A DNA stretch of 64,000 nucleotides from Strigamia acuminata (lineage: Eukaryota): the NCBI GenBank assembly GCA_949358305.1, contig OX442314.1:32116001-32180000 (forward strand), in the 5' to 3' direction. Below the pieces are notes generated by a model. The model was not told the origin of the DNA, made no database searches, and saw only the letters and a program-made list of their open reading frames with translations. Of the stretch, positions 1 through 64,000 are shown in pieces. Within the stretch, counting starts at the first letter, position 1. Each line of letters opens with the position of its first letter. The position numbers were made by a program, and so were the translations under genes.

Positions 1-1142
1 TTTTCCATTTTATGTTGCGCCAGGAGTTCTCGGAATTGGTCCTTGTAGTCTTGGGCTTTTTTATGCTTTCCTTCTACGGTGACGTTCCATTCTTGCTTTA
101 TCTCGGCTTCCTGGTCTCCTCTCATTTTTTGTATTATTCTTTCCGTTCGCTCGGCTGTCCTTTTGTCGCGTTGTTGTTTTTCTTCTTCTTCCCTCCAAAG
201 TTGTCTTCTTTCTGCGCTCAATTTTCGTTGCCGATTTATTGTTTCCAATCTCGCTTCTTCTCGAGCCTTTTCGCGGGCTTTGTAAAGGGCTTTTTGGGGG
301 TCGGGTACAAAACCGCCTATTTCACTTGGCGTTTCTTGTTGCATGGGCGTCTCCGCTGCTGGTGTTGCGACTGGCGTTGCGGCTTGGGCCATACAGATAG
401 CATCAGTGAGTAGAGTAATCGATTCCCAGACCGACGTCCCTACTGGAATGTCTATCGCTGCTTTCAGTCGGGTCGCTTGTTGTGTTAGCCGTATCAGGTG
501 GGCTATCTCGGGAGAGACTGAAGCAGGTCGCACCGTAACCTGGGGGGTTATCGGGGTCCCGCTCCTGCCTCGCCGCGGAGTTTGTTCTAGCCGTATTAAA
601 TGGGCCACTTCAGGAGAAACCGAGGCAGGCCTCGCCGTAACTTGGGAAGTTATCGGGGTCCCGCCCTGGTCTCGCACAAGAGTTTGATCCACTGGTGGCG
701 ATGGGTTGGTGCTGATGGTATTTGTTTGCCTCGGAGTTTTGTGTGTCTCCTCGGCCACTAATATCGATACTCGTTCGGTTGATTGTTCGTGAATTTCTTC
801 GCAATTTTCTGGAACTTCTGTATCGGTATCTTCGAAGGTTTGCGTATTTAAGGGAACCCGCTCTCGCTCTGGCCCAGGGGGGGCTGTGAGCGAGGCAGCT
901 TGCTCCTCTTTCTGCGTATTCAAGGGAATCCGCTCTCGCTCTGCCCCATGGGGGGCTGTGAGCGAGGCAGCTTGCTCCTCTTTCTGCGCCTTCACTTTTT
1001 GTTTGTTCGCTCGGGCTTTCGCCTTAGCGGATTGTTCCGGAACTGGACCGTCCGACCTTTGGTGATAGTCGGAGGTTCTGTTTCCCTTTTTGAGCATAGG
1101 TTGCTCGGTTTCAGACGCGGATTGTTCATCTTTGTCTGACAT
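1..1142 (-). CDS. gag: Gag N-terminal region of element A (partial, continues off the window)
   Basis: Manual translation from the ATG at 1142 gives MSDKDEQSASETEQPMLKKGNRTSDYHQRSDGPVPE..., matching element C gag MSDKDEQSTSETEQRMPEKGKRTSDYHLRSDGPVPE. I translated it without stops to about 480; its absence from the ORF track fits an ORF with no stop inside the window. Confidence 0.88.
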   Translation of the reverse strand, partial: MSDKDEQSASETEQPMLKKGNRTSDYHQRSDGPVPEQSAKAKARANKQKVKAQKEEQAASLTAPHGAERERIPLNTQKEEQAASLTAPPGPERERVPLNTQTFEDTDTEVPENCEEIHEQSTERVSILVAEETHKTPRQTNTISTNPSPPVDQTLVRDQGGTPITSQVTARPASVSPEVAHLIRLEQTPRRGRSGTPITPQVTVRPASVSPEIAHLIRLTQQATRLKAAIDIPVGTSVWESITLLTDAICMAQAATPVATPAAETPMQQETPSEIGGFVPDPQKALYKAREKAREEARLETINRQRKLSAERRQLWREEEEKQQRDKRTAERTERIIQKMRGDQEAEIKQEWNVTVEGKHKKAQDYKDQFRELLAQHKME

Positions 1143-1198
1143 TTTCATTTGGTTATTTTTAAAAGAGATCACAAGTTCAGTTTGAGATTTATTTCTAA

Positions 1199-1216
1199 AT
1201 CCCGGACAGACCCCCA
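1199..1216 (-). promoter_or_regulatory. Primer-binding site, tRNA-Pro-like (element A)
   Basis: TGGGGGTCTGTCCGGGAT lies 2 nt inside the LTR end; the canonical tRNA-Pro PBS is TGGGGGCTCGTCCGGGAT. Confidence 0.75.
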
Positions 1217-1218
1217 CG

Positions 1219-2037
1219 TGTCGCGTCCTACTTTGTATAGGTTTAAATAGCGCTAACGTGTAATACTTTACCTGTGATCAATTATGCAAATACCCAAATG
1301 AATACTAAATGTATGTAAATAAACAGGTAATTTATTCACCAGGCTTTATGCCTTTAAAATACACTCAGTAATAATTCTAGAGTCGACGTGGTCAGCGTCG
1401 AACAAAGGATTTCTCAAGATGGCGTCGTCGATTCCGCGTGGTCGGCGGAACAAAGGCGGCGTCTCGAGTTGTCGTTAATTCGTCACGGATTCGTTTTCAC
1501 GGACGCGGTGGAATGCTCTCTCGAGTCTTCTATCCGTGCCTGTTGTCTAGGGTTTGGTTTAGCGTCGCAGAGGCCTCGTCTAGGAACTTTGGGGTTCCCT
1601 ACAAAGCACTCGGACACTTACTTCGGCGAATAATCGTCTGGGCGATTATTCTGGGTGATTTCACAAGGGCTATTCTCGTGCTTTCGCAGGAATAGCTCGC
1701 AAGTGACTTCGTGAGAGTTACAGTTTGCACTTTACTCAGCGATCCTCGATCAATCCTAACTTGTAGTTGAAGTTGGCCTGACGGTGAGGTAGTTGCTGTG
1801 TTCTTGGTGTCGTTTGTGTAAGTTCTGTCTTTTGGCGGGAATTTCTCCCTTTTATGGGTCAGTGTGAGGGGCCGGCGCAGCCAATGGGGGCTTGCCACCC
1901 GACACCTCACTCCCCTCGGGGCACACACCTGCTCAGAGAGAGGCGGAGCCAACACGAGAGGAATGACCCGTCTGTTGCAGTGAGTCAAAGGGCAAATATC
2001 CGCTTGGGGGGAATATTTATCCCTTTTGCTCACCACA
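1219..2037 (-). repeat. 5' LTR of element A (819 bp)
   Basis: TG...CA termini; aligns to 48859-49678 and 60909-61728. Confidence 0.92.
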
Positions 2038-2105
2038 GTGTATACAATTATGATATTTATTATTTCACATTTGTCTAAATATTGGAAATGGAAAATAATG
2101 TTGCT

Positions 2106-2292
2106 TTATTTAGACTTTAAGTTGGTGCAGCTAAGACCGACTGTTTCAGCTTCTATACTGCCTCTACAATGACAGGTGGATTTGGATTTGGGTGCACGCT
2201 GTGAGATTGAAACTTGATCGAAAACGGAAATTTCATGAAAAATATATTTCCAGAGCAGAAATACTCCTCCAATAAGAATTAGAAATGCTGTG
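2106..2292 (-). pseudogene. Fragment of the last exon (M4 and C-tail) of a third ionotropic receptor paralog
   Basis: Reads [11 protein letters not shown]... and aligns to IR gene 1 at 3544-3725 and its 3' UTR. An extra base near 2262 shifts the frame, and no upstream exons are seen. Confidence 0.75.
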
Positions 2293-2324
2293 CTAAAGAT
2301 GGAGTTGTGTGCAAAATTGTGATG

Positions 2325-3180
2325 AACTGGCCACCGCCAGTCAGCACTGGCAACATTAACCGGAGGATCCTCAGCAGCTCCTACGGCGTACTGTCGGGAC
2401 AGCGGATTCTGTAAGATATCAGTCTGTGGCTTAACCGCCACGACCGACACAGAACAACACCGGCCACAAGAGTAACTGCTCGCGTTGCTATTGCTACAGT
2501 AGATGACGAGCGATTCTGTGATCGCAATGGTTAAAACTAGTGAAGTCACTCTCTAGTCTGAAGGGACTTGAAGCGACCTGTTGGGCCGTGCTGCAAGGCA
2601 TGGCCTGGTCATGCATAACCGACCTCGCTGTGGTAAAATACAGTAGTTTAATTTAATAAATAGGACAGGAAATGATGTCATTTTTGTTTTAAAATTGAAG
2701 TAAAACACGAAATATTTTAATTTTTGAATGCAGCTACTGTTTCTTTCGTGAGTTCCCAATTGGTGTTCAATCACTTCGGCGCCCACATTTCGCGCCGAAA
2801 TAATCCGGCTTTTTTTATTTCTCGTTTATTTTATTTTCTTTTACATCTCGATAAGGCATGTTCAAACGCAGGAATGATGATCTCTGACAAACTTAATTCC
2901 ATTCTGTGACCAACTGGCATTAGTTGGCACTGGCAACATTAACCAGTGGTCCTCAGCAGCTCCACTACATTCTTATTGCAGTCAATAGGAACAAAGGATT
3001 ACGTAAGGGGTCAGTCTGGGCTCTGGGGTCAGACAGAGTCTTGACCGATCTAGCACCACAACCAGTCATGCTGTTACTGTGCGTGAGCTTGAGATGATGG
3101 TTGCTCTCAAGTCAGAAGGGACTTGCAGCAACCTGATGGCTTTGCTGCAAGGCAAGGTAGGGTTTTTTCATCATTCGGCC
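2325..3180. repeat. Two diverged copies of a ~280-bp GC-richer repeat (about 2325-2620 and 2915-3180)
   Basis: Both copies share the blocks CACTGGCAACATTAACC..TCCTCAGCAGCTCC and GAAGGGACTTG.AGC.ACCTG.TGG...TGCTGCAAGGCA. Confidence 0.6.
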
Positions 3181-3543
3181 CATGCTGAAAGGTATTGGGA
3201 AAAGCTGTTGTCCGAGGCAAAACATTATCACGGTTAAATTTAACACGTTGGTTTTTATTTCCTTTTTTTTGTGCTACATGTTACCAATTCGCTATTATAT
3301 TTTATTGTTTCTTGAATTGTAAAATGCAAACCACTTTTAATCCATTCTATTCTATAATTTCAAGAATATTTGGTTTAAAAATCAAAGGAAGTAACTCTGA
3401 TGAAAATTAATGATGTGCAAATACAGTTGCTAGTGTAGGTATAAGTAAACTACATGGTACAATGCTGTGTAGGTAAATATATATTGTTTTTATTAATTTA
3501 GATTTGAGTAAACACAAGAAAATAATGTTGCTTTATTTTAAGT

Positions 3544-6500
3544 TTAAGTTGGTGCAGTTGAGGCACGAATCTTTTTCAGCTTTTGTGCTGGTCTTACTAC
3601 AATGACAGGTCGATTTGGATTTATGTGCTCACTAGCAGATTGAAACTTGGTCGAAAAAATTAATTCAACGAGAAATACTATTCCAGAGCAGAAAATTCCT
3701 CCAATGAGAATTAAAAATGCTGTGATTGTGTGATAAATAGAGATGGGTTTGTAGTCATGATTTCTTGTCTCGCAAATTGCTTCTGATTGGTACTTGTGCG
3801 CAAGTCTGTTGATGATCCCTTTTTCTTTTAACTTCAAAATGCTGAAATGTAGATTGCAAATTTAATGGAAAAATCTTTACAAATCGACTCCTACCAGTAC
3901 TCACTTCTGATTAAATGAATCCACATACTTTGATTTTTTATTAAACGCTAAATGACCTGAAAGTTCAATCGGGATTTTTACAAAACTAAACGAGCAGTTT
4001 CGTCCGTATGTATCTTTCAAGTCTTCGTAAGAATGTATGATGGCATTGTTGTTTGCCAAAAGTAGTTTTGAAGCATCTGCGAAGGAAATATTTCCTTTTC
4101 CGGGACTTTTTTCCATGCGATGCCAAATTTCTCTTGTAAGATTCGTTTTTGCATTCTACCACAAAAAAAAAGATCGTAATTAGATATTGCCACGAACAAA
4201 TCGCACTTTTATTGGTTGGTCTGAAATCTGAATAAAAGTAAACTCTATCTGCCTGAAGAGTCCACTAACTCTGATTGGTCAGCAGGCAAATTGCTGCTGG
4301 CTTCTCACGAATGAGAAAACATCAGTTGGGCAAAGTCAAAGTGCAAAGTACAAGAATTTGTTATTCGAAATTTTAAACAAAATGAGCAACATTACTCGAT
4401 AGCTATTAAGCGATATAGAATGTAATTCGTTTAATTTCCACACCAGCACCATGATAACACAGTAGAACACAACCCCTAGACCAGGTTTTCTTAAACTTAA
4501 GCGTTCCCAGGTACAGTATGTACAGTACGTGTATATAAATAGGTACACGCAAATCAAAAAAATTTCATGTGACCTACACATTCAGTTAGCTCCCTATTAA
4601 CAAAACATGCAAATAGAGCAATGGCCTTAAGAATTCACAATGGCCTAAAAATGAAGGAATGGACTTGATATAATGTTTGTCTTAAAAACTTATCATCCGA
4701 TGGGATGAGCGGGTTTGCTAGTTGTTGATATTTTGTGTCACCTGGCCCAGTGTATTCCAAATCCCGTGCAAGGGTCTCCCACCGCCAGGGCGAGTTGTGT
4801 GTATTACGACTGCCCAATCACGTGGTCACCGGACTTCCTGTTATGTGACCAGAACGTGCAGATCGTTGCAATAACGTGCGCGCTGAATAAACGAGTATAT
4901 CAGCAACAATCGATGTCATCTCCTTCCATTCAATTCCAACACTAGTTGCCATCAAAAGTGCGGCAATGTGGTAATTCCAAACAAAATCTAACAACACTAG
5001 ACATACATTATTACCAATAATTAAATTGGTTTCAATTCCTGTTCTGGGATACTTTGATATTTTTTCTATTACCTTAATGAGGGTGTAGAAGTAGTACGAT
5101 CCAAAAGCGTACAAGTTGATGTTGTCATCCAACAATACATCTTGAATACTGTTGTATTGCAGTCGCGATGTTGTAACAGTGAGTGAAGTGTATAGAACCG
5201 CACTGTAGCTTGAGGTGATAAGCAGAAGAAAGAAATATTCCGTTCCAGTAATTGCATAAGCTTTCATACAAAATATAACAAAAGTGACTTCTAACTTGAT
5301 TAGTTTAGTATAATCTTATTTAATCTTATTTACCTGAATATGAGGTTGTTTTTTTATGATATTTGGAGATCGAAGCAAGAGAGAGCGAAAAGAAGAGATA
5401 AGTAGCTAAAATACACAACCAAACGATCATGGAAAAGGATTTGAAAAATGTCATCCATAAATATTGTTTGATAATGCTATTTTGCCGCATGACAAATGCC
5501 AATGTGTCTCTAACACTAGGAAAGTTTACGAAGTCAAAATTCAACACACGTTCTGCATTCATTGTAAATGATCCTTTGAGGATGTCAAATTGCTTATAAA
5601 AAATAGACAAGTTAAATGATAAATGCATTATTAAAATGTTGCACGTTGTAGTAAATCTCTCAAGAAAATAACATCCCGACTGTTGAGCTTTTAAACAAGA
5701 ATTGATTCTTTATTCAAGCTTCAATCCGTCAAGCCAGTTTGTTAAATTGTTTTTTTTTTGTCATTCATAATTGTGGGATAAGTTTATTGGAACAAACTGT
5801 ATACAGTACTCGTATACTTTGTGAGACTTGAAAGACTGTAAAGTCTTACAAGTCTCACAAAGTATCTTTGCACAAACTGGCTACCATAGTATCACAATAG
5901 ATGCGTTCACATTGATAAAGAAAATTGTGCTCAACGGTATTATGGTAAGTTGATAACCTCGTTTTCATTTCCAAATATGATGTTTGTATGTCACTTTGCT
6001 TAAGTTTTGGTCCATTTATTTTGATTTTGTTTAAGCAAGCGGTTGTGACACGTATTGTCCTTAACTTATCTTACCGGTAAGTAACAATAATGCGATTTGC
6101 GCATGCTCGGTTAAACAATCATTCAGATCATAGCAGCGCACGCGCACAAGCCTGCGCATTAGTTATAATATTATTTCATTTAGGAGCATTCAATGATAAG
6201 TCATTTATTTCACTTATTTCTCTTAACCATTTAACCAATTGGAACACACCTAATGTTTTAATCAAAACCCTCACTTTGTTTTTCAATTTTGCCAATATAT
6301 TGCTGTCATCCTCAATGATAATTGTAACTATTGAGCTAGAAATATGAAAAAATTTATGTCAGCAGTACACCAAACATAAAAAACTTTACCAAATGTTTCT
6401 CATTTTTTCCAATATGTCATCTAGAATTTCATAATTTATTAAATCTATTGCAGTTATAAATTCTGGTGGTATTTCAATCTGTAAAAAACAGGATCGTTTC

Positions 6501-9500
6501 TTAGTAATCCTTCTATTTCAAATCAAACAAACGATCATGTTAAAAAGAATTTGTGAAAATCGAGTGATTTTACGCGTGATATAAACTATTATTTGAATTG
6601 CTATTCTCATTTTTGAATTGTTGTTATCTTTTATATTTCAATGTGTTGATTTGTCTTGTGGTTTTAGTTGTTATTTGTGTTTCATTTACATTGCTTTATC
6701 ATTGTATATTTTTATTGATAATTTACCATTTTATTAGATTGAATAGTTTAATATTGTTGTAATATTTCTTATTTTAATGCTTCAATATATTTGTATTTCT
6801 TATTTGAGTGTTTGACCTGTTCCTCATTTGTAGTACCTTGCCCTGTTAATCCCTTAATTGGTGTGGGTTTTTCCTACCTCTTGAGCGCCGTCTCATTGGC
6901 GCTCTGAACGCGTCATCCACATTCCTCTACCCCTTTTCCCATTGTGTTGAAAATAGAATAAACTTTTAGTGTACTTTTTACCTCTAAAACGTGTGGTTGT
7001 GCTTTTACTTTGCTCCAACGCCATCTTTGAATTTCAACACAACCTCAACTTTATCCATCATTTGTATCCAGGAACTTTTAGAAACTTGTTGCTAAGTTTG
7101 TATTATTTTTATCTTATGCAAATTTAACATTGGTGCCGAAACCCGGGAGCTACTTAATTTCCCATCTAATCCAAATTATTCAAAATGGTGAGAGTATTTG
7201 AGCTGAAGAACAGGGCGTTCCGAGCGGCCATATTGGTCACCGAGACGCTCTTAACCACAATAACCGCCGCGCTGACCGGACGAGCAGCGATACCGCAAGC
7301 CACGATTGAACTGTGGATGCAGCAGCTCGAGCAGAAACACAAACGAGCTCAAACAACGTTCGACGCCACCTTGGATCAAGCCAAATCTGATCAGGAAATC
7401 GACACCACGGTGCAGGCACTCGACGCGTTGGAGGACCGTTTGGCAGCAGCAAGAGCGGAGTTAGCAAGGTACATTCAAACATATTTTCCACCTTTACCGC
7501 CCCAAAACTTGCGACCGGACGCGGAGGCGCAACCGACGGCGAACATCGACGCACTAGCGGCGGCCATTACCGCAGCAGTGTCGGCGGCGACGCCACGAGT
7601 GACCCCAACAAACGGCCAGCCATTCATCAAACGCAAACCGCTGGAGATTCCCAAATTCGACGGGCGCAAACCTGAGGAGTGGGGAGGATTTTGGAAAACA
7701 TTTTCCATTCAGGTTGGCGACGACGAGCAACTGGATGCAACACATAAACTGTTGCATTTGAGGACATATTTGGTAGGAGACGCGTTAGATGACATCAAAG
7801 CGTTGGAGATTACAGCTGGCAATTATAATACTGCGGTCACACGCCTACAAAAAAAATATGGCGACAAGATCGTGCTTGAAAACAAATATTTGTCAAATTT
7901 AATTAACCTACCTTTAGTCAACAGCGATCGAGATAGGATGGGGCTCCAGAAACTGCACAGACACGTAGAAATCAACATCGAGAATTTGGCGAACATCGAG
8001 GTACCATTGGCCGAAATTCAGCGTACCATTTTCCCCGTGCTGTCGTCCGCCATACCACGCAACGTGATTATGGAGTACGACAAAGACTGCGACGGAGAGA
8101 GGTCGGTAACGAGGCTAATGGATTGGCTGAGCAGTTACATCGCTAAACACGCCAAATACGACATGATGAAAACTCAAACAAAACCTGATGCAGCAACAAA
8201 CAAATCGTCATTCACGAATAACGCCCACAACAATAAGGGAAAATTCAAACGAAAAGAAAAGGAGCCTCGATCTGGATCAGCGTCACAACTTTCGGTAATA
8301 ATAATAAAATGCCAATTTTGTGATTCCACAGAACACAACCGAAAGCGATGTCCACTCTCGATGGAAGAGAGACGTAAAAAGTTGCAAAAAAAGGGAATTT
8401 GCTTGCGATGCTTGGGAAAAGCACCCCACAAAACTGAGGAGTGCAGGACTCGCATGAAATGCTACAGCTGCGAGGGAGCGCACCACACACACGTGTGCGA
8501 CACGCCAAAATCTACGGAGGTCGTCGAGGGAGTCACCCATTCGAACTCAGTAGTCACCACCTGTCCTCCCAAGTCCGAATTTTTGATGGTCCAGATGGTG
8601 AAAATGGCCGGACCAAAACTGTCGACGTCGGGAGTGTGTTATATCGACGGGGGAGCTCAACGCACATTCATACGGTCCGAATTGGTAAAAAAACTGAACT
8701 TAAAAATTTTAGGGACAGAAACCATCAACTTGGCCGTGTTTGGACAAGAGCCGAAGTCAGAAATACGCAACAGAGTCGAATTAACTCTCAGCCCCGCCAA
8801 TTCGAAGTCACCAGCTGTCACAATCGAGGCCATTGAAACTGCCCACGTCACGTCCACGCCCGGAGAGCAGCCAAATGCGCAACTTAAAGCCGAACTACAT
8901 CGAAGAAAAATCGAGGTGGCCTGTAAACAAGTCGCATTGCATTCGAAGGAAGTGGACCTATTAATTGGAGTAGACCATTACTGGCGTGTAATGACAGGCC
9001 AAACGGAATTTTTGGAGGAGAATTTGATTGCAGTAAAGACCAAATTCGGTTGGACACTGCACGGACAGACCACGAATGGGACAAGAGTCATTGCTGCGCC
9101 GGTAAGAATTAACAAAATTACGCTTACCCCATCGACAGATGACCTTTTACGCCGGATGTGGGAACTGGAACCGATTGGAGTGCGCCACGAGTCGGTCGAA
9201 GACAGCGACGACGCTGAAACGCTGCAGAAGTTCGAAAAAACTATCAAATGGACGGGTTCAAAGTATTCCGTGGAACTGCCGTGGATCGTGGACACCAACG
9301 AGCTCGACGACAATTATCGAGGAGCAGAACAACGCATCATGTCGCTGATTCGTCGCTTCCGAAAACAACCAAACCTCTACTTAGAATATAAAAAGGTTAT
9401 CGACGAGCAGTTGAAAATGGGAATTGTCGAAGAAATTCCGAACCAAACTTCGACAGGGCCGGTCTACTACATGCCACATAGTCCAGTGATCAAAGAGGAA

Positions 9501-12500
9501 CGAATTACCACAAAGTTGCGAGTCGTATTTGATGCATCATCACACCGAAAAGGCCACCTTTCCTTGAACGATTGCCTATCAAAAGGTATAAACTTTCTAC
9601 CTTCACTAATTTTCGTATTGTTAGGATTTCGTCTTGGGAGAGTGGCCATGATGGGTGACATTAAAAAGGCATTTCACATGATCGAGATCGCTCTAAAGGA
9701 CCGCGACGCAACGAGATTTTTCTGGATTGATGAGTGCTGGGACGGTATAGGAAAGGCATTGTTAAAAGTATTGCGACAAACTCGAGTGTTATTTGGCGCC
9801 ACACCAAGCCCATTTTTGTTGAGCGCCACCATTCGACATCACTTGCGCAAATACGAGGAGAAATATCCAGAAACTGTAAAACTGTTGTTAAAGTGCCTGT
9901 ACGTGGACGACTTCATCTCATCCCTCAAAACCGTCGCTCAAGCACTGGTAACATTTCGCCAGTCTAACCTGATTTTTACAGAAGCCGGCATGGAACTCGC
10001 CAAGTGGCAAACCAACTCACCGGAACTCAGAGCCAAATTTCGCGAGGAATGCCCCTCTGACACACTGCTGACATCAGATGAAGATACAAAAGTGCTGGGA
10101 ATCAGATGGAATCCAAACTCGGACGAATTGGGACTGGCGGTGGAGAAAACTTGCTCACCTTACCAAAAAGCGACAAAGAGGGAGGTAATAAAATTAACAG
10201 CGCAAATTTTCGACCCCTTAGGATTTGCCACACCATTCACCGTGACAGCACGCATGTTTTTCCAGTCCCTATGGCTCAGGAATTTGCCATGGGACGACGA
10301 ATTAGACATCGAGTTGCGCGCTGATTGGAAGAAATGGACCGACCAAATTCCCACTCTGAAAAATATTGCAATTCCACGATGGTTGGGATTGGACGAATTT
10401 GACCAATGCGAAGTACACATATTCTGCGACGCGAGTCCGAAGGCATATGGGGCGGTGGCATACATCCAGAACTCTAATGGTGATTTGATTGAGACTAATT
10501 TCATTTTATCAAAGTGTCGTGTAGCTCCTGTCAAACCACTTACGCTGCCACGACTCGAACTCATGGGAGCACTGGTTGCTGTACGCCTCGCCGATCAAAT
10601 CAAGGAACTGGTGACGCCAAACGAGATATTTTTTTGGACGGATTCGCAGATTTGTCTGCATTGGATAAAAAACACGTCCAAACGACCGCCAACCTTCGTG
10701 CACAATCGGGTACTGGAGATAAGAGAGAAGTCAAGAGTAGACGAGTGGAGACACGTGCCAGGCGTCGAAAATCCTGCCGACCGCCTGACAAGAGGAATGG
10801 ACGCAGAGGCGATGATTGTCGAGCGACTTTGGTGGAAGGGACCAGACTGGCTGCGCGGAAGTCGTCAGGATTGGCCAAACCTACCGACAGAGACGGTCGA
10901 AGAACCGGACGAGATGACTGAAATCCACGTCGAGGCGGTACAGACGACAATAACTAATGTTTTTCCGTTTGCCAAGTTTGGATCGCTTTCAAAGGCTATC
11001 CGAACGTTGGCATGGGTTTTCAGATTCGCTGACAACGCTGGGAAGCGACAACAAGACGCCAACCAGCGAGGTCGAGGTCCATTGGTCGCAACTGAGTTGA
11101 AACGCGCGAGATTCGGCCTAATTCGAATCGCGCAAGCAGAGGTTTATGGCCAGGAAATAAACCAATTGAGGGATGGAAAACAAATTCAGAGGGATTCGAA
11201 ATTGCGAGACCTGAATCCACAGCTGAACGATATGGGGTTGATTGAACTGCAAACTCGACTGCAAAAATCACGAGATTTGCACACAGCTGTGCAACCTTTG
11301 ATTTTACCTCCAAACCATAAACTCACGAAATTAATTTTACAACACTCTCATTTACAGGTCCTTCATTGCGGATTGACAGCCACATTGTCGAAATTTCGAG
11401 ACTTATACTGGACACCATCCGCAAGGAGGACCTTAAAATCGATTTTGGACAAATGCGTCGTCTGCAAAAAGATTCAAGGACGGTTGATGCGAGAAGTGCC
11501 AGGCCCCCTCCCAGCAGACAGGACGACTAAGTGCCAACCATTCGCGGTTACTGGGGTCGATTTTGCTGGACCGATAATAATAAAGGGACGAACAACCAAA
11601 GCTTACATAGCCCTTTTCACGTGTGCAACCATTCGAGCGGTCCATTTGGAACTGGTTCCCTCATTGTCAACAACAGACTTTTTGGGAGCTTTTGAACGAT
11701 TCATCAGTCGTAGAGGCCTCCCAAAGACGATGTACAGCGACAACGGGTCCACCTTTCGCCGCGCTCATTTAGAACTTTCATCTCTTTTACGCTCCACCAA
11801 AGACGAGGCGTTCCAAAATTATCTGGCTCAAAAGGGAATAGAGTGGAAGTTCATCGTGGAAAATGCACCATGGTGGGGAGGGTTTTGGGAGAGGATGGTA
11901 CAGACAGTTAAACGTTGCTTGAAAAAAGTAATCGGATCTGCACACCTCAACTTTTATCAATTTGGAACTTTCTTGGCACAGACGGAAGCGGTCATCAACC
12001 GTAGGCCCATCACATACGTGTACGAGAAGCCAAGCGAAGCCGAACCACTTACTCCAGCACATTTCTTGACGGGAATCATGCAAACGCACTTGCCGGATTC
12101 AGGGTCGACTGAAATACTCGAACCGACTCAAAAGGAATTCGTTCGACAGTGGCAATATCAACAACGCATGTTGTCAACATTTTGGTCACGCTGGTCCCGT
12201 GAATATTTAAAGGACCTGAAGGTGCAAACGGGAAAATCAGACAAACGTGAGCTGCAAATTGACGACGTTGTGATAATTGAGGAGCAATTTAAACCCCGTT
12301 TGAAATGGAAGATGGGGAGAGTGGTCGAAGTCAGACGAGGTCGCGATGACAAAGTTAGGTCATGTGAACTCGTGCTCGCGGATGGGGGAAAATTACGTCG
12401 ACCTGTTCAACGTCTCGTGCGTTTGGAAGTGGGGTCAGACATCCCCTCCCCGCCGGCAGTGTGAAAATCGAGTGATTTTACGCGTGATATAAACTATTAT

Positions 12501-15500
12501 TTGAATTGCTATTCTCATTTTTGAATTGTTGTTATCTTTTATATTTCAATGTGTTGATTTGTCTTGTGGTTTTAGTTGTTATTTGTGTTTCATTTACATT
12601 GCTTTATCATTGTATATTTTTATTGATAATTTACCATTTTATTAGATTGAATAGTTTAATATTGTTGTAATATTTCTTATTTTAATGCTTCAATATATTT
12701 GTATTTCTTATTTGAGTGTTTGACCTGTTCCTCATTTGTAGTACCTTGCCCTGTTAATCCCTTAATTGGTGTGGGTTTTTCCTACCTCTTGAGCGCCGTC
12801 TCATTGGCGCTCTGAACGCGTCATCCACATTCCTCTACCCCTTTTCCCATTGTGTTGAAAATAGAATAAACTTTTAGTGTACTTTTTACCTCTAAAACGT
12901 GTGGTTGTGCTTTTACTTTGCTCCAACGCCATCTTTGAATTTCAACACAACCTCAACTTTATCCATCATTTGTATCCAGGAACTTTTAGAAACTTGTTGC
13001 TAAGTTTGTATTATTTTTATCTTATGCAAATTTAACAGAATTAAAAGCCAATTAAAATACACTAGTCTTTCCCATATGCATTGAATCAGTTATTTGAATG
13101 AATTGAATTGGACAATTATTTGGTTACAAATTTTGAAATTTGAGAGCAAATACTTGTGTGGCTGACTGTAAGTAACATCATGAACATAATTATAAGTTAA
13201 TCACAATTTCAGAATGCTACAAGTAATAATAATAATAATAACATGCTTTACTTTGCTGACTGTGAAATTTTGTTTCTTCAGAAACAATGTTGTGTGTGAA
13301 ATTTCTTCAAATTGACATTTTTGTTGCTCTGCACAGTTTATCCCTAAATTGGTTGATTGAAAACTGTTCCCACCAAATTCATATTTCAATAACTGCAAGC
13401 TAAAATCCTAGAATTAAAAATAAAAAAATATGCATATTAACTTCTTACTTTATAATTTTTCATTCATTACAAATCATGTGTATAAACGTTTATAGTGTAT
13501 GTTGGGTATATAAACCCCCCAAGTTATTTACAATAAATCAGTTCTCACTTTGTGACAATGTTCTTTCGGCGCAAATATTTTACAATACTTGGTCGAGAAA
13601 AGCCATGTCAAACTACTAAAAGCTCACGAGAACAAGTTTAACAATTACTGAAGGTGAATTATTGCAATAGTGTAAATAAAATGGAGTCGTGGGTTTTCTC
13701 AAATCATATGACATTTATTTAGTATAACTCCGTTATATAAATAAAATGGCCTACAAAGATGGCCAGTGATAATACGATTGGTGTCCTTGGCTCCGAAATA
13801 GATGGGTCAATACATCGTATTCGCATGGAGAAAAGATGTCATCTATCGTCGGGCTGACTGGTCTCTGGTTTGGTTCTGTAATGGCGGTATCCGAGGCTGT
13901 GCGGTTGACTTATTCCACATTGTCACAATCTCATGTAAATATCTAAGATATTTGCATAGAGTATTGCTGTTATGCTGTTTGGATTACGCATACTTTTGTT
14001 ATCAAGTATGACGTAAATAATTCATCATGTGGGAATTAATGATATTCAGGCGTCACACATAACTCGATGAGTATATGTCGTGAGCCAAAGGTCATTATGT
14101 TGTCATCTGGATTACAACAAGCAAATTTGGTTATCATTTGTTTTGCTGCAATGTTTACGTCCGGTTCTGTGTCAATCGAGTTCTTTATCGTGAGTAAAAC
14201 TTCGTTTTGCATCATGATACGATGAAATGATTTATACAACTGAGTTGACTAAATCCAAACTGTAAAAGTACAAATATGAAATCCTACCGGGTCCGAACGG
14301 TAAACATCATCCATCGCTCAGCCCGGTATCCTCGCGATCACACAGTCGCCGTCTGCCTCACAGGACTTGGCGGTAAACATCATCCATCGCCCAATCCCGC
14401 GGCGTCACCTAGCCTAGCGAGTACTAAATGCCCGTCCAGGCCTAATTCCTCGCCAGTCCGGATGGTCATGACCACAGACAAGGATGGAGGTTTCCTCATC
14501 CAGGGTCGTACTCACGGAACACAACATTATCCGTAGCGTCAACCTCAGTCAAAGGCTGGTGATGCGCCATCGTTTCGATAGCACCCAAAGATTGTCTTGC
14601 AACAATCCGCATTTCACCACAGGTCATGGTAAGCAGCACCATTTAAGGCGGGGAATGCATATAAATATATATGCGGGCTCAAGTAAGTAAGTGTGGTACA
14701 AATATCATGACAAGAGCGAGCTATTTCCTGTTGCAAGGGAATATATGCTCTTAGAGCACAATGGAACTTCCAATGCTCCAATGGGGACATGAGTCCTCGG
14801 AATCCCTCCAATCACTCAGTGTAAAGGTTGGATACTGAAGCCACTTGCCTAATTAGATGACTTCCAGATGTTAAACAGGAACTGGATACCCAGGACCTAG
14901 CTTTCTCCCAGGTCAGGACAGGAACTGGATAGCGGGGACACACTTTGGATTAAGTCTTTGACTCAATCCACAGGGTGCCCATAATTGGTGCAGGTGCATG
15001 AGGTTCGCTTGGTTTCATGATAAATTCAAAGAATATTATCCTAAGACCATCAAATACATATCTAATTGTAATAAATATATATAAAACAATATAATCAAAT
15101 GTTAACTTCACATAAAACTCAGTTTTATGTGCTTTTAACTTTAATTCTTCAATTTCTGGTTAAATTTGCCGCTAAATGTAAAAAGCGCCATCTAATGACG
15201 AATTTAGGCATTTATTAGGTAAATACACCAAAATGTAACCGTCACACGTCCCCCTAATCAATAGAACTACTCTGTATTTCTCATTGATTCTCTTCTTTAA
15301 TAAATGACTAATCTTAGATCAATCCATTTAAGGTGGCTTTATTCATTTTACGGATCGTACATCTTCTCGTGAGATAAATCCTCTTTGTGGACATGTAGAT
15401 TCTTTGCTCCACAAACCAATAATATCTTAGTGAATATCTTAATAAATCTTTTTCTCATTTTTTCTTAGAAAAAAGTCAAATCAATTTTTTGGGATGTTCA

Positions 15501-18500
15501 AAAAATAATTAAAGTTCTGTATTCATGACAGGTTATTCGGAGAATTATTGTTCATGAAATCAAACATACCTAACTATTCTTGGTTAGTATCACAATTCTT
15601 GTGGCTAATAACGTTGAACGACAAGGGTCATCTAAATACAATTAGTACTGTTATTAAAAAAAGAACAATACTAAAATTTAGGCAATATTTTTGAAGAAAA
15701 CACTCTTGATACTTCACAAATAACTCGAATGATTTGTTATTCGTAAGAAAAAACAAATCTATCGGTATTTCGACTCTGATTTCTACAAATAACTAAGTTA
15801 TTTGAAGAATGGTTCTACTTCTTCTACTGGATTGAGACTTGTCAGTGTTTGGTCATTGAATTTCTCCAATTTCTTGTTGTAGAATCGAATTTCGAGACTG
15901 TTTCCTCTCAGAGAAAACTATCTTGATGACTTGTATGTTTACAAAATCGAGTGTCCGGGAAATTAATATTTGAGTGAAAATCCTACTAGATTTCTTGATC
16001 TTTTTTCTAGGAAAAAATAACTCAGTCTGATTTTTTGGATGTTCAACAAAAATATTAAAAGTTTTTACTTGTAAATGGCATTTCATTCGCACATAACTCT
16101 AAGAGTATATACTACGAATGGTCTCATAGGTTTGAGTCTATTTCTGGAAGAAGTATCCGATTCAAGTATAAACTTGGTTTATGACATGAAAAAGTTGGGA
16201 TTTCACTTAGCTAAATTGGGTTACAATTTAACTAATTAAAATCTTGATTTGTTTTCACTAAGCTGTTGGGCAGCCTTAGTTTACCAAATCTGGAATGCGC
16301 TGTTGAATTATATCGGGTCCGATGTTCCCACGTTACTCATCACCGGACATGATCTCCTCGCGACCACACGGTCGCCATCGAGCATTTGGACATGGAGTTA
16401 TTAAAGCATCCATATCCAAACAAGATGTATGCCGATGTAGATTTTCGTTAAGTCCACAACTTCATCAGCATTGATTTATTTATTTTTTTCTTAGCTAATT
16501 TCTCGAGAGAAAAATAAACGTAAGAAATTTATCTTCAAATTTTGTCTGAAAGAAAATTGTCCATGTACTAGTAGGTAACAGATTTGTTCTCAGAATTCTA
16601 TCTATTGTCTACTAATAAATTGGCAGTTTGATGCTCTCTTGTGAGGACGAGAATGGAACTGCCCATAGGGAGTATAGGAAGTTCTTCGCATTCTCTGTGA
16701 GGGTAAATTTCTTAGAAATTCCACACCTGTCTTAAGTTTGTTGGTTTTTCAATCTTGGGTCTTATTTTCAAAAGGAAACAATTAACTCTTTGATTTAACT
16801 GTTTTGTCGGAATGTTTAATATTTCTTCGAAATAAAAACATATTTGTTTGGATGTAAGAATGTATTAATTTCTCAAAAGAAAAATTATTTCCAATCTTAT
16901 TAATCTTGAGTGAAGAATATTTATCAAATCTCCTATTTCTTAGAAAAAGAAGTGTGACAAACATTCTAAGTTCCTTGTGATTCTTAATATTCGAATAAAG
17001 ATGTTTCCTTCGGATTGGTCCCAAGATTCTTTGAGGTATATTCTTCGAATAATACTTCAATATCTTGCTAGTTTTTATGTGCAAAATGTCCGTTGCGCTT
17101 CATTATTAAATGAAGACACCACAAAGTTTGCTAGTTTACTTTTCTGAGAAAAGAGAAACTCTCTGGGTGGAATGAATGGTGATAACAAGGACGTTTTGTC
17201 ACTTGGTCGCTAATTCCTTTCTTGAAGAAGCCCTTGCTGATTTGTTTAAGTCCTTATATTCTTTACACATGATTTTCGTTCTTTATGCTCTTAATTTTTT
17301 TAAATGAAAAGATAAATTTAAAAAAACCATAATGTAAGTTGCTAGATTCGTATATTCGTCTTCAGATTTATTCTCAATAAAAAAAATAACTTTAAAAATT
17401 ATATAATTTACTGAGAAAATCTGCTGTCTTTGGTTTCTTCTAATATTTCGATTGAAATTATTAAAAATAAATCATTGTAAAATTTCTTAGTTTGATTTTT
17501 AGTAAAAAGAACAAACATAAAAAACTTATTTCCAAATTTCTGAGAAAAATGAAACACAATTAAATTTTTAAGGTTATAAAAGGTTATAAAGAATTTCATT
17601 CTTATATACCCCTTCCCCCTTTTCTTCAGAATTAACAAATTCTGTAGAAATATCAAAAAGAAATATAAACTTCTTAGTTTAATTTTCATAGAAAATAAAC
17701 CAAAAAAATTTAATTCCTAATTTTTGGGCGAAATTAACGTTTCGTTTCTTCTAGTACTTCTATGAAATACTAAAATAAAACTTTATATCCACCTGTTTAT
17801 TAATCAGGATCCTGATTATCAAAATCGTTGTTTGTTTCTTAAAAAATTTCTAAGAAATTTTGAAGGAAACATAATAGCAGCAAATTGGAGGTTGGGTGAA
17901 TGAGAAGTGACCTCTTGATTGGGGGTCAACTTAGTCATTCATCCCCCTTTGCTAGGATTCCCGTCGCGTTTCAGCCTGTCTCTCTATTTGGGTCAATATT
18001 TCTCAGAAATATTAATTTAACAGTAGCAATTTTTGATTACTTTCTCTAGGAGAAAGTAAAGAGCAATTGTATATAATTTACCAGCCACATATTTTGATCA
18101 ATAAAATTTCTTCTGTTTATTTACATCTCGTAAGAAATATAAACATACAAAAGTGAGTTGTGTAGATTGGGTGAACAGAAAATGGCACAGGTGACGTGAG
18201 TCATCTGCACATTTACCAAAGTACATCCCTCTTTTAAGCTGTCACAGCAAACAACGTCAAGGTAATTATCTTCTGAAGAAAAGTAGTAATCTCTTCTGTC
18301 TTTAAGTTGGTGCATCTTAGTATTTTTCTTGGTCACCCTTCTCTAGGAGAGGATAGCCTCAATAATACATTGTGTGATTTAATATTTTCATAAAAAAAAA
18401 TATTAACGTGGAGTTCTTGAACTTTGATAGTTTTTAACATCTATTATTCCTTTTTTCTTAGAAAAAAACAAACTTCTAGATGTAACTAAAGTTCTAATTA

Positions 18501-21500
18501 AAACTTGGCAAATTGTTGAAGTTACTTTTTCTTAGAAAAATGTAACTGACAAGAAATAACTTTTGAATGAAACATAACTCTTTGAATTTATATTTCAACA
18601 GACGACAATTTCCAAATCCTTCCAACAATCTGTCTTTGTGTTTCTCCAATACTTTCTAAGAAAGATTAAAGGGAACATGATAAAATTTCTTAGTTCAATT
18701 TTTCGTAGAAAAAAAGAAACATAAAAATTTTCGATTAAGTTTTTCAACAAAAAAATGTATCAACATCTGGGCGTCATTATCTTAGTTAGTCCTTTCGATT
18801 AAAAGAAGAAACTTTAAGAAATTGGTTCAACCGTTTTTTAACTAAGTTAAAATTTGGTAGAAATGTCCGACGAAAATTATTGTTTTGATAAACAAGAATT
18901 TCGGGAAGTATAACTGTGAGTGCTGAGCATGACAAAAATTCCTCAGTTTAAGTTTTCTTAGAAAAAAATAAACTTGTGAACCGTTAATCCCATAATTTGA
19001 TTTGTCAGCTAGAGAAATAACTCTTGGAGGTAAGGACTAGTTGAATGTCTCAAATTAGAAATTAATACTATCAAAATATTAAGTAAGAGAAAATAATTCT
19101 CTAACCCATTTTCTCAAGCCGGGAATTGACGAAAATAATTGTTGGTGTAAGCAAAATTTCTGATTATTTTGACTTATTCTCTTCGAAAATAATCCCCAAA
19201 ATAACAAAAAAATTTACTCTTCTAAGTAGAAAATCGCCGTTTGTTTTCTTCAACAATTCTCCCAGAAACATCAAAAGAAAAACTTTTTAAATGCTACTGG
19301 AATAAATTGTCTATCCAATTAGCGTAGAAAACTGTGTCACACCCAAAGGGAAGTGACGACGATAACTTTCTAGCCTGTTTGCAATCGCTGGCTGGTTAGG
19401 GCTCAAACTTTTTCCTACTCTGCTTGATTCTTTGAATCAACCAAGTTACTTCTTTCTATAAATATTCTAGAATTTACAAGAAAATCTCGTTTAAATCTTA
19501 TAAGAAATGACTACCGGTAACTAAAATTTTCGTACAATTGCACAAAAAGAAAAGAGACACATTGAAATAAAGAAACCCCAAAAATATATATTCTAACTAA
19601 CACTAACACTAGCTGTCGGCCTGTCGCTAACTATCTAAAATAAAACACACTTTTTTTTTTAAACTGGCGTTTTATAGGAAAATACGCTTAAACTAAAATG
19701 AAAAAATTATGAAAATACACTTAACTTAAACTGCTTGGAGTGGTACAATCTGGTCAGCGTGGTCAGCATGGTCAGCGTGGTCAGCGTGGTCACAGTCCAA
19801 CATGGCACAATGGTCGGCGGCGTGGCACCTCTAGTGGGTCAGGTAGTTGACCCACGAATTCCTTTGGTATTGTTTCTGTGCAAGTACTTTAACCTTTCAG
19901 GTGAAAAGTTAAAGCAGTTTACACACAATTGTTTTTCTTTTGAGATTTCTAAGAAAACATCAAAATGAAACAAGGCCCAAATTTCTTATATTTATTTTCC
20001 CCAGAAAATAAACATAAAAAATTATGTCCACGATTTTTCAATCAGATTTCAAATTTGATCAAAAAACGAAAATCGTTGTTTTGTCTCATCTTAATACCTC
20101 TGAGAAATATTAAGCAAAACACTGTAGAATTTCTGAGTTAAAATTTTCGTAGAAAAAGATAACTTTTACAATTTTACATCTAAATTATTCAAGCTTTGTA
20201 AAAGACATGAAAAATTCAAACATAACAATCTTGTTAATCCTTTTATTATTTCTAAGAAATATCAAAAGATAAACAGATAAAATTTCCATTTTTTACACTT
20301 CACTCAAAGTTCACTTTCAAGTCTTGCAACCTATCTCGGTGGGACCTCCACGTGTGACAATGTTCTTTCGGCGCAAATATTTTACAATACTTGGTCGAGA
20401 AAAGCCATGTCAAACTACTAAAAGCTCACGAGAACAAGTTTAACAATTACTGAAGGTGAATTATTGCAATAGTGTAAATAAAATGGAGTCGTGGGTTTTC
20501 TCAAATCATATGACATTTATTTAGTATAACTCCGTTATATAAATAAAATGGCCTACAAAGATGGCCAGTGATAATACGATTGGTGTCCTTGGCTCCGAAA
20601 TAGATGGGTCAATACATCGTATTCGCATGGAGAAAAGATGTCATCTATCGTCGGGCTGACTGGTCTCTGGTTTGGTTCTGTAATGGCGGTATCCGAGGCT
20701 GTGCGGTTGACTTATTCCACATTGTCACAATCTCATGTAAATATCTAAGATATTTGCATAGAGTATTGCTGTTATGCTGTTTGGATTACGCATACTTTTG
20801 TTATCAAGTATGACGTAAATAATTCATCATGTGGGAATTAATGATATTCAGGCGTCACACATAACTCGATGAGTATATGTCGTGAGCCAAAGGTCATTAT
20901 GTTGTCATCTGGATTACAACAAGCAAATTTGGTTATCATTTGTTTTGCTGCAATGTTTACGTCCGGTTCTGTGTCAATCGAGTTCTTTATCGTGAGTAAA
21001 ACTTCGTTTTACATCATGATACGATGAAATGATTTATACAACTGAGTTGACTAAATCCAAACTGTAAAAGTACAAATATGAAATCCTACCGGGTCCGAAC
21101 GGTAAACATCATCCATCGCTCAGCCCGGTATCCTCGCGATCACACAGTCGCCGTCTGCCTCACAGGACTTGGCGGTAAACATCATCCATCGCCCAATCCC
21201 GCGGCGTCACCTAGCCTAGCGAGTACTAAATGCCCGTCCAGGCCTAATTCCTCGCCAGTCCGGATGGTCATGACCACAGACAAGGATGGAGGTTTCCTCA
21301 TCCAGGGTCGTACTCACGGAACACAACATTATCCGTAGCGTCAACCTCAGTCAAAGGCTGGTGATGCGCCATCGTTTCGATAGCACCCAAAGATTGTCTT
21401 GCAACAATCCGCATTTCACCACAGGTCATGGTAAGCAGCACCATTTAAGGCGGGGAATGCATATAAATATATATGCGGGCTCAAGTAAGTAAGTGTGGTA

Positions 21501-23748
21501 CAAATATCATGACAAGAGCGAGCTATTTCCTGTTGCAAGGGAATATATGCTCTTAGAGCACAATGGAACTTCCAATGCTCCAATGGGGACATGAGTCCTC
21601 GGAATCCCTCCAATCACTCAGTGTAAAGGTTGGATACTGAAGCCACTTGCCTAATTAGATGACTTCCAGATGTTAAACAGGAACTGGATACCCAGGACCT
21701 AGCTTTCTCCCAGGTCAGGACAGGAACTGGATAGCGGGGACACACTTTGGATTAAGTCTTTGACTCAATCCACAGGGTGCCCATAATTGGTGCAGGTGCA
21801 TGAGGTTGGCTTGGTTTCATGATAAATTCAAAGAATATTATCCTAAGACCATCAAATACATATCTAATTGTAATAAATATATATAAAACAATATAATCAA
21901 ATGTTAACTTCACATAAAACTCAGTTTTATGTGCTTTTAACTTTAATTCTTCAATTTCTGGTTAAATTTGCCGCTAAATGTAAAAAGCGCCATCTAATGA
22001 CGAATTTAGGCATTTATTAGGTAAATACACCAAAATGTAACCGTCACAACTTTCAAGCCATCTTGCATGCAACATTCATTTTAGCAACATAACATAAAAG
22101 TTTGCTTGTTTGGACGGACGCCACATGGTCAGGGGAAGGCCACGCGGCGCTAGACGCAACACACATGATAAAATTAACCTCCGAAATACACAAGAGGAAC
22201 TAGTTAGTTTTGGTTATAGCTTTATTGTTGTCTAAGGGTATGATTTAGGTGTTTCACATGTTGTCTCACGCGCGAACCACACTCGTTGATTCCCACGCAT
22301 TTCCTACAAAAAATGAGAGTAAAAGCAGAAACATAGACAAACCATTGAGCTAGGACCCTCTTACTCATTTATTGATTTAAACGAGCAAATCTGGACACAC
22401 CGTGTACTTTCATAAATATTGAAGTTGAATGGTACTTGTATTCATTCATAAAAAAATAAACATTTTGCGCATACATCATTTAACTAAGTAATGACTCTCA
22501 CCATACGATGTTCCGAATATGTGAATAAGTAAACTTTATTCTGTCTCCATACGATGAGATCTTGTAACGAGTGCAAATATGCATCATGCTTTTGATCTCT
22601 AGTTCCTAATGTTTCCTTGACGACAACCATCAATATTTTGTTTTCAACTGTATCAAAAGTATAATGGGCAAGCTGGAATTAAAATTTATTATTAAATATG
22701 TAGCCAGAATGCAGTGTCTTACTGGGTTCCCACTTGACTCAAACACAGCAGAAAGTTCTGTTTTCTGCCAATATCTCTGATTTAAACTTGACAATGAATT
22801 TGAAATCATCAAATGCGGCCAATGTTCATCCGATTACCCGTGCTTAGTTTCAACGGGAGACGAAGCTATTTTTGGCAATATTCGAGCAATGCGGTCAAAT
22901 TTTCAAATTTATCAATTTTTACACAAATAAAATTATAGTCTATTTTCTGTACACTTTTCTGCCCACTTTTCTTGCGAGATGGAAACCAGCAACAGAAAAG
23001 TTGACATTTCAGCTCTGAAAATTTTCTACCGTAAGCTTAGAAACCTTTGTATCGAGTTTTTCATTCAAGTGGGAACGGAGCGTTAAAACCAGAATAGATT
23101 AGACGTTCTGTCTCGATTAGATCAACAAACATTCAGTCGGCATGGCAATAAGTTGACAAACGTGACTGCCTGCCATAACTTGTCAAACTAATGATGTTCC
23201 CGACTAGCAGAATGAATGATTGATTGAGTTTGAGGAGAATGCTCTTTACTTGTTCACAACTTTCGATCCAAATGAGAATCAGCTGAAAAGGAGCATCATT
23301 AAACTCTAATGATGTATTGGTGAATTGTTGGGCCGACATATGTATTTTTCCAGTCCAATTGAAACGGATCAATTTCAACAAGCAAGTTGGAACTAGAATT
23401 TTTAAAAAAATATTACGGAGTAATATTTAAAAATAAAAATAAAATAATTCAATTAATAACCATAATCATTTTGATAAATAATATGTATTCTTCTTGCATT
23501 TGTGATTTGTACAATATTAGATAATTGAAAAATGAGTTGGTTGTCACAATCAGATAAAGATGAATACAGTGAGAGAGAGTTTTTCCAAGCTTAAAGAAAA
23601 AGCATTCATATTCAGGTTATTATTTTATCAATGTTCTTAATTACTGAGAATGTAAAAATAAATTAATAAAATGTATAATCAGCTTACTGTTTGAAATGTC
23701 TATAAATTCAGCGATTAAATAAAAGAAAAATATTCTTAAAATGTTCAT
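3544..23748 (-). CDS. Ionotropic receptor (variant iGluR, chemosensory IR-type) gene 1; 11 exons, 601 aa: 23688-23748, 23461-23589, 23250-23392, 22502-22672, 13252-13407, 6390-6478, 6275-6335, 5334-5592, 5073-5260, 3905-4155, 3544-3841
   Basis: All introns are GT-AG with consistent phases, and the joined CDS is 1806 nt with no internal stop. It has a hydrophobic N-terminus ([13 protein letters not shown]), S1 lobe [21 protein letters not shown]1 [14 protein letters not shown]3 [16 protein letters not shown] (cf. SSYTANLAAFLT), S2 end [13 protein letters not shown] and M4 [20 protein letters not shown]. The exon pattern is mirrored in gene 2. Confidence 0.85.
5814..5865. repeat. Short inverted repeat (hairpin) in an intron
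   Basis: ATACTTTGTGAGACTTG...CAAGTCTCACAAAGTAT, 17-bp perfect arms plus inner pairing. Confidence 0.7.
6552..7129 (+). repeat. BEL 5' LTR
   Basis: TGTGAAAA...TTAACA; no difference from 12460-13037 seen by eye. Confidence 0.95.
7131..7148 (+). promoter_or_regulatory. Primer-binding site, tRNA-Phe
   Basis: TGGTGCCGAAACCCGGGA is the complement of the tRNA-Phe 3' end. Confidence 0.9.
7185..12464 (+). CDS. BEL/Pao Gag-Pol polyprotein (1759 aa)
   Basis: DUF1759-type gag (IPKFDG...W..F), three Cys/His knuckles, protease [16 protein letters not shown], RNase [11 protein letters not shown], integrase HHCC / DFAGP / SDNG / WERMV and a DUF5641-like C-terminus. The stop codon lies inside the 3' LTR. 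Confidence 0.96.
12460..13037 (+). repeat. BEL 3' LTR
   Basis: Direct repeat of 6552-7129. Confidence 0.95.
13551..15246 (-). repeat. Element E 3' LTR
   Basis: Direct repeat of 20353-22048; two substitutions noticed (14209 and 15006). Confidence 0.95.
19751..19792. repeat. 9-bp tandem repeat (TGGTCAGCR, about 4.7 copies)
   Basis: Read directly from the sequence. Confidence 0.85.
20333..20350 (-). promoter_or_regulatory. Primer-binding site, tRNA-Gln (element E)
   Basis: TGGAGGTCCCACCGAGAT is the complement of the tRNA-Gln 3' end. Confidence 0.9.
20353..22048 (-). repeat. Element E 5' LTR
   Basis: TGTGAC...GTCACA termini, adjacent to the PBS. Confidence 0.95.
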
Positions 23749-24099
23749 GATAAGAGAAAACTTGTACGCTGTTTAGTTCACAGTCCCAGTGATATTGACT
23801 GCTGCACACGCTTGACACGAGACACGATCAAACTGATGTTAGCAACCATTGCGAACAACCCGTGTAAAAATAACCACAACTGTCATTCCACAAACAATTA
23901 GATAAATCAAACAACTGTCAAGTTGCAAGATTTTGTCCGGAGATCTCGCTGCACGACCGTGAAGCGCGAACACGATATTAAATAAATGATGATTGATTGT
24001 GAGTGGCGGTCGGATAACTCGCGGTCAGTGGAGGACTGCTGAGGCTTACTGCTTATTGTTTCCAGTGCCAACTGGTGACAGTGAGTGTCATATTCATGT

Positions 24100-24480
24100 G
24101 CTCCCCTTGTCAGTGCACCTACTTTGAATTTGCTGATGAAATACTCTGGTGCAAATTCTTCTCCAACCAACTCCTCAATCAGAGCTTTGACCTTTGCAAA
24201 CATCACGATGTACGCCGACTTTACTTTGCATTCCATCAAGCAGAACACCATTGGCAGAGTTCGTGTAGTTGCGTCTGATACTTCTACATGATGTAAGAGC
24301 GTGTATAATTGAAGAAACAAAGCGCATACAGTCCGCAAAGCTCCATTGCCAAGAAAACTCATGCACTCGTTGTAATGTATTGCGGCGATCCGGGTTTTTA
24401 CTTGAGAAATCGAGGAGACTTATCAAGCAATCGTCGTAGAGATGCCGTACAGGACTTCTACTCTGTGGCCAAATGTTTGT
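24100..24480 (-). pseudogene. Degenerate Mutator-like (MULE) transposase fragment
   Basis: FLGNGALRTVCALFLQLYTLL...LPMVFCLMECKVKSAYIVMF...PEYFISKFKVGAL resembles the MULE pattern DGTF..P..F.QLYTIH...P.VYCLL..K...Y...F...P.....DFE.A, with the acidic residues lost. Confidence 0.7.
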
Positions 24481-24669
24481 CTAGGGGAATGATTTTACAC
24501 AGAGTAAAGGAAAAATTAGATAGTTTTAATTAGTTCAAAAATACACCGGAGATATATGCAAAATAATAATGTTTGGGGTCGATCTGACTTCTTCTTCACC
24601 AATATAAACTCACAGTCGACCGTTGGCTCCAAGATGGCGTCGATGGCGTCGTGTGAGCGCGGGATTTTA

Positions 24670-24870
24670 GCGGAGTAAACTCAACGCTAAAATACGCCTC
24701 TAAATATTCTAAAATCCTCGCGGAGCAAGCTCAACACGAGAATACGTCTTGCACACAGCGGTTCGATTATTACGGAGCAAGCTCGACGTAACAATCGGTC
24801 TTTACACAGATCGCTTTGTGGAGTTAAACTCGACACAAAGCCTTCAAATTGACAGAGCAAGCTCAATGTC
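24670..24870. repeat. Five degenerate ~35-50-bp tandem units with core GGAGCAAGCTCAAC
   Basis: Cores at about 24671, 24721, 24772, 24819 and 24852. Confidence 0.65.
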
Positions 24871-26650
24871 AATTTACACACAGAAATGGCTTAAATTACG
24901 CGTAGTAATTCAAGCAGAAAGGCGCTATTCCGTACAGTTGGCACGGACCAGCAATGAATCTCAACTCTTCCAGATATCACAGATCACACTTAGCAACGGT
25001 TGGCATAAGTTTGACACAGATGTGAATGGTTTGGAAGCAGAATCAAGAATGCGGGAAGAGTGGGCCAAAACCGTTTGGCTCACTCCTAAATCTGCTCAGT
25101 AAAGCTGCGCAGATGACGAGTTGCACAAAGATCACACACGGCCGCCTTCGGGTCGTGTGCAGCAATTGAGCCGGGCACGCGCGAGGGGAAGGGATGCTCC
25201 GCCCAGGCACACGCCTAGCAGCATCATCAAAGCAATGCACGCTGCAGCGTGATTGGTTGACGCTGTTGCTGGGCCAAAACTTGCTGCAAAACACAATATT
25301 ATTTGGGTAATATTGTGTCTTGTTTTATATTTGATTAATATATATTCTATTTCAATTTACATTGAAACAAAACATATAAGCTTGTTGAATATGTTTTTAA
25401 GACAATTTGGAAATATGGTGCGCACTCAAATAGGAATATTTGAGGTCACCACAGTATCAAGTTCTTCTCTGTCGTAAATAACAGAATGTCAAATTAACAA
25501 TGACACAACAAAATTAAAATGATATAGAATAATCACATCTAGTTTATTATGCCTACTATCATGGGTTAAATTTATTATAACAATTTATTTTATTGTTTCT
25601 TTTATTTAAAATGCAAACCGCTTTTAATCTATTTTATTTTTAAATATCAAGAACATTTGGGTTTAAAGAATGAAATAGAGCAATCTTAATACAAATTAAT
25701 GATGTGCAAGTACAGTTGCTAATGTGGCCAGCTACAATTCTACGATGTTGGTAAAATGTATTTGAGTGAGTAAATATAGGAAAATATGTTGCTTCATTTA
25801 GAGTTTAAGTTGGTGCAGGTGACACACGACATTGTTTGGCTTTTGGCTGCTGGATTTATATGCGTGATCGATAAACGGTCCCAAAAAGAAATTCCACAAG
25901 AAATATTATTGCAGAGCAGAAAACTCCTCCAATGAGAATTAGAAATGCTGTGATTGTGTGATATAGAGAGATGGGTTTGCAGTCATTTCCTGTTTTGCAA
26001 AATGTTTTTATTTTGTACTTATTGTCAAGTCTGCTTATGATTCCTTTTTCTTTTAAGTTCAAAATGCTAAAACGAATAATTGAAGTTGAATTTTAAAATC
26101 GTTACAAATTTTCCCCTACGGTACTCACTTCTGATTAAATAACTCAACATGTTTGGATTTTTTTATTAAACTTGAAATAGCCTGAAAGAGTCCCGATCGG
26201 AATTTCCATAAAACTGAACGTACAGTTTCGTCCATGCATCTGTTTCAAGATATTGTAATAATGAATGATGGCATTGTTGCTCGTCGAAAGCAGTTTTGGA
26301 GCGTCTGTGACATCAATGATTCCTGTTTCGGCGCTTTTTTCCAGACGATGCCATATTTTCCGTGTAAGTTTTGTTTGTTCCAACTATCACAGAAAAAAAA
26401 AGACCATAATTTGCTAACCGCGCAGGCAAAGATGAGCTATTGAATTTATTAAAAAAAGTGCATGACAATTTCGTTAACATGCATATTTTTGCAGTTTTTG
26501 ATATTTACCGGTAGGTGCTTTAATTCTTTCAGTTGCAATGACGGGAAGGTTGCCCACCGTTTTAACCAGACACAGTCGCATACCACGAAATTTGCGGCAA
26601 TGTCGGGGTACAACATAGGTGAAAAATGTGTTTGGGATTCCTGATTCCCA

Positions 26651-27040
26651 AAGATTCCCACAGATTCTTACAGATTCCAACAGATTCTTACAGATTCCCA
26701 CAGATTCTTACAGATTCTTATAGATTCTTACAGATTTCCACAGATTCTTACAGATTCCCACAGATTCTTACAGATTTCCACAGATTCTTACAGATACCTA
26801 CAGATTCTTACAGATTCCCACAGATTCTTACAGATTCTCACAGATTCTTACAGATTCCCACAGATTCTTACAGATTCTTACAGATTCCCACAGATTCTTA
26901 CAGATTACCACAGAATCTTACAGATTCCCACAGAATCTTACAGATTCCCACAGATTCTTACAGATTCCCACAGATTCTTACAGATTCCCACAGATTCTTA
27001 CAGATTCCCACAGGTTCTTACAGATTCCCACAGATTCCAA
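26651..27040. repeat. 10-bp minisatellite (CAGATTCTTA / CAGATTCCCA), about 39 units, intronic
   Basis: Read directly from the sequence. Confidence 0.95.
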
Positions 27041-27050
27041 TCTTGGGAAT

Positions 27051-27258
27051 CCTCACGAATCTTGTGAAATCTCGCAAAATCTCGCAAAATCTCACGAGAA
27101 CTCGTAAAATCTCACGAGAACTCGTAAAATCTCACGAGAACTCGTAAAATCTCACGAGAACTCGTAAAATCTCACGAGAACTCGTAAAATCTCACGAGAA
27201 CTCGTAAAATCTCACGAGAACTCGTAAAATCTCACGAAAACTCGTAAAATCTCACAAG
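27051..27258. repeat. 20-bp minisatellite (CTCACGAGAACTCGTAAAAT), intronic
   Basis: Read directly from the sequence. Confidence 0.95.
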
Positions 27259-29155
27259 ATTATAGCCAAATCCCAAGATTCCAGATTTCAGATTCTCGAG
27301 ATTCTGAGTTCCTAGTGAATCTTAAAAGGCGTACGGGTTTCCACTCATACGTCGGATCCCCTCGAGCAGTGTGGTAGCACTTGGTGATTTCAAACTGAAT
27401 CTAAGAGCACTGCCGCTGTGTCACAACTACAGTACATACTAGTATAACTCTCAGATTTATCATTTTCTACTTCATTCGTAACAAATAAGAATCGTTTCAT
27501 CAGGAGTGTTCTCTTCTACCAATATGACCCAGTAAAGCCAGGACGTTGAACACCGCTGCGTTACATCGTAGCCGTTATATCCTGAAGCATGCCCCCATTC
27601 CTGAATCTTTGGTGCAGGGCTCACTACCAGCGCCAAGACGAAACAAAAAGTTACTTGTAGTGCGGTGCGACGATTACCAGTATGTAAAATTACTAACAAA
27701 ATTGCAACAGGCTAAGTGCTTTGACATTACTTACTACCTTAATGAGCGTGTGAGGGTACCAGTCTCTAAACGCGTACAAGTTGACATTGTCATCCAACAA
27801 TACGTCTTGAATACTGTTGTATTGCAGTCGCGATGTTGTAACAGTGAGTGATGTATATAGTAGCGCACTGTAGCTTGAAATGATTAGCAAACGAAAGAAG
27901 TATTCCGATCCAGAAATTGTATTAACTTTAGAAAAAAAAGAAAAATTACTTGTGACTTGATTAGTAATCTTATTGAGGCGTATTTACCTGAAGTTGAGGT
28001 TACGTTTCTGCGGTATTTGGTGATAAAAGCAAGAGACAGCGCGATCAAGAAGTAAATAGCTAAAATACACAACCAAACAACCGTGGGAAATGGTTGGAAA
28101 AATGTCGTCCATAAGTATTCTTTGATGACGCCGTCTTGTCGCATGACCAATCCATATGCGTCTGTATAGCTGGGAACATTTACGAAGTCGAAATTTCGCA
28201 CACGGTCTGCACTGATTGCATATATTCCTTCGACGATGTCGTGTGGCTTGTAAAAGAATACACAAGGTGAATGTTAAATGTATTTTCTTTAAAATGTCCT
28301 GAACAAGTCTTAAACACTATCTTTGCGCAAACTAATCGTATCACAACCTTTTTATTAAATTAAAAAGCACTTACTATCTTTTTCATATCTAACGATACAT
28401 TTTTGCAACACTTAATGGTAATGTTTACTATTGAGCTATAAATACAGAAATGTTTATGTTATTCTTGTGAAAGTAGCTTACCAAACAACAAAAGCTTTAC
28501 CAAAAGTTACTAATTGTCTGTAATATGTAATCTAGAATTTCGCCATATAGCAATTCAAATTCAAATTTTATTTTGTCAACCTATAAATAAAAAAAACTTA
28601 AAGTTTTTTCGATTATCATTTTTACTGTTTTCTTTTTGGTCAATACTTTCTATTTGAGCCAGAATGGGACATAGGGTGTATACTTGATACCCCAAAAAAC
28701 CATCCCTCAATCTCATCCCACAACACATCCCAAAAAATTGTATTCAGGTTACGTGGTCTATCATTATAGTTACCTAGGCAGTCAGTTTCCCAGTGTCCTC
28801 ATACCTTTTCCCGTTGCATGAAGCACCTGCTTGGTTGGGTAACCTGTGGGCAGCAAGGTCGGGTTGTCTTTCTTACCACCCGGCCCATGTGTCGCTCATG
28901 GTACTAGTAATTTTAATTGTAATAGCATGCTTTACCTGGATCGTAGTGAAATTTTGTTTTCTCAAAACCAATGTTGTGTGGAAAATTTCTTCAAATTGAC
29001 ATTTTTGTTGCTCTACACATTTTATCCCAAAGTTGGTAATTTGAAAAATGTTCCCATCCAATTGATATTTCAATTCCTGCAAGCTAACATTCTACAATTT
29101 AAGACACAAAAATAAACAATTATGATAGTTTCTTAAATTTTAATTATATTACAGC

Positions 29156-29347
29156 TAGGCAATAAATGGTGTTAACTATAGGCTTGTCCAATTTAATAAA
29201 TAAAATCTAGTACTTTAAAGAAAAAATACCAGGGGGAGGGCTTGACCCTTACCCCCGGTCTAGCCCGAGACCGGTATTTTTTCTTTTAAGTATTAGATTT
29301 TATTTATTAAATTGGACAAGCCTATAGTTAACAACATTTATTGCCTA
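29156..29347. mobile_element. Foldback / MITE-like element (192 bp) in an intron of IR gene 2
   Basis: About 75-bp imperfect inverted arms (TAGGCAATAAATG...CATTTATTGCCTA) around a GC-rich core, with TA at both ends. Confidence 0.75.
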
Positions 29348-31332
29348 TTTATATAATTCATATTTTGCGTCATAACATACGAAGCAAAATATTCAATTTT
29401 GCATCTGCTGCTACGGTATTTCAAAGATCAAATAAATTGAATGTTAATCTTGTTAGACAATAAAATTGCACTAATCTTTAAAAAGTGTTGAAGTTAATGG
29501 TGTTAATTAATAACAAGATGAACATCCACACTGTGAATACTTTAACTATTGACTCGTACAGTTTTACGTTCAGAATATGTGAATAAGTAAACTCTATTCT
29601 GTCTCCATAGGATTAGATCATGTAATACGGGCAAATCTGCATGATGCTTTGGGTTTGGAATTCCTCGTGTTTCCTTGATGACAAATACCAATACTTTGTT
29701 TTTAATTGATAAAGTACAATGAGCAAGCTGAAATTAAGATTTATTTGTAAATAAAGTGTATAACCATTGTGTATAAATTTAGAACTAGGAGAAATGCTAT
29801 CATTAGGTAAACAAGCATTAAGTCGACAAGCCGTACTGTTGGTAGGTGGATAGCTAATCATAACCTGGATTTAGTCCCGTTCTTATCACACAACTTGTCG
29901 ATCTAATGCTTCATCCACAATGAGTGGGATGAATAGATCTTTACTTGCTCAAAACTTTCCATCCAAATGAAAATCAGCTGAAAAGGAGCATAATTGAAAT
30001 CTAATGATGTATTACTGAACTGTCGAGCCGACATTTGAATTTTTCCAATCCAATTGAAATGCATCAATTTCAACAAACAGTTTGACACTAGAGCAAGAAC
30101 ATGGAAGGAATATAAAGGAATATAAACCTAAATAAATTTGAGATTTATGAACCATAATCATCCTGATAATAAATGATGTGTATTTTTCTTGCGTTTGTAA
30201 TTTGTACAATATTAGACAATTGAAAATAGAGTTCGTTATTACAGTTAGCAACGAGTGAATTAGATAAAGAAGTATTTTCCCGTGCTAAAACGAAAAATTT
30301 ACGTAAACATTTATGCGGTGTATACTTCTCTAAAGATTACTTTTTGAAATATCGACACATCCAGCAAAGAAGCAAAAGAAAAATACTCTTAAAATGTTCA
30401 TCCTCCAATTGAGCTCTACCTGGCCCGTGGTCTCAACACGACCTCACAATGTGTAGAATTCTCGTGTTGACGATTTGCTTTAGCAACTGTTGCTCAGTTT
30501 ATTCAATTAACTTTTATGTGTATTGGCATCCGGTGTCTGCATCCGACCCGAGACACATGCCACGATGTCGATTTCATATCAATTATAATCAGAATCGATT
30601 TGTAATTAAATACACCGAAAGAGAATGTGAGCATTTGACTGAATAGCAGAATAATAACTTAGACAAAAATGAAAAGACTCACAACTGTGAATATTAATTT
30701 AAATTGGACAAAACAAACACGAACTAAACCTATTTCTAGGGTGAAACAAACTTGCTAGCATTAAATAACAATAGTGACATAAACTGTGATATTTAGTAAT
30801 GTGCGAAGTTAAGATGATAAGAAGTCTCGCAGGGAAGTCAGGCATCCAAATTTTTTGGCTAAATGTTTTGCAATTATCCAGAAATTTGTTGGATAATTGT
30901 ATAATTTTCAGTATTAATGGCAACCACGTTTTCTTGTGACCCCAAATGTCCTTACGATATTTGGGTATAATTTATTAGATGATAAGACCTAGGACGATTA
31001 AATACAAGACTTGTGACTGCAATATGGTCTTACCCGCCGTGGTATGGGGATTTACCACAGCAGGAGGGACGCACACATCACATAATAACAAGACAGGGAC
31101 TCAGATTGTTAGGTTTGGCCTTTAATCGTTGTCTGGGGTTGGGTCACCTATCTTACTGTGTGGCTGTGCTGTTAGGCACGCTACACCGGCGTCCGACCCG
31201 TCACACACAGAATGTAAGTCCCATGGGTGACGTGGTCGGTCACATCGGACGAACACTCTGCCGTATTTACCCGTACGACCCATGTAGCCGCTCATGGAGG
31301 CTGCAGCAGGCACATCTTCCTGCTACTGAGCG

Positions 31333-32667
31333 TGTGACGGTTATAAAACCGTATAATTTCCGATTTGCCGCCAGATGGCGCTATTTAACTAAAAGCGCGC
31401 ATTTTCGAATGAATTGCGAGAATTATAATTAATTGTCGGAATGACGTGAATAAATATAAATTATTTATTAAACATGATAAAGTATTATTTACTTAAATAT
31501 TGATTCTGCCGAATCAATATTATATTTTATATTTACTTGTTGAAGGGGACCAATCGGACCCTTCTGGACCCAATTCCATATTAGGTCCGAACCCCGGTCT
31601 CTATTAGGTCCGGACTAGTGATCCACGAATCCGTCGATCCAGGCACCTGATTGGCTGTCGCCAATCTGATTGTTCTCAGGAACTATATAAGCTCTGGTTT
31701 TCTACCAGGCCCCTGGCTTGTTTTCTGTATGTTTGTATGTATTGTTGGTTATCGTTTGATTTCTCTCTTTCTTAACCGACACATCAGGCCCCCTCGACTC
31801 TCATCCGACTGGATATTGTCGTTGTAGCGTCATTTCGGGAAGACTAACTCCGGTTACCAAATGGTCCCGTAACGTTAGCCAGCTGCTCTAAGGGGCAGTA
31901 GGATTTCGTACGGTGGCTTAATATAACGGTCGTATATAGTACGACCTTGCTAAATGAAAGTAGGTCCCTCAGCTAACTGGCCTCAGTCCGCTGCAGGATG
32001 GCTGTTGTAAATAGCCCTCGCAGGTTCCTGTCTTTCTGCGATCGGTCCTTCCGCACGTTAAAAGTCGGTAAAGGCCTAATGCACAGGTAACACGCCGGGT
32101 TGGTAGCCCGTGAGCAATATCCGTGAAGATGTTGCGTTAAATAACTACCTGGATAATGGTAATCCAACAGCAGTGGCTGATTAATATTTTACCCGGTGCT
32201 CGGTCTAATGACCCCGTCATCGTAAGGCATGCTGGCGGATGGAGGAGTCAAATCCTCCCGCGATGGTTCCCTCAACCGTCGTGACGGTCCCCGCCCCATC
32301 GTACACTCCGGGTCGGTATCCCGTGAACGGTATTACAAATACTGTGCTAAATAAAATACCCAGGTATTGGTAATCCTGTAATTGGCAAGTCCATAGGAAT
32401 GTTTACTTGGTGGTTGGTACCACCGATAGCGACTAAAAGCGTACAAACAAATACTCGGCGCCTGATCACGAGATCTTGTCGTCGTAAGGCATGCTGGCGG
32501 ATGGAGCCTCAACAACTCCCGCGACGGTCCTGTCGACTGTCGCGACTGTCCCCGCCCCATTAATATTTATACAACAATTCATTTGTTGTATTCCACTAAT
32601 CACTTTGTATTTATTTGACCTGGAATATTCTACAGAATATTCCTTTCCATACGAAGGACTCTTCGTA
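31333..32667 (+). repeat. Element D 5' LTR, first part
   Basis: Matches 62110-63444; two substitutions noticed. Confidence 0.95.
31645..31695 (+). promoter_or_regulatory. Putative LTR promoter of element D (CCAAT boxes plus TATA box)
   Basis: TGATTGGC and GCCAATC followed by CTATATAAG at about 31683-31691. Confidence 0.55.
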
Positions 32668-33686
32668 TGTCGCGCTCAACTCTAACCGTCGCTAACTCGT
32701 GGGTTGATTACTTAATTCGACTAACTCACTACCGCTTTGCTCAAGCGGTTTACCCAAAGAAATGATTACACAGATATAAAAGGTAAAATATAATATAGAT
32801 TTATTCTGTGGGACAATGTACAGATATATCTTATATATATATATATATAAAAGGTAGGTAAAAGGTAAATCGGAATGGGTGAAGGGAAATGGAAAGGTAA
32901 AGGTATGATGAAAGCTGGCTGGAATCGGCGAGGTCGTCTGTTGTCTCGGTCGTGTCCAAGATGGCGTCCTCGTTGTGGCAACGTGGTGTCGTCTTGGGCC
33001 GGCGTGGCAATATGGCGTCCTCGGCTCGTCTCTGGCTGGTCCTTCGGGCTCACGCTGGTCGGGCGCGAGTGAATGCTTAGTTAAAAGGCTTACTTCGGGC
33101 TGTTGTCTAGGTTTTTGTGTGGTGTCCGGCGATCACACAGCGGCGGACTCTTCTGGCTCCCGGCGGTCACACAGCGGCGGGAACGCTCGTCGTGGTTTTA
33201 CTGCAGTTTAGGCTTGTGCGACCGTTTGTCTGCACAACTCGCTAAACTGGAGTGGTTTTTACTATTTCTAGCTGGTGTGCTAAAATAGTGTGGTAATCTT
33301 ATCTCGCAGGTTACTCTGCGGAGTTTGACACTGACCAAACGTACTCACGGTAAATTGTCCTTTGTCCTTGGTCAATCCCAGTATATTTACTTGGGCCTGA
33401 TCTTGTAGGACGACGGGTTTACGTGTGTTTCTCGTTTGATGGTTGTGTTGGTTCTGCCCGCTCAGTGCAAGGCACATTCCTTTGCACAAAGCGGGGTTGA
33501 CAGGTGACCAGAATCACCCAATGGTGGGGTGGACGAGCCATCCCCACTCCCTCAGGGCAGACGCCTGTCCATTGACTAGATGTCAATGCACTGAGGGAAG
33601 GGAGACGCGCTTGCGGCTCCCCTTACACCCGAAACGAGGTCACGAGAGAAACTCTTCGTTGACCCCGGTCCAGTCGGGTCACAACA
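32668..33686 (-). repeat. Element B 3' LTR
   Basis: Direct repeat of 42338-43356; no difference seen by eye. Confidence 0.95.
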
Positions 33687-33722
33687 CTTCCCCCTCCGAG
33701 CTCAGACCGTGGGGCTGAGCGA

Positions 33723-36700
33723 TCACTTCTTTCCTGAGGGACCCGACACTGAGTCCGTCACCTGGGCGTAACTCACTCCAGGGACGGGCGGTTGAGTGCC
33801 GGGTGGCGCGGGTAGATCGCCTACTAGCGCCGAGGACCGATCTCGGGGGTCCTCATGCTCCGTAATGAAGCATAATGCATGGCCGTCAACTGGCTCATGC
33901 GGGGCACGCGTCCTCTCGTGTAACCAAACGCTCGGGATGTAGGCGGAGAAGCCGGTGTTCGTATGCCGGATGGCATTGGCTTCCGCTGGCGTCACTGGCG
34001 CACGGTGGGCTCTCAGCAACCTCTGGTGGAAGATGAGGTCTTTAGTCTTCCGGATCTGGTTGTGAAGCCAGATGAAGACCGATTTGCCTTTGTCCCGCTG
34101 CGCGAGGATAAACCTCCTGGTCGCCGTCGTCATCGAAAGATGGGGAAATTCTTCGATGATTCGCCCGTAATAATCTGGTGGAGGCGGTGCCGGCTGCGGC
34201 TTCTGGGTGGCCGCGGGAATCACGGCTTGTGTCGTTGTCGCCGCTTGGGCCGGTGGAGTCACGGGCGGGGTCGGCTTCGTTCGCTCGACGGACTTGACGG
34301 GTGGTGTTCGGCACAGCAAGCGCTTTGGTCTACCCGCCACTTCGAACAGGGCGGGTCCTTGCGGGGATATCTCCGCAGGCATCGGTGGCGGAATCGGAAC
34401 TCCGCTCGTCGGCGAGATCATCATCTCCACATCCTCTGCCGATTCTTCCGTCTGGATGGTCATGGCGCGTAGTTGTTGGGTAGGCGCCGCCGTCCAGGTG
34501 GCGGAGGTGTAACGAAACGCCGTGCTTCGCAACTTGTACCCCTCAAATTCGGGGTTTACCACATCCCTGGTTAGCTCGTACCGAGTCAACACAGGGTCGG
34601 GCAGAATGGAGCTCCACTCTGCGAGGAGTGCACGGGGAACCTGTACACCCTCTCTGTCCACGACAGACCATGCGGCCATCGCCTGACGCCCTTCTCCGAA
34701 GAGTGCTGGGGTTAGCAGCTGCATCATGACCTTGGTCAATGATAGCTGTAGGCTGCGACGATTCACTGGATTCGATCGCTCTGAATCCGCAGTGAAGGCA
34801 CGCGAGAGCTTACTCATCATCGCCGTTGCCCATTCGATGAAATATCGCTGGGCCTGATCCACACCTCGCAAGGCGGGTGCGGAGACTCTTGGGTCTTCCA
34901 TCACGAAGCGAAACGCTGAGAGCTCGGAGATAGTCGGGTTGGCGGCTTCTCTCGCGAGTCGCGCTTCTTCGTCTCGCCTCTCGAAGAACAGGGCCGAGGA
35001 ACCGGGTCGGGGTCGGCTCGGCCTGTAAATGTCGGTCAAATTGGCTCGACATTCCTGCATAATGCTCTGTCCAACGGGGAGAGGGACTGAGCGGTCGGTG
35101 TGTAAATTCGGCGGATCGCTCGAATTCAACAACGACGGCGGTCGCAGGTTACGGATCGAGGCAGGTACGATATTTTTTGTTGTTTTTTGTGTCTGTACCT
35201 CCTCATTATTGTTTTCTTTTTTATCCGTGTTTTTTGTGTTTGTTTCAGGAGTTTCTCCTGTTTCCCCCCCGACCAAAATTGGATCCGGAACGGATTCAAC
35301 TATCTCGTTTACCGGAGGTGAAGGGGCGTCGAAATACTCCTCGTTGTCACTTGGCGGTGCTTGTTCCGACTCGCCAGCGAACATATCGACGATTTGGCCG
35401 TCAGTTTTAGACTTGACTTGGCCCTTGGCCCACATTTCTTGCGGGAATTCCGGAATGTACGGAGTTAACTCTCGTACCTGGATCGACTTTTGCTCGGTGT
35501 TGTCCTCGAGCTTGCGTAATTTATACGCGTTACCGCCATGCTTGCCGATGATTACATACGGACCATCTCTCTTGTCGGCCAAGCTGGCGGTGATCCCTCT
35601 CGCTGCATTTGAGAGGGTGTGTGCATCTTTCCACACCAAATCATTGATCTCGAAATTCACGAATTTCCCACCGCTTTTATCTTGTAAAATGCGGTCGCGC
35701 ATGTTAAAAATGTGCGCCATCATATGTTTGTATGTGTTTGAAATTGTTTGCTCCAATTTATACACATACTCATGTGGTTTCTCTGGGTCCACCACATTTA
35801 CTGACTCTGCCACTCGTGGGTCCCAAGGCACTCGTAGCTCTCGGGCGAAGTTGAGGTAGGCCGGAGAAAAATCTCTCGTCCTCGAGACTGTTGTTCGTAT
35901 GCTGAACGCGATCTCCCTCAAGTATTCATCCCACCTATTGTGGATGTCAGTGAATATGCTTAGTGCATATTTAATGTCCCTGTTGAGTCGCTCAACGGGA
36001 TTTGTTCTAGGATTGTAGGTCGAAGTATGTGACGCCACAATCCTGAATTTCTCACAAAACTTACCCCAAATTTTCGAGATAAATTGGGGTCCGTTATCGG
36101 ATATTATTTTACGTGGAAATCCGTAACGTAACGCCACGTCGTAGATACATTCAACGATTTTCTCTGCTGAAGGTCTAGCGACGGCGTACAACTCGGGCCA
36201 ACGAGTCGCCACGTCCATTATTACGATAATGTACGCATTTTTATTTCCCGTAACGGGTTTTGGGCCCATCACATCGACGCTTAAACAATCAAAAGGCGCG
36301 TAAGGCCCTAAGAAAATAGTTTCGAATGGTGATTTTCTCCTCGGCTTGCACGCTTGACATCGCTGACATTGGTGGACAAAAAGAGCAATATCTTTTTTCA
36401 TCCCTGTCCAGTGAAAAAGCTGTGTAGCACGATAGAGTGTTCTGCTTACTCCCGCATGGCTCGCAAGCGGGTGCCCGTGTAACAACCACAGCACGCGACC
36501 GATTAAGGAAGCAGGTATTACTACCTTTACTGCGGTGTCTGATTCACTCAAGTCATCTTGGTGATTTGGGTGATGTTTCACTAAAAGGCCGTCATCCAAT
36601 AGGTAATCTATGGATTCGTGCGCATAACGACGCTTCTGCCTTCTGGTCAGATTGGGCGGATATTTTCCTGTCAGTACGAATCTAGCTCTGTCCTGACATT

Positions 36701-39158
36701 TTTTGTCTAATTTTTGTTGCACAATTATTTCCTCCCTTGTCGGGGGATTGCTTTGCATCTGCTTGCCGACATGAGCGTGGAAGGCGCTTAGAAGCGGGTC
36801 ATTTATTCTCCGCTCTAGCTTAAATTCCTTCTTTGCATTTGGGTAATTGTCAGCAGCTGGTTGGTATAACCGCGTCCAGAATCCACAGAATTTTACATCT
36901 GCCGGAGACGCGGTAGGAATTTCATTCATCTTCCTTAAATCCCAACGGTGACAACTCGTAGGGCAATAAATGATGCGGGAGTCATCCTCGCCATCATCGT
37001 CAGCGTCGATTGGATCTGACACTGGTGCCCGTGACAGAGCGTCAGCCACGACGTTATATTTGCCGGGCTTGTATTGAATGGTCAAGTCGCATGCCATCAG
37101 TTCTAACTGCCATCTGGCTAGTCGACCGGCTGGCTCCTTTAATTTCATCAGCCATTGTAACGCTTGATGATCTGTGTGGACCACAAATTTGGTATATTCG
37201 AGATAATCTCTGAATTTCCTTATGGCCCACACAACTGCCAAACACTCCAACTCGGTGGCATTGTAATTCTTTTCAGCGCCTTGGAGTTTGCGACTTATAA
37301 ACATGCACGGCAGGTCTTGTTCGACTCCGTCGCGCACGTGTGTTTGGAGCAACGCCGCTCCTAACCCAACTCTGCTGGCGTCCGTGTGTAATATGAACGG
37401 CCGGTTTAAGTCGGGTAGAGGCATTACGCCGACTTCCGTCAGCATCCTCTTTATTGCATTAAATGCGATGTTGCACTCATTTGACCATACAAATTCGTTT
37501 TCATTCTTCAGGAGGTCGGTAACTGGGGCTGCCACTTCAGCTAGACCCGGTAGCAACCTGCCGAAGAAGTTTATCATTCCCATAAACCGTTGGACACCTT
37601 TAACGTCCTCGGGTGGTGGGAAACGATTAATCGCATCGATTTTTTCGGGGCCAATAGCTAAACCATTGACTCCAATGCGATAACCCAGGAAGGCAAGCTC
37701 CTTTCGACAGAACTTGCTTTTGCCCGGATGCACGTGTAACCCAGCTTTTGCCAGCCGGGTGAGCACTTGGTCGATGTGCTCAATGTGCTCTTCGAATGTT
37801 TTAGAGGCAATAACTATGTCATCTAGGTATGCCCACACAAACTGATGCAGGATATCACCCAATACGCTTTCGATTAGTCTCTGAAAGGTACTGGGAGCAT
37901 TCACTAAACCAAATGGCATGACGTTGAACATCAACCGTCCAATTGGCGAGTAAAATGCTGTTTTTAACTTATCCTCTGGCCTCATCTCAACTTGCCAGTA
38001 TCCCTTCGACAGATCCATCGTCGTAACCCAAGAAAAGGGGCTAAGCTCTCTCAAAATGGATTCGATAGACGGCATCTGTATGGGATCTATTTCTGTCACC
38101 GCGTTTAATGGGCGGTAATCAATGCATAGGCGTGGGTCCGAGCCCGGGCGCATCACGAGCACAACTCGCGTCGCGTATTCTCCCTGGGCCTCGGAGACAA
38201 TGCCACTGTCTAGCATTTCTTGGCACATTTTTTGCACTATTTCACGTTTTTGCGGGTTCATTCCCTTATACGCAACTCGTATAGGTTTATTATCCGTCAA
38301 TTTAATTTCGTGAATAGCCCTATTCGTTCGGCCCGGTTTTTTCGACAGGATCCCCTCATATTTAAGTAGGACCCTTCGTAGGGCTGCCGCTTCGTTTAAT
38401 TCTAAAGCGGCGTCGGCGACAAGCGTTTCCACTACATTGTCCCGTTGCAATTCTGTTACGAATGCTTTAAAATCGTAATCTTGAACGAATTTCTTTAGGC
38501 CTTTCTCCCACTGTGTCTTGTCGGCCGCTTCTTTTACAAGAGCTGGTGGCACGACAATTGCGGGTCTTTCCTTATCATTTCTGATATAATTCCAAGATTT
38601 CGTTATTGGATTGGGTTGTATTTCCATTGACGCCATGAGGTCTAAGCCCAACAGAAAAATTCTGTCGCATGTGGGCAGGACCAGGAAAGGGTGCTGTTCT
38701 ACTCCTCCGAGCCACTCCATGGTCAATAATATAACTCCTTTTGGACGCGCCATTCCGTTGGCGGTTTTTAGACGTATATTTTTATTAACGCCTTTTATCT
38801 TATCGGTGAGACCCAATGATGCTACTATGTCTTCGGAAACGAACGAGCGATCTGCTCCCGAGTCTAGTAGTCCCATAATTTTTTCACGTTCTATTGTCAT
38901 GGGCAACATACATAGGCGGTTGGTGTATTCGACCGCCACGTTGCACATGAAAACACGAAATTCTTCTGTGTCTTCGACTACTTGAGGTAATTCTTCAAGC
39001 AGTAGGTTCGGTTCTTCCGCCTCAGCCTCAGCGTTTGCGGTAATTACCTGCAAAGCGTTGTTGGCCCTGTCTTGAATTTGGGCGTTAGCTATGTCACTAC
39101 CCATTTCTTTGACTGGTGGCGGCTTATCGAACCCTTTGTTAAACCCCTTTTTCTTCAT
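33723..39158 (-). CDS. pol: Element B Pol (PR-RT-RNase H-IN) with a ~450-aa C-terminal extension of unknown function; probably translated by -1 frameshift from gag
   Basis: LLDSGA, YLDD, LHTDAS, HHCC, SDNG, PVER and GPY motifs. The frame stays open upstream to the slippery sites at 39209-39227. Confidence 0.95.
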   Translation of the reverse strand: MKKKGFNKGFDKPPPVKEMGSDIANAQIQDRANNALQVITANAEAEAEEPNLLLEELPQVVEDTEEFRVFMCNVAVEYTNRLCMLPMTIEREKIMGLLDSGADRSFVSEDIVASLGLTDKIKGVNKNIRLKTANGMARPKGVILLTMEWLGGVEQHPFLVLPTCDRIFLLGLDLMASMEIQPNPITKSWNYIRNDKERPAIVVPPALVKEAADKTQWEKGLKKFVQDYDFKAFVTELQRDNVVETLVADAALELNEAAALRRVLLKYEGILSKKPGRTNRAIHEIKLTDNKPIRVAYKGMNPQKREIVQKMCQEMLDSGIVSEAQGEYATRVVLVMRPGSDPRLCIDYRPLNAVTEIDPIQMPSIESILRELSPFSWVTTMDLSKGYWQVEMRPEDKLKTAFYSPIGRLMFNVMPFGLVNAPSTFQRLIESVLGDILHQFVWAYLDDIVIASKTFEEHIEHIDQVLTRLAKAGLHVHPGKSKFCRKELAFLGYRIGVNGLAIGPEKIDAINRFPPPEDVKGVQRFMGMINFFGRLLPGLAEVAAPVTDLLKNENEFVWSNECNIAFNAIKRMLTEVGVMPLPDLNRPFILHTDASRVGLGAALLQTHVRDGVEQDLPCMFISRKLQGAEKNYNATELECLAVVWAIRKFRDYLEYTKFVVHTDHQALQWLMKLKEPAGRLARWQLELMACDLTIQYKPGKYNVVADALSRAPVSDPIDADDDGEDDSRIIYCPTSCHRWDLRKMNEIPTASPADVKFCGFWTRLYQPAADNYPNAKKEFKLERRINDPLLSAFHAHVGKQMQSNPPTREEIIVQQKLDKKCQDRARFVLTGKYPPNLTRRQKRRYAHESIDYLLDDGLLVKHHPNHQDDLSESDTAVKVVIPASLIGRVLWLLHGHPLASHAGVSRTLYRATQLFHWTGMKKDIALFVHQCQRCQACKPRRKSPFETIFLGPYAPFDCLSVDVMGPKPVTGNKNAYIIVIMDVATRWPELYAVARPSAEKIVECIYDVALRYGFPRKIISDNGPQFISKIWGKFCEKFRIVASHTSTYNPRTNPVERLNRDIKYALSIFTDIHNRWDEYLREIAFSIRTTVSRTRDFSPAYLNFARELRVPWDPRVAESVNVVDPEKPHEYVYKLEQTISNTYKHMMAHIFNMRDRILQDKSGGKFVNFEINDLVWKDAHTLSNAARGITASLADKRDGPYVIIGKHGGNAYKLRKLEDNTEQKSIQVRELTPYIPEFPQEMWAKGQVKSKTDGQIVDMFAGESEQAPPSDNEEYFDAPSPPVNEIVESVPDPILVGGETGETPETNTKNTDKKENNNEEVQTQKTTKNIVPASIRNLRPPSLLNSSDPPNLHTDRSVPLPVGQSIMQECRANLTDIYRPSRPRPGSSALFFERRDEEARLAREAANPTISELSAFRFVMEDPRVSAPALRGVDQAQRYFIEWATAMMSKLSRAFTADSERSNPVNRRSLQLSLTKVMMQLLTPALFGEGRQAMAAWSVVDREGVQVPRALLAEWSSILPDPVLTRYELTRDVVNPEFEGYKLRSTAFRYTSATWTAAPTQQLRAMTIQTEESAEDVEMMISPTSGVPIPPPMPAEISPQGPALFEVAGRPKRLLCRTPPVKSVERTKPTPPVTPPAQAATTTQAVIPAATQKPQPAPPPPDYYGRIIEEFPHLSMTTATRRFILAQRDKGKSVFIWLHNQIRKTKDLIFHQRLLRAHRAPVTPAEANAIRHTNTGFSAYIPSVWLHERTRAPHEPVDGHALCFITEHEDPRDRSSALVGDLPAPPGTQPPVPGVSYAQVTDSVSGPSGKK

Positions 39159-39163
39159 GAATG

Positions 39164-39227
39164 GCGCAGACGGTCGAGAAATTATTTCTTCGCCGCCTGC
39201 GCTGACTCGTTTTTTGACTCGTTTTTT
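39164..39227 (-). promoter_or_regulatory. -1 ribosomal frameshift signal of element B
   Basis: A_AAA_AAC occurs twice, then a 6-nt spacer and the stem GCGCAGGCGG...CCGTCTGCGC. Pol is in the -1 frame. Confidence 0.8.
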
Positions 39228-42200
39228 GCCATGGCGAGTTTAATCTCTGCCATCTGCTTCATTATCGCGTCAAACTTAGCGTCTTCTTTCGCTGTTCTTG
39301 GGCACTCATTGGAGTAGTGGCCCGGTTGGTTACACTTGAAACAGCGAATATTTGATTTGTCTCTTGGGGCTTCAGTCGATTTTTTCTTTTCAGGGTCTGC
39401 TTTCGACGGTGGCGTGTAATTTTTCCGAAAATACTTCGGAATTCGACCGGCATTTGGTTTTAACCTGGCGCGAAATTCTTCTACCGCTCTATCTCGATGG
39501 ATGAGATGTACTAGCGGTCCTTCCTCATCGCAACCCGTTGATAAGGTATCGCGATAGCTTCGTATTTCTTCGTCCGTCGAATAATCGTCTTTTTCTTCTT
39601 TTTTGTCTGATTTTCCGGCATCTTGTCCGGCTTCCTCCCCCTCCTTGACCTCCTCCAGTGTCGCTTGCATGGCTGACGCTGTCGGTGCCTTTTTAGGGGC
39701 GGCCAAAGGGTTGGAAGGCAGCGTGGATGTCAGTTTATTTTTTATTTGTAAACCAACGCTAGCTTCTGCCAGCTCCATTATACCGCTAAGATATTCAGTA
39801 GGGCGCATAATTTTATCTGTCGCCCCATATCTTTCCGCACTCAACTTGAGACGTTTAGCGGTTGCTGCTTTCTCCGCTTCTGGTAAAGCGGAATAATATC
39901 TTTTCTCGATATCTATCGTGTTCTCAAACAGGAAGGCGCTCATCTCCTCGTAGCTGCCTCCTGTCGGTGCCCTTTCTTCAAGTAGCACCCTTTGCGAGTA
40001 TTCCGACAAACCGCCGAGAAAGAAAAGGTTGAATCCCGTGGCGTGAAATTCCATCGGGGCCTTTTCGAACAACAATCTGGCGCGAATGTCGTAATCCATT
40101 ATGGTTTCACCAGGCATCTGGCGAAGACCTCGCATCTTTCGGCTCACCTCTTCGGGTGTCTCGCCGTAGCGCAGGTCGAATCTCATTAAAAAGTCGTCCC
40201 AATTGACGCCTTTCAATCCTTGGTACCACTCACGTGCCGAGCCTGTCATTAGCTCGACAATACCGTGGGTGAGCATGTCTCCTACGGTGGCTTTAGTGGC
40301 AGTCTTAATTCGAATTACTTCGTCAAGGAAGCGATCTCCCGCTTTCCATGACCCGTCGAAACGGTTCTGAATATAAAATTGCCACCTAATATTCCCGGTA
40401 ACACTCATGGTGTCACGTCGGGAGACAGCGTATTTTTTCTTTACGCGGTCACCAGTGCTACGATTACGATCGTTTCGTTTGCTCAGATCAATTCCCTCGG
40501 CTTTTAACGAGCCGAGTAGGGCTCTTCCAAGCTCTCCCATCGTATACTGCCGACCCGTCGAATCGGTAAACGCGCTTTGTCGGGGAAGGTCCTGAAACTC
40601 CTCCCGTCGGTGGTCGCTATTTTCCGATCGACGTCGTTTCTCTCTATCGCGCGGAGAGTTGGATCTCTTCCGGCGATTACTTGATTTTTCCTTTCGTCTG
40701 TCGTCGTTGGATGAGGGGTCGGAGCTGGGGTCGGGAGACGGTGAGCGGCGTGGCGGGTTGCGCCGTGAAGAGTTTGACTCTTTCCGGCCCCTACGACGGT
40801 CGTCACGTTCCCTTTCTCTGCGTTCATCGCGTTCTCTTTCCCTTCGTCTTTCTCCGGAACCTCTCTCCGAATCGTGATGACTGGGTGCATTTGACTCCAG
40901 TCCATCTGACGACGAATCACTATTTCCGTAGTGAAAATATTTCGGTCTTTCATCGCGTTTGCCTTCTTCTCGCGAAGAGGTGCGATCATGCGATTGTCTC
41001 CTTGACGACTCGTCGTCTTTAAGGATGGGCACTGGTTGTTGCCACTCAGTCCCTTGTGGATTATCATGCTGTTGGCTTGTGAGAGCTTGCTCTTCATTTC
41101 GCCTAGCATTATTAGCGTTGATTAATCGCGTTATCGCATTATTTGTGGCTGAATCGAGAGCTTGCATGCGGGGCCGAGTTTGTTGTTCTCTGGCCGACGC
41201 ATCTCTCTTGCGCGGAGTAGCTGGTGTTGCTCTCTCCGGCTGGGGTTTGGGTTTGGCCTTCGGCGTGCGCTTTGGGTCTCCCTCTAGGCTCTCGTCGGAC
41301 AGCTCGGATGAACTGACCTCTGGTTTGCGGACGGATTTCGGGTCATCTCGTCGCAATCTGGCCATAAATGCTCGCTCTGCTTCTTGTTGCGAGTGGAAAG
41401 CATATCGATGTGCTCTCAGGGCTCGGTCAACTATTTCTACCTCCTCGGGAGTAGTCGGATTGGGCTGGGTTCTGCCGTACTCGAGAGCTTGCGCTTCTCT
41501 TTCCGCCAGCTTCCTCCGTCTCTCGCGAATGGCTTGACGAGCCTCGTTCTCTGCATCCGCTTCAAATTGAGCGGAATCAACCAATTGTTGAGCGTGTGCA
41601 CCTTCAACAATGGTGATTTGTGGGGATACACTGTGCGCTTTTAAAGCTGCACGTACGATCTGTAACGTTTCGTACACGGTAATTTTCCCCGTCGGAAGGG
41701 TGTATCTCACTCCTTCCGCCTGTGCCAATTGCATCGCATCAATCAAGGTGCCCGAGACGCTGTAAGGCTGGCTCGAAACACGCTTGACAGAGGATGAGTT
41801 GGACTTGTGTCCTTCGGACCTGACCGAAGCTGGGCGGCTTTGCGTAATTGGCGTGTTTAGTGCCGAATTAGCGGTCGTATTTGAGGCCGTCTTTTGTATC
41901 GGAGACGCTGCTTTCGGACTGCCCACCTCGGTGTCGTGCGTTAGACGAGGCGATTGGTTACGGGATAAAACCTCGTTTCCGCTCGTCTCGCCGTCACGGT
42001 TAGAACGCGGCAGTTTGGAGTGAGATTGCTCTTCACCCCGCTCTGTCTCGTCCAATCGCTGCCTCGTCTCGGTGCGAGACGGGTGCGATGCCTCGGATGC
42101 GCTTCTACGATCGGGTTTAGGCTTACGCCGTTTTTGCCTCGCTTCGTGCGCTGAGGCTTTGGGTAAGGGACCTCCAGATCGCAAGTGATAGTCGGCGCCT

Positions 42201-42265
42201 TTACGACTGCCGGCTCTCTTGTTTGCGTCGGAGTCGGAATCTGTTACTCGGGTATTATCTGCCAT
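39182..42265 (-). CDS. gag: Element B Gag (about 1027 aa from ATG 42265)
   Basis: Long low-complexity N-terminus, capsid-like FDGS...AREWY...WDDF...F...Y...Q..GET, and CCHC knuckle CFKCNQPGHYSNEC. Confidence 0.93.
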   Translation of the reverse strand: MADNTRVTDSDSDANKRAGSRKGADYHLRSGGPLPKASAHEARQKRRKPKPDRRSASEASHPSRTETRQRLDETERGEEQSHSKLPRSNRDGETSGNEVLSRNQSPRLTHDTEVGSPKAASPIQKTASNTTANSALNTPITQSRPASVRSEGHKSNSSSVKRVSSQPYSVSGTLIDAMQLAQAEGVRYTLPTGKITVYETLQIVRAALKAHSVSPQITIVEGAHAQQLVDSAQFEADAENEARQAIRERRRKLAEREAQALEYGRTQPNPTTPEEVEIVDRALRAHRYAFHSQQEAERAFMARLRRDDPKSVRKPEVSSSELSDESLEGDPKRTPKAKPKPQPERATPATPRKRDASAREQQTRPRMQALDSATNNAITRLINANNARRNEEQALTSQQHDNPQGTEWQQPVPILKDDESSRRQSHDRTSSREEGKRDERPKYFHYGNSDSSSDGLESNAPSHHDSERGSGERRRERERDERRERERDDRRRGRKESNSSRRNPPRRSPSPDPSSDPSSNDDRRKEKSSNRRKRSNSPRDREKRRRSENSDHRREEFQDLPRQSAFTDSTGRQYTMGELGRALLGSLKAEGIDLSKRNDRNRSTGDRVKKKYAVSRRDTMSVTGNIRWQFYIQNRFDGSWKAGDRFLDEVIRIKTATKATVGDMLTHGIVELMTGSAREWYQGLKGVNWDDFLMRFDLRYGETPEEVSRKMRGLRQMPGETIMDYDIRARLLFEKAPMEFHATGFNLFFLGGLSEYSQRVLLEERAPTGGSYEEMSAFLFENTIDIEKRYYSALPEAEKAATAKRLKLSAERYGATDKIMRPTEYLSGIMELAEASVGLQIKNKLTSTLPSNPLAAPKKAPTASAMQATLEEVKEGEEAGQDAGKSDKKEEKDDYSTDEEIRSYRDTLSTGCDEEGPLVHLIHRDRAVEEFRARLKPNAGRIPKYFRKNYTPPSKADPEKKKSTEAPRDKSNIRCFKCNQPGHYSNECPRTAKEDAKFDAIMKQMAEIKLAMAKNESKNESAQAAKK

Positions 42266-42317
42266 TTCTTGCTTTGGGTATGATGTAATCACAGGTTAGA
42301 ATCAGTTATTCGACTTG

Positions 42318-42335
42318 ATCCCGGACAGGCCCCCA
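42318..42335 (-). promoter_or_regulatory. Primer-binding site, tRNA-Pro-like (element B)
   Basis: TGGGGGCCTGTCCGGGAT next to the 5' LTR. Confidence 0.75.
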
Positions 42336-42337
42336 CG

Positions 42338-43356
42338 TGTCGCGCTCAACTCTAACCGTCGCTAACTCGTGGGTTGATTACTTAATTCGACTAACTCACT
42401 ACCGCTTTGCTCAAGCGGTTTACCCAAAGAAATGATTACACAGATATAAAAGGTAAAATATAATATAGATTTATTCTGTGGGACAATGTACAGATATATC
42501 TTATATATATATATATATAAAAGGTAGGTAAAAGGTAAATCGGAATGGGTGAAGGGAAATGGAAAGGTAAAGGTATGATGAAAGCTGGCTGGAATCGGCG
42601 AGGTCGTCTGTTGTCTCGGTCGTGTCCAAGATGGCGTCCTCGTTGTGGCAACGTGGTGTCGTCTTGGGCCGGCGTGGCAATATGGCGTCCTCGGCTCGTC
42701 TCTGGCTGGTCCTTCGGGCTCACGCTGGTCGGGCGCGAGTGAATGCTTAGTTAAAAGGCTTACTTCGGGCTGTTGTCTAGGTTTTTGTGTGGTGTCCGGC
42801 GATCACACAGCGGCGGACTCTTCTGGCTCCCGGCGGTCACACAGCGGCGGGAACGCTCGTCGTGGTTTTACTGCAGTTTAGGCTTGTGCGACCGTTTGTC
42901 TGCACAACTCGCTAAACTGGAGTGGTTTTTACTATTTCTAGCTGGTGTGCTAAAATAGTGTGGTAATCTTATCTCGCAGGTTACTCTGCGGAGTTTGACA
43001 CTGACCAAACGTACTCACGGTAAATTGTCCTTTGTCCTTGGTCAATCCCAGTATATTTACTTGGGCCTGATCTTGTAGGACGACGGGTTTACGTGTGTTT
43101 CTCGTTTGATGGTTGTGTTGGTTCTGCCCGCTCAGTGCAAGGCACATTCCTTTGCACAAAGCGGGGTTGACAGGTGACCAGAATCACCCAATGGTGGGGT
43201 GGACGAGCCATCCCCACTCCCTCAGGGCAGACGCCTGTCCATTGACTAGATGTCAATGCACTGAGGGAAGGGAGACGCGCTTGCGGCTCCCCTTACACCC
43301 GAAACGAGGTCACGAGAGAAACTCTTCGTTGACCCCGGTCCAGTCGGGTCACAACA
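42338..43356 (-). repeat. Element B 5' LTR
   Basis: TG...CA termini, adjacent to the PBS. Confidence 0.95.
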
Positions 43357-43360
43357 CGTA

Positions 43361-43685
43361 TTATTAGATATTCGAGCTGCGGACCAAATACGTCTCCGTA
43401 GCGTTATTTGTGACGATGCCGCAAAGTCAGCCGTACCCTTCGTGCATCGCCCGGATCCTCAACCAGTGTAGCCGCCGCTTACACGTATCCAGAACCCCGA
43501 ACCATTTGTATTCGTAGAAACAAGCAAGTAAAACCGTAAGTTTGTATCATTTCGTTGTTTTATTCATTTAGCGCACATTTCGTAGCTTATCTCGGTTAGG
43601 TTGTTGTTAGTCTTAACAACGTCTTGTTCCGACCGATTTATCTCTTAAAATGGCTAATAAATCAGCCAAAAGTAGAATCGTCACA
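43361..43685 (+). repeat. Element D 5' LTR, second part
   Basis: Matches 63445-63769. Confidence 0.95.
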
Positions 43686-43687
43686 AG

Positions 43688-43705
43688 TGGAGGTTCTACC
43701 GAGAT
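43688..43705 (+). promoter_or_regulatory. Primer-binding site, tRNA-Gln-like (element D)
   Basis: TGGAGGTTCTACCGAGAT differs at one position from TGGAGGTTCCACCGAGAT. Confidence 0.85.
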
Positions 43706-46550
43706 AAGGCTGCAAAAATTCAAGTGAATTTTGAGTTGTGTGTGTTTATGAGAATTTGGAAATGTGCTTACGGTGTTAAAATTTCAAATGAAATTTTTTA
43801 CGGTAAAATTAATGTTTGTTTTACAGTTCTCCTCGTGAAACTTTTCTAGGAATTTCATTAGGACCGTCACAAGCGGTTCTACCGACGATAGACTACAATT
43901 TCTTATTCGAATGAATTTGGAAATCGTGCTCGTGAAAAGTGGAGTTTGGATAATTTAGTCTTACGACAAAATTTCTTGTAAAATAAGTTTCGAACGAAAT
44001 TTATATCTTTACTAAATGTATTGAATGTTGTTTTGTGATTAAAATCACAAGAACAACGATTGTATTCACTTTAATTTGTTTTTCTAAAGAAAAAATTATA
44101 TATTTGTGTAAAATGATAATTTTACCGCGTGGTCAGGCCTAAAAACCTACCACGAAAGTTTGAAAATCTTGCCCGAACTTGTCGCTGTTACGTCCGCCCG
44201 GGTAACGTCGTTTCGCCGTCGTCGATCCGAGAAACCACGTGGTTGGGCTTAATACATAAAGTTCGAACATTTCTCGAAGGAAATTCAAAAATGAATTCCA
44301 GTATTCGCCGGTTGTTTTGATTAAAACAACCAAGTTTTAATTCTGTTTGAGATTTCAAATAAAGAATGTTTTTATATTTCAAGGCCTAATTTTATTTGAT
44401 TAAATAAAACGAAGGAAAAGTTGATTCAATGGAATAAAAGATATTTTATTTCGATAAATTGTTCTACATACCTGATTTACATTCTAATTTACAAATGTGT
44501 TAATCACCTTTTGGTTTTAAGTCTTTAAAACCAATTTCGCGAATAGAATCCCATTCGAACTTAGCAAAGACTTTTGCTGCTACGATTGCCTAGCAACGGT
44601 GTTTTACGGGAAAGCTACCCAAATTGAACGATTTAACGTGCTTTCACAAATTGTTGCTAAACGATTTAAAAATGTCGAGAATCCAGTTTATTCGAAGTAA
44701 TAAATCTCATGATAAGTGTAATTCACTTGCATTGTGTTTTTCTGCAGGAAAATCAAACATTTGCGTAAAGAACGAAAAGTATAATTCACTTTTATCCAGA
44801 TTTTCCACCGGAAAATTGAACGTCAAGTAAAATGATTATTTTACCACGTGGCGAGGCCTAAAAATCTCACCACGGAATGTTTGAATTCTAATCCGAACTT
44901 ATCGTTGTTTTGTCCGTTCACGGAACGTCTAATCGTCACCGTTACGATCATACGCGCGGATAGGCTTAAACGAGAAAGTTTAATTTCCCAAAAAAGAATT
45001 CGAGTTCGAATTTAAAGTAAGTTTCGTACGAAGTTTATTTATCCAATTTTGTTCTTGTGATTGAAATCCTAAAGAACGATGAGTGTATTCACTTATAAAT
45101 GTATTTTTCGGTAGAAAATTCGAACGATGGCATAAAATAATTATTTTACCATGTGGTAAGGCCTAAAAATCCTATCACGGGAATTGGAGAATCCAATCCG
45201 AATTCGACGTTGTTTTGTCCGTCTGGACAACGATAATTTGCCGTCGTAGTTACAATAAAACACGCGGTCAGGCTTAAATGAAGATTCAACCCCGAAGGAA
45301 TTCGAATTCTAATTCCAGTTTTATCGGTTGTTTTCACATAAAATAACCTAAACCACAAAATTCCGTTTGGGATTTCACATTAAGTTAAAAAACTTATTAA
45401 TATTTTAACCTAAATTTATTTTGAAAAATAAAAACAAGGCAAGTTGGTAAAGTTGAAAGAATAGGTTTATTCGTGTTAAAAGTTTATTTACAAAATGGAC
45501 GCATACCTGATTACCTTTACATTTGTATTGGTACGATCAATCCGTGATTTTAAAATGTTGAAGTCCAATTTTAAACGAATGGAAAATCGTTCGAATGTCG
45601 ATTCCGACGAAGCCATCTCGCAGCTGTGTTGCCTAGCAACAGAAGCGCGGGGTTTTACCGGGAAGCCGCCAAGTTTCCAGGCGTGCTTTCCTAAATTGTT
45701 GCCTAACAATTCAATCGACGTGAATTTGGTTTATTTATATAAATAAATCTGGATTTAACCTAAGAAAGTAAATAAATATGTTTTTAATAAAACTTTATTT
45801 ATTTCGGTTTATTAAAATAAATCGAATGATACGATTAAATGGAAAAAGTTTCAGTTGAAATTTATCCAGTATTTAATCATGCTTACATTTATTCTTGTAA
45901 TTAACATAACAAGGAAGAACGATGCATTCGTTTTAAGTCTAATTTTCTAAAGAAAAATAGTAAAATTTGCGAATTACAAAAATCAAACAATTTTGGTGGA
46001 AAAGGAATAAGACTTTATTCTTCATTCTCGAAATAAAGGATGGAATTTCCAGAATATTTACAAAGTAAATAAGGAATTTTTCCATTACAACTTTTTTCAT
46101 TTGAAAAAATGGATTTCACGGTGAAATATTAAATTTACCACGTGGTAAAGTTTAAAATTTTACCACCGGGGGATGAAGATTAGGCTAACGTTGATTCAAT
46201 CATGTCTGCCCACAGTACGTGGATTCAATCGAACACAAAGAAAAACGACTTGGCAACCTTCGAAAGAATTCGATTACACGTCAAAAAACGATCGGTTAGG
46301 TATAAATACCTAATCTATCTAATTCTTGTTTGAAAGTTTGAATAAACTAGAAAGCATGTAAATATTTATGCCTAATAATGTCAGAATATTTAACTAATGT
46401 TCGAGTCCATTTTTTCAGAAGATTCTAAAGAATATTCTGAAGAAACGGAGGGGGAGGAGATACAAGAAACCTTGTATAGAGACAAATACATTTAAAAAAT
46501 GTGTATTCCTTCACCTTTTCACGGAATTGCGTTCGAAATTCCTCGGAATA

Positions 46551-46556
<6 letters not shown>

Positions 46557-46607
<51 letters not shown>
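46557..46607 (+). repeat. 51-nt poly(A) tract inside element D
   Basis: Read directly; AATAAA at 46547-46552. Confidence 0.95.
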
Positions 46608-46609
<2 letters not shown>

Positions 46610-47085
46610 ACTAGATTTTGTAAAAATCAAGTTAGTAAGTTTTAGTTAAAACTGAAATTTATTATTTGATAAATTCAAATAAAGAACGGAATTCAGCAAA
46701 GCCGTCGATTCAATCGATTCAACGTACTTGTGAAATTGTGGTTTTTAATACTTTAAAAATCCCGTAAAGGTTACCATTTTTATTAATAAAATTGGTGATG
46801 TTTTAAAATACTTGGAAAAGTATCCATTTTATTTGGTGACTACGTCATAACCCTGAAATCTGACAAGATTTAGGTTCCACGAAAATAGTGATTTCCACCA
46901 ATCTCAGATGAGATTAGAGTCTCGCGAGACTGACGTTTGACAATCAACCAATCAGAGAGGTGTATCGAAGTACCCATACTTCCATTCGAAATAGTGTAAC
47001 CACTGCTTCGTTTGCAACCTTCCTGAACGTTACGACTTCATCGTTATCTCTCAGACTTCGGAAATTTTATTTTTCAATTTTAGTT

Positions 47086-48267
47086 ATGACTAGTAACCAG
47101 CACTCGATGAACACACGCGGTAAGGAAAGAACTTGTTTGACCGGTAGAATAAGTTTAACCGGATTTGTGCCAGTTTCTAACGAAACTGGATTAGTAGAGG
47201 AAATAGTAAACCACGTGGTCGGTAATAGTGTTTCGAATGAAACAACGGAACCGATCAGAATTATAGATCCTAACTTGGTTCAGACTGAACTAAATTCTCC
47301 TGTGGAAGGAAATCTTCCATCGGATGGATCACATTTAGGTCCGACAGGACTTTTATTTTGTACTGATTATGGTTTGAATCCAAACCAATTCCGATCAATC
47401 GTCGAAATGGTGGATTTTGTTATGTTAAATAAACTACCTTTTAAAGGATCTAGATCTAGATCTCGTTCTTCCGCTAATTATGGATCTAACGATCCACGAT
47501 TAGGTTCGACTCCTTCGACACCAATTAGTCGGTATCGACAGAAAGCAAATCTTGATCCCGTTTGGGCTCATAGACATTTACCTTCACCCGAATCATCCTT
47601 GAACGATACTCAAGATGTAGTTACTAATGTAACAAACAAGAACGTACGAATTGCTAATTATGTGCGCGATTGTAGTGTTTTGCAAAATAATTTTAGATCG
47701 CGTTCGCGATCACCTCACTTTGGATTGTCTTCAGATGAATACATTAACATGGTGAAAAGTGTGTATACATTGTTGCAAAAGGGGCAGAGTACTTTCCAAA
47801 AGTATTCACTGAAAGCCGACGAGAGCGAGCTACTCCTCGCATTTATCAGGAAGGTGGCATCTATTAATTATATGCCGCTACAAAAAATGGTTCACGAATG
47901 TGTTCCAAGCTATTTGTTACACTTTACTCAGAATTGGTTTTGTGAAAATCAACATAAAATTTTCAATTGGAAAATATTCGAATACCTGTTCCGCGAACAA
48001 TTTGTAACAACACAGTTAGAAAGAACAGTACAGTTGATTTTAACAAAACAACGAGACTCAGAGAGTCTGTATTCCTTCATATACCGATTCTATAGAATGT
48101 GGAATTTACAAGGTTATTTAACCTCCAAAAGTGCGGTTGCACTATTTTTTGACAATCTCACTAGAGATAGTACCTATCTGTTACGCAAACAAAGAGTGCC
48201 AACTCATTGTTTAAAGAAAATTTATAAGGTAATCCGTAACAATGAAGCTTTATTTGGTGAAATCTAA
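47086..48267 (+). CDS. Gag-like (capsid-only) protein of element D, 393 aa from ATG 47086
   Basis: The C-terminal third fits the retrotransposon capsid pattern (NWF....KIFNWKIFEYLFREQF...KQRDSESLYSFIYRF). There is no zinc knuckle and no downstream protease. Confidence 0.75.
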   Translation: MTSNQHSMNTRGKERTCLTGRISLTGFVPVSNETGLVEEIVNHVVGNSVSNETTEPIRIIDPNLVQTELNSPVEGNLPSDGSHLGPTGLLFCTDYGLNPNQFRSIVEMVDFVMLNKLPFKGSRSRSRSSANYGSNDPRLGSTPSTPISRYRQKANLDPVWAHRHLPSPESSLNDTQDVVTNVTNKNVRIANYVRDCSVLQNNFRSRSRSPHFGLSSDEYINMVKSVYTLLQKGQSTFQKYSLKADESELLLAFIRKVASINYMPLQKMVHECVPSYLLHFTQNWFCENQHKIFNWKIFEYLFREQFVTTQLERTVQLILTKQRDSESLYSFIYRFYRMWNLQGYLTSKSAVALFFDNLTRDSTYLLRKQRVPTHCLKKIYKVIRNNEALFGEI

Positions 48268-48858
48268 AGATGAACCTATAAAAGACTATTTAGTAATTAA
48301 TTACAAAACAGTCTTACGAGTTTCATAACTGAAATTCTTAATAAAAGTGGATAAACTTGAAACAAACGTTTCTAATTTGTCTGAAGCAAAATGCTAGATC
48401 CGGGGGATAAAATATTATCCCACCAAAGTCAAAAGGTTTTAAATAAATCTCGATCACCGGAACTTTGAATAAAGCTTCGGTTGATAAAAGTTGAATTTAT
48501 TCAATAGAATAAAAAGTTTTTAATAAAAACTTGTGTGGTATTTAGATAAATACTTTAAGCGGTGTAGTGATTAATAAATCACACCACCGGGGGATAGTTT
48601 AAATCGGATACAAAATTCTAGGATTCTAGAAATGATGATAAATAAAAGAAGTTTTATTTCGGAACAAATATATTTTACGCTCGTAGAATAAATTGGTATT
48701 GTTTTCTAGAAGAAAATAAAATACGAGTTAGGTTACACGACTACAAATAAATATTTGTAGTAATTAGACAATAGTCTAGTTATTTGTGTAAGAGGTCCCC
48801 AGTTAAAGTAAAATTCAAGTCTCGGTCGAGGCTTGGGATATTAAGCAGCAAAAGAATT

Positions 48859-49678
48859 TGTCGCGTCCTACTTGGTATAGGTTTAAATAGCGCTAACGTG
48901 TAATACTTTACCTGTGATCAATTATGTAAATACCCAAATGAATACCAAATGTATGTAAATAAACAGGTAATTTATTCACCAGGCTTTATGCCTTTAAAAT
49001 ACACTCAGTAATAATTCTAGAGTCGACGTGGTCAGCGTCGAACAAAGGATTTCTCAAGATGGCGTCGTCGATTCCGCGTGGTCGGCGGAACAAAGGCGGC
49101 GTCTCGAGTTGTCGTTAATTCGTCACGGATTCGTCTTCACGGACGCGGTGGAATGCTCTTTCGAGTCTTCTATCCGTGCCTGTTGTCTAGGGTTTGTTTA
49201 GCGTCGCAGAGGCCTCGTCTAGGAACTTTGGGGTTCCCTACAAAGCACTCGGACACTTACTTCGGCGAATAATCGTCTGGGCGATTATTCTGGGTGATTT
49301 CACAAGGGCTATTCTCGTGCTTTCGCAGGAATAGCTCGCAAGTGACTTCGTGAGAGTTACAGTTTGCACTTTACTCAGCGATCCTCGATCAATCCTAACT
49401 TGTAGTTGAAGTTGGCCTGACGGTGAGGTAGTTGCTGTGTTCTTGGTGTCGTTTGTGTAAGTTCTGTCTTTAGGCGGGAAACACAGCCTTTTATGCAGTG
49501 GGGTGAAGGGCCGGCGATCAACCAATGGGGGCTGACCACCAGCCGCTTCCTCCCCCTCGGGGCACACACCTGCCATGGGGAGGTGGAGCCAACTCGGGGG
49601 GGAACGACTCTTTAATCATAGTGACTCATAGGACAAGTATCCGCCCTGGGGGGACACTTATCCAACTGGGTCACCACA
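48859..49678 (-). repeat. Element C 3' LTR
   Basis: Direct repeat of 60909-61728; no difference seen by eye. Confidence 0.95.
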
Positions 49679-49725
49679 CGTCCCTCCTCCAGCTTCGATC
49701 TCGGATCGGAGCGATCTCAATTTTC

Positions 49726-52700
49726 TCATCGCTCTCCTCTGCGAAGAGCCGGCAGCACTCCTCTGCATGGGCGGAGGATCACGGGTGGCACTGCCGGTGG
49801 CGGCGGTGGTAAATCCGGGGGCAGAGAGGTTGTCAGATCCGCAGGATTTTGTCGCTCGTTGATGAAGTACTGCGGGTGACTGCCGGCTGGCTCGCCAACC
49901 AACCCCGTACGCTCATGGATCCAAATCCGGGTAGACGCGGGGAATCGATCGGGGACGAGTCGGATCCTTCGCGACTCGGCGCTCGATCCGGGTTTCCTGT
50001 GGGCCCGTAGGATACGGCGATGGAAGACGGCGTCCATGGTGGATCGGGCTTCTCTGTTTAGCCATTTGAGGATTGATTCGCCGTGATCGTCGGAGTCAAT
50101 GATGCGTTGTCGCGTGAACTCCGACATCTGAAGGAAGGGGTATTCCACTCCCAGCCTCAAATAAAGCTGCGCTGCTGGGGGCGGCGGAGGCGATGGTGGG
50201 AGCGGAATCTCCATTGGGCTCTCCAACGGTGGCGTAGCCGGCTCTGCAGAGAGAGCGGCCAGCCCTGCCGCTGGTGGTGAAGGAGAGGGCAGCGGAGGAG
50301 TTCGGGGTCCTCGCTTGGAACGCTTCGGAATCAATATGGGTCGATTCGCGTGTCGCTTCTCCTTCGGGAATACCGGCTTTGGGGTCGGTATGTATGGTTG
50401 GACCGCCGCCTCTGGGGGGGCGGTCTCGATGGCCTGTGGAAGGCTCGCCGCCGTTCCCGGTATCTCCGGAACCTCCCGAATTGTTCGCAACAAGGAAGGG
50501 TGGACTCCGGGGTTCCGGTAGCGGAATGCCAACGAACGCATCTTTGAAAACTGTAGGCCTGGGTTTTCCGTATTTCTGGCCAGGTCGAAGCGCAGCGAGG
50601 CGGGCTCAGGAGTCCATCCGGCCCATACCTGGTACAACGCCCGAGGAAGGTGAACTCCCTCACGGTCGACGATTGTCCAGGCCGCCATAGCTTGCCGACT
50701 GTCCAAGAAGACGCCCAGGGATAGCAGCTGGGCCAGTACGTTCGTCACAGCCAAATTCAAACTGCTCCGATGGCAGGGGTGAGCGCGGTCCGGATTGTCA
50801 CTGAATTGCTGTGACAACGTCCGCATCTGTTCGATCGCCCAGTTGATGTGGTGAGTTTGGGCGGCGTCGGCCTGTCGTATGGCCAACTCGGCAATCGCGG
50901 GGTTCTCGTATTCGGCCAGATATTCTTGTAACTCGCTGAGTGGGGGATAGGCCGCTTCACGCCGGCATCGAGCGTCCATCTCTCGCTGGGCGTACCATTC
51001 GGCGTTGCGATAAGGTCGACACACTCGTGGCGTTGGGGGTGACGGTGGACGGCCCAGCCCGGGTAGATTATCGTATCTGACCCGCTTCGGAGCTGGATCC
51101 CCCACCGGAATCATCCGGGGAGGGGTCCAAGCGGTCACGGCTGGGTTTGTACCCTCGAGGAGTGGCGGCCATCGCGATTGCACTTGTGGGGGCACAAGCG
51201 CGGTGGGCACAGCCGGTGTTGAGCCCGACGGCCGGTTGGCCGCGTATCCTCGGAAGGCGTTCTTCAATGCTACGGCCAGATCCTGTTTTGTAACCGGCCC
51301 ATCTTTGTCCGACTCATCTGGGGACATTTGCTCTTCCGTCAACTCTCCCAAATCAATCTCTGCTTGGCGCCTGGACGGTCCAGCCGTGGGTCCGAGACTC
51401 TGGGGTTCGGACCGTTTCGCGGCGGCCATCTCTCGCTCCTTCTCTAATCCCTTAGCTATCAGGGATTGTGCTCGCAACTTCTGACGTACTTTGCGCTTTC
51501 GATTCCTCCGGGTGCTGGCTGCGACGGATCTTCGTTGGGCCGTCCTCTGGGGGACGTCCGTCGGAGAATTCGGTCTCTGGTGTGATGAGACGGTTCGTCG
51601 CGACGAGGATTGATCTGACGACTGTGTGGTAATCGCCATGAACAACGAGGATCTTTTCTTTCCTCGATCTTGGTGTGTCTCGGTCCTCGCAGCCCAGTGG
51701 GCGGAAGATTCGACTGTTCGCTCAGCCCGCGCGTCGTCTGGCGAGGCAGGCTCGAGCGTTACTACTCGGCGACACTCCGAGCGCACGACAACTCGAGTTC
51801 GGGAACTGGAGCTGCTCGAGCGGCTGCGGTAGTCGCGGCTCGTTGACGGGCCGGCCTCTATTGGGGAGACGGCCTGTCTTCTTCGTGCGGGTCCGCGTGG
51901 GGCGGACTCCGCCGGACGCTTCGATCTTCTGTGATGGCGGCGACTTCCCAGGATACCAGCGTGGTATAACTGCCACATCTCAGACTGCGTGGCCGTAAAA
52001 TTCGCCGGCGGTATCCATCTGGGTGTCAGATGATTTTCTTCGATGTCGCGAAGCCATCTACGGATTTCTTCGGGGGAGAAACCGTTTCTCTCGAGAACTC
52101 GGGTTACTCCGTGAGTCTCGGTGCGCTTTAAGCGTTTGATCTCGTCGTCCACTATTCTCTGGCGGGCTGCCAAGGTCGGGGCCTCGCTCCACCTATGGGA
52201 GGTGTGCAGCTCGGCCACCGTGCCTGGGTAAGCCTCTTCCAGGTACCCGGAGTAAACGGGGCTCGGCGGATCCGCATCGGGTGGGATCCGCGGCCCCACT
52301 CGCTCCCTCATCTCCTTCGTCATGCACTCGACCAGCGTTTTTGATCGCTCGAATTTTTCCTCGAGGGTCCTGGAATACATCAATCGGATTTTCCAGGCGC
52401 TGGTCTCTGCAGGATAGGCCTGCCGCAGGTAAATCGGCAGGGCTCCGCGAAAGATGTTGTTGGCGGTTGACGCCGTCGGAGGCAGGGCGTCCCACGATTC
52501 TAGCGGGTCGACCTGAATAATTTTAGATCACAAGATTAATATAATAAATCCCAGTTAACGATGGGGATCAGAAATATGCTCAAGATCGACGGTGGCAGCA
52601 ACTCCTTTCTTTTGTTGCGGCCGTCGGTCTTATTTTCTTGTTTCGCAGTTCTGCGATGATCTCCGCCGTCGTAGCGCTGATCCAACACTACTTTTGAACT

Positions 52701-53190
52701 CAGGTGATCCGCTTTTTTGGAAGGGGTCGCAGGCAAAACCGATCGTTAAATTTTAATTTCTTACGTTAAACTTTTTTATTTTAACTCTAATCGTATTTTA
52801 ATTTATTACGATGTTTAAATTTAAAAGAAAGAAAACCTTTAGTTTTGGTTTTGGTTTGCCACGACGCCATTCCGCGAACACTTCCTTTGTTCTAGTTTTT
52901 TGGCGGCCTTGACTCCGAGGTGAATCTGGGTCCACTCTCGGGTTTTTAGCCAGCCTTAAATCAACAATAAAACAGAAAGAAATATATCAGTCACAAGTCA
53001 CGCTCCAATCTGGGTTGGATGCAACAGATTCAAAGAATTATGTGATTTCTCTGGGGAAATCACACTAATTTACCTGCAACGGCGGTTGTTCGTCCCAATT
53101 CTCATCTTCTTCTGCATTTACGATTAGGCCGTCGCTCTCGTCTCTCGACGATGCGCTCGGCTCTAATCGTGGGTTGCGTCGATCGGCCAT
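49726..53190 (-). CDS. Element C ORF3: predicted two-exon accessory gene (53074-53190 + 49726-52512; 967 aa) of unknown function
   Basis: The 885-aa ORF extends upstream to the acceptor TTATTCAG|GTC at 52513. An upstream 39-codon ATG exon ends in CAG|GTAAAT, and both junctions are phase 0. The C-terminal half is homologous to the Pol extension of element B. Confidence 0.8.
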
Positions 53191-53570
53191 TTCAATTTAG
53201 GAAAGAGAAGTTTTTGTTTGAGAGGTCTTTGTTTTCTCTTTGGGGAGAAGCAAAAAACACGTCTCGTCGTGTTAAAAACAGTCGGAAACTGGGCCTATCG
53301 ACGCTGAGAATTGTGGGTCTCGAACGCGTCTCGTATTTTGCGAGATCCGCCGTGCTGGCAATGACGCTACGGGGTCGACCGCGTGGTTTCGTTGTCACGT
53401 GGTCGCCCGATACGTCATAACTTCTCGTCTGTTAGTGGTGACTGCGACAATTCGTTGCGAAGTTTGGACTTAGCCAAATTTTCGCGTCTCAACATGTGCA
53501 GCAGCTCTCGTAAGTAAATCTTTTTATTTTACAAGGCCTCCGCTCCATGTTATCACATTTTCTTTTATTT

Positions 53571-56500
53571 TTAGTTCTTCCCCACGACTTTGCCGTCCCG
53601 AATGAACGGATTATTGCTTCGTCGTGGTCGAAGGTTGATTTTCGACGTGCTCGTAGATCGTGACTCTACTTGCTCGTTCATCTCCGATGTGTTGGCATTT
53701 TTCTCATTATTAATTTTTTTATTTTCCATTTCAGAAGTACATTCTTCTGCTTCCTCCCTCTCCGAAATTGCTTGCTCCGGCTGAGTTGGAGCCTCGTCGG
53801 CTGGGGATTCGGCGTCGAAGAATTCATCCTCGTTTTCCGCTATATTTTCAGCTTCATTTGTTTTTTGGAACGTGTCGACCACGGTGCCCCCTTGGCCGCT
53901 GTGTGTCTGACCTTCCAGCCAAATTTCCTGTGGAAATTCTGGCAGATATGGCCTTAAATCTCGGCCATGTATCGACTGAAAATTTTTGTTGTCCTCTAGG
54001 CGGCGTAGTTGGTATGCGTTGCCTCCGTGTTCGGCCACAATTACGTAGGGACCGTCCCTCTTGTCGGCTAAACCGGCGGCGATGCCCCTCGCTGCATTGG
54101 ACAACGTGTGTGCCTCCTTCCACACTAGATCATTCACTTTAAAGTTCGCGAAAGCGAGATCGCCTTCTTTATCTGCGATTCTCTCTCTCATGTTGAAAAT
54201 ATGCGCCATCATATGCTGGTACGTGTCGGATATAGTCTGTTCCAACCGGCACACGTACTCATGTGGGCTCGACGGGTCTAATACGTTAACAGCTTCGGCA
54301 ACGCGTGGGTCCCATGGCATCCTTAATTCGCGGGCGAAGTTGAGGTACGCCGGTGAGAATTCGCGTGTTCGTGACACGGTTGAGCGAATGCTGAAAGCGA
54401 TTTCTCGCAGGTATTCGTCCCATCGATTGTGAATGTCGGTGAATACTGTCAGCGCATATTTTATATCTTTATTTAATCTCTCGACTGGGTTTGTCTGAGG
54501 ATTATATGTGGAGGTGTTCGATGCATCCATTTTAAATTTCCTACAGAAGTCCTTATATATTCTTGATCGGAATTGGGGGCCGTTATCCGAAATGAGTTTT
54601 CTGGGAAACCCAAATCGCATTGCCACGTCGTAAAGGCACTCGACTATGTTTTCAGCCGAGGGCTTCGCGAGGGCGTACAGCTCCGGCCATCGGGTGGCCA
54701 CGTCCATAATTACGAGAATATACATGTTCTTGTTTCCCGTTGTGGGCTTGGGGCCCATCAAGTCTATGCTTAAGCAGTCAAACGGTGCGTAGGGTCCGAG
54801 AGACATGGCGTTTCTGGCTACTTTATCTCGCGGTCTGCATGCTTGGCACCGGGGGCAGTGTCGGATAAATTTCGTTATCTTTTGCCGCGCGCCCGGCCAG
54901 AAGAAAAGTTGTTTTACTCGATAAAGGGTCCTCGCCACGCCAGAATGGCTGGCGAGCGGGTGTCCGTGCATCAGCCACAACAGTCGGGTGTGCAGTGATG
55001 CCGGCACGACCACTTTAACCGAGTTTCCCGCTCCGCTGAGGTCATCTTGAAACGTCGGGTGGTATTTTACCAGGAGTTCATCATCTATGAGGTAGCTTGT
55101 TGCTTCTTTGACGAACTGTTTCCGGCGGTGTGGGTTTGTCATCCCTTCCGGAAATTCGCCGTTCAGCAAATATTGCGTTATAATTTGACATTTTGTGTCT
55201 GCTGCCTGGTGTTCGACGAACTCACGTCTCGTGGGTGGAGCGTATTGTGTTTTTTCTTCAATTTTTGCTGTGAAGGCGCGTAGTAGTGTTTTGTGGGTTT
55301 CTCCGGGGGGCGGAGATTGAATTTCGGATGTTGAATTGTTTGTCCCAGCTGGCTGGTATGTTCGAGTCCAAAAACCACAAAACGTTCTATCTTCAGGCTC
55401 CATCACTGGTAGCTCGTTCGCCTTTCGCAAACGCCATATTCTCCGTGGAGTCGGGCAGTACAAGAGGTGGGTGTCGTCCTCGCCGTCGTCGTCTGGTCCT
55501 TGGGGGTCAGAGGCTGGGGCTCTCGAGAGGGCGTCGGCCACATGATTGTACTTCCCGGGGCGGTACGTAATTGTTATATCGCACGCCATTAACTCCAGTT
55601 GCCATCGTGCGAGTCGGCCGGAGGGTTCCTTGAGCTTCATCAACCAGCTTAGTGCCTGGTGATCTGTCTGAACCTCGAAGTTCGTGTACTCCAGATAGTC
55701 GCGAAATTTCCGAACTGCCCAAATTACGGCTAGGCATTCTAGTTCCGTTGCCGTATAATTTTTCTCCGCGCCCTGTATTTTTCTGCTTATAAACATACAG
55801 GGTACTTCTTGCGAGATTCCGTTGTACACGTGGGTCTGCAGAAGGGCTGCACCCAGTCCGATTTTACTCGCGTCGGTGTGCAACACGAACGGTCGGTTTA
55901 GGTCCGGCAATGGCATCTTTTCGACGTCAGCCAGCATTTGCTTGATAGTGCTAAATGCGGCCTCGCACTGGACCGTCCACTCAAACTCTTTATCCGTTCG
56001 TAAGAGATCCGTTATAGGCGCGGCCACTTCAGCCAGACCAGAGAGTAGTCGGCCGAAGAAATTGACCATGCCCATGAATCTCTGGACACCTTTTATATCT
56101 TCGGGGGCGGGGAATCCGTTTATTGCTTTGACTTTTTCGGGGTCAATCGCGATTCCCTCGACTCCTATTCGATATCCTAGGAAGGCAAGCTCTTTCCTGC
56201 AAAACTTGCTCTTCCCTGGATGGATGTGGAGTCCTGCCTTGGCTAGGCGAGAGACCACTCTATCGATGTGGTCTATGTGTTCTTCGAATGTGTCCGACGT
56301 TATTATGATGTCGTCGAGATACGCCCACACGAAGTCGTGCAGCATATCTCCCAACACGCTTTCGATCAGTTTCTGGAACGTGCTCGGGGCGTTTACAAGC
56401 CCGAACGGCATCACGTTGAACATTAGTCTTCCTATCGGGGAGTAGAAAGCCGTTTTCAGTTTGTCTTCGGGTTTTAGCTCCACTTGCCAATACCCCTTTG

Positions 56501-57602
56501 ACAGGTCCATGGTGGTTACCCACTTGAACGGGCTCAGTTCCCGGAGGATCGAGTCTATAGACGGCATCTGAATCGGGTCTATAACCGTTATCGCGTTCAG
56601 GGGGCGATAATCAATGCATAGTCGAGGTTCCGAGCCTGGACGCATCACCAGGACGATCCGCATGGCGTATTCGCCCAGGGCTTGCGTTACTATGCCCTTG
56701 TCGAGCATGTCTTGGCACATTTGCGTCACGATGTCTCTTTTCTGGGGGTTCATCCCCTTGTAAGGCACTCGAATCGGCTTGTCTGTGGTTAAGACTATTT
56801 CGTGTGTTGCTTCCGTCGTTCGACCAGGTGTCTTGGTCAGAATTCTTTCATGCTTTCGAAGCACTCGCCTTAGTAGCGATGCCTCGTTAACACGCAGTGC
56901 TGCCTCCTCGACCAGGGTGTCCACGACGTTACTCCTCTGTAATTCCAGAGTGAAGGCTGCGAAATCGTAATCTTGGACGAATTTTCGCAATCCTCTTCCG
57001 TATTCCTCTTTGTCCTTGGCTTCGTCCAGTAATTTTTGGGGAACTACGGGGACTGATCGTTCTCCCTCGGGACTTATCCAGTTCCATGAACGGGTTATCG
57101 GGTTTGGCTGAATTTTCAGTTTCGCCATGATGTCCATCCCTAGGAGGAATACTTTGTCGTGGGATGGCAAGACTATGAAGGGGTGGGACAGGTTCCCCCC
57201 CGTCCAGTCGATCATGATGCGAACTACGCCCTTCGGCTTGACGTAGCCGTTGGCGGTGAGCAATTCTACGTTCGCGTTCACTTGTGCCACCTTCTTTCCA
57301 ATATCCAAGTCTTTTACTATATCTTCGGATATGAATGAACGATCCGCTCCTGAATCCAGTAGACCGAACAATTTTTGGTTTTCTATCTCCACTGGCAGCA
57401 TACACAGAGTTTCGCAATGTGCTTTCGTGACATTGCAGTGAAATACGCGTAATGTCTGGGGCTCAACCTCCAGATTGAACGGAAGGTCCGTCCAATCCAT
57501 GTCGACCTCCGGTTTCGTTCTCACTTGCATACTCGTTAACGTCACTTTTTCCTCCTTCTTCGGAACGATCTGTATGCGGTCTTTGATCTGTGCCTCTGCC
57601 AA
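53571..57602 (-). CDS. pol: Element C Pol (PR-RT-RNase H-IN), -1 frame relative to gag
   Basis: LLDSGA, YLDD, LHTDAS, HHCC, SDNG and GPY motifs; strongly similar to element B Pol. The frame is open up to the slippery site at 57701-57707. Confidence 0.96.
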   Translation of the reverse strand: MAEAQIKDRIQIVPKKEEKVTLTSMQVRTKPEVDMDWTDLPFNLEVEPQTLRVFHCNVTKAHCETLCMLPVEIENQKLFGLLDSGADRSFISEDIVKDLDIGKKVAQVNANVELLTANGYVKPKGVVRIMIDWTGGNLSHPFIVLPSHDKVFLLGMDIMAKLKIQPNPITRSWNWISPEGERSVPVVPQKLLDEAKDKEEYGRGLRKFVQDYDFAAFTLELQRSNVVDTLVEEAALRVNEASLLRRVLRKHERILTKTPGRTTEATHEIVLTTDKPIRVPYKGMNPQKRDIVTQMCQDMLDKGIVTQALGEYAMRIVLVMRPGSEPRLCIDYRPLNAITVIDPIQMPSIDSILRELSPFKWVTTMDLSKGYWQVELKPEDKLKTAFYSPIGRLMFNVMPFGLVNAPSTFQKLIESVLGDMLHDFVWAYLDDIIITSDTFEEHIDHIDRVVSRLAKAGLHIHPGKSKFCRKELAFLGYRIGVEGIAIDPEKVKAINGFPAPEDIKGVQRFMGMVNFFGRLLSGLAEVAAPITDLLRTDKEFEWTVQCEAAFSTIKQMLADVEKMPLPDLNRPFVLHTDASKIGLGAALLQTHVYNGISQEVPCMFISRKIQGAEKNYTATELECLAVIWAVRKFRDYLEYTNFEVQTDHQALSWLMKLKEPSGRLARWQLELMACDITITYRPGKYNHVADALSRAPASDPQGPDDDGEDDTHLLYCPTPRRIWRLRKANELPVMEPEDRTFCGFWTRTYQPAGTNNSTSEIQSPPPGETHKTLLRAFTAKIEEKTQYAPPTRREFVEHQAADTKCQIITQYLLNGEFPEGMTNPHRRKQFVKEATSYLIDDELLVKYHPTFQDDLSGAGNSVKVVVPASLHTRLLWLMHGHPLASHSGVARTLYRVKQLFFWPGARQKITKFIRHCPRCQACRPRDKVARNAMSLGPYAPFDCLSIDLMGPKPTTGNKNMYILVIMDVATRWPELYALAKPSAENIVECLYDVAMRFGFPRKLISDNGPQFRSRIYKDFCRKFKMDASNTSTYNPQTNPVERLNKDIKYALTVFTDIHNRWDEYLREIAFSIRSTVSRTREFSPAYLNFARELRMPWDPRVAEAVNVLDPSSPHEYVCRLEQTISDTYQHMMAHIFNMRERIADKEGDLAFANFKVNDLVWKEAHTLSNAARGIAAGLADKRDGPYVIVAEHGGNAYQLRRLEDNKNFQSIHGRDLRPYLPEFPQEIWLEGQTHSGQGGTVVDTFQKTNEAENIAENEDEFFDAESPADEAPTQPEQAISEREEAEECTSEMENKKINNEKNANTSEMNEQVESRSTSTSKINLRPRRSNNPFIRDGKVVGKN

Positions 57603-57655
57603 GGCATGACCTGCGGGTCCAGTGTGATATTTCTTCTTTTTAATTTCCGCGGCTG

Positions 57656-57707
57656 GCGCAGACGAAGCTGAATTTATTTTGGCGACGCCTGCGCTTGGAA
57701 GTTTTTT
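57656..57707 (-). promoter_or_regulatory. -1 ribosomal frameshift signal of element C
   Basis: A_AAA_AAC, 6-nt spacer, stem GCGCAGGCG...CGTCTGCGC. Confidence 0.8.
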
Positions 57708-60700
57708 GCCAGATCAGTTCTTAACTCCATCATCATTTTCATCATGGTTTGCATGATGTCCTTTTCTTTGACGGTTTTCTCACATTTATCTGAGTAGTGA
57801 CCGTATTCTCCGCAGCTGTAACATTTGATGTTACTTTTATCCCCTGTGGGAGTGAATCCCGGTTTTTTCGGGACGAAGGGCGTCGGGAATCGTCTTTTTC
57901 CTCCCAATGCCCCTCTCGCTTTTGTTGCCTGCACGTGTGCTCTGAATTGTGCGATTGCTAAGGCCCGGTGTGCATGGTGCAAATAGGGACCTTGATCGTC
58001 GCATCCCGTCGACAAGTTTTCGAGGTGCTCATTTAGGGCTTCCTCGTCGCTTGATGCTGGCTCCTCTTCTTTAGCCGTGGCGAGAGGTGTTGTCTCTTCG
58101 ACTTTCTCCATCTGGGTGGAGTCCGTCGAGGTCACCTGCATCGCCGTTGCTGCCGGTGCTTTCTTTGGGGCAGCTATCGGGTTGGCTGGAAGAATACTGC
58201 CTGCTTTAGGCGTCAGCATTCGTCCGAAGGATGCTTCGGTGAGACTCATTATGCCGCTCAAATATTCACTTGGCCTCATTAATTTTTCTGAGGTCTTGTG
58301 GCGTTCGGCGCTCGTCTGCAACCGCTTCTCGTGCGCGTCAGCTTCTTCCGGGGGCAGAGTGGCGTAATACCGCTGTTCTATTTCTAACGTGTTTGTTAGA
58401 AGATAGTTACTGACATCTTGGTAATCGCCAGTGCGGGGTGCACGCATGTCTAGCAGAATTCTTTGCGAGTGGGCCGATAATCCTCCGTAAAAGATCATCG
58501 TAAAACCAGCGGGGTTTATTTCGTACGGCGCTCTTGCAAACAGGAGTTTCGCTCGGGCGTCGTAGTCGGCTAATGTTTCTCCTGGGGCTTGCCGTAGACC
58601 ACGTAATTTGTTACTGATCTCGTCTGGAGTCTCGCCGTATCGGAGATCGAAACGGACGAGAAAATCGTCCCAGGTTGGGTTTTTCAGTCCCTGATACCAT
58701 TCTCGAGCTGACCCCGTGGTTAGCTCCACTAGACCGTGGGTTAGCATGTCGGCGACGGTGGCTTTTGTCGCTTTCTTGATACGCATTACTTCGTCTAGGA
58801 AGCGGTCTCCGGCCTTCCACGAACCGTCGAATCGTGTTTGTATGTAGTGTTGCCAACGGATGTTACCCGTGGCTTCGCTGCTTGGTTCGTTTCGTACGCC
58901 ATATTTACGCTTAACCCTCTCTCCAGCGCGATTATGTTCGTCGCCTGGATGGCCTAGATCGATTCCTTCTCTTCTGAAAGAGTTCAGCAGGGCTCGTCCT
59001 AGCTCAGACATCGTGTAATGTCGGCCAGATGAGTCCTGAAAGTTCCCTTCCTCCGAACGAGGGTTGGAGCTCCGGGAGGAGCGGTCTGAAGCATTCGGCC
59101 GGTTCGACCGGTGCCCATCGCTGTCTTCTTGACTCCTCCCTGTAGACGGTCGACTCGGATGGTCGTCGTCCGACGAATCGGAGGGCTCGGAGGGATCTCC
59201 TTGGGGGTGAAACCTCGGCCCTCTCGGTGGGGTCTCTCCGCCAGCCTTCTTCTGTTTCGAGCCTCCGGATGGCGGCGGCTCCCCTCCGTCGTTGTTCTCG
59301 TAAAAAGAATGCCATCTGTTTTCCTCGCTTTCGGGGCGTTCCCGATTTTTATTTGCGTTTTTCTTTTCGAGTAACGCGTCGATGGCTGCTCCCGTCTCGG
59401 ATCTTTTTGAGGGGTGACGGTCCTTTGTTTTTGGGACCGACTCGTCTCTCTTTTGAGATTTCCCCCTTTTCGCCGTTTTTGCCGGCTTTGTTGCACCTTC
59501 TCCTGTGTCGGTATCAGAGCCGCTGGGGGGTTCTGGTTTCCGTTTCAGGTTTTCTTCATTTTTCTTCCTGTCCGAGACGTCTTGTGCGTACTCTTTCTGG
59601 AACTTTTCTGTCTCCTTCTCCCAGTTTTCGGCTTCCCATCTTTTTTGCTCATCTATTATAGCTTGTTTCTTCGCTTTGTACTCTTCGGTCCATCTGACTC
59701 GATCCCACTCTTCTTTCTCTTTCAGAAACTGTTCTTTTTCTTTTCTGGCTTCCTCTTCTCTCAACCTCTCGCGATGTTGTTCTTCCCATTTCTGATGTTG
59801 TAGAATGGCCTCTTTTCGCAACATTTGTAGTTTTTCTGTTTTTCTTTGAGCTATTAGCGCTTGAAATTGGTCCTCGTACTCTTGAGCTTCTCGATGTCGC
59901 CCTTCTACTGTTGCGTTCCATTCTTTTCGAATTTTAGCTTCTCGTTCTTCCCTCATTTTTTGGACCAGTTTCTCTGTTCTCTCGGTGGTTCTTCTCTCGC
60001 GTTGCTCCCTTTCTTCCTCTTCCTTCCAGAGTTCTCGCCGCTCTGCGCTCAGCCTTCGTTGGCGACTAGTCGCTTCTTGTCTGGCTTCCTCGCGGGCCTT
60101 CTCTCTGGATTCGTGAAGTGTTCGGTTGGGGTCTGGCGCGAAACCTCCGGTGTCACTGGGCGTTACCTGGGGCATGGGCGTCTCCGCTGCTGGTCTTGCG
60201 ACCGGCGTCGGGGCTTGTGCCGCACAGATAGCGTCAGTGAGTAGGGTAATCGATTCCCAGACTGACGTTCCTACTGGAATGTCTATCATCGCTTTTAGCT
60301 GGGCAGCTTGCTGCGTCAACCGAATTAGGTGAGATACTTCGAAGGAAACAACTGCAGGACTCGCCGTAACTCGGGGGGTTATCGGGGTCCCGCCGTCGTT
60401 TTTCCGTGGGGTTTGTTTTACGGACGTCTGAGCCGTTGGTGGCGATGGGTCTGTGCCGATCGTGACCGTTCTTTTCGGAGCTTCATCCGTCTCCTCGGTC
60501 ATCAATATCGATACTCGTCCTGGTGATATCTCGCGAATTTCTTCTCGATTTTCTATGGCTTCCGGATCGGTATCTTCGAAGGGTTGCATATTCAAGGGAA
60601 CCCGCTCTCGCTCTGGCCCGTCTAGGGCCGCGAGCGATGCAGCTTGCTCCTCTTTCTGCGCCTTCGCTCTCCTTTTATTCGCTCGGGCTTTCGCCTTTGC

Positions 60701-60814
60701 GGACATTTCAGGGACGGGACCATCCGATCTCAGGTGGTAGTCGGAGGTCCTTTTTCCCTTCTCGGGCATTCTCTGCTCGGTTTCAGACGTGGATTGCTCG
60801 TCTTTGTCTGACAT
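57674..60814 (-). CDS. gag: Element C Gag (1046 aa)
   Basis: E/K/R-rich coiled-coil-like region, capsid region shared with B gag, and CCHC knuckle CYSCGEYGHYSDKC. Confidence 0.94.
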   Translation of the reverse strand: MSDKDEQSTSETEQRMPEKGKRTSDYHLRSDGPVPEMSAKAKARANKRRAKAQKEEQAASLAALDGPERERVPLNMQPFEDTDPEAIENREEIREISPGRVSILMTEETDEAPKRTVTIGTDPSPPTAQTSVKQTPRKNDGGTPITPRVTASPAVVSFEVSHLIRLTQQAAQLKAMIDIPVGTSVWESITLLTDAICAAQAPTPVARPAAETPMPQVTPSDTGGFAPDPNRTLHESREKAREEARQEATSRQRRLSAERRELWKEEEEREQRERRTTERTEKLVQKMREEREAKIRKEWNATVEGRHREAQEYEDQFQALIAQRKTEKLQMLRKEAILQHQKWEEQHRERLREEEARKEKEQFLKEKEEWDRVRWTEEYKAKKQAIIDEQKRWEAENWEKETEKFQKEYAQDVSDRKKNEENLKRKPEPPSGSDTDTGEGATKPAKTAKRGKSQKRDESVPKTKDRHPSKRSETGAAIDALLEKKNANKNRERPESEENRWHSFYENNDGGEPPPSGGSKQKKAGGETPPRGPRFHPQGDPSEPSDSSDDDHPSRPSTGRSQEDSDGHRSNRPNASDRSSRSSNPRSEEGNFQDSSGRHYTMSELGRALLNSFRREGIDLGHPGDEHNRAGERVKRKYGVRNEPSSEATGNIRWQHYIQTRFDGSWKAGDRFLDEVMRIKKATKATVADMLTHGLVELTTGSAREWYQGLKNPTWDDFLVRFDLRYGETPDEISNKLRGLRQAPGETLADYDARAKLLFARAPYEINPAGFTMIFYGGLSAHSQRILLDMRAPRTGDYQDVSNYLLTNTLEIEQRYYATLPPEEADAHEKRLQTSAERHKTSEKLMRPSEYLSGIMSLTEASFGRMLTPKAGSILPANPIAAPKKAPAATAMQVTSTDSTQMEKVEETTPLATAKEEEPASSDEEALNEHLENLSTGCDDQGPYLHHAHRALAIAQFRAHVQATKARGALGGKRRFPTPFVPKKPGFTPTGDKSNIKCYSCGEYGHYSDKCEKTVKEKDIMQTMMKMMMELRTDLAKNFQAQASPK

Positions 60815-60888
60815 TTTCTTTCGGTAATTCTACGATTTGGGTTATCTTATTGAGAGATCACAAGTTCAGATTTGAGATTTATTTCTAA

Positions 60889-60906
60889 ATCCCGGACAGA
60901 CCCCCA
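60889..60906 (-). promoter_or_regulatory. Primer-binding site, tRNA-Pro-like (element C)
   Basis: TGGGGGTCTGTCCGGGAT. Confidence 0.75.
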
Positions 60907-60908
60907 CG

Positions 60909-61728
60909 TGTCGCGTCCTACTTGGTATAGGTTTAAATAGCGCTAACGTGTAATACTTTACCTGTGATCAATTATGTAAATACCCAAATGAATACCAAAT
61001 GTATGTAAATAAACAGGTAATTTATTCACCAGGCTTTATGCCTTTAAAATACACTCAGTAATAATTCTAGAGTCGACGTGGTCAGCGTCGAACAAAGGAT
61101 TTCTCAAGATGGCGTCGTCGATTCCGCGTGGTCGGCGGAACAAAGGCGGCGTCTCGAGTTGTCGTTAATTCGTCACGGATTCGTCTTCACGGACGCGGTG
61201 GAATGCTCTTTCGAGTCTTCTATCCGTGCCTGTTGTCTAGGGTTTGTTTAGCGTCGCAGAGGCCTCGTCTAGGAACTTTGGGGTTCCCTACAAAGCACTC
61301 GGACACTTACTTCGGCGAATAATCGTCTGGGCGATTATTCTGGGTGATTTCACAAGGGCTATTCTCGTGCTTTCGCAGGAATAGCTCGCAAGTGACTTCG
61401 TGAGAGTTACAGTTTGCACTTTACTCAGCGATCCTCGATCAATCCTAACTTGTAGTTGAAGTTGGCCTGACGGTGAGGTAGTTGCTGTGTTCTTGGTGTC
61501 GTTTGTGTAAGTTCTGTCTTTAGGCGGGAAACACAGCCTTTTATGCAGTGGGGTGAAGGGCCGGCGATCAACCAATGGGGGCTGACCACCAGCCGCTTCC
61601 TCCCCCTCGGGGCACACACCTGCCATGGGGAGGTGGAGCCAACTCGGGGGGGAACGACTCTTTAATCATAGTGACTCATAGGACAAGTATCCGCCCTGGG
61701 GGGACACTTATCCAACTGGGTCACCACA
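60909..61728 (-). repeat. Element C 5' LTR
   Basis: TG...CA termini, adjacent to the PBS. Confidence 0.95.
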
Positions 61729-62109
61729 AATTATGTTTTGATTTTATTAAGTCAAAATTCGAAGAGTTGTTACAAATCCTCTAATAAACATGTTCATGTT
61801 TGAATTAGATTGGTAGAGTAAGATTTCAATCGAAATCGAGTGGATGACGAATATGAATGACATGTTCCGAAGAATCCATCCCGTTGCCTTGCAACTAGGA
61901 GGTGTATCGTACAGGAAAGCCAATTAGTCAATTGTGTTATGAGTTTCTGAAAGAAATTAGTGTGATTAATTTTGACTAAAATTAATAGAGCAGGTATTGG
62001 ATTATAAATAATTCAATAAAAATCAGGGTGAACATCTTAAACTTAAGAAGTAATCTTTCCGATGACAAATATAGAGTTAGTAAACTCTTATGTTTGCCAC
62101 CGGGGGATG

Positions 62110-63769
62110 TGTGACGGTTATAAAACCGTATAATTTCCGATTTGCCGCCAGATGGCACTATTTAACTAAAAGCGCGCATTTTCGAATGAATTGCGAGAAT
62201 TATAATTAATTGTCGGAATGACGTGAATAAATATAAATTATTTATTAAACATGATAAAGTATTATTTACTTAAATATTGATTCTGCCGAATCAATATTAT
62301 ATTTTATATTTACTTGTTGAAGGGGACCAATCGGACCCTTCTGGACCCAATTCCATATTAGGTCCGAACCCCGGTCTCTATTAGGTCCGGACTAGTGATC
62401 CACGAATCCGTCGATCCAGGCACCTGATTGGCTGTCGCCAATCTGATTGTTCTCAGGAACTATATAAGCTCTGGTTTTCTACCAGGCCCCTGGCTTGTTT
62501 TCTGTATGTTTGTATGTATTGTTGGTTATCGTTTGATTTCTCTCTTTCTTAACCGACACATCAGGCCCCCTCGACTCTCATCCGACTGGATATTGTCGTT
62601 GTAGCGTCATTTCGGGAAGACTAACTCCGGTTACCAAATGGTCCCGTAACGTTAGCCAGCTGCTCTAAGGGGCAGTAGGATTTCGTACGGTGGCTTAATA
62701 TAACGGTCGTATACAGTACGACCTTGCTAAATGAAAGTAGGTCCCTCAGCTAACTGGCCTCAGTCCGCTGCAGGATGGCTGTTGTAAATAGCCCTCGCAG
62801 GTTCCTGTCTTTCTGCGATCGGTCCTTCCGCACGTTAAAAGTCGGTAAAGGCCTAATGCACAGGTAACACGCCGGGTTGGTAGCCCGTGAGCAATATCCG
62901 TGAAGATGTTGCGTTAAATAACTACCTGGATAATGGTAATCCAACAGCAGTGGCTGATTAATATTTTACCCGGTGCTCGGTCTAATGACCCCGTCATCGT
63001 AAGGCATGCTGGCGGATGGAGGAGTCAAATCCTCCCGCGATGGTTCCCTCAACCGTCGTGACGGTCCCCGCCCCATCGTACACTCCGGGTCGGTATCCCG
63101 TGAACGGTATTACAAATACTGTGCTAAATAAAATACCCAGGTATTGGTAATCCTGTAATTGGCAAGTCCATAGGAATGTTTACTTGGTGGTTGGTACCAC
63201 CGATAGCGACTAAAAGCGTACAAACAAATACTCGGCGCCTGATCACGAGATCTTGTCGTCGTAAGGCATGCTGGCGGATGGAGCCTCAACAACTCCCGCG
63301 ACGGTCCTGTCGACTGTCGCGACTGTCCCCGCCCCATTAATATTTATACAACAATTCATTTGTTGTATTCCACTAATCACTTTGTATTTATTTGACCTGG
63401 AATATTCTACAGAATATTCCTTTCCATACGAAGGACTCTTCGTATTATTAGATATTCGAGCTGCGGACCAAATACGTCTCCGTAGCGTTATTTGTGACGA
63501 TGCCGCAAAGTCAGCCGTACCCTTCGTGCATCGCCCGGATCCTCAACCAGTGTAGCCGCCGCTTACACGTATCCAGAACCCCGAACCATTTGTATTCGTA
63601 GAAACAAGCAAGTAAAACCGTAAGTTTGTATCATTTCGTTGTTTTATTCATTTAGCGCACATTTCGTAGCTTATCTCGGTTAGGTTGTTGTTAGTCTTAA
63701 CAACGTCTTGTTCCGACCGATTTATCTCTTAAAATGGCTAATAAATCAGCCAAAAGTAGAATCGTCACA
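62110..63769 (+). repeat. Element D 3' LTR (1660 bp, uninterrupted)
   Basis: TGTGACGG...CGTCACA; contains the empty B insertion site (single CGTA at 63441-63444). Confidence 0.95.
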
Positions 63770-63949
63770 AGCGTCACAGTGGTGAATGGTGAAAACAGCA
63801 GAGTCAGCAGTTGTCTCTGCTGTGGTTGGGACCGTGGCAGCTCACCCTGGCACGTCTTTACCCTCGGCTCTCTCAGCAACGTCTCTCTCTCACCACACCA
63901 CTCGGTTCCCTCTTCCGCTGCTAGGCTGGTCCACTCCTCCCCGGTTAGC

Positions 63950-63997
63950 GTCATTTTAGCGACGCTCATTTTAGCGAAAAAGTCCCATTTTAGCGAA
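63950..63997. repeat. Three copies of CATTTTAGCGA, possibly subterminal repeats of a DNA element continuing off the window
   Basis: Read directly; the element assignment is a guess. Confidence 0.5.
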
Positions 63998-64000
63998 CAT

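What the first reader, a model, noticed from the sequence alone, without database searches (positions are those of the whole stretch)
33723..35150. The same two-domain module is fused in frame to integrase in element B
Seen: B Pol continues about 450 aa beyond the point where C Pol stops (RNLRPP in B, KINLRPRR in C). The extension aligns with C ORF3 in two blocks. Block 1: EAANPTISEL / EAAYPPLSEL, SLQLSLTKVMMQLL / SLNLAVTNVLAQLL, RQAMAAWSVVDREGVQVPRAL / RQAMAAWTIVDREGVHLPRAL, KLRSTAFRY / KMRSLAFRY. Block 2: DLIFHQRLLRAHR / DAVFHRRILRAHR, VWLHERT / IWIHERT. Conservation between elements with dissimilar LTRs implies selection on the protein. Inference: fusion to IN suggests a role in the integration complex, such as targeting, analogous to chromodomains. 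Alternatively B has an in-frame internal deletion joining pol to ORF3.
Basis: partly seen in the sequence, partly recalled or inferred. Interest (0 to 1): 0.82.

Follow-up and report, generated by a model that had tools for sequence, protein, structure and literature searches.

The report
Deletion-made integrase fusion in jumping gene
This jumping-gene copy has its integrase joined in frame to half of an unnamed extra gene, but sister copies keep the two apart, so the fusion is likely a one-off internal deletion rather than a new targeting device; the extra gene itself is conserved and resembles no family we searched.

Summary
Element B (Ty3/gypsy, minus strand, LTRs identical) has one open frame, 33723-39239, whose last ~470 aa match the C-terminal half of element C's separate ORF3 (33% over 473 aa, E 2e-59). 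Codon-position identities show purifying selection on both blocks.

The integrase-targeting reading is not supported. Contigs from three public runs (two studies) leave the window's sequence at the junction from both sides. Pol-side contigs continue elsewhere below 35140; module-side contigs arrive from elsewhere above 35149. The sides overlap by 10 bp. In run X3 the only contig covering 35090-35129 is unfused. A small fused sub-lineage is not excluded, because the X1/X2 tables were cut.

What stays interesting is ORF3: a soluble-looking two-domain accessory protein with no Pfam, PDB or fold match and one weak outside homologue, in the centipede Strigamia maritima (E 4.7e-5).

The parts
42338..43356 (-). 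Element B 5' LTR (TG..CA ends)
   Evidence: identical to the 3' LTR, 1020/1020 in the blastn match; ends and 4-bp target duplication 43357-43360 / 32664-32667
39182..42295 (-). B gag (1037 aa stop to stop; Retrotrans_gag, zf-CCHC)
35150..39239 (-). B pol: PR-RT-RH-IN(H2C2, rve, weak SH3) plus acidic tail; -1 frame relative to gag, two A AAA AAC heptamers in the overlap
   Evidence: 63% identical to C Pol over 1378 columns; frameshift use is inferred
35140..35149 (-). Junction: 10-bp stretch shared by the pol side and the ORF3 side of unfused copies; likely deletion breakpoint
   Evidence: loose ends at 35140/35143/35149 (pol side) and 35149/35150 (module side) in runs X1, X2, X3
34482..35042 (-). 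Block 1, about 185 aa, predicted mostly helical domain of ORF3
   Evidence: 41% to C; weak homologue in Strigamia T1IVY2; model pLDDT 46
34191..34481 (-). Pro/Thr-rich linker (20% Pro)
33810..34190 (-). Block 2, about 125 aa, predicted alpha+beta domain of ORF3
   Evidence: 40% to C; model pLDDT 49; no outside homologue among the proteins held
33687..33722 (-). Short 3' UTR with polypurine tract
   Evidence: X3 record 19 (724 nt, no gaps) runs from block 2 through here into the LTR
32668..33686 (-). Element B 3' LTR
53571..57713 (-). Element C pol (comparison: ends with its own stop)
52528..53570 (-). Element C spacer between pol and ORF3, with an ATG at 53190 and GT donor-like sites at 53073 and 52836 (possible small exons; untested)
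49726..52527 (-). Element C ORF3 (933 aa stop to stop): N-terminal region, basic Ser/Arg-rich region, block 1, Pro-rich linker, block 2

Best explanation
Element B is a Ty3/gypsy retrotransposon copy whose integrase is joined in frame to the rear half of a normally separate extra gene, likely because an internal deletion jumped between two copies of a 10-base repeat. Shown: the fused frame here, unfused relatives in three runs, the 10-bp overlap. Inferred: normal family B is built like C (gag, pol with its own stop, spacer, ORF3); about 2.5 kb was lost (end of pol, spacer, front half of ORF3); the likeliest route is a template switch by reverse transcriptase in the round that made this copy or its parent, since the LTRs are still identical; the frame is kept simply because the repeat sits in the same codon phase on both sides. 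In this copy the module could only be made as a tail on Gag-Pol, which is probably an accident. The blocks are conserved because ORF3 has a job of its own. My best guess for that job (about 0.3, untested) is a separately expressed, probably spliced, soluble nuclear accessory protein that binds the element's RNA or chromatin through its basic region and recruits partners through the two folded domains.
For: (600 bp around the junction; 572, 161 and 43 contigs laid from X1, X2, X3). Pol-side contigs run on into other sequence at 35140 (X1, 7 contigs; X3, 1 contig with 163 loose letters), 35143 (X3, 1) and 35149 (X2, 1). Module-side contigs come from other sequence at 35149 (X1 1, X2 1, X3 1) and 35150 (X2 2). 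X3 record 21 (321 nt, depth 1366) follows 35041-35149 with 6 differences and has 212 unrelated letters upstream; X3 depth in bins 35090-35129 is exactly 1366, so no other X3 contig lies there. 0 of the 24 listed pieces bridges the junction. By eye, the pol-side loose ends resemble C's own pol tail. The window's letters next to the junction are a minority by summed depth (7% and 5% in X1, 21% and 10% in X2, 0 in X3). A 10-nt overlap at a random join is about 1e-6. B's interior is 2580 nt shorter than C's, and the matching span in C is 2459 nt. None of 66 integrase relatives of 1010-3217 aa carries either block. [quoted passage not shown]
Against: One search showed only 24 of 777 pieces and 16 of 28 loose-end rows, so fused contigs in X1 or X2 may be hidden. 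X2 record 9 (depth 2881, against about 50-120 for the lowest-depth X2 contigs) carries the window's letters up to 35137, three bases short of the junction, so the window's haplotype is probably multi-copy and could be a fused sub-lineage. Contigs drop rare variants and summed depth is not copy number. The join keeps the whole integrase and both blocks and stays in frame, which is also what selection would keep. The same paper reports repeats at only about 40% of HIV-1 junctions and argues for DNA-repair routes, so the template-switch step is one of two routes. The ORF3 function guess rests on composition only.
Confidence: 0.8

Rival explanations
1. The deletion is older than this copy and founded a fused sub-lineage that has kept transposing, either carried passively by intact helpers or because the integrase-module fusion works.
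For: Window haplotype beside the junction is at depth 2881 in X2 and is 5-21% of summed depth in X1/X2; gag and pol are intact and LTRs identical; integrase-borne targeting domains have precedent (chromoviruses; a captured MBD in centipede Copia elements, PMC6673714 passages).
Against: No listed piece bridges the junction (0 of 24 shown); absent from X3's contigs; the 10-bp overlap explains site and frame without selection.
Confidence: 0.14
2. The fusion is the normal state of family B and a chromodomain-like targeting device.
For: Stop-free frame in a very young copy; conserved blocks.
Against: Unfused forms on both sides of the junction in 3 of 3 runs, the only form seen in X3; C keeps the module in a separate ORF; no chromodomain, PHD or MBD Pfam hit.
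Confidence: 0.03
3. The junction is an assembly or library artefact: a chimeric join at a short repeat inside a high-copy family.
For: The family is deep and polymorphic in the runs; the fused junction was not seen in any listed contig piece.
Against: The window has no N and assembles nested elements with exact LTR pairs and target duplications, which suggests long-read quality (inference); the listed pieces are a small part of those laid.
Confidence: 0.03

Closest known systems
Sense additional ORFs between pol and the 3' LTR (aORF-3S; PMC7264820, first of three parts read)
   Same: ORF3 lies in sense between pol and the polypurine tract, is kept in two divergent families and shows protein-level selection.
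   Different: The reviewed examples are env-like, often with transmembrane segments, and mostly from plants; this one looks soluble and matches no Pfam family.
Non-envelope ORF3s of bdelloid rotifer LTR retrotransposons (PMC5408684, abstract and outline)
   Same: Animal LTR elements with a third ORF that is not an envelope.
   Different: Those are recognisable GDSL esterases or DEDDy exonucleases; no such Pfam hit here.
Chromoviruses, and CopiaMBD elements of Strigamia and spiders (PMC6673714, passages)
   Same: An extra domain in the same reading frame as retrotransposon enzymes, proposed to guide integration.
   Different: Those domains are standard parts of their families and are known chromatin or methyl-DNA readers; here the fusion is missing from sister copies and the domains are unnamed.
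Internally deleted proviruses with short direct repeats at the junction (10.64898/2026.03.31.715508, passages)
   Same: Large internal deletion between short repeats with both LTRs kept.
   Different: Here the join happens to be in frame and leaves gag and the enzyme domains of pol whole.
Errantivirus env and sORF2/FAST-like proteins (PMC13524379 passages; 10.1101/2025.03.14.642691 passages)
   Same: Third gene in arthropod Ty3/gypsy elements.
   Different: No env family hit, few cysteines and sequons, far longer than the 60-210 aa sORF2 range, no clear transmembrane segment in B.

Membership tests
Ty3/gypsy LTR retrotransposon (Metaviridae) | LTRs with TG..CA ends, short target duplication, PBS and PPT | tested here: met
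   4-bp duplication; which tRNA primes was not tested
Ty3/gypsy LTR retrotransposon (Metaviridae) | gag, then pol in the order PR-RT-RH-IN | tested here: met
   Pfam
Ty3/gypsy LTR retrotransposon (Metaviridae) | Placement in a named clade by RT tree | not tested
   no named references held; nearest named integrase relatives are insect and spider proteins at 31-37%
Chromovirus-type integrase fusion | Chromodomain after integrase | tested here: not met
   no Chromo hit in Pfam at E 0.1 or E 1
Chromovirus-type integrase fusion | Fusion is the standard form of the family | tested here: not met
   unfused forms in 3 of 3 runs
Chromovirus-type integrase fusion | Fold of a chromatin-reader domain | tested here: inconclusive
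   models pLDDT 46 and 49; best Z 8.5 (rmsd 2.2, 86 aligned, helical bundle) and 4.5 (rmsd 2.8, 58 aligned)
Chromovirus-type integrase fusion | Domain directs the integration site | not testable with these tools
   needs insertion-site maps or binding assays
Errantivirus env | Env family match | tested here: not met
   0 Pfam families for C ORF3 and the B extension
Errantivirus env | C-terminal transmembrane anchor, Cys-rich glycosylated ectodomain | tested here: not met
   max 19-residue hydropathy 1.07 in B; 1.75 in C, mid-block 1 and not C-terminal; 1-2 sequons, 3 and 6 Cys; simple window scan only
Errantivirus env | Signal peptide | not testable with these tools
   true N-terminus of ORF3 is unknown without RNA
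sORF2/FAST-like | 60-210 aa with one transmembrane helix | tested here: not met
   ORF3 is 933 aa stop to stop; criteria
aORF-3S (sense additional ORF) | Sense ORF between pol and 3' LTR | tested here: met
   C ORF3; in B relatives the module abuts the PPT (record 19) and is separate from pol
aORF-3S (sense additional ORF) | Present in most copies and conserved | tested here: inconclusive
   conserved B vs C; covered in all bins of X1-X3, but contig depth cannot give the share of copies
aORF-3S (sense additional ORF) | Expressed from a spliced or separate transcript | not testable with these tools
   no RNA holder listed

The most novel reading that the evidence does not exclude
The deletion created an integrase carrying two previously undescribed domains, and that fused form has since spread as its own sub-lineage because the domains tether the integration complex: a chromodomain-style fusion caught at birth, from a myriapod-restricted accessory gene.
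Probability: 0.07. Interest if true: 0.7.

Novelty: new member of a known kind. Interest (0 to 1): 0.3.

Why it matters
As it stands it is a caution: an in-frame fusion in one young copy is not evidence of function until sister copies are checked. It also shows a simple route, one deletion at an in-phase repeat, by which accessory domains can land on an integrase tail. The lasting item is ORF3, a large, selected, non-envelope accessory gene in an apparently high-copy animal Ty3/gypsy lineage, with two domains that have no named relative. If the fused form proved to be spreading, the fused and unfused copies in one genome would be a natural experiment on how integration-targeting domains arise.

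Tried and rejected
No whole genome is held, so copies could not be aligned directly. Module searches that found nothing usable: word-index search, 0 hits among 7995 scored, lengths 261-832; profile search of longer proteins, only P0010, itself in the query, among 7992 scored; metagenome and viral contigs with block 1, 0 of 214 and 0 of 73 candidates; with the integrase, 1 distant locus of 118 (L001, 25%, not followed) and 0 of 36; PDB sequences, best E 1.2 and none; ESM Atlas, no usable hit by features and all TM scores by query under 0.5. The deep HMMER search used block 1 only; block 2 had no search of that reach. Of its 3 hits I dropped P0008 and P0009: their scores are sums of many repeat stretches under 5 bits each. 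Fold searches on the two low-confidence models gave only generic helical matches; block 1 was not searched against viral structures. No RNA holder listed. Run X4 covers the element thinly; its loose ends at 35212/35245 sit on a 33-bp A/T-rich match and were set aside. One X1 joint 34919-35114 at depth 12 was not followed. A suspected internal repeat in the front of ORF3 failed (158 of 2000 shuffles reached the score); no acceptor passed my crude filter in the C spacer. No complex prediction was run: the fusion is not standard and the alignments have 2-3 rows. Literature: of 8 searches, four bore on this ORF3 and their listings showed no description of it; subscription journals and Repbase are not covered. 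Troyka (PMC12440569, abstract) rejected: it has CG..CG ends and 3-bp duplications.

Full report
1. The observation. The window is eukaryotic-looking DNA dense in LTR elements; no whole genome is held. Element B lies on the minus strand between LTRs 42338-43356 and 32668-33686, identical over the blastn match, with a 4-bp target duplication, a PBS and a PPT. It has gag (39182-42295) and a 1838-aa frame (33723-39239) with PR, RT, RH and IN. Element C (LTRs 820/820) has gag, pol with its own stop, a 1043-bp spacer and a 933-aa ORF3. B and C Pol are 63% identical up to NLRP. B's last ~470 aa match C ORF3's rear half at 33% over 473 aa, E 2e-59, in two blocks of 41% and 40% around a Pro-rich linker. 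Second codon positions are best kept (0.63, 0.64), third positions worst (0.38, 0.35), and four-fold sites are saturated. Among 23 listed variant sites in the module from public runs, 11 are synonymous and none is a stop, each tested singly; one search listed only 40 of 1127 rows.

2. Is the fusion fixed? Four public runs of one coded organism hold the element; two more listed runs hold next to none of it. Laid on 31000-44000, X1-X3 cover all 30 bins deeply. Laid on 34850-35449 (X4 left out as thin), they split at one place. Pol-side contigs continue into other sequence at 35140 (X1, 7 contigs; X3, 1), 35143 (X3, 1) and 35149 (X2, 1). Module-side contigs arrive from other sequence at 35149 (X1, X2, X3, one each) and 35150 (X2, two). 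The two sides share 35140-35149. In X3 one 321-nt contig accounts for all depth at 35090-35129 and has 212 unrelated letters upstream of 35149, so X3's contigs hold no fused form. None of the 24 listed pieces bridges the junction. By eye the pol-side loose ends resemble C's pol tail. The three runs are at most three samples in two studies, and one may be the window's source.

3. Limits of that test. The tables were cut (753 pieces and 12 loose-end rows hidden). Contigs drop rare variants and depth is not copy number. The window's letters at 35101 and 35108 make up 7% and 5% of summed depth in X1, 21% and 10% in X2, and none in X3. One X2 contig with the window's letters, at depth 2881, stops at 35137, so a fused sub-lineage remains possible. 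I did not see the stop codon or whole ORF3 of an unfused B copy.

4. How it most likely arose. A 10-nt overlap at a random join has a chance near 1e-6. B's interior is 2580 nt shorter than C's, and C spans 2459 nt between the matching points, so about 2.5 kb was probably lost. Short repeats at deletion junctions are taken as a mark of reverse-transcription errors in retroviruses, although the same paper finds them at only about 40% of HIV-1 junctions and argues for repair routes too (passages). With LTRs still identical, loss during or shortly before this copy's birth is likeliest (inference). The repeat is in the same codon phase on both sides, which is enough to explain the frame. Expression of the tail would depend on the gag-pol -1 frameshift (two A AAA AAC heptamers; use inferred).

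5. What the module is. Pfam has no match, nor PDB sequences, the Atlas or contig collections. HMMER over 1.84 billion representatives with block 1 gave 3 hits; two are repeat artefacts and one, P0010, is a single 96-residue match at E 4.7e-5. It is UniRef T1IVY2, an uncharacterised protein of the centipede Strigamia maritima. It scores 39.4 bits against 0.5 reversed and at most 6.8 among the 662 of 2000 shuffles that were scored, and lacks block 2. Its genomic context is unknown. None of 66 integrase relatives carries either block. The host is therefore probably an arthropod, perhaps a myriapod (inference). AlphaFold models are poor (pLDDT 46 and 49) and fold searches are uninformative. ORF3 has no clear membrane anchor, few cysteines and a basic, Ser-rich region (R+K 22%, S 16% in aa 190-400). 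My working guess is a soluble nuclear accessory protein, probably from a spliced message; this is weakly grounded.

6. Comparison with what is known. B is a Ty3/gypsy element by structure and domain order. ORF3 works like a sense additional ORF between pol and the 3' LTR (PMC7264820, part 1 of 3 read); non-envelope ORF3s are known in rotifers (PMC5408684, abstract). It fails the tests for env (PMC13524379 passages) and sORF2 (passages). It fails two chromovirus tests: no chromodomain, and the fusion is not standard. Searches listed no paper on this ORF3; Repbase and subscription journals were not searchable, and I opened no supplements (the errantivirus table of PMC13524379 could hold related elements). 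Earlier notes from other genomes describe other unnamed ORFs downstream of pol and pointed me to the review; I did not test them. Searches found no notes on this sequence.

7. Verdict. The fusion is an ordinary deletion product, with a 0.14 chance of being a spreading sub-lineage and about half of that for a working one. ORF3 is a new, unnamed member of a known kind of add-on. Interest 0.3.

Noticed in passing
window 31332-43687 and 62109-63771: B is inserted inside one copy of a 1.66-kb repeat (99.85-100% identical to the other copy) that looks like the LTR of an outer element; that element's interior holds C and a weakly gag-like 449-aa ORF at 46918-48267. A very recent nest of insertions.
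   Followed up: partly
window 42175-42200 (B gag start region) and 60730-60760 (C gag start region), approximate: Both Gags share YHLRS near the N-terminus although the surrounding sequence differs. The Y-x-x-R spacing matches the invariant Y537/R540 of the foamy-virus Gag chromatin-binding motif (PMC6042332, passages). Resemblance only; a nucleosome tether in Gag would be a more conventional targeting candidate than the fusion.
   Followed up: partly
window 52514-53190: C spacer has an ATG-started acidic 39-codon stretch ending at a CAG/GT site, AT-rich stretches and a CAG just before the ORF3 frame; ORF3 may be multi-exon.
   Followed up: partly
window 35156-35183: A more diverged B-like subfamily leaves the window's pol tail a little earlier and also does not run into the module (loose ends in X1 and X2).
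   Followed up: no
window 42319-42336 and 60890-60907: B and C have nearly the same primer-binding site; it looks like the complement of a tRNA-Pro 3' end (recalled, not tested).
   Followed up: no
window 6552-13037: Intact BEL/Pao element with identical 578-bp LTRs and a 1764-aa ORF.
   Followed up: no
window 1-2037: 5' end of a C-family sibling, LTR 92% identical to C's.
   Followed up: no
window 13551-15246 and 20353-22048; 26558-27279: A 1.7-kb direct repeat pair at 99.9% with no long ORF between them (possible non-autonomous LTR element), and 10/20-bp tandem arrays.
   Followed up: no
P0011-P0066: Most of the nearest integrase relatives end in an RGRP (AT-hook-like, label recalled) tail, which B and C lack; B and C have an acidic tail ending in NLRP instead.
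   Followed up: no

What the first reader, a model, noticed from the sequence alone, without database searches (positions are those of the whole stretch)
49726..53190. Gypsy element carries a large spliced, non-env third gene of unrecognised type
Seen: between pol and the 3' LTR, where env would sit, element C has a sense-strand 39-codon exon (MADRRNPRLEPS...QPPLQ|GTAAAT). A 561-bp phase-0 intron follows, then an uninterrupted 2.8-kb exon, giving 967 aa. An in-frame TGA just upstream of the acceptor fits an intron boundary. The protein shows no signal peptide or transmembrane segment by eye, but it has Arg/Ser-rich and NLS-like stretches (RRNRKRKVRQK) and two globular-looking domains separated by Pro-rich linkers. 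Established: errantivirus ORF3s are membrane Env proteins. Inference: this is an intracellular accessory factor (transactivator, RNA-binding/export protein or silencing suppressor) of a complex LTR retrotransposon.
Basis: partly seen in the sequence, partly recalled or inferred. Interest (0 to 1): 0.85.

Follow-up and report, generated by a model that had tools for sequence, protein, structure and literature searches.

The report
Retrotransposon's selected, non-envelope third gene
A recently inserted gypsy-type jumping gene carries, where retroviruses keep their envelope gene, a large, likely spliced gene for a non-membrane protein whose two conserved domains are kept by selection in a sister element, match no known family, and likely act in the nucleus on the element's own RNA.

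Summary
Element C (identical 820-bp LTRs, intact gag and pol) has a 39-codon exon, a 561-nt phase-0 intron and a 928-codon exon (967 aa). No RNA run was available, so splicing is inferred. The donor ranks 1 of 527 GTs, the best G+C change point (39% to 61%) falls exactly at the acceptor, and all 6 listed copy-to-copy indels between pol and the 3' LTR avoid both exons. So the gene is under purifying selection but evolves faster than gag or pol. It is not Env: no signal peptide, conserved transmembrane helix or Env family hit. Its only credible outside relative is an uncharacterised centipede protein (E 2e-4, one domain); no fold match was found. Best guess: a nuclear regulator of the element's RNA, like CERV of Cer1 or Rev (0.4); transactivator or anti-silencing factor is a close rival. 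Non-Env third genes are known, and this scan noted other kinds elsewhere; no earlier finding matched this sequence.

The parts
60909..61728 (-). 5' LTR of element C (TG...CA, 820 bp). TATA-like box near 61545, AATAAA at 61026, candidate splice donors at 61310 and 60961, no ATG from 61545 to 60900
   Evidence: 4-bp target duplication AATT
60889..60906 (-). Primer-binding site, nearly the same in elements A, B and C; resembles a tRNA-Pro site (recalled, not verified)
   Evidence: not found in the PBS table searched
57674..60829 (-). gag ORF with CCHC knuckle; overlaps pol at an AAAAAAC heptamer, a likely -1 frameshift site
53571..57713 (-). pol ORF, order PR-RT-RNase H-IN (Ty3/gypsy)
53191..53570 (-). 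Non-coding spacer with a candidate upstream acceptor at 53238; tolerates indels among copies
53074..53190 (-). ORF3 exon 1 (predicted): 39 codons, acidic (11 D/E, 4 K/R), ATG with A at -3 and G at +4
52513..53073 (-). Predicted 561-nt GT-AG intron, 39% G+C, stops in all three frames; competing acceptor at 52955; hairpin just after the donor
49726..52512 (-). ORF3 exon 2, 928 codons plus stop, 61% G+C
51940..52512 (-). Probable folded N-terminal region of exon 2 (inferred from composition only; no homolog available)
   Evidence: no Pfam hit
51025..51940 (-). Arg/Ser-rich then Pro-rich low-complexity region with basic NLS-like motifs (RRNRKRK from 51510; PAPKRVR)
50518..51012 (-). Conserved domain D1, predicted all-helical; 42% identical to element B; weak match to Strigamia maritima T1IVY2
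49843..50166 (-). Conserved domain D2; 41% identical to element B; no outside match
48859..49678 (-). 3' LTR of element C, identical to the 5' LTR, preceded by a polypurine tract; strongly folding stretch at 49201-49350
33723..35170 (-). Homolog of the C-terminal half of ORF3 in element B, read in frame from the end of pol in this copy (junction near 35140-35170)
   Evidence: (tblastn 34%, E 8e-64)
32668..43357 (-). Element B: sister family (RT-RNase H 81% identical to C), identical LTRs of about 1,020 bp, 4-bp target duplication

Best explanation
ORF3 is a selected, non-envelope accessory gene of a Ty3/gypsy lineage, likely made from a spliced subgenomic RNA, whose product is predicted to be nuclear and would most likely bind the element's own transcripts and help unspliced genomic RNA leave the nucleus, as CERV does for Cer1 and Rev for HIV. 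Shown: open frame, position, conservation of two domains in a sister family, no Env hallmarks. Inferred: (1) the LTR transcript is spliced from a donor in the 5' LTR (61310 or 60961) to the acceptor at 53238, removing gag-pol, and again across the 561-nt intron, so the exon 1 ATG is the first ATG of the message; (2) the basic and Arg/Ser-rich region gives nuclear entry and RNA contact; (3) D1 and D2 are interaction modules. Because the full-length RNA keeps strong splice sites, it would need such help to be exported unspliced. Confidence: about 0.95 for a functional non-Env gene, 0.8 for the intron, 0.4 for the RNA-export role.
For: Selection: B versus C amino-acid identity 42% (D1) and 41% (D2), second codon positions 65% and 62% identical, four-fold sites 9 of 38 and 6 of 17; dN 0.57 and 0.60 against dS 1.86 and saturated. 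Copy variation: 13 of 24 listed substitutions in the two ORF3 stretches are synonymous against 27-31% expected, P 0.005-0.014. All 6 listed indels between pol and the 3' LTR avoid the exons, P 0.0003. Splicing: donor rank 1 of 527, acceptor rank 9 of 955; best G+C change point at 52513; upstream acceptor rank 8 and LTR donors ranks 4 and 7; no ATG in the LTR leader. Nuclear: four basic NLS-type motifs. Precedent: CERV is spliced, nuclear, has three domains with flexible linkers and is required for gRNA export (PMC10309623, sections 9 and 15).
Against: No sequence or fold link to CERV, Rev or any RNA-binding family was seen. The basic region has no homolog to test, because this B copy lacks it. 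The single NES-pattern match lies in a D1 helix and is absent from B. At 967 aa the protein is far larger than CERV (517 aa, PMC10309623) or Rev-type proteins (recalled). Folding z below -2.5 occurs in 32 of 84 windows of C and 16 of 50 of B, so no single response element stands out. A competing acceptor at 52955 scores higher than 52513 (3.7 against 3.0) and would end the frame after two codons. The top LTR donors of B and C are not in the same alignment columns. The splice weights were approximate and recalled. The variant and indel tables were truncated (40 of 413, 40 of 53, 12 of 29 shown). The B copy with a truncated ORF3 inserted recently (identical LTRs).
Confidence: 0.4

Rival explanations
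1. ORF3 is a nuclear transactivator or anti-silencing factor that works on the element's DNA or chromatin (like foamy-virus Tas or plant VANC), possibly from an internal promoter in the spacer after pol.
For: Acidic, Trp-containing exon 1 and Pro-rich tracts resemble activation regions (inference). NLS-type motifs. Faster evolution than the gag capsid region (65%), integrase (77%) or RT-RNase H (81%) fits an arms race. Tas and Bet come mainly from an internal promoter with splicing (PMC13220597, search listing).
Against: No DNA-binding family or fold was recognised. No internal promoter was tested. CpG is not depleted in the element (observed/expected 1.04-1.16), giving no sign of methylation pressure.
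Confidence: 0.3
2. ORF3 is a cytoplasmic or particle-associated helper: integration targeting, particle transport or cell-to-cell transfer, or an antagonist of RNA silencing. The in-frame pol fusion in B could then be a working variant.
For: In this B copy D1 and D2 follow integrase in one 1,838-codon frame with identical LTRs. Accessory domains after integrase do target integration elsewhere (PMC6673714, abstract and passages).
Against: Contigs of both runs leave the B sequence at 35149-35156, which fits a deletion junction in this copy; how common the fused form is could not be measured. There is no short transmembrane product like sORF2 (bioRxiv 2025.03.14.642691, abstract).
Confidence: 0.2
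3. The gene is real but unspliced: translation starts at the ATG at 52380 (884 aa), and the 39-codon upstream frame is incidental.
For: No spliced read was seen; the acceptor has a weak pyrimidine tract.
Against: The G+C step sits at the acceptor, not at 52380. The 44 codons between them are open. The ATG at 52380 has T at -3. Listed indels flank exon 1 but none falls in it. The donor is the best of 527.
Confidence: 0.12
4. ORF3 is a diverged Env or a decaying, non-functional passenger.
For: It sits in the env position; one 19-residue window in D1 reaches hydropathy 1.75.
Against: The matching window scores 1.07 in B; there is no hydrophobic N-terminus, 6 Cys and 1 N-glycosylation sequon in 932 aa; no Pfam hit at E 0.1; clear purifying selection.
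Confidence: 0.03

Closest known systems
CERV of C. elegans Cer1 (PMC10309623; abstract, sections 9 and 15 read)
   Same: Extra gene of an animal LTR retrotransposon; spliced mRNA; three structured domains with flexible linkers; candidate NLS; no homology outside its lineage; fast divergence.
   Different: CERV is 517 aa from 5 exons, three in the gag frame, with a Cys loop and a G-protein-like domain. ORF3 lies wholly after pol, is 967 aa and Cys-poor. No G-protein-like fold appeared among the D1 matches, and its function is untested. CERV was not aligned directly.
Non-Env ORF3s of bdelloid Juno/Vesta elements (PMC5408684; abstract, section 3.3)
   Same: A third ORF in an animal Ty3/gypsy element that is not an envelope.
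   Different: Those are recognisable captured enzymes (GDSL esterase, DEDDy exonuclease); no enzyme family or fold was found here.
Env ORF3 of errantiviruses, F-type or HSV/gB-type (PMC13524379; passages and supplement rows)
   Same: Sense ORF between pol and the 3' LTR, probably on a subgenomic spliced RNA.
   Different: No signal peptide, conserved transmembrane helix, Cys-rich glycosylated ectodomain or Env family hit.
Retand TRP28 additional ORFs of plants (PMC11963269; abstract)
   Same: Conserved domain of unknown function between pol and the 3' LTR, proposed to be regulatory.
   Different: Antisense, plant-specific; no Pfam match of ORF3 to any family.
Strigamia maritima T1IVY2 (P0122, uncharacterised, 514 aa)
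   Same: About 96 columns of D1 align at 28% identity (E 2.1e-4 in 1.84 billion; hhalign probability 96%).
   Different: No D2; its first 350 aa do not resemble ORF3; whether it lies in a retrotransposon is unknown.

Membership tests
Ty3/gypsy LTR retrotransposon | TG...CA LTRs, target duplication, PBS, PPT, gag, pol order PR-RT-RH-IN | tested here: met
Errantivirus Env | N-terminal signal peptide | tested here: not met
   No hydrophobic window near either possible start by Kyte-Doolittle scan and by reading exon 1; SignalP not available
Errantivirus Env | C-terminal transmembrane anchor | tested here: not met
   Best C-terminal window 0.82; the one window at 1.75 is internal to D1 and scores 1.07 in B
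Errantivirus Env | Homology to F-type or gB-type fusion proteins | tested here: inconclusive
   0 Pfam families at E 0.1, 0 PDB sequences at E 1, no fold match for D1 at E 0.001; models of modest confidence; N-terminal region not modelled
CERV/Rev-type export factor | Encoded by a spliced mRNA of the element | tested here: inconclusive
   Indirect support only; no RNA run listed
CERV/Rev-type export factor | NLS or arginine-rich motif | tested here: met
   Four pattern matches; motif level only, conservation untestable
CERV/Rev-type export factor | Leucine-rich nuclear export signal | tested here: inconclusive
   One match in C inside a D1 helix, none in the B fragment
CERV/Rev-type export factor | Required for export of unspliced RNA; binds it | not testable with these tools
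   Needs cell experiments
CERV protein family (homology) | H, M (Cys loop) and G domains | tested here: inconclusive
   CERV was not aligned directly. ORF3 has 6 Cys in 932 aa; D1 is predicted all-helical; no nematode protein among 2 hits in the 1.84-billion search
Rotifer enzymatic ORF3 (GDSL, DEDDy) | Recognisable enzyme domain | tested here: inconclusive
   No Pfam hit; not among the fold matches of D1; other regions lack usable models

The most novel reading that the evidence does not exclude
An invertebrate Ty3/gypsy lineage has independently evolved a complex-retrovirus programme: a doubly spliced message encoding a 967-aa nuclear regulator built from a previously undescribed helical domain family, old enough to be shared with a centipede protein, that controls export or expression of the element's own genome.
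Probability: 0.35. Interest if true: 0.72.

Novelty: new variant of a known kind. Interest (0 to 1): 0.55.

Why it matters
Regulatory accessory proteins are a hallmark of complex retroviruses; among animal LTR retrotransposons I found one worked-out case (CERV). How such elements export unspliced RNA despite strong splice sites is an open question. This gives a young, intact, apparently abundant family with defined domains, candidate splice joints and a natural truncation, all testable. D1 and D2 matched no family or fold in the libraries searched.

Tried and rejected
No whole genome is held. No RNA holder listed; runs X1 and X2 are of unrecorded kind and cover the intron evenly, and the 53074-52512 joint is not among the 15 of 45 joints shown. 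This is no evidence either way. Homolog searches: 0 hits for residues 495-900 among proteins of 512-1631 aa; only P0122 itself for the three-sequence D1 profile among proteins of 302-2000 aa; none confirmed of 73 viral and 214 metagenome pattern matches; no Pfam family for ORF3 or its parts; no PHROG family; no PDB sequence (two hits at E 0.7 and 1.4 ignored); no usable Atlas feature hit. The second representative hit, P0123 (E 6e-4), is a fungal WD40 protein scoring by summed weak repeats and was rejected; it warns that E-values at this level can mislead. The D1+D2 model was unusable (pLDDT 41). The D1 model (pLDDT 61, pTM 0.46) had no Foldseek match at E 0.001 in PDB or BFVD and a best Z of 7.4 (rmsd 2.7, 83 aligned) to generic helical bundles. 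D2 and the N-terminal region were not fold-searched. The D1 two-copy prediction gave no verdict. An apparent internal repeat in the N-terminal region was not significant (26 of 500 shuffles), nor was similarity among the three domains. No Rfam match at E 0.5. Troyka was rejected by its CG termini and 3-bp duplications (PMC12440569, abstract). Osvaldo membership is doubtful, as Culex Osvaldo elements use tRNA-Lys (PMC3286476, passages); no RT tree was built because no clade references were at hand. Paper searches listed no description of this family; the library lacks most subscription journals and Repbase, and bioRxiv supplements were closed.

Full report
Observation. Element C lies on the minus strand at 48859-61728. 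Its 820-bp LTRs are identical and flanked by a 4-bp duplication. It has a gag with a CCHC knuckle and a pol in PR-RT-RNase H-IN order, overlapping at an AAAAAAC heptamer. After pol come a 380-nt spacer, a 39-codon frame from the ATG at 53190 to a CAG|GTAAAT donor, 561 nt with stops in all three frames, and an acceptor at 52513 preceded by an in-frame TGA. The frame 52527-49726 is open for 933 codons, against at most 355 in 200 shuffles. The 967 aa is 39 + 928 by arithmetic.

Is it spliced? This is not shown directly, because no RNA run was listed. Four indirect lines agree. First, with approximate, recalled splice weights the donor ranks 1 of 527 GTs in the element and the acceptor 9 of 955 AGs. 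Second, the best single G+C change point in 52200-52800 is at 52513, from 39% to 61%. Third, of the 12 indels shown (of 29) among copies in two genomic-looking runs, 6 lie between pol and the 3' LTR; 4 are upstream of the ATG, 2 are in the intron and none is in either exon (P 0.0003 if random). Fourth, the exon 1 ATG has a good context and the fallback ATG at 52380 does not. Against this, an acceptor at 52955 scores higher and would stop the frame after two codons. A further acceptor at 53238 (rank 8), LTR donors at 61310 and 60961, and the absence of any ATG from 61545 to 60900 suggest a doubly spliced message whose first ATG is that of exon 1. This is inference; the best donors of B and C do not share alignment columns.

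Is it functional? The neighbouring element B (RT-RNase H 81% identical) carries a homolog of residues 443-915 of the exon 2 frame (34%, E 8e-64), read in frame from the end of its pol. Contigs of both runs leave this sequence at 35149-35156, as expected if this copy has an internal deletion; how common that form is could not be measured. Conservation concentrates in D1 (50518-51012, 42%) and D2 (49843-50166, 41%), with the linker at 28%. Third codon positions (38% and 36%) are as diverged as in RT (37%). dN is 0.57 and 0.60, against dS of 1.86 and saturated. Among listed substitutions, 4 of 7 in C and 9 of 17 in B are synonymous, against 27-31% expected (P 0.005-0.014); 10 of 13 tested in the pol of C are synonymous. 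These come from truncated tables (40 of 413 and 40 of 53). No indel was listed in the 2.5-kb B stretch. Contig depth is high and even over element C, which fits a large family but is not a copy number. The gene is therefore selected, though looser than the gag capsid region (65%), integrase (77%) or RT-RNase H (81%).

What is the protein? It is not Env by the features tested: no hydrophobic N-terminus, no C-terminal anchor, 6 Cys and 1 sequon in 932 aa. One internal window reaches hydropathy 1.75 but is 1.07 in B and is modelled as a bundle helix. The layout is an acidic exon 1, a probably folded region of about 190 aa, an Arg/Ser-rich and Pro-rich stretch with NLS-type motifs, D1, a Pro-rich linker, D2 and a Pro-rich tail. 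A full HMMER scan of 1.84 billion representatives with the B+C profile gave 2 hits at E up to 0.001. One is a WD40 artefact. The other is Strigamia maritima T1IVY2, a single stretch over D1 (hhalign probability 96%, 28% of 96 columns), which I regard as a probable homolog of unknown genomic context. It hints at an arthropod host but does not show one. Adding it to the profile found nothing further. D1 models as all-helical at modest confidence (pLDDT 61), with only generic bundle matches. The best RT-RNase H identity among 120 retrieved pol proteins is 46%, so the lineage is poorly represented in the databases and its clade is undetermined.

Mechanism. I commit, at 0.4, to a nuclear regulator that helps unspliced element RNA leave the nucleus. 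The reasons are the strong splice sites that the genomic RNA must keep unused, a likely multiply spliced message, basic and Arg/Ser-rich tracts, and the CERV precedent (PMC10309623, abstract and sections 9 and 15). No step of that function is shown. The NES-like match is not conserved, and RNA structure is widespread: 32 of 84 windows in C and 16 of 50 in B have z below -2.5, strongest at 53026-53175 and 49201-49350, with no Rfam match. A transactivator or anti-silencing role (0.3) and a cytoplasmic or particle role (0.2) remain open.

Comparison with what is known. Non-Env third genes are described in rotifers (PMC5408684, abstract and section 3.3), in plants (PMC11963269, abstract) and as short fusogens in insects (bioRxiv 2025.03.14.642691, abstract). 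The metazoan Env survey (PMC13524379, passages and supplement rows) selected elements by Env, and the passages seen do not describe such a gene. Also consulted: PMC12440569 (abstract), PMC3286476, PMC6673714 and PMC12859917 (passages); foamy-virus papers as search listings only. Nine searches listed no description of this family, within a library that lacks most subscription journals and Repbase. Earlier notes of this scan had no look-alike sequence and nothing in this genome, but list six other non-Env third genes in other genomes (unchecked), so the class recurs.

Verdict. This is a real, selected, probably spliced accessory gene with two domains unmatched in the libraries searched. It works plausibly like CERV or Rev but is not shown to belong to either family. 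New variant of a known kind; interest 0.55.

Noticed in passing
window 33723-39239 (-): Element B has one 1,838-codon frame in which pol runs into the C-terminal half of the ORF3 homolog. Contigs of both runs diverge at the junction, which fits an in-frame internal deletion; the frequency of the fused form is unknown.
   Followed up: partly
window 31332-32668 + 43357-43687 and 62109-63771: Element B is inserted into a copy of another repeat; an uninterrupted copy lies at 62109-63771 (99.9-100% identical).
   Followed up: no
window 6552-13037 (+): Intact BEL/Pao element with identical 578-bp LTRs and a 1,764-codon ORF.
   Followed up: partly
window 1-2037 (-): 5' end of a third related element: LTR 92% identical to C, with differences concentrated in the first 220 bases; the gag N-terminus is about 60% identical.
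   Followed up: partly
window 57674-60829 and 39182-42295 (-): Both gags are over 1,000 codons; the 5' half is charged, low-complexity and poorly conserved, while the 3' half aligns at 52%.
   Followed up: no
window 53026-53175 (-): Strong predicted RNA structure (z -6.5, 0 of 200 shuffles): one hairpin inside exon 1 and one just after the donor; could regulate splicing.
   Followed up: partly
window 46918-48267 (+): 449-codon frame with a weak retrotransposon gag match (E 0.09).
   Followed up: no
window 26558-27279: Tandem array of 10- and 20-bp units.
   Followed up: no
window 13551-15246 and 20353-22048: 1.7-kb direct repeat at 99.9% identity with no frame of 200 codons or more between the copies; possibly a non-autonomous LTR element.
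   Followed up: no
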